Origin: Methanothermobacter tenebrarum
GTDB lineage: Archaea > Methanobacteriota > Methanobacteria > Methanobacteriales > DSM-23052
DNA length: 32,000 nucleotides
NCBI RefSeq assembly: GCF_023167465.1
Contig: NZ_AP025698.1
Location: 882,771-914,770, forward strand
Reading direction: 5' to 3'
Part shown: positions 1 to 32,000 of the stretch, piece after piece
Layout: each line of letters opens with the position of its first letter
Numbering within the stretch: position 1 is the stretch's first letter
The notes under the pieces: model-generated
Seen by the model: the letters and a program-made list of their open reading frames with translations, nothing else
What the model was told of the DNA's origin: nothing
Databases searched by the model: none
Made by a program: the position numbers and the translations under genes

Positions 1-144
1 ACGTTTAGGATGTAGGAGTTCACAGAGGAGCGTACCATCTAACACCCTACTATAAGAACAATCCCTTGGATTTTTAACAATCAAAAAAGAACACCTCCAA
101 TATATTATATTAGAAATGAACTTATAATATGGAGGTGGAAGCAT

Positions 145-480
145 ATGGATGATAGCCTGCTTGCTTTCCATTATGCTGACCGGGCGAAGGCATTCATCCT
201 AGAAACATTCCACTTATTCGAATACTACCAACAGTTAAACAATTGTAGAGAACTCATGCTAGAAATACTCAAAGGATGCGAAAAGGAGATAACACTCGGA
301 AAAAACATATGCTCCAAGATAACCTGGGCAAAAGATTACTTCGAAGAGGCATCCAAACTGGCCAGGGAACTTATAAGGGACTTCAACAGGGGAGACAATG
401 AACAAGTAAAAGAGGATCTTAGGAACATGTTAAATAAGATGACAACCTGCGCCGCCACAGCAGAAAAAAATATAAACTAA
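145..480 (+). CDS. hypothetical small helical protein (111 aa)
   Basis: ATG at 145 preceded by GGAGGTGG (131-138) at 6-nt spacing. No family motif recognised. Two short hairpins follow the stop (482-494 GACC/GGTC; 514-537 CCCCAC/GTGGGG). Confidence 0.55.
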   Translation: MDDSLLAFHYADRAKAFILETFHLFEYYQQLNNCRELMLEILKGCEKEITLGKNICSKITWAKDYFEEASKLARELIRDFNRGDNEQVKEDLRNMLNKMTTCAATAEKNIN

Positions 481-510
481 AGACCTAACAGGTCATCTAA
501 AACTCATCAA

Positions 511-545
511 CTACCCCACCCTCCTAGTTGTGTGGGGGGTTTCCT
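511..545 (+). repeat. intergenic G6-hairpin motif, copy A (CTACCCC...TGTGTGGGGGGTTTCCT)
   Basis: The 17-mer TGTGTGGGGGGTTTCCT (529-545) is identical to 9225-9241. An upstream CTACCCC arm (511-517) is also shared and is complementary to the G-run. Confidence 0.45.
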
Positions 546-708
546 ACTCCAATAACAGAACCTGGATTAGTTGCAGTTTTGCTTCCACAAGCTCATAGCT
601 ACTCAACCCCATGAGAAAGAATCCTACTAGTGGACTTGCAATAATAGGAGCCTAACATGTCCTAAATATGGTCGAAAATATTGAAATGGGCAAAACCTGC
701 TGGGGGAG

Positions 709-1863
709 ATGATAGAAAGGAGAAGAGGAGAAATGAGGATAGGCATAGTGACAGAATACTTCCCCAAAAGTCAAAAATTAGACATCAGAGGGGGTGCTGA
801 AGCCTGCGCATTCAACGAAGCCTGGACACTGAAAAGAAGACATAATATAACAATTTTAACATCAAGAGAAACCGGCACGCCAAGGGAATATACCATAGAT
901 GATCTCCATGTTATAGGATGCGGCCCCCCACGCCCATATGTACAGAAAGGCTCATTCTTTGAACGTTTAAAGTTCATGACAGACGCCTACCATATAGGCT
1001 CAAAACTCGACCTCGATGTTATAATAGGCTACAACTTCATAACACACCCCGTAGCATGGAAGATAGGGAGAAAAATTGGCATACCAGCGGTTGCACGCTA
1101 CCACGACGTCTGGATAGGTCAATGGATAAAAAATATAGGCTGGGGTGGCATACTCGGCGAGATACTTGAAAGATACAACCTTTCAAGAAACTTTGACCAA
1201 ATAATCGCAGTATCAGAATATACCAGAGAAAAACTCAAAAAATATTTCCCAGCCGAAAAAATAAGCGTAGTCCACAACATCATAGACCCTAAAGTCCCAG
1301 AACATGAAAAAAATGAAAGACCAACCATCACATGCGTTTCAAGACTCGTCAAATACAAGAGAGTAGAAGATCTCATAAAAGCCGTTAAAATCCTCATAGA
1401 TGACTTTCCAGGCCTCAAGTGCAACATAGTGGGTACAGGCCCCCTTGAAGGATATCTCAAGAAACTCACAGGCGACCTAGGCCTCGATAAACATGTTAAA
1501 TTTCATGGATTCATCAAGAAACATGAGGACGTGCTCAGGATGATAGCATCATCACACGTTTTTTGCCTGCCAAGTGTGGTCGAGGGCTTCGGGATCGTCA
1601 TAGTAGAATCCATGAGCTGTGGAACGCCATTCGTCGCCACAAGGATACCCCCAATACTTGAGGCAAGTAAAGGTAAAGGCGGATTATTCTTTAAACCAAA
1701 AAATCATGAAGACCTTGCAGATAAGGTAAAAATGCTCCTAGAAGATAACGAACTCTATGAAAGATTAAAAGTGGAAGGCCTCAGAGAATTCAAAGAATAC
1801 AGAAGCGAAAATATCGGGAAAAAATTAGAAAAGATACTAAAAAGCCTCCAAACTGGAACGTGA
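709..1863 (+). CDS. glycosyltransferase, GT4 (GT-B fold, Glycos_transf_1) family
   Basis: N-terminal MRIGIVTEYFP...GGAE and the C-terminal retaining-GT signature PSVVEGFGIVIVESMSCGTPFVATR are typical of GT4 enzymes. The true start may be the second ATG at 733 (MRIGIV...), with AAGGAG 10 nt upstream. Confidence 0.85.
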   Translation: MIERRRGEMRIGIVTEYFPKSQKLDIRGGAEACAFNEAWTLKRRHNITILTSRETGTPREYTIDDLHVIGCGPPRPYVQKGSFFERLKFMTDAYHIGSKLDLDVIIGYNFITHPVAWKIGRKIGIPAVARYHDVWIGQWIKNIGWGGILGEILERYNLSRNFDQIIAVSEYTREKLKKYFPAEKISVVHNIIDPKVPEHEKNERPTITCVSRLVKYKRVEDLIKAVKILIDDFPGLKCNIVGTGPLEGYLKKLTGDLGLDKHVKFHGFIKKHEDVLRMIASSHVFCLPSVVEGFGIVIVESMSCGTPFVATRIPPILEASKGKGGLFFKPKNHEDLADKVKMLLEDNELYERLKVEGLREFKEYRSENIGKKLEKILKSLQTGT

Positions 1864-2387
1864 ACCTACATTATAAAAGGTTTTCTTGTAAATAAAGGTT
1901 ATTAGTAGTCCCCTTTAATTTGAAGAATATTCCAGAAGCTGGGCGGATAAAAATATTTTTGTGTCGTTGCATCCCTCAAGCCATTTTTTTATTCCATAAG
2001 AAAATCCTTGGAAGTTTATATTTTCTTACTTAGGGATCCTAGTCCTCTGGGGGGCTGTGAAGACGCGCAGTGATGATGTTATGCGAACTTTCGTCAATGG
2101 CCGGACAATGTATAGCAATTGCAGATCATGGAACTGACTATAGCATCCTTTAAAGAAGGTGGAGGATGGCATTCCCCAGAGAAGATAATCTCACTTATAA
2201 AATGGTCTCCAATAGTTGAATATTGTGATTTTTCAATATTTTTTTACAAATAAAACTTTGAAGCGTAAGTGACCGCCCTTCTTTTGTGGGGGGATTATAG
2301 CAACGTAAATAAGAACAAGTGCCCCCTCCCAAAACTGTGAAGTCGATTCTATGGAATGTAAGATTTGATGGGGGAGGTGATCTTCTT

Positions 2388-4175
2388 TCAGAAGGCGTCA
2401 CCGCCCCCGCCCATGTCACCGCCTCCAATATCTCCAATATCTCCAGTATCTCCTACAGTCTCATCAAATTCGATTTCAGTCGCTGTGCTCATACCTGTGG
2501 CTAAAGCACTGCTCAACAGTGCATATCCCCCATAATCGTGGAATACGTACATGTCATTTTCTTCTAGTTCTTGTTGTGGTAATTGGAATTTCATGGCTTT
2601 TATAACATTATCCGCTATCCCCAGGGCTGTTGCATAGACTAGATACTTGTTCCAGATTTCAACGGACTCTGGGGGGTACTCTTTTATCAAACTGAAATCT
2701 TTAAGGTATTTTTTGAAATTTTTCCATTTTTCAATGTGTTCTCTGCCCTCGCGTGTCCAATGTCCTGGTATATCCTCTGGTAGCAATATTGCTATTATTG
2801 AAGTTATCGCTAGTAATATTGACGCGAAAAATGGTAATCTTGCAAGTGGATCCTGTATTGTTAAAAAGGCTACTATAATGGCTAATGCCACCCCTATGAA
2901 ACCAAAGACTTTCATATATTTTGCACCTTTGTTTATGAATATCCTCCCTATTTTTTCTTTGTTTAAAAATTTAGTTTTGATGCTATTCTTCCACTTGTCA
3001 TAGACATCTTTAAAGTATCGGGCGTGACGTTTTTTTGATAGTTTCTTTGGGATTTCATCTAATTCTATTAGGTCACCTTTTTTGAATCTTCTTAGAAACC
3101 TCATCACATACATTTCAAAGTCTTCTAGACCCTTTTCCTTGTTGATTTTTAAAAATACTCTTTTAGTTTTCCCTTTTGTCCTGGTTTCTACTTTAAGATA
3201 GTTTCTATTTATTAAATCCATTATTGTGGCTTTGAATCCATTCATGTCAGGTTCGCCCACGCCTTTAAACACCTTAGAAGTGTATATGGCGTTTACTACC
3301 GCTGGCGGGTCATCGTATGGTATCTCATGTTCATAATCTGCCCTGTAGTCTATTTTCGGTTCTCTACCATACTTTAGGTATATCAGTAAAGGAGTGAAGC
3401 TAGCTATGAGTAATAAGATCCCGGTAAGGGAATACAAAATGTTTTTGAATGCTAGTTCTTCCTGGTATTTCTCTTGTTTGCCCTCTATTATAGCTAATGC
3501 ATCCTGGTTTATGATTGTCCCATTGGCTGGATTAGCCGCGAAATATTCTTTCGGTATGACCATTTCAACTTCAAAGAACTGACCAGCCGGTATGGTGTCG
3601 GCAGTGACCTCTAGTGTATTTCCTCGCCATTTAGAATCTTTCACATAATATGGTGGATTTAACCAATACTTTACTCCATCTTTTCTTGGAAGGTGTATCC
3701 TAGTGTTGACCTGGCCTATGGGGACTTTCCATCCTTCACCGATTATCTTGTAATGGAGTTCTGTTATGTCATTGTAAAATCTTAGTACGTTTATCGCATT
3801 ATATTCAAAAGTAACATTCACTCTTTGATCTGTGATCGGCTTTGTTAACCTTGGATCTGAATATAAATAGACTTTGATGTTTTGGATGTTATTTTCCTTT
3901 TCCACCTCACAGGATCCTACGTATGCACCATCAGCGGATACATTCAAGTTTTGGATGGCTTGACTGCCTCGAAGTGGTATTTCACGGGTTATTCCATTCC
4001 AAGTCCCATTGAATGAGTAATGTATTGTTTCTTTAACATGTATTGTCCCATCTTCTTTTAGGAAAAGTTCTGTGTCTATTGCTTGTATGGAATAACTCCT
4101 CTCTTGTATGAATGTAAAGGCCACTATAATTGCGCATAAAGCAGCCGTTATTATTATCAGGTTCCTTATTTTCAT
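2388..4175 (-). CDS. DUF2207-family membrane protein (595 aa)
   Basis: N-terminal TM anchor (IIITAALCAIIVAFTFI), a beta-rich extracytoplasmic domain, central and C-terminal TM helices, and a Gly/Asp-rich tail (GDTGDIGDIGGGDMGGGGDAF). It sits 10 nt downstream of a LemA gene, the usual LemA-DUF2207 pairing. Family call is from architecture and memory. Confidence 0.7.
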   Translation of the reverse strand: MKIRNLIIITAALCAIIVAFTFIQERSYSIQAIDTELFLKEDGTIHVKETIHYSFNGTWNGITREIPLRGSQAIQNLNVSADGAYVGSCEVEKENNIQNIKVYLYSDPRLTKPITDQRVNVTFEYNAINVLRFYNDITELHYKIIGEGWKVPIGQVNTRIHLPRKDGVKYWLNPPYYVKDSKWRGNTLEVTADTIPAGQFFEVEMVIPKEYFAANPANGTIINQDALAIIEGKQEKYQEELAFKNILYSLTGILLLIASFTPLLIYLKYGREPKIDYRADYEHEIPYDDPPAVVNAIYTSKVFKGVGEPDMNGFKATIMDLINRNYLKVETRTKGKTKRVFLKINKEKGLEDFEMYVMRFLRRFKKGDLIELDEIPKKLSKKRHARYFKDVYDKWKNSIKTKFLNKEKIGRIFINKGAKYMKVFGFIGVALAIIVAFLTIQDPLARLPFFASILLAITSIIAILLPEDIPGHWTREGREHIEKWKNFKKYLKDFSLIKEYPPESVEIWNKYLVYATALGIADNVIKAMKFQLPQQELEENDMYVFHDYGGYALLSSALATGMSTATEIEFDETVGDTGDIGDIGGGDMGGGGDAF

Positions 4176-4185
4176 TATATATCCC

Positions 4186-4749
4186 CTAAAATTTGACTTC
4201 TGGCACTTCTCGGGTACTTTCTTCTACTTGGAAGAATTCAGCCTCCTTAAAATTAAAAATAGAAGCGATTAAATTGCTTGGGATCATCTGACATTTATTA
4301 TTGTACATTAGTACCGTATCATTATAGAATTGGCGTGAATAGGCTATCTTATCCTCTAGTCCTTCTAGTTGTCCTTGTAATTCCAGGAAGTTTTCATTGG
4401 CCTTAAGATCAGGATAATCCTCTGCGACAGCGAACAAACTCTTCAAGGCACTGGTCAACATGTTATCGGCCTTTTCAACCTCCCTAACACTCTCAGCATC
4501 CATCAGAGCACTCCTAACCTTGGTAACATTTTCTAGTACACTTTTTTCATGCTTTGCATAACCTTTAACAGCCTCCACAAGATTGGGTACTAAATCCGCT
4601 CTCCGTTTAAGCTGGACATCTATCTGCGACCAAGCATTTTCAACCCTATTTCTAAACTGCACAAGGCTATTATATAAATATACAAAGTACACTAACAACA
4701 AAAATATAATAAGAACAATTATCATTGCAAATAACATTCCAAAGCCCAT
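4186..4749 (-). CDS. lemA: LemA family protein
   Basis: Single N-terminal TM followed by the LemA signature [44 protein letters not shown]...FYNDTV. Confidence 0.9.
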
Positions 4750-4979
4750 CTAATTTCCCCCCCAAAAATATAATATACTCTTTGAAAGCACCTATAAAAA
4801 TATAACGGTAAGATAAAGGACACACTTTATGGCCCTTGTTAACAAAAAATTTTGCCAAAAGCGCATCTTCTAAAGTACACATAATCTCCAACGATAACAT
4901 ATGATTGAAAAACCATCCAATCCCTTGCATCCTAGAGAACTCTGAGGGAAAGGGCACCATAAGCCCCAGAAAAGGTGAA

Positions 4980-5572
4980 CTACCCCTCCTTGATGGGAGG
5001 TGCTTCCTGTTTCAATGATGAGACTTGCCCAGCTACCACGGCAGGGGATGCTGAGTAGGGAGTTTCTCGTGGGCTTGGGGGCTGTCCCAGCCCCGAGTCG
5101 AGTATCCTATTAGCAGATATATAATCCCGATATGGATCTTTGTATGTTAATCCTTTGCTTGTGCCTCTTGGGTTCACCTTCAATACTCGTTTACCAGCAT
5201 TTTCAGCTTTGTAAGCGAGCATGTCGGAGGAATTTTCCCCATGAGGCGTCTTGGATCTTCTTGCTAAGTCGGCGGTTCCTGACCATGTTCTTTATGTTCA
5301 GGTTTTCAACACAGATAAATATCATTTGATGTAGAATTTTGAGAGTTTGAAGGTCGTCTCTTTGATTTTTAAGTTTTTCATGGGCCCTTGCAAGTTTTAT
5401 TCTTGCTTTCTCATAGTTTTTTGAACCTTTCTTTTTCCTTGAAAGATTCTTTTGCAGGATCTTTATTTTCTTAAGGGTTTTTTCATAGAGTTTTGGATTT
5501 TCTATTTGTCTTCCTTCACTATCAGTCAAGAAGTATTTTATCCCTACATCTATACCAATGATATTTCAGGAA
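4980..5572 (-). pseudogene. tnpB: degraded IS200/IS605-family tnpB (RuvC-like RNA-guided nuclease) relic
   Basis: Minus-strand translation gives GIDVGIKYFLTDSEGRQIENPK...LSRKKKGSKNYEKARIKLARAHEKLKNQRDD...VENLNIKNM...DASWGKF, then in another frame LAYKAENAGKRVLKVNPRGTS...YRDYISANRIL. These are the TnpB RuvC I/II/III blocks. There are three lesions. An in-frame TGA sits directly upstream of GIDVG, so the N-terminal ~170 aa are missing. A frameshift lies at about 5205-5222. The Cys4 zinc-finger segment between TS and RD is deleted. No tnpA is present. Confidence 0.75.
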
Positions 5573-5923
5573 TTTCGGCGCGAAACATGCTCGAAAAACT
5601 ACTGGGGACAGTTGACACTACAATGATGTTCTCAACACCTTATAGGACTACTGAAACGGGAGCATGTCTCTATAGTCTGATGTCAAATATTTATGTTGCC
5701 TTAGCTTCCTAAACAAATAAAAATAAGAGATCAGCTTTCATCCCAGCTTTCCATCAATAAGGATCAAATTTAAATATTTTCTATAACAAACCTACTTATC
5801 AGACTCACTATCCAAAAGCGTACTCTGAAAAATAGATAGGATCATATAAACCTCCCCTACCATCACCACAGACTTTAACATCCCAATTCAATTTTTTTTT
5901 GACCTGAAACGGGGGGTTACAAT

Positions 5924-7414
5924 TTGTCTAAGAAGTATAAATTACTAAAGACTTTGACGATTAGAGAACTTAAAGAAATTTGTAGACGTTATGGTTTAAG
6001 GGGCTATTCTAAACTCAGACAAAAAGAACTAGCTCATTTTGTGGCTAAAAGTCTAGATTTATCTACAGAAGAAATAGAAAAGTTAGTTAGCAGTTTTTGG
6101 GATGATAGACTCATATCCAAGGTGAAAGATGCTGAAGACTACTTTTTAATGGACAATGTTGAAATAGAATATTTTGATGAAGATTTTATAAAAGCTCAAC
6201 TTGGAAGGCACGAAGTTAAAATCATCAATCTTGGAAAAAAAGATTTTAGGTACTATTGTGACTGCGATGATTATAAATACCAGGTCAAAAGGGGGAAATA
6301 TCCATTTTGTAAACACTATTCTGCAGTAATCGCTAAATTAATATATGAAGGTAAATTAGATGTTAAAAAGACACAACCTAATTTCATTTCCGGTAAAGTC
6401 TTAGATTCCTTGGAGGAGATAGTTGAAAATAGAAGAAGAGAAGATGGTATAATAATGCCACTGGGCAGAGATATTGAAAACAGCCTAAAAAATATTAAAA
6501 AAGATTTAGTCGAAATTTCTAAACAAAACGAGGAACTTGCCAGAAAAAAATATCATGAGCCCCCAGAAAAGGTCTTTGAATATTTGGTTGACCAAGCATT
6601 CCAGCTCCTAGAATATGAAACCATAACACAAAGGAGAGAGCAAGGATGGGACCTCCTAGTTATCGGCACCTACGCCCCAAAACCCTACATTGCAGTAGTG
6701 GAATGTAAAACAGCTAAATCAGGAATATACGACCATCTACTTCATAACCCCAATTATTTGATTCGCTTGAAAAATTATTGCATAGAGATGTGCAAAGAAA
6801 AACTAATAGGCGGATTCAAAGATTATGTAAAGTATATGGTGATCGTAGCACCTGATTTCCCCGAGGAAATAGTTAAATTCCAGTCCCAGTTTAAACAAAT
6901 GACAGGAGGCATCGAACTTTCATTTTTACCCGCCCCAACATTACTTTACATGGTGGAAAAATATCGGGAAAATCCAATATTAACCCATTATATATCAGAA
7001 TCCATCTTTAAACGTGGCGGGATAATTAAAAATGATGACGTTGACAAACTATTCTCAAAATCAGAGGAACACATACAAAGTATAATCGAAGATGTGAGAG
7101 ACTCCCTAAGATACCATATGAATGAAGTGTGCCAACGCCACACAGACGCTTGTTATATCAAAATAGATGATACATTCCTAAAAAGGATCATAGACAAAAT
7201 AATATCCACTCTAGACCCCTATCTACTCAAACAGGGAAAAGACGGGGTCACAGGCATGAAAACTATCAACATAAAACACGATTACTACAAATTATGGGAA
7301 AAAGTTTTAAATGCAGTAATCGAAGACTTTACAGAGAGGCTCAAAGAACAATCAACACTCCAAATCAAAAAATCAGACCTAAAAGAAAACATAATCAAAC
7401 AACTAGGAATCTAA
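5924..7414 (+). CDS. Rho_N/SAP-like + SWIM zinc finger + PD-(D/E)xK restriction-endonuclease-like protein (496 aa)
   Basis: TTG start with GGGGGG SD 7 nt upstream. The N-terminus LTIRELKEICRRYGLRGYSKLRQKELAHFV matches the Rho_N/SAP helix-extended-helix. CDCDDYKYQVKRGKYPFCKH (6257-6316) fits the SWIM pattern CxCx(n)CxH. FEYLVDQAFQLLEYE...GWDLLVIG...YIAVVECKTAKSG (D243, E260, K262; 6650-6709) is an Mrr-cat-like nuclease core. The C-terminal ~150 aa are unassigned. The gene looks AT-richer than its neighbours by eye. Confidence 0.75.
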   Translation: MSKKYKLLKTLTIRELKEICRRYGLRGYSKLRQKELAHFVAKSLDLSTEEIEKLVSSFWDDRLISKVKDAEDYFLMDNVEIEYFDEDFIKAQLGRHEVKIINLGKKDFRYYCDCDDYKYQVKRGKYPFCKHYSAVIAKLIYEGKLDVKKTQPNFISGKVLDSLEEIVENRRREDGIIMPLGRDIENSLKNIKKDLVEISKQNEELARKKYHEPPEKVFEYLVDQAFQLLEYETITQRREQGWDLLVIGTYAPKPYIAVVECKTAKSGIYDHLLHNPNYLIRLKNYCIEMCKEKLIGGFKDYVKYMVIVAPDFPEEIVKFQSQFKQMTGGIELSFLPAPTLLYMVEKYRENPILTHYISESIFKRGGIIKNDDVDKLFSKSEEHIQSIIEDVRDSLRYHMNEVCQRHTDACYIKIDDTFLKRIIDKIISTLDPYLLKQGKDGVTGMKTINIKHDYYKLWEKVLNAVIEDFTERLKEQSTLQIKKSDLKENIIKQLGI

Positions 7415-7423
7415 AACTTTATA

Positions 7424-7440
7424 GGGAAACTTATCTTCCC
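7424..7440. terminator. small hairpin between convergent genes (GGGAA-ACTTATC-TTCCC)
   Basis: 5-bp stem and 7-nt loop inside the 51-bp spacer between the convergent 5924-7414 (+) and trxB (-) genes, flanked by T/A-rich sequence. Weak evidence only. Confidence 0.25.
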
Positions 7441-7465
7441 ACCCATATAGAATTAAAATTTCTGT

Positions 7466-8365
7466 TTACTGTGTATCTCTTTGTGCGCTGGTTGCGGCTA
7501 TCGCACCCTCAGCACATGCTGTAATCCACTGATTCAAGCCACCTGTTATATCACCTGCTGCATAAACACCCTCTACACTCGTTCTCTGTTGTTTGTCAGT
7601 TATTATGTAACCGGCCTTGTCTAATTTGACTCCGAGGTCTTGTGCGAGTTTGTTTATTGGTTCTTCCCCTATCGCTATGAATATCCCATCAACCTTTATT
7701 GTTTCTGTTTGGCCGGTTTTTCTATTTTCTAGTACGGCCTTTTGGACTTTCCCTTTTCCCTTGATTTCTTTTAGGGTGGTGTTCCATATTATGGGGATTT
7801 TCAGTTTCTTTGCCCGGTCTTGTAGGTATTTTTGGGCTCTTAACTCGTCTCTCCTGTGCACTATCGAAGGCTTGCATCCGATCTGTTTTAGGAATATTGC
7901 CTCCTGGACTGCGCTGTTTCCCCCGCCGATTACTAGGATTTCCTTGCCTTTGTAGAGTGGTCCGTCGCATGTTGCACAGTATGATACTCCCCGGCCTAGG
8001 AATTCCTTTTCTCCCGGGATTTTTAGTCTTCTGTGTCGTGTGCCAGTGGCTAATATTATTGTCCGGGTTGTGTAGGTGTCTTTTTTTGTCTCTACTGTAA
8101 ATTTCATGTTCTCTTTTTTGATTTTGATGACCTCTTCTAATTCTTTGAGTTCGACGAGTTTTGTTGCCTGTTTTTTTATTTTTTGTATGAGTTCTTGTCC
8201 TTGTATTTTTTCATAGCCGGGGTAGTTTTCCATTAATGGTACTTCTAGTCCTTTGCCACCTGCTATATTCTTTTCGAGTATGAGTGTTTTGCTCCCTTGT
8301 CTTCCAGCATATATACCGGCCGTTAACCCGGCTGGTCCGGCTCCTATTATTATTATGTCATACAT
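7466..8365 (-). CDS. trxB: thioredoxin-disulfide reductase
   Basis: FAD-binding site [21 protein letters not shown], redox-active CATC ([11 protein letters not shown]), NAD(P)H-site [12 protein letters not shown], and C-terminal GVYAAGD. Confidence 0.92.
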
Positions 8366-8380
8366 CGGGTGTGGCTCCCG

Positions 8381-8395
8381 AAAATTTTATAAATA
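8381..8395 (+). promoter_or_regulatory. putative archaeal BRE/TATA box for the tRNA-Glu/tRNA-Gly transcription unit
   Basis: AAAATTTTATAAATA is centred about 27-30 nt upstream of the mature tRNA-Glu 5' end (8418), the expected TATA-to-start distance in archaea. Confidence 0.5.
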
Positions 8396-8417
8396 TTTTT
8401 ATAGATAGTATTGTATT

Positions 8418-8492
8418 GCTCCGATAGTGTAGTCCGGCCAATCATCTCGGCCTCTCGAGCCGAGGACCCGGGTTCAAATCCCGGTCGGAGCA
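8418..8492 (+). tRNA. tRNA-Glu (anticodon CTC)
   Basis: Hand-folded cloverleaf. Acceptor GCTCCGA/TCGGAGC, discriminator A, anticodon stem TCGGC/GCCGA with loop CTCTCGA (CTC), T-arm CCGGG-TTCAAAT-CCCGG. 75 nt, CCA not encoded. Confidence 0.9.
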
Positions 8493-8500
8493 CTCATTTT

Positions 8501-8574
8501 GCGGCGTTGGTCCAGCCTGGTTAAGACACTGGCCCCCCAAGCCAGTGACCCGGGTTCAAATCCCGGACGCCGCA
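8501..8574 (+). tRNA. tRNA-Gly (anticodon CCC) with apparent C at position 33
   Basis: Acceptor GCGGCGT/ACGCCGC, discriminator A, anticodon stem CTGGC/GCCAG with loop CCCCCAA, T-arm CCGGG-TTCAAAT-CCCGG. 74 nt, CCA not encoded. It starts 8 nt after tRNA-Glu. Confidence 0.8.
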
Positions 8575-8576
8575 TT

Positions 8577-9173
8577 TTATAATATTGCGAGTTCTCCGGC
8601 TGATGTTATTTCGAGTTTGTCCTGGGCTATGAATCCCATGTTCCTTAATTCTCGGATGTGGTTGTAGGTCATGCCACGGCTTATCCCAAGCTTCAGGGCT
8701 AAATTCTTTACTGAGGTTTCTCCCTTTTTGAGTTCTTCTAGTACTTTCTTTTTTGTTTTTGATATTCCAAAGCTTAGTATGGGCAAGTCTATTATTTCTC
8801 CTTCTTCTTCTGTTACGTAGGCTATTCTTTGGACGTCATTGTTCCTGGCGTAGCATCCAAATAATACTCCCAGTGCTTGTGTTTTTCTTCCGCCGCTTAT
8901 GTTTACTACGACTTTTCTCCCGTTTGCTCTTTCTTCGTCTATGGTGTCTACCGTGTCCTTAGCTATCTGGACCACATCATAGAGGCTTGTTTCTTTTATC
9001 TTGACCTCTAGGAAGTTTCCTAGCGTGTCCTCTATGATCTTTTGTACTTGTTCTTTTTCTTTAGGTGGTTCTTCTTCCATTATTAATACGACTTTTTTGG
9101 GTGAGAATTGTGTTATGCAAATCATTACAGGTTCTATAGAATATACCGTGGATATTAGGGTTGTTTCCATCAA
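8577..9173 (-). CDS. putative Csa3-like CARF domain + winged-HTH transcriptional regulator
   Basis: The N-terminal ~130 aa form a Rossmann-like domain ([11 protein letters not shown]...KVVLI...[17 protein letters not shown]...IAYV) resembling the CARF/Csa3 N-domain with its GG-containing loop. The C-terminal wHTH is [41 protein letters not shown]. Assignment is from memory of the Csa3 (cas_HTH) architecture. Confidence 0.5.
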
Positions 9174-9195
9174 TTACCAACTCCCTACTATTCGG

Positions 9196-9241
9196 CTACC
9201 CCCCTGGGGTGAAGATTCTTATTCTGTGTGGGGGGTTTCCT
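9196..9241 (+). repeat. intergenic G6-hairpin motif, copy B
   Basis: CTACCCC (9196-9202) plus the identical 17-mer at 9225-9241. ACCCCCC/GGGGGGT can pair across a 25-nt loop. It lies in the divergent promoter region between the Csa3-like and ACT-MBL genes. Confidence 0.45.
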
Positions 9242-9358
9242 CCTTTTATTATTATAGGCGGATGGTTATTATATTACTTGCCTTTGTTCAATATTTAAAT
9301 TTATTCCATAATAGAAAGGATTATTTAGATAATTATCAGATCCCAGTGTGGTGGTTTT

Positions 9359-10894
9359 TTGGTGGGTGAGTTTGAGGCTTGGACAAGTGATGATGGTCTC
9401 TTCCTTTATAGGCTACGGGTTTATGTACCTGATAGGCCCGGTTCCCTGGCTAGGATTGCTGGTTATTTCGCAGATCATGGTGTTAACATATCATATTTTT
9501 ATTATAATCGGTCTGAGCATCCTAATCGTGTCATTGTCGAGGGGAAGTCTAGGGTGGATGTTCTCCACTATGATGATCTTGTCCAGGAAGGGTTCTTTAG
9601 GGAGTTATTTGAGGAAAACCTTGAGATCATGAAACTTGATAATATCCTTAAGGTTTCTGTTTATCTTGAGAATAAACCCGGGACCCTGGCAGATTTTGCA
9701 AGGGTACTAGGAGAGTATGGTGTCAACGTCACCTACATGGCCTATAATGAGCTGATATCAGAAAACAAGGCAGAGATGGCATTCTATGTCAAGGACTCCA
9801 AACAGATCCAGGAACTTGCCAGGAAATTAAACGAACTTGGTTATCACTACAATTTAGAGTACACAGGAGCCGATGAGGAGAAAACCAATATGATGATCGG
9901 CTTGAACCTTATTGAAAGGTTCTTTCTCAAACTTAGGGAACTCCTAGATGATGAGGAGGTTAATAAGGTGAAAGAGCTTGTTAACACTTCAAAGAGGCTA
10001 TCCGATACTCTTATTGGTTTTAACCGGGAGGCTGGACGCAACCTGGAAGCCGGCCAAGTCCTCGGGAACATATTAGCCTTCGCAATATCATCCAGAAATC
10101 GCGTCGGTGAAAGATTCCATTATAGGAGGCTGCCCAGCCTGCCACTGGGTAAGGTATTATTACACGTTTTTAAACCCCCCACAGGTGGCAACATATACCT
10201 CCTAGAAGCTGATGAGCTTGTGATGATCGACGGCACCTATGGCATATACTACAACGACGTGAAAAAGATGCTAAAAGAAAATAACATTGACCCCTCACAG
10301 ATAACTAGGATTTATCTCTCGCATGCTGATGCCGATCATGCCGGTCTTAGCGGATACTTCTATGAAGAGTATGGGACAAGGGTTTTCATGCACCCAGAAG
10401 CCAAGGATATCATAAGATTGGAGAATCGTGCAGCAGGCTCGAAAACACCCCTAATGGAACTTAACCATTATTTCACCATCCTCGTAAATCATTTTACAGA
10501 GTGCAAATTCCCCAAGGATTGGCAACCATACAAAACAAAAAAGAAGGCGAAGATAGGGGCATTCCCTACAATAGACCAGTTTAGTGTTGGTGATTTGGAG
10601 TTTAAGGTTTTGGAGAGTCTCGGGGGTCACGTGCCAGGGCAGGTATTCTTCCTATCAGAAGAAGCGGGGGTACTATTCAGTGGTGATTATCTACTCTATG
10701 TGCCAAGCTTGGGAGATGAGGAGAAAAAATTCCTAAACATTCCAAGGTTTCTTATGACAAGTACCAACGCAAATTCAATGCTATTCAAAGAAGAAATGGA
10801 GGCATTAAAAGAGGTTGGTGAGGGGATTGATAGGAATGGTTTGATTGTGTTACCGGGGCATGGTGATTACTATCCCATAAGACTGATCCTATAG
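9359..10894 (+). CDS. tandem ACT domain + metallo-beta-lactamase-fold hydrolase (511 aa)
   Basis: Two ACT-like repeats (YVPDRPGSLARIAGYFADHGVNISYFYY and YLENKPGTLADFARVLGEYGVNVTYMAY). The C-terminal MBL fold has LVMIDGTYG, the metal motif SHADADHAG (10322-10339) and a late GHGD. TTG start. Confidence 0.75.
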   Translation: MVGEFEAWTSDDGLFLYRLRVYVPDRPGSLARIAGYFADHGVNISYFYYNRSEHPNRVIVEGKSRVDVLHYDDLVQEGFFRELFEENLEIMKLDNILKVSVYLENKPGTLADFARVLGEYGVNVTYMAYNELISENKAEMAFYVKDSKQIQELARKLNELGYHYNLEYTGADEEKTNMMIGLNLIERFFLKLRELLDDEEVNKVKELVNTSKRLSDTLIGFNREAGRNLEAGQVLGNILAFAISSRNRVGERFHYRRLPSLPLGKVLLHVFKPPTGGNIYLLEADELVMIDGTYGIYYNDVKKMLKENNIDPSQITRIYLSHADADHAGLSGYFYEEYGTRVFMHPEAKDIIRLENRAAGSKTPLMELNHYFTILVNHFTECKFPKDWQPYKTKKKAKIGAFPTIDQFSVGDLEFKVLESLGGHVPGQVFFLSEEAGVLFSGDYLLYVPSLGDEEKKFLNIPRFLMTSTNANSMLFKEEMEALKEVGEGIDRNGLIVLPGHGDYYPIRLIL

Positions 10895-10950
10895 ACAACA
10901 CCCATATCCTGAAGGGGGTTACTATCCTCCATAAGCCTATAGTGGAGGGT

Positions 10951-11280
10951 CTATTCTTTTTTGGACCAGCCTGCTTCTTCCATGGCCTTTAATGCTATTC
11001 TAGTGCTTGGGTCGTCGCCCCTTGCAACGCTTATCCCAACCTTTTCCCCTGTAGCTTCTATTATCTTGCCTATTGTTTTGTGTGTGAATCCTGGGCATAA
11101 GATTATGGAGTGGATTCCATCCCGGGCAAGTTCCTCACAAACTTCTAGTGCCTGGTTGTCATCTTTTACTAGGATACTTGTAAGTTCATATAGGCTTGTT
11201 TCAATTTTGCACCTGTCCTTTTTTGGGTTTGCATCTGGTACGTGTGCTATGAATGCTGTCCTAAATTTTTTGGTAGTCAT
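10951..11280 (-). CDS. conserved hypothetical alpha/beta protein (~109 aa from ATG 11280)
   Basis: The ORF track extends to 11340, but the ATG at 11280 (MTTKKFRTAFIAHVP...) lies 23-35 nt downstream of an AT-rich TATA-like box (about 11303-11315), so the mRNA is probably leaderless. No motif assigned with confidence. Confidence 0.55.
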   Translation of the reverse strand: MTTKKFRTAFIAHVPDANPKKDRCKIETSLYELTSILVKDDNQALEVCEELARDGIHSIILCPGFTHKTIGKIIEATGEKVGISVARGDDPSTRIALKAMEEAGWSKKE

Positions 11281-11325
11281 AAATATAAGATAGGATAGAA
11301 TAGTAATATATAATTTCTGGGGGTT

Positions 11326-11511
11326 TTGTTGTTGATACATTATAGGTTGGATGCGCCTGATAGGGTTAAGTGTTCAGTTTGTGGTGGCGTGGCTGTTGAG
11401 GTTGAGGAGGAGTATGCTGAGGGCGATTTTGTTGTGATAACCTATAAGTGTGGGGATTGTGGACATATAGAAAAGAGGCAGTATGGTAAGCCTACCAGCA
11501 TAATCGATTAA
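11326..11511 (+). CDS. small zinc-ribbon protein (about 58-61 aa)
   Basis: Two CxxC pairs (CSVCGG ... CGDCGH) about 25 aa apart. GGGGG SD just upstream of three consecutive in-frame TTG codons, so the exact start is uncertain. Confidence 0.55.
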   Translation: MLLIHYRLDAPDRVKCSVCGGVAVEVEEEYAEGDFVVITYKCGDCGHIEKRQYGKPTSIID

Positions 11512-11571
11512 CTTCGTTATAGATAGATAAAACGAACAAAATTAGACATATACTATAGGGAGGGGATAATC

Positions 11572-12243
11572 ATGAAAACAGAATATAAGACCATCTCCAA
11601 GAAAATAAAAGACAAACTAGGACTTGAAAGGTCCCCAGTAGCTGTTGAACTGGTACTCCGCGAGGAAAACCTGCCCAATGGCATTGAGAGGATAAGCGAA
11701 CCGGCAAGACACTGTGAAATGGTAATGAGAGCAAGCAGAGGTGAAACCTTCTACGCACTCGCAGAAGACCAGGAATGCAAAGGAGGAGCAGGTGCCATCG
11801 GAGCCACAGAAATGCCAGAAAAAGTAAAAACCGGAGAATTTTATTATGAGTTGGGCAGATTTTCAAGCTTCCCAGCCGCCAAAAGAACATTAGACCTGAT
11901 CCCAAAGATAGACCTCAAATTCCATGCCGTAGTCTACGCGCCACTAGAAAAGGTAGAATTCGACCCCGATGTTATATTAGTAGTCTGTAACCCAGCCCAA
12001 GCCCTCAAACTAGTCCAAGCCCTAGTCTACACCAAAGGTGGTAGAGTCAAGGGAGACTTTGCAGGTATACAATCAATCTGCGCAGATGCTGTCGCAGGAC
12101 CATACATGCGAGGCGAAGCCAACATAACCCTAGCTTGCAGCGGATCAAGACAATACTCAGATATAAGAGAAGATGAACTTATAGTCGGTTTAACAGCTGA
12201 AAACATAGACTGTATAATAGAAGCACTCGAAGAAATAGCATAA
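11572..12243 (+). CDS. DUF169 domain protein
   Basis: GGGAGGGG SD upstream of the ATG. ARHCEMVMRASRGETFYA...ECKGGAGAIG and a late ICADAVAGPY...ACSGSR match my memory of the DUF169 family. Confidence 0.7.
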   Translation: MKTEYKTISKKIKDKLGLERSPVAVELVLREENLPNGIERISEPARHCEMVMRASRGETFYALAEDQECKGGAGAIGATEMPEKVKTGEFYYELGRFSSFPAAKRTLDLIPKIDLKFHAVVYAPLEKVEFDPDVILVVCNPAQALKLVQALVYTKGGRVKGDFAGIQSICADAVAGPYMRGEANITLACSGSRQYSDIREDELIVGLTAENIDCIIEALEEIA

Positions 12244-12252
12244 AGGAGGGGG

Positions 12253-12462
12253 ATGTTCTTGGTTAAAGTAACAGAAATACTGGATGAGGCACACGACTTG
12301 GCCGAAAAGATAAAAAAGTACCGGAGCGAAGCCGAAAGCGAGATCATAGCATGTTGGGTCTATGATGTCATACTCACAATGGAAAAATTGGCCAAGATCG
12401 TTGAAGAACTACAAGATAGAGTAGATTTACTCGAAGAGGAACTAGAAGGTAAAAAATTCTAG
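12253..12462 (+). CDS. hypothetical small coiled-coil protein (69 aa)
   Basis: GGAGGGGG SD directly upstream, 10 nt after the DUF169 stop. Acidic helical sequence with no recognised family. Confidence 0.45.
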   Translation: MFLVKVTEILDEAHDLAEKIKKYRSEAESEIIACWVYDVILTMEKLAKIVEELQDRVDLLEEELEGKKF

Positions 12463-13091
12463 TTCCCAAATTTTATCTTTAGATAATCATCAAAGGTATT
12501 CAAGTTAATAAGTTCTATCTCATCTACAGGTCTTATAGCATACAAGCCTATACCATCTTCTACTAACCGCCAGAGTAATGGGTTGATATTACCCTTATAT
12601 GATGGCAGATACTCTAACAGGAGTTTCCTGGGGGCTGCGAATGGCATCCCAAGACCCCTCGGATTGTCTAAGCGGCCAAAGGACCCCCTCCCAAGGATCG
12701 ACACAGTATTATCTTCCAAGGCCTTGATTATCCTCTTGTAAGTTCTGGATGTGATTGTTGGCTGGTCTCCGGCAACGCAAAGACAAAAACGGCCCCTAGC
12801 ATTCTCCACACCATTTAATAATGAACCTGTCAATGGTAGATCATCTTGATTCTCCACAATTTTAACATCTAAGCTACTGATTACAGGGATTATATTATCC
12901 TTCTGGTGTCCAACAACGACAATACACTCATCCACACCAGCCTCTAGAACATTACTTATGGTCTTTTCTATCACTGTCCTATCGTCTAATTTGAGCAGTA
13001 ATTTATGTTTTGGTTTTAGGCCTCTTTTTTTCATGTCGGCCTTCATCCTTTCCCCTTTACCGGCTGCTGTTATAATCCCTGATACTCTCAT
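12459..13091 (-). CDS. MobA-like nucleotidyltransferase (NTP_transf_3 family)
   Basis: N-terminal GIITAAGKGERM (the GxxxAAGxSxRM-type NTP-binding loop), HKLLLKLDDRTVIEK, IVVVGH, and VAGDQP (the metal/NTP motif of MobA/MocA-type enzymes). It is the last gene of the minus-strand block, 7 nt after the preceding stop. Confidence 0.75.
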   Translation of the reverse strand: MRVSGIITAAGKGERMKADMKKRGLKPKHKLLLKLDDRTVIEKTISNVLEAGVDECIVVVGHQKDNIIPVISSLDVKIVENQDDLPLTGSLLNGVENARGRFCLCVAGDQPTITSRTYKRIIKALEDNTVSILGRGSFGRLDNPRGLGMPFAAPRKLLLEYLPSYKGNINPLLWRLVEDGIGLYAIRPVDEIELINLNTFDDYLKIKFGN

Positions 13092-13098
13092 GGTCTTT

Positions 13099-14274
13099 TC
13101 ACATTGGTACTAGTCTGAGGATCTTGGCATGTATCACCATGCTTGGACCCGAACCTCTGGTCCACATGATTATCATTATAGGATATTTACCGTCATTGTA
13201 TACTTTAACGTCTGTGGCTGGGTCGAAGCCATATATGAGTGCGAAGTATCCCCAGCTCATACCTGTGGGTGTGGGCAATCCTGCTTGTGCAACAGCATCC
13301 CTGAGGGCTCTTGCCGGTGGACACGTACCATGTGAAGCATAACCTCCAGGAGCCTTCGGGTCCCTGGATGAGGTGAACTGGACTGTATCTTTTCCGGGCG
13401 AACTCGTCCCGGGGGGTACTATAGTACCATTCCAGGCTTTTACGAATTCTTTTGCATTGTATTCCCTGGCTATATCATCATATTCGGGGTATGATTCAAG
13501 TTGGCTTGTGGCTTCTGCAACCTCCTCCACCCTATAATGGTGCATGTAGGCCATGATAGGGGCGCCCTCAGGGTATTCTTCCATGTACTTTTTTGTCCTT
13601 TCACCGAAGAACCTGGTTATGTCCTCTGGTGGTACTTCCAATCTCCCATCACTGAAATTAGACAGTGAAAAGTCTATAGCTATCCTATCACCCACCTTCG
13701 CTTCCTTATACCATTTTTCAAGTTCTGTTGCGTTTATATAATCAGAGGCCACATTACCTATCTCTTTAGGTGATAATCTCTTTATTGTCTTATTCTTCTC
13801 TACTATGACTATACCATCCTCTGTCTTAACCGCGTAAGTGTAGGGTGTCTTGTAAGCCCATATGAAGTTTGCTGGTGGTTGTACGACTAGTTTATCTCCT
13901 TTTATTGTTAGCATCCCTGGACCCTCAAATTCTGAGGCTCTCCCACCTGGCCCAACACCCTCTGTAATGTCCTTGATTGGTGTCATCATAGTCCCAGTAA
14001 GTAGGCCGTAGATGACCGCACCTATATCCCCGTCTTGTATGTTCTTTATCAGATAGTCTGGGTGTATGATCAGTGGTTCCTTCCTTATCCTTGCAGGGTC
14101 TGCTACTTGCATCTCAGCCACTACAGTACTCCCTATGGGTATCTTGCTTATCTCCTCAGGATCCTGTGGCGATGTCCTAGTGTGTAGATAATAGTCTAGT
14201 GGGGACATCACAACAACTATTAATATCAATAGGATTATCATGGTCCTAGGATCCCTTGAGGATGTCCTTAGCAT
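13099..14274 (-). CDS. membrane-anchored extracytoplasmic protein with VanW-like Cys-containing C-terminal domain
   Basis: N-terminal TM anchor MIILLILIVVVM; the likely start is ATG 14241, 4 nt after the upstream stop. The C-terminus PGGYASHGTCPPARALRDAVAQAGLP...YGFDPATDVKVYNDGKYPIMIIMW resembles the VanW-domain consensus as I remember it (GGGvCQvsTtLYnAal.aGL ... D.kF.Nd..yPilI). The single candidate catalytic Cys is Cys318 (codon 13321-13323). Confidence 0.6.
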   Translation of the reverse strand: MLRTSSRDPRTMIILLILIVVVMSPLDYYLHTRTSPQDPEEISKIPIGSTVVAEMQVADPARIRKEPLIIHPDYLIKNIQDGDIGAVIYGLLTGTMMTPIKDITEGVGPGGRASEFEGPGMLTIKGDKLVVQPPANFIWAYKTPYTYAVKTEDGIVIVEKNKTIKRLSPKEIGNVASDYINATELEKWYKEAKVGDRIAIDFSLSNFSDGRLEVPPEDITRFFGERTKKYMEEYPEGAPIMAYMHHYRVEEVAEATSQLESYPEYDDIAREYNAKEFVKAWNGTIVPPGTSSPGKDTVQFTSSRDPKAPGGYASHGTCPPARALRDAVAQAGLPTPTGMSWGYFALIYGFDPATDVKVYNDGKYPIMIIMWTRGSGPSMVIHAKILRLVPM

Positions 14275-15712
14275 ATTTATAGCCTCCTTCTCCTATTATT
14301 AGGATGGTATCATCTTCTTCTGCATATTCTAGGGCTTTTTGGATGGCCTCCTCTACTTGTCTCCTGCTGGCTCCTAATGTTCCCTGTTTTATTTTTTCCC
14401 TACTAGACCTTATATGTATGATTTTTGCCCTTGTATGTTCTGATGCCTTCCTTGCATTATATGATGCTGGTATTATGATGTCTGCATTTGAGAGTATCCT
14501 TGCTATCTCCCTGTCACCTTCTATTCCACTCTCAGAGGCTATTGTATTAACTACTATGATTCTCCCGGGGGTTTCTTCCTTTACAAGTTGCATTATAGCC
14601 CTGACACCAGCCGGGTTATGGGCATAATCTAGGATTATCCGCGGCTCTTCCTTTATTATCTCATGTCTCCCAGCAGCCCCCTTGAAGGAGTTTATACCCC
14701 TGATAATATCATCAGGGTCGATGCCAAGGGTTAGGCTCGCGGCAGCGGCCGCAAGACTGTTATAGACATTGAAAAGGCCGCCTGTCTTGAGTTTTATTGT
14801 CTCCTCTGCTATGTTTAATTTGAACTTGTCCTTTTCCACTTGGGTGGCTTTAACTTCCAACTCTGGCCTCCTATAACCGCATGTACAATAATAGTCTCCA
14901 AGGTGGCCTAGGAACCTCCTCTTATATTTTAGGGTTTTGTTACAGTATGGACATTCCCGGTTTTCTGGGAATACTTCAAAGTGGGATTTGAGGGATTCTA
15001 TACCATAGAATGTTATTCTGTCCCCGGGGAGGTTTTTGGCGAAACTTGCTACTATGGGGTCATCAGCGTTTAATATGATGTGCTGGGCGACGTCTATGAT
15101 CTCTTTTTTACATTCTATGTATTTTGGGAAATCTTCTGGTGGCAGATGATCCCTTGAAATGTTTGTTATAATAGCTATTTTGACTTTGCTGTCTGTGGCT
15201 GCCCCTTTTATTTCACCTGGTTTTCCGAATGTTCCTATCTCGACTACTGCTATGTCACCTTCTAGTCTTGCCTGTAGAGCTGGTATGAATTCTGTGTTTC
15301 CTTGGATGTTAAGATGATGTTCAGGGACCCTATACCCTGCAACTCTTAGTATGTTTTTTAGGATTTGTGTTGTGGTGGTTTTGCCGTTGGTTCCTGTGAC
15401 GCCCACGACCGGTTTTTTAACCTTGCAGGAGGCTATGATGTCCTGGACTGTTATGATCTTTTTGCCTTTTATGAGTTGGAGTATCCTCTCATTTTCTAGT
15501 AGACTTGGTGCTACCGCTATCTTATCAGCTTCTTTTATTATCTTGGGATTGTGGCCTCCAAGGTCTAATTTGATACCCTCTGCTTGGAAGATTCCGCGTA
15601 GGGGTGTTTGCTTGCGGATGTCTGATACTGTCACGGCATACTCTTTTGCTAGTATTCTGGCCATTAGGCTTCCTACCGTCCCACACCCCCCGAGTACTAC
15701 TATCTTCTCCAT
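14246..15712 (-). CDS. Mur-family ATP-dependent peptide ligase (pseudomurein-type, MurT-like Cys4 insertion)
   Basis: MurD-like Rossmann N-terminus IVVLGGCGTVG, P-loop GVTGTNGKTTTTQIL, TNISRDHL and DYAHNPAGV. A Cys4 ribbon CPYC...CTC (Cys254/257/276/278; 14879-14953) sits in the central domain. The start overlaps the upstream stop by 1 nt (15712). Confidence 0.85.
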   Translation of the reverse strand: MEKIVVLGGCGTVGSLMARILAKEYAVTVSDIRKQTPLRGIFQAEGIKLDLGGHNPKIIKEADKIAVAPSLLENERILQLIKGKKIITVQDIIASCKVKKPVVGVTGTNGKTTTTQILKNILRVAGYRVPEHHLNIQGNTEFIPALQARLEGDIAVVEIGTFGKPGEIKGAATDSKVKIAIITNISRDHLPPEDFPKYIECKKEIIDVAQHIILNADDPIVASFAKNLPGDRITFYGIESLKSHFEVFPENRECPYCNKTLKYKRRFLGHLGDYYCTCGYRRPELEVKATQVEKDKFKLNIAEETIKLKTGGLFNVYNSLAAAAASLTLGIDPDDIIRGINSFKGAAGRHEIIKEEPRIILDYAHNPAGVRAIMQLVKEETPGRIIVVNTIASESGIEGDREIARILSNADIIIPASYNARKASEHTRAKIIHIRSSREKIKQGTLGASRRQVEEAIQKALEYAEEDDTILIIGEGGYKYAKDILKGS

Positions 15713-17259
15713 TATCGGTTCTCCTTGTAATCTTCTATAGCCCTTTTTATGTCCATTTTAACGTTCTTGTAGGCGTTAACAACCCCCGGGCCCATGTGGA
15801 TTATCGTATCCCCTTCCTCGGATTCTTCCAGGGCTTTTTTGATGGATTTGTAGACGTTTTCTACTATTATAGTCTTTGTGGGGTTCGCCCCCTCTGCTAC
15901 TTCCCCGGCCGCCTTCCAGTCTATTTCTTCTGTTGTTTCATTCTTGGCGCTTACAATGAGCAGATCAGCCGCCCTTGCAAGTGTTTTACCTATCTTGAAT
16001 TTATCCCTCACCGTTAATGTGTCGGGGTTGTCAAGGCTTATTATAAGCCTGCCATCAAATCCCAAGCCCTCGAATAACTTCTCCATACTCTCAGGGTTGT
16101 GGGCGGCGTCCATATAAACTTTAACACCATCAACTTCGTCTATGACCTCGAAACGTCCCCTTATACCCTTGAACTCGCCTATCCGCTCCTTTAGATAATC
16201 CATGTCAAAGCCTAGTATGAGTCCTGTTGTAATGGCCGCTAGTGCATTCTCCACATTGAATATCCCAGGAACCTGTAAGCTGACCCTTTCCTTGTATGGT
16301 CCAACATATACACGTTTAAAATCTCCACATTCACATTCTATGCTTTTACATTTTTCACATATGAGTGTGGGTATTCTCCCGGTTGTGAAGGTGAACTCTG
16401 ACCCCATCAGACCCTTTAATTTGATTTTCTCGGCTTTAACATCAGCTGGTATGGGTTTTGTCACATAGCTTCTACCATGGAATTCAACCCGCCTTTCTCT
16501 GCCAATGCTATAGATTATATGAGGTGATCCTATCTCATCTGTGAATGTGTTTATTATAGGATCGTCCCCATTGAGTATGAGCAAGCCCCTCTCCTTGATA
16601 AGATCCTTGATAAGGAGGTTTCGCCTTATATAATCATCATAGTCCCTGAACTCATCAAGGTGATCTGGAGTGAGCGTGGTTATGATACCAGCACATAATT
16701 CTAGGCCCTGCGTCATCCTTATGGTACCATGAGGCAGTTCAAAAACTGCAAATTCGCCCTCACCCAATCTACCCTCCACCAGCAAATCAACTAAACCTTC
16801 AATGACAAGTGAATCCTCCAATGATGAAAAAGAGATTGTAGGGTGTTTCCCTTCTATGATATGTTTTATCATGTTTGTGGTTGTGGTTTTACCATCTGTG
16901 CCAGCCACCCCAACCATTGGGATGTTAATAAAAGAGTTGAGCATACTCCCAATCATAGAAGGCGTTATATATTCAATCTCCCTATTTTTTACTAATCTAT
17001 AGATTATTGAATTTTTTGGGATGTTAGGTGAGATGAAGATGGCCTCAGCCCATTCTATCTCCCGGGGATGATGCCCCCCAAAATGGAACCTTATACCATC
17101 CTCGCGCATCCTTTCTATCCTCTTTCTGGCCTTTGAGGGTAATTCCTCGAATTCTTTGATTTCTGTGACTAGCACTTCATTGCCAAGGTGATGTAATAGT
17201 TTTGCAGCGGGCCTGCCAGCATTCCCCGCACCAACCACTAGTATTCTCTTATTCTTCAT
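15712..17259 (-). CDS. Mur-family ATP-dependent peptide ligase (pseudomurein-type)
   Basis: Rossmann ILVVGAGNAGRPAA, P-loop GVAGTDGKTTTTNMI, TTLTPDHLDEF and DAAHNPESM. Cys cluster CEKCKSIECEC (Cys301/304/309/311; 16327-16359). 4-nt ATGA overlap with the upstream gene at 17256-17259. Confidence 0.85.
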   Translation of the reverse strand: MKNKRILVVGAGNAGRPAAKLLHHLGNEVLVTEIKEFEELPSKARKRIERMREDGIRFHFGGHHPREIEWAEAIFISPNIPKNSIIYRLVKNREIEYITPSMIGSMLNSFINIPMVGVAGTDGKTTTTNMIKHIIEGKHPTISFSSLEDSLVIEGLVDLLVEGRLGEGEFAVFELPHGTIRMTQGLELCAGIITTLTPDHLDEFRDYDDYIRRNLLIKDLIKERGLLILNGDDPIINTFTDEIGSPHIIYSIGRERRVEFHGRSYVTKPIPADVKAEKIKLKGLMGSEFTFTTGRIPTLICEKCKSIECECGDFKRVYVGPYKERVSLQVPGIFNVENALAAITTGLILGFDMDYLKERIGEFKGIRGRFEVIDEVDGVKVYMDAAHNPESMEKLFEGLGFDGRLIISLDNPDTLTVRDKFKIGKTLARAADLLIVSAKNETTEEIDWKAAGEVAEGANPTKTIIVENVYKSIKKALEESEEGDTIIHMGPGVVNAYKNVKMDIKRAIEDYKENR

Positions 17260-18458
17260 TGTCCCACCATTTTTTCTATATTTTCTTGGATCTTTATGAT
17301 CTTTTCTTGTCCATTACCCCCTATGAGTATCCTATTGTATTCTCTGCTAAAGTCTTCCAATAATTTGATGAGTTCATCAGTGTCTTTTACAATTAAAACC
17401 TTTGAGGGCAGTTCCTTTGCACATTTTAGGGCGATATCTGTCGTATCTTCGAGGCCTGGGAATAATACCAGTATCCTGGGGGGTTTTTTGCCTATTTCTT
17501 GTAGTGTTTCGAATCTCCAGTTTTCGTTTCTTCTTGGGGTTCCGAGGAATATTATATCAAAAAGAGTTTCTTGTAGTATGGTTTTCATGGCTGAAGGATT
17601 GTCAATCTTTCCTATGATTATATTTGCCTTATTAAATTTATAAGTTTGTATACGCCCCCTTGGGGCTTCAAATTCTCCCAAGACGGAGTCTATTATACTC
17701 TTGGGCGTGCCAAGTAGTTGAGTTGCTTTCGCGGCCGCGCCGGCATTTAATTTGTTGAATTCTCCAAATAATCTGATTTGACCATCATATGGACCGTATA
17801 GTATTGACTTTGGGGTTTTTAATTGTAATGATAATGGGTCTTCTCTGTTGAGCAGGGCCCTTTTATCTTTTAGGAATCTTCTGAGGCTCTCTTTGTAGTT
17901 TTTGATGGTTTTATGGTGGTTCATGTGGTCTCTGCCTATGTTAGTTAAGATTACAAGGTCTAGGTTGAAGCATTGATCTGCGAAATCTAATGTCATGTCG
18001 CATATTTCCACGACTATAATGTCATACTTTTTCTCTGTGGCTTGTAATATGAGTTCTGTGTAACCTTGGAATCCTCCCCCAGCATTACCCCCTACTAGGA
18101 CCTTCTTACCCCACTTTTCCAATATTTTTGTTATCATGAGGGCTGTTGTTGTTTTGCCATTGGTTCCTGTGACCCCTATTGTATATGTGTCCTTATAGTC
18201 CCCTATGATGTTACAGATTAGTTTGTCTTCTATTTCCTCTTTGAGTGGTGTGTTGTAGAGGCTTGGACTTAATGTTACAATGTCACATGCTTTTATTTTT
18301 TCCATGTCATGGAAGCCCAGGTCTACTTCAACATCCTCTAGACCCTCTAAATTCAGATTAGTGTTGATGTCGGTGGCGTATACTTTGTATCCACGTTTTC
18401 TAAGTGATTTCACGGCTTTTCTGCCTTCGACGCCTAATCCTATCACTGCGGCTTTCAT
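17256..18458 (-). CDS. Mur-family ATP-dependent ligase, MurD-like (short, 400 aa)
   Basis: Rossmann AAVIGLGVEGRKAV, P-loop GVTGTNGKTTTALMI and TNIGRDHMNHH. GGTG SD 6 nt upstream of the ATG. The start lies only 24 nt after the rad50 stop. Confidence 0.85.
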   Translation of the reverse strand: MKAAVIGLGVEGRKAVKSLRKRGYKVYATDINTNLNLEGLEDVEVDLGFHDMEKIKACDIVTLSPSLYNTPLKEEIEDKLICNIIGDYKDTYTIGVTGTNGKTTTALMITKILEKWGKKVLVGGNAGGGFQGYTELILQATEKKYDIIVVEICDMTLDFADQCFNLDLVILTNIGRDHMNHHKTIKNYKESLRRFLKDKRALLNREDPLSLQLKTPKSILYGPYDGQIRLFGEFNKLNAGAAAKATQLLGTPKSIIDSVLGEFEAPRGRIQTYKFNKANIIIGKIDNPSAMKTILQETLFDIIFLGTPRRNENWRFETLQEIGKKPPRILVLFPGLEDTTDIALKCAKELPSKVLIVKDTDELIKLLEDFSREYNRILIGGNGQEKIIKIQENIEKMVGQ

Positions 18459-18482
18459 TGTGACACCAATGAGAATATTTTT

Positions 18483-20996
18483 TTATCCGGTTTGAATTGT
18501 GGAGATCCCGGCATTTTTTTCTACTGTGAATGTATGGTCTGCTAGGTTTTCTAGTTCTTCTTCATGGGATACTATTATTATCTGTGAACATTCCAATTCT
18601 TCTAGTATTTCTCTGAATTTTAGGAGCTGTTCTTTGCTGAATCCGTCCGTTGGCTCGTCTAATATGAGCATGTCTGATTTTATTGTGGAGTATCTTTGAA
18701 TAATGGTGTTTAGTGCTAGTCTATAGGCTAGTGCTACGCTTGTTTTTTCTCCTCCGCTGAGGTGTTCCAGTTCTTGTTCATAGCCTCCTTGTTCTATTAT
18801 GGGTGTGAAGTTTTCATCTATCCTTACAGTTTTTTCGTTATCTTCTACGAGTTTTTGGAACCAGCGCTGGAAGTGGCTGTTGAATTCCTGGTTTATTTGT
18901 GTCATTACATGGGTTTCGATGTCGCTTAATGTTGGTATGAAGTATTCTTTGAGCCATTTAACATACTCTTTTAATTTTTTTATGGACCTTTTTATTCTTT
19001 CCCTTTCTTTTATTTGTTCTTCCAAGTCTTTGATTTCCTCTTTTATCCTTTTGAGCGATCCAATGTTCCTTTCACGTTCTCTTTCACATTCTCTTATCTT
19101 TTCCATGGCATGGTCGAGGCTGTTCTTTGTTTGGTCTCTTTTCTCTTCTATTTCATCCTTTTTCTCCAGTATTTTGTCTAATTTTTTGATTTCTTCCCTG
19201 ATGGTTTCTATTTGGCCTGTTTTTTCCTTTATGATTTTTTTGTTTTCTTGGTATTCCATGTTCTTGGTTGGTTTTAGTTTTGTGATCATTTCCTGGTGAT
19301 GCTTTATGGATGCTTTTATGTTGGCTATTTTTTCTTTCAGCGCGTCCCTTTCACCCTCTAAACTTTCTTTTTCTGTTTTGAGTCGTCTCATCTCATCTGG
19401 GATGGTTGATTTTGTGCTTATCCTCTCTTCCAGGCTCTTTTTCATCCTTTTTATCTCTTTTGTTTTTTCTTGGATCTTCTTTATTGTTTTATCGTTTTTT
19501 TGACGGTTTTGCTCCATATCTTCTAGTTTTTCTTTGAGGATTTCTAGTTCTCTTTTAGCGTTTTCGTATTCTCTTATTTTTTCTTTGAGGTTCTTGTTTT
19601 CTCTTATTCTTTTAGTGTATTCTTTTTTCATTTTTTCAAGTTCTCTTTTCTGCTTTTGTTTTTCTTTGAGTTTCTTTTTGATCTTGGATGGGTTGACTGG
19701 GGCTCCGCATGTTGGACAGGTTTTTTCTTCTTTTATTGAGGAGTAATCCTTTATCTTAGCGTTAACTTCCCCTATTTTTTCCTCTGCTATCCCCTTTTTT
19801 CTTTCATATTCCTCTATGATTTCTTCGATTTCTCTTAGACTCTTATTGGATGGTTTTTTAATCTCCTCTAGGCTTTTGATTCTTTTGATGGTCTTGGATT
19901 GCTCCTCTTTGATTTTTTTGTTGTCTTCTTGGATTTCCTGGAGTCTTTCTAGATGTTCATGCTCTTGTTTTTTCAAGTTTTCTAGTTGGTTTTTATCTAG
20001 TAGTATGCTCTCATAGTCTTCTCGTATACCCTCTATTCTATTTTCCACCCCTTCGAGGGCCTCCTCTATCGCTTTTAGTCTTTTTTCCTCTTCGAATTTC
20101 TCCTTTTTCTCTTCGTCCATTTCTAGGATGTGTCTTCTATATTCTTCCTCTATTTTCTCGTTTTTCTTCTCTGCTTCTTCTATCTGCTCACTTATAATGT
20201 TGATTTTCTCCATTAGACTCTTTTTCCTGTTCTCAGCGTCTTTGATGTTATCGTATCTTCTTTCAAGTTCTGCAAGATCATTCTCTATGATTTTCCTCTT
20301 CTCTTCCAGTTTTTTCTTCTCATCTTCTATTTTTTCAATTAAAAGCTTGTACTTGTCTATTTCACGTTTTCTATCATCCATCTTATCCTTTAACATTGGA
20401 AGGTCATGTACTCTCCCTTCAAGCCTATCAGCCTTTCTATCAATCCGAGCCGCCACCATATCAGCGTTAGTGGCGGCTATATTATAATCCTCCAATCCTA
20501 GAGCCCTTCTAATGGTTTCAAGCCTCTCTTTAGAATTCATACTTATTATCTTCTTCATCTCCTCCTGTGGCGTGAAAACAGCATACCTGTAAATGCGACT
20601 CTTTGCACGCGGATTCAAAGGCTCATTATACTTCAATATCCTGAGTATCGTATCCTTCATCTCCGTCGGGGGCAGGTTCATCCTACCATTCTCTGTCTCA
20701 ATATAACACCTATCCTGGCTTATACTCCCATCACTCCTCCTAAGACTCCTATAACTAGTATAGGTTTTACCATCCACCTGGAATGTGAGGGAAACATAAC
20801 CACTATTTGAACCCAGACGGAGCAAACCAGCCCCCCGCTGACCCCCCAGGCCGAAAAGGGCGAATTCAACCGCTAAGAGTAATGTTGTCTTACCAGAGCC
20901 TATATCCCCCTTAAAAAGTGTGACACCATCAGAAAAGCTGATCCTCGCCTCCCGGTAACTTCGAATATTCTTAAGTTCCAAGGATTTAAGGATCAT
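18483..20996 (-). CDS. rad50: DNA double-strand break repair ATPase Rad50
   Basis: Walker A GDIGSGKTTLL, a long K/E-rich coiled coil with the central zinc hook CPTCG, signature LSGGEKTSVALAYRLAL, and Walker B MLILDEPTDG. Confidence 0.93.
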   Translation of the reverse strand: MILKSLELKNIRSYREARISFSDGVTLFKGDIGSGKTTLLLAVEFALFGLGGQRGAGLLRLGSNSGYVSLTFQVDGKTYTSYRSLRRSDGSISQDRCYIETENGRMNLPPTEMKDTILRILKYNEPLNPRAKSRIYRYAVFTPQEEMKKIISMNSKERLETIRRALGLEDYNIAATNADMVAARIDRKADRLEGRVHDLPMLKDKMDDRKREIDKYKLLIEKIEDEKKKLEEKRKIIENDLAELERRYDNIKDAENRKKSLMEKINIISEQIEEAEKKNEKIEEEYRRHILEMDEEKKEKFEEEKRLKAIEEALEGVENRIEGIREDYESILLDKNQLENLKKQEHEHLERLQEIQEDNKKIKEEQSKTIKRIKSLEEIKKPSNKSLREIEEIIEEYERKKGIAEEKIGEVNAKIKDYSSIKEEKTCPTCGAPVNPSKIKKKLKEKQKQKRELEKMKKEYTKRIRENKNLKEKIREYENAKRELEILKEKLEDMEQNRQKNDKTIKKIQEKTKEIKRMKKSLEERISTKSTIPDEMRRLKTEKESLEGERDALKEKIANIKASIKHHQEMITKLKPTKNMEYQENKKIIKEKTGQIETIREEIKKLDKILEKKDEIEEKRDQTKNSLDHAMEKIRECERERERNIGSLKRIKEEIKDLEEQIKERERIKRSIKKLKEYVKWLKEYFIPTLSDIETHVMTQINQEFNSHFQRWFQKLVEDNEKTVRIDENFTPIIEQGGYEQELEHLSGGEKTSVALAYRLALNTIIQRYSTIKSDMLILDEPTDGFSKEQLLKFREILEELECSQIIIVSHEEELENLADHTFTVEKNAGISTIQTG

Positions 20997-22252
20997 AAAA
21001 GATCACCCAAAAATTTCTCAATTGACAATACCCTCAAAGCATCCTTGAACATCCCATCCTCGTAATCAACCTTCCGCTCATTTGGTTTCCTAGCCCGCCT
21101 CAAAACAGCTAAAAGTTCCATGGCAACATCAACATCACATTCCCTGAGAACATCCAAATTCTCCCTGTTCTCCCTGAAAAGGCTCTTTTCAACCTGTGGA
21201 ACATCCTCCATCCTAACCCTTATCCGCCTCCTCTCACGGCGCCTGAGACCATGACGGTTTATATTAACATGTAAAGCACCCCTATCCACGAGCAAATCCC
21301 TTATCCTTATGGGGTCTATATCGGCCGTTTTACCCGATGAAAGCTCCCCCCTGATCTTCACCATAACAATCTTATCATCCACATCAGAAAATTGAAGATC
21401 GGAGATTATATCATCCATAGCCTCCTGGGAGCTTTTACCCGTAACATTATATTCAAAATAGGCATATTCAACAAGATCCAATGGCAGGAAACTCACATCC
21501 TGGACAGTATCATCAAATTCCACAATATAGAACCCCCGCTTTTTACCCTTAGCATTCGCTTCAAGATCAGTTGCATATGATCCAAACAATGGCCCAGGAT
21601 AGACTATCCAACCATGATCTTCCACATGCTTTTCTATCTTTTCATGTAGATGGCCTCCTCCATAATAGTCAAAACCCCGGGGGAAGAGGCTCAATGGGAT
21701 AGATTCCATCTCCGATAGATATGCCGGTTTAAATTCTGTTATGGCACTATGAAAAAGGAATATCTTAAACCCTTCCTCGGATTCTATGGAGGCCCTGTCA
21801 AGATATTTGAACTGTTCTATTTCCATGTTCATTTTACGGGCTGATATACCCGTAAGCTTAGCCCCAGTCACCGGATCCGAAGTAAAATCAAGGACATACC
21901 TATTTTCTTCCGGGCGGATTCTGTCAACCCTTTTTAATAAGCCTGCACTTTCAAGCACGTCGATCATTGATGTCCTAGTTGGACTGTAATCATGACTCCC
22001 ATAACATGTATATACCGGTATTTCCTCCTCCTTCAAGCCCTTAAGTATTTTAGCAACTTCCTTGACAACTTCCATATTGGGTATGTTAGAATGGAACAGA
22101 TCCCCTGATATTATGATAAAATCAACACCCCTCTTGCAAGATCTCTTGATGGCCCCCTTGAAACTTTCAACTTCTAGTCTTTTAAGTTCTGTGTATCTGT
22201 GGGCTCCAAGGTGGCAGTCTGCTAAATGGGCGAACTTGTACACGTATTTCAC
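20993..22252 (-). CDS. mre11: DNA double-strand break repair nuclease Mre11
   Basis: Calcineurin-like phosphoesterase motifs [18 protein letters not shown] and GGGHLH. 4-nt overlaps with both herA and rad50. Confidence 0.92.
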
Positions 22253-23823
22253 CTTACCAGTTCTTCGTAGGATAAGAGTGGGGGTTTATCCTCCCCTTTA
22301 TTTACTTTTTCCTGGGCATGTTCTTCGAAGAGTGGTATTTTAATGGGTACTGCGAATTTCGTGAATATACTCGTCACTATAGCCTCCCCCCGGTCAAGGC
22401 TTGCTATTGTCCGATTATCATCTGAAAGATCCTGTGAAGCGCTTGCTATTATCTCAGCCCGCTCTTGTGACATTTCATTTCCTAGGATTATCTTCGTGTT
22501 CATATTCGCGAGTATAGTCCTGGGGATCAGGCTTACAAGTTGTGTTATGGCAACGAGTCCTATGTTGAATTTCCGACCTTCCCTTGCAACTGTACTGTAA
22601 ATGTTGTGGCCTTGTTTTTCTATAACCTCTTTTCCAAGGACCCTTGGGGCTTCCTCTATAACTATACCGATTATGGGCTTCTCTTCTAGGGTGCCGTCTG
22701 CTTTGTATTTTTGGTATTTGTTGAATATTGCCCCGACGATTATGCTACCTACTAGTAGTTCTGCTTCGCCCATAAGCCTTGAAGTGTCTATTATAACGAT
22801 TTCACCAGCTTCTAGGGATTGTATAACCTCTTTGATGGTTGAATCCCCAGCATCTGTCGTGAAAACACCCCCACGAGACTTTAATCGGCCATTCTCCTCG
22901 TAGATGCCTAGTATATTATCGAATTTCCTCTGCAGGACGCTGAGTGTGCTGGGACGCACCTTTTCCTTATCTCCTTCCTGGTCATCAACTCTTTCCCCTG
23001 TTATAATCTTCTGTATCCAATCTTCTCCGAATTTGTTATGGTAAAGTTTTATCGCATCCTCTTGGGCGCTTGTAAACTCGACTATGCCATCGAAATGTTC
23101 TGGTCTTATGGATTTAAGGTTTATGTTAAGGGAGTATGCCATGCCTTCAACTTTTGAAGCGTCGGGGGTGTAATATTTAAGTTTTTCTTGGTTGGGATGG
23201 TCCTTCAGTCCTAGTTCGTTTCTCCCATAGTATTCGTCGTGTGGGTCGAGGACTAGCATGCCTATGTTTTCTATGTCCATGAGTTCCCAGAGCATCACCT
23301 TTACTAGGTTGCTCTTGCCCCTACCTGTGGTGGCTGGTATAAGGATATGGTGTGGTATAGCTTCTCTGGCATTAACGTGTATCCTTGTTTTAAGTTCCTT
23401 TGAGCCGCTTCTCACATTACCCAAGTAGAGGGGGTCTTCTGTTTCCTTTTTTAAAAATTTGAGATCATCATCTCTTATACGTCTTACCTGATTGAAGAAT
23501 CTTGGTAGTGTCTTGGGTAGTTGTGGTCTACCATCTTGTATTTGGAGTATGGTTTTGGCTTCTGCGATTATATAATTTCTAAGTTCCTCGTCTAGGAATT
23601 CTAGCTGGGAGCCGCTTTTTTCGAGTTGGATCCCCGAGGCGAGTTCTCTCATGATCTGTGGGACTTGTGAATTGTAGATCAGATCCTTTACTTGTAGGAT
23701 GCTATAGTTATTATCGTCCTCTTCTGCAACTAGCAGGTCTCCAAGTTCTATCCTTGAACCGCTCCTTTCCCTTATAAAAACCTTTGAAGTTTCTCCTCCT
23801 ATGATCTGTCCTATAATGTCGAT
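22249..23823 (-). CDS. herA: HerA hexameric DNA helicase/translocase (FtsK-HerA superfamily)
   Basis: Walker [11 protein letters not shown] and Walker [13 protein letters not shown]. The first ATG is at 23652, but the frame stays open to 23859. The 57 codons between 23823 and 23653 encode a typical HerA N-terminal HAS-barrel ([32 protein letters not shown]...). No ATG, GTG or TTG exists in that stretch. ATC at 23823-23821 lies 8 nt downstream of a GGGGGG SD. Confidence 0.85.
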
Positions 23824-23831
23824 CTTGGATT

Positions 23832-23837
23832 CCCCCC
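23832..23837 (-). promoter_or_regulatory. Shine-Dalgarno-like GGGGGG run overlapping the nurA stop, serving herA
   Basis: The minus strand reads TAGGGGGGAATCCAAGATCGACATTATAGGA. The G6 run begins with the G of the nurA TAG. In-frame ATC follows after 8 nt and ATT after 14 nt. The same G-rich SD type precedes other genes here, for example 5909-5915. Confidence 0.5.
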
Positions 23838-24907
23838 TATCTAGGCTTTTTATCCTTGATCATGGCTATCATGTTCAGTCTTTCATGGGCGTCAAGCGCC
23901 CTTATATGATATTTCAACTCTTCCAGTGTGTCCCCTGATAACCCTGATAATATACTTGTCTTGTATATGTTCACCTCATCCATACGTACCCTCGCGTTAA
24001 GGTCGGCGTCTATGAGACCATACGGGTAGCCTGGGAATGTAGCATCAACTGTATTCTCCCCAATGGCGGATATTATCTCGAGTTCGTCATCTTGATTGAG
24101 AAGGTCTAATCTGAAAATGTAATCTGAGAGTTCATGTAATTTAACAATCATTATCTTTATATTATATTCCTTCACCTTTTTAGTGGGCTTTGTAGGATAA
24201 TACCATCTTTTATAATTGATATCCTTCGCCAATCTCCCAATGGAGGCTATTAGGGAATCCCCGGCTGGTGTGGGTAATGTGCACGTTTTTGAAAGGCCTG
24301 CGAGGTTAACCCCCATCCTATCAGCAGTTTCTAATATTCTGTGGAGGTATTTACGCTCTCCTTCGAATGATGTATCCAGTGAACCATCCTTCACGAGTAT
24401 GTCACCCTCATCGAGTTCTTCTTCTATTATATGGGTGCTGAAGCTCCACTCCGCGAACCTTCGAGCCACTGAGAACATTCTACTTCGCTGGTAGAAATCT
24501 GGGGGTCCTGGGAGCGTTACTGTAAGATCCTCCTCCACTGGCAGATACTTTCTATGCTCTTCTAGGAGTGGGAATATCTTCACTTTACCTACTTGTCCAT
24601 CCTCTGAATCATGGACACTAAGATAAGAGAAAAACTCTATCTTTTCAGGTACCCTGGAGGGTCTTTGACGTTTCTTACCCCTGAAAAGATTGAAATACAC
24701 TCTATTTACTTGTAGGGAGAATCTTGGAGCCTCCAATATAGTGTTATTCCCGCCGTCGACGAACGCCATTAAACGGGGTTCAACATCATCCTTAAGGGGT
24801 TTGAAATAATCTCCATGAGAATTATAGACTTCATAATCCCCCAACTCCCCTATATTCTCTCTAACCTCTCTTTCAAGGGTTTTAATTACCTTTTCCAAGG
24901 CCCCCAA
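23837..24907 (-). CDS. nurA: NurA 5'-3' nuclease
   Basis: NurA-domain motifs around [11 protein letters not shown] and [11 protein letters not shown], a size of 356 aa, and a position immediately upstream of herA-mre11-rad50. Confidence 0.8.
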
Positions 24908-24938
24908 TATTATAACCCCCCAGCTAATACGTGGGGTC

Positions 24939-25520
24939 TTATTCCTTTTCTATTATAACAGCCGTACCATAGGCTAAGATTTCTTGCATGACATTGGAGA
25001 TGGAATCAGAATCAAAGCGTGCGCTTATAATAGCATTGGCTCCAAGTTCCCTCGCATGTTCTATCATACGATCAATAGCCTCTTGACGTGCATGTTCCAT
25101 CATGGTAACATACTCTTTGATCTCCCCCCCAGCAATAGATCTTAAACCGGCCCCAACCTGGCCTCCCAGTCCTCTGCTCCTAACTGTAAGACCGTAAACG
25201 AGGCCTATGGTTTCAACGGCACGATATCCCGGGACATGATTTGAACTTACAACAATAATATCCTCGTATTTGCCGGGAGCCACTGGCTTCTCCTCTTCTA
25301 GGGGTTTTTCCTCGAGTTTGGTGCCGCATTCTTCGCAGAAATTGGCTTCAGGCCCATATTCTTTATTACAGTTTGGGCAATATTTGGCTGGTGCTCCTAC
25401 CCCTTCCTCTGTGGGGGTTGAGGGTTCAACCGCGCCCTTTCTCCTTTTTTCTTCTAATCTTCTTCTCATTTCCTCGGTGGATACCATAATATTCACCCAG
25501 TTTATTTTTCTAATTTTCAC
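24939..25520 (-). CDS. zinc-ribbon + YbjQ/UPF0145 domain protein
   Basis: N-terminal CPNCNKEYGPEANFCEECG zinc ribbon and a Glu/Pro-rich linker, then a YbjQ-type domain (VPGYRAVETIGLVYGLTVRSRGLGGQVGAGLRSIAGGEIKEY...ANAIISARFD). The start may be the internal ATG at 25487 (MVSTEEM). Confidence 0.75.
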   Translation of the reverse strand: MKIRKINWVNIMVSTEEMRRRLEEKRRKGAVEPSTPTEEGVGAPAKYCPNCNKEYGPEANFCEECGTKLEEKPLEEEKPVAPGKYEDIIVVSSNHVPGYRAVETIGLVYGLTVRSRGLGGQVGAGLRSIAGGEIKEYVTMMEHARQEAIDRMIEHARELGANAIISARFDSDSISNVMQEILAYGTAVIIEKE

Positions 25521-25602
25521 TGTATATATGGGTAACTTGAATTTTCGGTTATCAGTGGAGTGTGCAATTTCTTAAATATTAGCTTGCTAGAAATGTTATC
25601 CT

Positions 25603-26973
25603 ATGAGGCTTCGAAGGGCTCTTACATTATTTGATGTTGTGAACCTTGTAATCGGGACTATTGTCGGCGCTGATATTTATATAGTGGCTGCTGTTGGCGC
25701 GGGGACCCTTGGACCCGCATCTATATTATCCTGGTTTATAGCTGGGATTATGGCGATTATAATTGCACTTGTATTCGCCGAGTCTTCATCAGTGTTAGCC
25801 CGTGTAGGCGGACCCTATGCATATGCCCGGCATGTTTTCGGGGACTTTGTAGGGTTTCTTGTGGGCTGGTCCCTTTGGGTGTCATCCTGGGTGGCTATAG
25901 CGGTTTTTCCAGTTGCATTTGTTTCATATTTGCTTCATTTCATCGCCTTGGATCCTATTCTCCAGGCTCTTGTTAAGGTTGTTTTCATAGTCTCCTTAAC
26001 CCTGGTAAATTATAGGAGTGTGAAGGTGGCTGGTAAGGTTAATGATGCTTTAACTGTTTTGAAGCTGGCTCCGCTTTTTATCTTTGCCCTTGCAGGTCTG
26101 GTTTATTTTCTAATGAAACCTGATATACTCATAGCCAATTATACGCCCTTCGCACCCTATGGCTTAAAGGGGCTGGGTAGTGTTGTTGTATTAGTCTTCT
26201 GGGCGTATGTGGGTTTTGAACTTGTAACAGTACCATCTGATGAGGTTGTAGACCCTGAGAGGACGATACCAAAGGCTATAATCCTTGGGATGATATTTAT
26301 AATGTTCTTTTATCTTATAACAAATTTTGTCATATTAGGTGTTGTCCCCTGGAATCTCCTTGCAAGTAGCCAGGCGCCACTGGCACTCGCAGGTTACATG
26401 CTACTAGGATCCTCAGGGGCCCTGCTCATGACCCTAGGCGCCCTATTCTCAATATCAGGCTCGGAAGAAGCTGGTATACTCTCTACTGCGAGGATATTAT
26501 ATGCTATGGCCTCTGATGGTCTTCTTCCAGGGGTCTTTGCCAAAGTACATCAAAGGTATAGGACGCCCCATGTAAGTTTGGTTTTCCAAAACCTAACAGC
26601 CCTAGTGGCGGCGCTTTTAGGAACAGCCACACAACTTATTAGCGTATCTGTGTTCACCCTACTCTTCTGTTACATTCTAACCTGCATCTCATTACCCCTA
26701 CTCAAAAAAGAAAGAACACCTATTAAGGCCATCCTAGGATTTCTTGCATGCCTTTATCTTATGGTCAACTGTCCATTTGACTCCATCCTCTGGGGCCTGC
26801 TTCTAACTTTTATTGGAATCCCATTATATTTGAAGTATGCAACCCATCAACCCGACATTTATGTGAGGAGAATAGCAAGACAACTACAAGAGAGTATACT
26901 GGCAAGAAGAGAGAAAAGATTCCTCGCAAGATTCCTAAGATCATTGTTCAATCTTATGAAAAAATTGAAATAA
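25603..26973 (+). CDS. APC-superfamily amino acid/polyamine permease
   Basis: About 12 predicted TM helices. The N-terminal LFDVVNLVIGTIVGADIYI and ESSSVLARVGGPYAYA motifs are typical of amino-acid permeases. Confidence 0.85.
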   Translation: MRLRRALTLFDVVNLVIGTIVGADIYIVAAVGAGTLGPASILSWFIAGIMAIIIALVFAESSSVLARVGGPYAYARHVFGDFVGFLVGWSLWVSSWVAIAVFPVAFVSYLLHFIALDPILQALVKVVFIVSLTLVNYRSVKVAGKVNDALTVLKLAPLFIFALAGLVYFLMKPDILIANYTPFAPYGLKGLGSVVVLVFWAYVGFELVTVPSDEVVDPERTIPKAIILGMIFIMFFYLITNFVILGVVPWNLLASSQAPLALAGYMLLGSSGALLMTLGALFSISGSEEAGILSTARILYAMASDGLLPGVFAKVHQRYRTPHVSLVFQNLTALVAALLGTATQLISVSVFTLLFCYILTCISLPLLKKERTPIKAILGFLACLYLMVNCPFDSILWGLLLTFIGIPLYLKYATHQPDIYVRRIARQLQESILARREKRFLARFLRSLFNLMKKLK

Positions 26974-27065
26974 TCCCGGAGCTTCCTCGATGCCACCATG
27001 AGAATCTCTTGGAACAAGATTTATATAGTATATAAAAGTATGGGTGATGATGGAGATGGTTAACC

Positions 27066-27542
27066 TTGAAGAAGCTGAGCATTCTATTAGCACTCGTTAT
27101 GGTATTTGCTGGGATGGGTATTGGGGCAGCGGCTTCAGTATTTTATACCGTGAATGCTCCCATGCCCACAGAAAAGAGCACACCATATACAGCGCCTATA
27201 ACCCTTAATAAGACCATGCAGATAAAGTACATGATAAAGGATAATACGACCAAGTATGGGATAATCAACCATGAGATAACCAAAAAGAAGAATCAGACAG
27301 TATTCCCACTGATATCATTCAATGGTACAGTAGCTTCGTTAATTTTCCCTGAAAATCTAACTGTGTATTATACTGTGAATGGTAAACAACCAACAAATAA
27401 AAGCGCAATCTATACTTCCCCTATAATCTTGGACAAGAACATGATCATTAAATACTTGATAGTCAGTAACAACACAACATACACGGGGATAGTCAAGCAC
27501 ACACCATGTAAATTCGGCAAGGGGTGCAATTTAAGAATGTAA
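27066..27542 (+). CDS. small secreted/anchored protein with two tandem CHB_HEX_C-like (Fn3-associated) repeats
   Basis: Signal/anchor MKKLSILLALVMVFAGMGIGAAA. There is an internal duplication, YTVNAPMPTEKSTPYTAPITLNKTMQIKYMIKDN versus YYTVNGKQPTNKSAIYTSPIILDKNMIIKYLIVSN, resembling the YYTxDGSxPxxxSxxYxxPI motif. TTG start. Confidence 0.6.
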   Translation: MKKLSILLALVMVFAGMGIGAAASVFYTVNAPMPTEKSTPYTAPITLNKTMQIKYMIKDNTTKYGIINHEITKKKNQTVFPLISFNGTVASLIFPENLTVYYTVNGKQPTNKSAIYTSPIILDKNMIIKYLIVSNNTTYTGIVKHTPCKFGKGCNLRM

Positions 27543-27557
27543 AGCTGAATATTAAAA

Positions 27558-29270
27558 TTAAGACGCTCTAACCCCACTAGAATTATTTTTTAAAATTTTT
27601 TTTATTTGCTTCAGGTTCATGGTATTTATTATATCCTCTGATGTTGCCCATCCTCTCCTGGCTGTTTTAACACCCCATTTTATGTTGTGGAGGTCCGGGA
27701 GCCGGTGGGCGTCACTATTTATTGCGAGTTTGCACCCGTATTCTATGGCCTTTTTTATGTAGATGTCCTTGAGGTCTAAGCGGATTGGATTAGCATTCAT
27801 TTCAAAGATTTTACCATTATCAGCCGCCTCTTCGAATATACGATCAAGGTTGAGGGGATATTCTTCTCTTCTGAATAGTTTTCTCCCGGTAGGGTGTCCT
27901 ATTATATGGACGTGTTTGTTTTGTATTGCTGATAGTATACGTTCTGTCATATCCTCTCTTCCAGGTGAATGTATGCTCGCTATTACAATGTCTAACCTGG
28001 ATAGTATGTCATCTGGGATGTCTAGTTGGCCGTCTAATCTTATGTTGACCTCTATACCCTTGAAGACATGTACTTTAGAGTTTAGCTTGTCTATTTCCTC
28101 TATTTGTCTCTGGAGTTTTTCCTCGTCCAGGCCACCGACGATTTTGAGTGAGCTGCTGTGATCTGTGATGGCTATATACTCGTATCCTAGGCTTTCAGCG
28201 GCCTTGGCCAGGGTCTCTATGGTTTCTGTGCCGTCGCTCCATATGCTGTGGATGTGGAGGTCTCCCTTGATCTGGTCTTCTCTCACCAGTGTTGGGAGTT
28301 TTCCTTGGAGGGCGGCTTCTATTTCTCCATTGTTTTCCCGGAGTTCTGGTTGGATATATTCTAACCCGAGGGCTTTGAAGATTTCCTTTTCCGTTTTTGA
28401 GGCTATCCTCTTGCTGTTCTTGTATAATCCGTATTCGTTTAGTTTCATCGATTTTGAGCGTGCCAGTCTCCTCAGTTCAACATTAAATTCCATCGACCCT
28501 GTGAAATATAGGAGGGCTGCTCCGAATTCATCTTCTTTGAAGATGCGTAGTTCGCATTCTAGCCCATCTTCTAGGCGTATGATGGCCTTTTTAGGACCCT
28601 TTGCTATTATCTCATCGGCTATTTCCAGGGATGTGAAATAGTCTATGATCTCCTTTGGGTTTTTGGTTGTTGTGAGTATGTCGATGTCCCCGATTGTCTC
28701 TTTACCCCTTCTTATGGACCCTGCTATTTTTACTTTTTCTGTTTTTGGATGCTCCTCGATCCTGGATTTTATATATTCTGCTATGGGCGCCGCATAGGCT
28801 AGGAGTCTCCTTCCCAGGGTTGAGCGGACGAATTTGATGCTCTGGAGTATCCTTTTTTCCTTTTTTTCTCCGATTCCTTTTATTTTCTGGAGGTTACCCT
28901 TCTGGGCGTGGTATTCTAGGTCTTGGAGGTTTTTGATTTTGAGTTTTTCATAGAGTATTTTTATCGTCCTGGGGCCTATCCCTTCTATTGCAAGTAGGCT
29001 GTCCATGTCTATGGGGTATTCCTTTTCTAGTTCTTCTAGGTAGGACAGTTGCCCCGTTTCTAATATTTCCTCTATTTTCTCGGCTATGTTTTTACCTATC
29101 CCTGGCAGTTCTGTTAGTTTTCTTTTTTTGGCGTATTCTTCTATGTCTGTTGGTAGGAGTTGGATGGTGTGGGCTGCTCTTCTGTAGGCTTTGGCTCTGA
29201 ATGTTTCTTCTTTTAACTCGAGGAAGTCAGCCACCCTATTTAGGATCCTGGCGACTAGTGCATTTTTCAT
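27558..29270 (-). CDS. polX: family X DNA polymerase with C-terminal PHP (3'-5' exonuclease/phosphoesterase) domain
   Basis: HhH motifs LPGIGKNIAEKI and IEGIGPRTIKIL, the Pol-beta nucleotidyltransferase core GSIRRGKETIGDIDIL, and the PHP motifs GDLHIHSIWSDG and AITDHS...NSDAH. Confidence 0.9.
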   Translation of the reverse strand: MKNALVARILNRVADFLELKEETFRAKAYRRAAHTIQLLPTDIEEYAKKRKLTELPGIGKNIAEKIEEILETGQLSYLEELEKEYPIDMDSLLAIEGIGPRTIKILYEKLKIKNLQDLEYHAQKGNLQKIKGIGEKKEKRILQSIKFVRSTLGRRLLAYAAPIAEYIKSRIEEHPKTEKVKIAGSIRRGKETIGDIDILTTTKNPKEIIDYFTSLEIADEIIAKGPKKAIIRLEDGLECELRIFKEDEFGAALLYFTGSMEFNVELRRLARSKSMKLNEYGLYKNSKRIASKTEKEIFKALGLEYIQPELRENNGEIEAALQGKLPTLVREDQIKGDLHIHSIWSDGTETIETLAKAAESLGYEYIAITDHSSSLKIVGGLDEEKLQRQIEEIDKLNSKVHVFKGIEVNIRLDGQLDIPDDILSRLDIVIASIHSPGREDMTERILSAIQNKHVHIIGHPTGRKLFRREEYPLNLDRIFEEAADNGKIFEMNANPIRLDLKDIYIKKAIEYGCKLAINSDAHRLPDLHNIKWGVKTARRGWATSEDIINTMNLKQIKKILKNNSSGVRAS

Positions 29271-29299
29271 CCATACACCAAAGAGGATAATAATAGTTT

Positions 29300-30046
29300 T
29301 TAGGGTTTTCTTATGGCTTTTACTATCTCTGATATTTTCTCTTGGATGTTTGTAGTGTTTTCTACTATTGTACCTGTTACTATTATGTCTGCGCCGGCTT
29401 TCGCTGCTTTCTCGGCGTCTTCTCCTGTTCTTATACCCCCGCCTACTATGAGTGTTAGGTTTGTGGATTTTTTAACGCGTTTTATCATCTCTGCTGGTAC
29501 TGGTTTGCCCGCTCCTGATCCTGCTTCTAGGTAGAATATCCGCATTCCTAGTAGTTCTGCTGCCATTGCATAGGCTGCTGCTATGTCCGGTTTGTCCCTT
29601 GGGATCAGTTTAGCGTCCCCAACCCATCCCACGGTGCCTCCTGGTTCTATTACAAGGTATCCCATGGGTAATGGTTCTATTTTCATCTTCTTTATGGTTG
29701 GGGCGGCTAGTGCCTGGGCCCCTATTATCCAATAGGGGTTTGTAGAATTCAGTAAAGTCATGAAGAATATGGCATCAGCATAGCTTGTGATACCTGAAAT
29801 GTTACCGGGGAATAATATTATGGGAACGTCTAGGTTCTCCTTGAGGGTCTTTGCCGTTGTTTCTAATTCTATGCTATTGGTTGTTGACCCTCCGAGCATT
29901 ATCCCATCTGATCCCCCTTGGATTGCTGCGGTTGCTATTTTAAGGGCTTCTTGTGATGTTTGTTCTTCAGGGTCTATGAGGGTGAGGTGTATTTTCCTCT
30001 CCTTGAGAATGTTATTGAAGTAATCTTCAACCTTCATCTTAGACAC
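29300..30046 (-). CDS. geranylgeranylglyceryl phosphate synthase (PcrB/GGGPS family)
   Basis: TIM-barrel GGGPS motifs HLTLIDPEEQ, GGSDGIMLGGS, ILFPGN, GYLVIEPGGTVGWVGDA, FYLEAGSGA and LIVGGGIR. The track start is GTG 30046; ATG 30037 (MKVEDY) is an alternative. Confidence 0.92.
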   Translation of the reverse strand: MSKMKVEDYFNNILKERKIHLTLIDPEEQTSQEALKIATAAIQGGSDGIMLGGSTTNSIELETTAKTLKENLDVPIILFPGNISGITSYADAIFFMTLLNSTNPYWIIGAQALAAPTIKKMKIEPLPMGYLVIEPGGTVGWVGDAKLIPRDKPDIAAAYAMAAELLGMRIFYLEAGSGAGKPVPAEMIKRVKKSTNLTLIVGGGIRTGEDAEKAAKAGADIIVTGTIVENTTNIQEKISEIVKAIRKP

Positions 30047-30062
30047 AAAGAAGTGGGGGGTT

Positions 30063-30209
30063 TTAGCCTCTTGGATCTTTTGCCTTGAATCTTAAACCTT
30101 TATAGCCGCATTTCCTGCACCTTTTCGCATTTGGCGGGTTTCTCGCATTACATTTGAAGCATATTTTAACGTTGAATAGTCTCTCCTCTGCTATTTCGAA
30201 TTTTGCCAT
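30063..30209 (-). CDS. rpl40e: 50S ribosomal protein L40e (48 aa; below the ORF-track size cut-off)
   Basis: Manual minus-strand translation from ATG 30209 gives [48 protein letters not shown], ending at TAA 30065-30063. This is the archaeal L40e Cys4 zinc-ribbon sequence. Confidence 0.88.
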
Positions 30210-30214
30210 GAGTA

Positions 30215-30724
30215 TCATCTCCCTATGAATTCTTCTTGGATTTTAACAACTTCTCGACTATTTTTAGCCTTTGAGTATGCCTCTAATAGTTCCCTGTTGA
30301 GGTCTAGGAAGTGCGGACCCCATTTAAACGAGGACATTATATTGACTGCTATATCTTTTAATCCGATTATATAAAAAGTTGCTGCTAGTGCCTCTGCAGT
30401 TGATAATATAAAAGGTTTGCCATAATTTGTTGGATTGGCAGCTACTAGGTATGGTAGCGCCCTATGATACCTTTTCACTGCGAAGATTGGTGAAGACTTC
30501 TTAACCTCTTTCCATGAACAGTCTAGGGCTGTGACACCCCATTTAAGGATCCTTTCCTTGTCTGCTGGGGATAACGCTCTCTCGGCGAATGGGTTGAGTA
30601 CTATACTACCCCTTGGTATGCGCTTGGGGCTTGTTACTATCCTGAGTTTTCCCATCCTAGCCAGTTTTAAGCTTGTGCATTTCTTCCTGTCACATTCTTC
30701 TGCATGATATACGACGATCCTCAT
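30215..30724 (-). CDS. tsr3: 16S rRNA aminocarboxypropyltransferase Tsr3
   Basis: N-terminal [16 protein letters not shown], then LDCSW and [32 protein letters not shown], characteristic of the Tsr3/DUF367 family. Confidence 0.85.
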
Positions 30725-30726
30725 AA

Positions 30727-32000
30727 TCAGAATTGTTCCCTTTCGTAGTCCATTATCTTGGGTATTGCAAGTGACGGATCTTCCAGTTGGTCCAGATCGT
30801 AGTATCTTCCACCTGATAGCATTGCAAGTTCCATGTTTATGTTGCGGCCTTGCTGGAACTTTCTTTCGAAGTTTATCACTACTGTGTGTATCTCATTCTT
30901 GTTCAGTTCTTTCCCGAGTTCCATGACATCCTGGATTGGCCTGCCCCCCATGCCAACGTTGGGCATGCCATCACTTAAAATTAGCATCACTGGCACGTAT
31001 TCTTCCCTTTTCTTCTCTTCTTTAAGTATTTCGAGTCCCTTTTTTATGCCATGGGCCATTGGTGTTGTGCCACCTACTCTAATGTTGTCCACCTTTTGTT
31101 GGAATGATTGGGCTCTCTTGGTTGTGGGTATTATTACCTCTGCTTTCCTTCCTTTGAATCCTATGACGCTTAGTTTGTCCTTGTGGCGTTGCGCGTCCTT
31201 TATAATCTTGTTTAGTATGTTCTTTATCTTGGCTGCTTTCTGGTCCGTGAACATGGACCCGCTTATATCTACTACGAGTGCTATGCTGGCCCTTGCACCA
31301 TGTTTTCTGATCTTTTCGCGGAGATCTTCTGGTTCTACCCTTATATGATCTTCTGATTTGAGGGCTGCTGCTCTTAGTGTCGCGTCTATGGCTATGTCCT
31401 TTGATTTTCCTTTTAGCATTTTGCTTTTCACGTATTTTCCCTTTTCTGTCTTTGATTCCACTCTGCTACCGTAGAGTCTCCTTTTCTTTTTGCCCTTAAA
31501 TTTCAGGATCTTTTTAAAGTCTATGTCAACCTCTTCTTCTTGTATTGTCCTTTCACTGGGGTTGGGTGTCATCTTCAGGTCTGCGGAGCCTAGGCTGGGT
31601 TGTCTGCTTTCACCACCATATTGCTCATCCGGCGGGGGGTTCTCACCCCCCACAGTCTCCCCTTCAGACTCTCCAAGTTCCTCTTGTCCCATTTCACTCT
31701 TTGCCCGTTGTATTTGCCTTTTCACATCCTGGCGGGCGTATGATCTTTCAGGTATTCTTTCCCCTAGGACTAGTTCGACAGCCTCTTCAAGATCCTCTGG
31801 GAGGACCCTTGTCCTGCCATTGTATGCTGCTATTGTCTTTGACGTTTTAAGGATGGCTATGTCTGCCCTGTGACCGTCCACTCCCACGTTGACGCATATC
31901 CTAGCGATAAGTTCCAATAGTTTATCATCTATTTTAACCTTGGGTAGTAGTTTCCTTGCGTTGAGTATCCTCTTTAATAGTTTTTCTTGCTCTTTTTGGA
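30727..32000 (-). CDS. ChlI/ChlD (BchD/CobT)-type chelatase subunit: AAA+ lid, acidic Pro-rich linker and VWA domain (5'-partial, runs off the window)
   Basis: The frame stays open upstream of the track start (TTG 31917) to the window edge (...KLLPKVKIDDKLLELIARICVNVGVDGHRADIAILKTSKTIAAYNGR = ChlI-type lid). An acidic/Pro linker follows (GESEGETVGGENPPPDEQYGGE). The VWA domain has the MIDAS motif VVDISGSM...GGTPM...LSDGMPN. Confidence 0.8.
   Translation of the reverse strand, partial: QKEQEKLLKRILNARKLLPKVKIDDKLLELIARICVNVGVDGHRADIAILKTSKTIAAYNGRTRVLPEDLEEAVELVLGERIPERSYARQDVKRQIQRAKSEMGQEELGESEGETVGGENPPPDEQYGGESRQPSLGSADLKMTPNPSERTIQEEEVDIDFKKILKFKGKKKRRLYGSRVESKTEKGKYVKSKMLKGKSKDIAIDATLRAAALKSEDHIRVEPEDLREKIRKHGARASIALVVDISGSMFTDQKAAKIKNILNKIIKDAQRHKDKLSVIGFKGRKAEVIIPTTKRAQSFQQKVDNIRVGGTTPMAHGIKKGLEILKEEKKREEYVPVMLILSDGMPNVGMGGRPIQDVMELGKELNKNEIHTVVINFERKFQQGRNINMELAMLSGGRYYDLDQLEDPSLAIPKIMDYEREQF

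Follow-up and report, generated by a model that had tools for sequence, protein, structure and literature searches.

The closest described systems are the VanW-domain proteins, which act as Cys-dependent L,D-transpeptidases (LDTs) with a Cys-His-Asp triad and also have carboxypeptidase activity, as reported for Ldt4 and Ldt5 of Clostridioides difficile; of seven VanW proteins from outside C. difficile that were assayed, only three had LDT activity, which counts against a transpeptidase reading of PmurA (PMC11348318). For pseudomurein, neither a PBP-like nor any other transpeptidase is known (PMC10117817). As the preliminary description of the present locus had supposed, the cross-linking enzyme of this polymer is still to be identified, and only transglutaminases have been postulated for the step (PMC2812497, PMC10117817, PMC11915815), the best candidates of Lupo et al. 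2025 being transglutaminases that are unlinked (PMC11915815).

The gene family considered here, PmurA, has already been catalogued in comparative-genomics papers, which that description had suspected. It is Mfer335 in Subedi et al. 2021, where every pseudomurein Gene Cluster 1 contained it and a phosphoryl-transfer role was suggested (PMC10117817), and OG0001147 in Lupo et al. 2025, where its entry shows neither an InterPro prediction nor a signal peptide, and 0 transmembrane (TM) segments (PMC11915815). Glutamate phosphorylation was proposed for PMurA in a 2026 paper, in which the recombinant protein degraded ATP to ADP and AMP and Glu-phosphate was not detected (PMC12996149). The published guess for its role is that of a cytoplasmic glutamate kinase. 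In the full-text literature open without subscription, we found nothing that links VanW, LDTs, or transpeptidases to PmurA or to pseudomurein. What is new here is the VanW-like homology of PmurA and its reading as an outside-facing thiol enzyme, which conflicts with the published kinase/NTPase proposal.

The PmurA gene and its neighbors

We analyzed a window of 32,000 nucleotides from Methanothermobacter tenebrarum (contig NZ_AP025698.1, positions 882,771–914,770 of the forward strand); all coordinates below are those of this window. It encodes a full-length member of the PmurA family in the canonical ligase–PmurA–PmurB synteny. The protein matches NCBIfam NF053640 ("Mfer335 family protein PmurA") with 537.3 bits against a cutoff of 400 (E 1.8e-161), over residues 16–390 and model positions 1–378. 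Its gene is part of a minus-strand block in the order pMurD2, pMurD1-like, pMurC-like, PmurA, and PmurB, with the following features:

17256–18458, minus strand: pMurD2 Mur-type ligase (NCBIfam NF053647, 573 bits against a cutoff of 550)
15712–17259, minus strand: pMurD1-like Mur-type ligase (Pfam Mur_ligase_M and Mur_ligase_C; top NCBIfam match pMurD1, 352 bits, under the cutoff of 610)
14246–15712, minus strand: pMurC-like Mur-type peptide ligase, directly upstream of PmurA (Pfam Mur_ligase_M and Mur_ligase_C; top NCBIfam match pMurC, 517 bits, under the cutoff of 560)
14283–14287, minus strand: Shine-Dalgarno-like GGAGG, lying in the 3′-terminal part of the pMurC-like gene (sequence inspection)
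13099–14274, minus strand: PmurA/Mfer335-family ORF, 391 aa (ORF list and translation; NCBIfam NF053640)
12459–13091, minus strand: PmurB/Mfer334-family MobA-like nucleotidyltransferase (NCBIfam NF053639, 274 bits against a cutoff of 260; Pfam NTP_transf_3)

The three ORFs upstream of PmurA had been taken for Mur-type ligases, and they are members of that family. The 391-aa ORF had also been described as following the third ligase with essentially no spacer; its 5′ end shares 29 nt with the 3′ end of the ligase ORF at 14246–15712. On the other side, 7 nt lie between its stop codon and PmurB. A spacer of 8 nt separates the GGAGG at 14283–14287 from the ATG at 14274, which supports Met1, and not Met12, as the start of PmurA. 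All operon partners of PmurA are cytoplasmic enzymes, an observation that counts against a wall enzyme.

Distribution and synteny of the PmurA family

A word-indexed search returned 224 PmurA homologues, and when 1.84 billion representatives were searched exhaustively with an HMMER profile, 65 clusters emerged, all of the PmurA family, with nothing outside it and no bridge to VanW. Among 185,579 species genomes, 157 PmurA relatives were detected. The best 80 of these 157 carry Methanobacteriales-type or unresolved archaeal labels, bar one metagenome-assembled genome labelled Methanomicrobiales, and the closest are Methanothermobacter-like, with 83% identity. The most divergent full-length homologue, P0134, is 30% identical and is encoded on contigs with 62% G+C, a high value that would be consistent with Methanopyrus. 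The family is confined to Methanobacteriales and one high-GC lineage, and to pseudomurein producers only (see also PMC10117817), and the restriction anticipated in the preliminary description is borne out by the labels of the best 80 of 157 relatives, by the 65 clusters in 1.84 billion representatives, and by the published survey.

The coupling to peptide-ligase genes also extends beyond this window: Mur ligase, PmurA, and PmurB follow one another in this order, on a single strand, in nearly all of the 80 loci from the best 80 of the 157 relatives. In the P0134 lineage the gene is not beside Mur genes; AHGCCPPARALR is retained all the same.

Predicted topology and domain layout

Hydropathy, an AlphaFold2 (AF2) model (pLDDT 90.4, pTM 0.82), and profile alignments divide PmurA into the following parts:

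14242–14274, minus strand: cytoplasmic tail, residues 1–11 (predicted topology)
14185–14241, minus strand: N-terminal signal-anchor helix, residues ~12–30 (Kyte-Doolittle; AF2 helix 9–33)
13489–14172, minus strand: N-terminal ectodomain, residues ~35–262, mixed beta/alpha fold (AF2 pLDDT mostly 85–97)
13102–13482, minus strand: divergent VanW-like domain, residues 265–391 (hhalign, AF2 secondary structure)

The anchor reaches a 17-residue Kyte-Doolittle maximum of 2.5, and its flanks are charged +2 on the N-terminal and −2 on the C-terminal side. Since these flanks obey the positive-inside rule, we predict with good confidence that the protein is external, with a type II (N-in/C-out) topology and its bulk outside. 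In all 80 PmurA members of at least 385 aa, taken as full-length, we found one strongly hydrophobic N-terminal segment with an N flank more positive than the C flank; the single anchor and wall-facing bulk proposed for the window protein are thus predicted throughout this set.

The predicted topology bears directly on the published view, according to which PmurA would be a cytoplasm-facing, ATP-using enzyme that starts UDP-Glu stem-peptide synthesis by glutamate phosphorylation or phosphoryl transfer. The role proposed in Subedi et al. 2021 (PMC10117817) would suit an operon in which the Mur ligases and the nucleotidyltransferase PmurB are cytoplasmic, as well as the 0 TM segments predicted in Lupo et al. 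2025 (PMC11915815), and the degradation of ATP to ADP and AMP by recombinant PMurA keeps the proposal alive, the undetected Glu-phosphate in the same study speaking against it (PMC12996149). The anchor with positive-inside flanks in 80 of 80 members, however, puts the bulk of the protein outside, and the conserved core is VanW-like (see below). A Walker A motif occurs in just 3 of 132 sequences, at non-homologous sites, and neither a kinase or NTPase match in Pfam nor a sequence or fold match in the PDB, Foldseek included, was obtained. With motifs and fold both missing, we rejected a kinase or NTPase assignment, and a cytoplasmic ATP-dependent role appears improbable.

The absence of a signal peptide and of TM segments from the OG0001147 entry (PMC11915815) is a separate observation that counts against a wall enzyme. 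Several PmurA database entries (372–375 aa) begin at a Met inside the anchor helix, and such internal-Met starts may account for the "0 TM" in the Lupo et al. 2025 table.

The N-terminal ectodomain has no relatives in Pfam, the PDB, or BFVD. Large and unexplained, this region (residues 35–262) could bind another partner, in which case PmurA might be a Cys transferase that uses some other acceptor or donor, for example to anchor proteins or secondary polymers on pseudomurein or to modify the lipid-linked precursor before polymerization. A precedent exists in the YkuD-type L,D-transpeptidases, which also link Braun lipoprotein to peptidoglycan. Besides the ligases and PmurB, however, no conserved neighboring gene encodes a candidate substrate, and we assign such a role a low probability.

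A remote VanW-like domain at the C terminus

In the preliminary description, the C terminus of PmurA had been aligned with a VanW consensus. The PmurA sequence quoted there is exact, and the consensus given there agrees with the one derived from 40 real PF04294 proteins (GGGICQVSSTLYNAAxxAGLEI ... DFKFxN....P..I). Standard profile searches gave weak signals. An hmmscan of the window ORF against Pfam returned no match at E ≤ 0.1, and the best scores of PmurA against Pfam VanW (PF04294) were 12–14 bits, far under the gathering threshold of 27 bits. VanW was nevertheless the sole Pfam family matched by more than one PmurA member (7 of 30 at E ≤ 10, best E 0.012). Two partial matches to the VanW profile, the family consensus at positions 2–36 and the window protein at positions 100–121, are collinear.

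Profile–profile comparison did pick up the relationship. We aligned 40 diverse PF04294 proteins (VanW/YoaR set), retrieved with VanW-like seed sequences that were themselves kept out of the alignment; every protein in it came from the database with a PF04294 annotation. With hhalign, PmurA residues 265–386 aligned to residues 7–144 of a Paenibacillus VanW protein with 95.0% probability (E 3.6e-8, 119 columns), and larger alignments raised this to 96.2% (E 2.2e-9; 114–119 columns over both runs). The match extends over the entire VanW domain. The real score of 64 compares with 12.8 ± 2.4 (maximum 20.1) in 150 column shuffles, i.e., ~21 SD over the shuffled controls, and with 12.3 for a reversed alignment; the resemblance is far beyond chance. 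Against VanW-B accessory proteins alone, the hhalign probability was 1% (E 0.055) and the match was limited to the first helix and strand; this subfamily is too narrow and divergent, and the diverse VanW/YoaR set was needed.

Predicted secondary structures agree with this alignment. When a VanW protein was modelled independently with AF2 (pLDDT 82), three-state secondary structure agreed with that of the PmurA model at 71% of aligned positions, compared with 33–35% in slid controls, and in both models the central helix has the nucleophile Cys at its N-cap (PmurA helix 318–330, VanW helix 68–81). A sequence/profile search of the PDB with the PmurA family gave no match, and a Foldseek search of PmurA against the PDB and BFVD found nothing better than E 0.1; the fold search is uninformative on VanW because the PDB holds no VanW structure and a bona fide VanW model likewise finds nothing.

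From these comparisons, the C-terminal ~125 residues of PmurA are, with high probability, remotely homologous to the VanW domain. The original VanW assignment therefore stands as remote homology by hhalign, with Cys318 on the catalytic Cys, and not as Pfam membership (12–14 bits against 27) or as a conserved triad, whose His and Asp are missing.

Conserved residues and a putative re-wired active site

The positions most relevant to catalysis are the following:

13300–13335, minus strand: signature S314-H-G-T-C-P-P-A-R-A-L-R325 (conservation in the family)
13330–13332, minus strand: His315, invariant in true homologues
13321–13323, minus strand: Cys318, aligned with the VanW catalytic Cys
13195–13197, minus strand: Asn360, present in 132 of 132 PmurA sequences and paired by hhalign with an Asn that is invariant in the "kFkN" strand of VanW

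The Cys318 codon lies where it had first been placed. Across 132 PmurA sequences, W281, P319, and N360 are found in all, and R270, N273, H315, G316, C318, R322, and R325 in 131 each. The sole exception at position 318, an apparent Ser in P0136, was rejected as a real variant, as P0136 is a fragment without homology over this stretch; the conservation of Cys318 across orthologues, left open in the preliminary description, is complete at 131 of 131 true homologues. In 79 of the 132 sequences Cys318 is the only Cys, and therefore has no disulphide partner. H315 precedes Cys318 by three residues, R322 and R325 follow it at one and two turns of the helix, and H315, R322, R325, and N360 are retained even in the 30%-identical P0134.

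Several of these residues pair with landmarks of VanW in the hhalign alignment: R270 and N273 with the R..N of the first VanW helix, P288-G289 (PPG) with the PGE turn, G316 with G67, C318 with the catalytic C69 of the VanW protein P0316, and N360 with N118, invariant in 40 VanW proteins. The remainder of the VanW triad is not preserved. The catalytic His (H92 of P0316, invariant in the same 40 proteins) falls in an 8-column gap of the PmurA alignment, and the catalytic Asp (D104, GxDA) is aligned with PmurA position 343, which is variable across the family (E/H/Y/F). The VanW triad is thus not the active site of PmurA. D305 was considered as a triad Asp and rejected, being not conserved in the divergent P0134.

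The loss of both the VanW His and Asp could mean that PmurA keeps the VanW fold and has lost enzymatic function, serving as a non-catalytic wall-binding or scaffolding protein. Against this, Cys318, H315, R322, R325, and N360 are invariant across 30%-identical lineages in mostly single-Cys proteins. Site-specific chemistry at Cys318 is favored because invariance at this level of divergence is hard to explain otherwise. Given this pattern of invariant residues, both a non-catalytic scaffold, to which we would assign only a slim chance, and the transferase with another acceptor or donor considered above are less likely.

Comparison with known cysteine enzymes

PmurA and the VanW LDTs (PF04294; C. 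difficile Ldt4/Ldt5) share an N-terminal membrane anchor followed by an extracytoplasmic catalytic domain (predicted for PmurA), and both are encoded in cell-wall contexts. The two are collinear through an R..N helix, a PG turn, a G-x-Cys helix N-cap, an L..A..aG[LF] segment, and the k[FV]xN and P[IV]xI strands, with the nucleophile Cys and the invariant Asn aligned. PmurA differs in scoring under the Pfam threshold, in the deletion of the His-bearing segment, and in a non-conserved Asp. GGGxCQ of VanW is replaced by SHGxCP, with an invariant His and two Arg of its own, the beta-hairpin that precedes the Cys is reduced, and instead of PG4 or G5 domains PmurA has an unrelated ectodomain of ~230 residues. 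Its setting also differs, as PmurA is archaeal and would face an all-L isopeptide substrate, whereas VanW LDTs act on an L,D bond. PmurA may belong to the VanW superfamily as a branch found in archaea, with its active site re-wired.

YkuD-type L,D-transpeptidases also rely on Cys/His chemistry, with an [ST]-H-G-(x)-C signature. The superficial likeness of the PmurA signature to this motif was treated as convergent or coincidental: the fold context differs in the model, which places the PmurA Cys at a helix N-cap. YkuD membership was rejected, with no YkuD Pfam match at E ≤ 10 in 30 PmurA members.

The transglutaminase-fold enzymes of pseudomurein, i.e., the PeiW/PeiP endoisopeptidases and the OG0000044 candidates, resemble the role proposed for PmurA in that they are Cys enzymes acting on extracellular pseudomurein peptides. 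Membership in the transglutaminase-core or papain-like (PeiW-type) families was likewise rejected, in the absence of any Pfam match at E ≤ 10 and of any PDB fold match. The transglutaminase candidate genes are unlinked to pMur clusters, in contrast to PmurA, which is linked in nearly all of the 80 loci. Separately, the other pseudomurein-specific extracellular candidates, the transglutaminases (OG0000044) and a Sortase E (OG0001178), could carry out the cross-linking instead.

Proposed function and mechanism

Taken together, we propose that PmurA is an extracytoplasmic, thiol-dependent acyl-transfer enzyme acting on pseudomurein stem peptides, and we put the probability of this reading at roughly 0.5. 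Going beyond the homology, conservation, predicted topology, taxonomic restriction, and synteny documented above, we infer catalysis, substrate, the roles of the His, Arg, and Asn residues, and a cross-linking or hydrolytic outcome. Cys318, at a helix N-cap as in VanW, would attack the carbonyl of the residue before the terminal amino acid of the donor stem; this terminal residue would leave, and a thioacyl-enzyme would form on Cys318. The invariant His315 might act as the general base, replacing the VanW His whose segment is deleted in PmurA, Arg322 and Arg325 on the same helix as Cys318 could bind the acidic stem peptide, and Asn360, common to VanW, may support the active site. If the amine of a neighboring stem, on the Glu-to-Lys link, resolved the thioacyl intermediate, a cross-link would result. 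Tentatively, and with less confidence than in acyl transfer as such, we suggest that PmurA is a pseudomurein cross-linking transpeptidase with Cys/His chemistry that shares a common ancestor with bacterial VanW LDTs. In this reading the last residue of the pentapeptide, which is Ala or, in M. ruminantium, Thr, would be released and a Glu-Lys bond formed between peptides. The cross-link of the preliminary description, drawn from the Lys epsilon-amino group to Glu, was not among its supported points.

If water instead of an amine resolved the intermediate, the outcome would be carboxypeptidase trimming. PmurA could accordingly be only a wall-remodelling hydrolase, either a carboxypeptidase that trims the terminal residue or an endopeptidase that opens cross-links for growth. 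Such an enzyme would use the same VanW-like Cys scaffold, Ldt4 and Ldt5 are themselves also carboxypeptidases (PMC11348318), the lost VanW His and Asp could have shifted the chemistry, and the published candidates for cross-linking are transglutaminases. The one-copy linkage of PmurA to a biosynthetic ligase operon is nevertheless more in keeping with a core step of synthesis than with remodelling, and we regard a role restricted to hydrolysis as unlikely, if not negligibly so.

Significance for pseudomurein biology

The extracellular cross-linking step of pseudomurein has been an open question since the pathway was drafted around 1990. PmurA is a signature gene of the pseudomurein cluster and has so far been treated as a possible cytoplasmic kinase. 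Its predicted wall-facing topology, VanW-type domain, and invariant Cys, the lone one in most members, redirect the hypothesis on its function, and the old question becomes directly testable. With this result, the newly recognized superfamily of VanW transpeptidases would reach Archaea in a form whose active site is re-wired, and it bears on whether the murein and pseudomurein machineries have a common origin. If PmurA is indeed a transpeptidase, then, beyond the Mur-type ligases, the final cross-linking enzyme of these archaea would also share ancestry with the bacterial murein machinery, and PmurA would be a thiol enzyme open to specific drug targeting in methanogens of the rumen and gut, and a methanogen-specific target for methane mitigation.

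Genomic setting of the pMur operon

Upstream of the pMur operon, on the same strand, lies a block of DNA-repair genes (window 18459-24907, - strand), and only 24 nt separate it from the start of the operon downstream. Co-transcription of the repair genes with those for wall synthesis is possible.

DNA-repair block
23837-24907, - strand, NurA
22249-23652, - strand, HerA
20993-22252, - strand, Mre11-like phosphoesterase
18483-20996, - strand, Rad50-like ATPase

Within the operon itself, two of the three Mur-type ligases scored below their NCBIfam equivalog cutoffs. For the pMurD1-like ORF, the NCBIfam match was split into two separate stretches, and this low score distributed over two stretches suggests an insertion or divergence.

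Ligases below NCBIfam cutoffs
15712-17259, - strand, pMurD1-like ORF (352 bits vs cutoff 610)
14246-15712, - strand, pMurC-like ORF (517 bits vs cutoff 560)

Elsewhere in the window, a GT4 glycosyltransferase adjoins a DUF2207 membrane protein and a LemA family protein (709-4749), all three being possible envelope-related neighbours. The 496-aa ORF had no Pfam match at E ≤ 1e-5. The domain type repeated in the 158-aa ORF is typical of surface proteins.

Other ORFs
709-1863, + strand, GT4 glycosyltransferase
2388-4175, - strand, DUF2207 membrane protein
4186-4749, - strand, LemA family protein
5924-7414, + strand, 496-aa ORF, TTG start
27066-27542, + strand, 158-aa ORF, two CHB_HEX_C_1 / Fn3_assoc repeats

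PmurA gene models and homologues

Many database models of PmurA homologues (372-375 aa; e.g., P0035, P0045, P0057, P0116, and P0120 in alignment A1) place the start Met inside the N-terminal helix and thus lack the anchor. Such models may explain why OG0001147, the corresponding orthologous group, is listed with 0 TM segments by Lupo 2025 (PMC11915815). Among full-length homologues, P0134 has diverged furthest (30% identity; loci L001, 6001-7179, L002, and L003), but retains the H-G-x-C-P-x-x-R-x-L-R motif. Its gene is not adjacent to Mur genes; a TP_methylase gene lies upstream of it, and a gene for a MoaA-like radical SAM protein lies downstream, as does AlaRS. Contigs bearing P0134 have a G+C content of 62%, and may represent Methanopyrales.

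PmurA beside known and candidate Cys-transpeptidases

By eye, the S-H-G-x-C signature of PmurA (window 13300-13335, - strand) resembles [S/T]-H-G-C, the motif at the active site of L,D-transpeptidases of the YkuD type. Since no YkuD profile match was obtained for 30 family members (Pfam, E ≤ 10), this likeness probably reflects convergence or coincidence. Another pseudomurein-specific orthologous group, OG0001178 "Sortase E", is placed in a different conserved cluster with an MreB/DnaK-like protein (PMC11915815, Table 1), and represents a second candidate Cys-transpeptidase beside PmurA.
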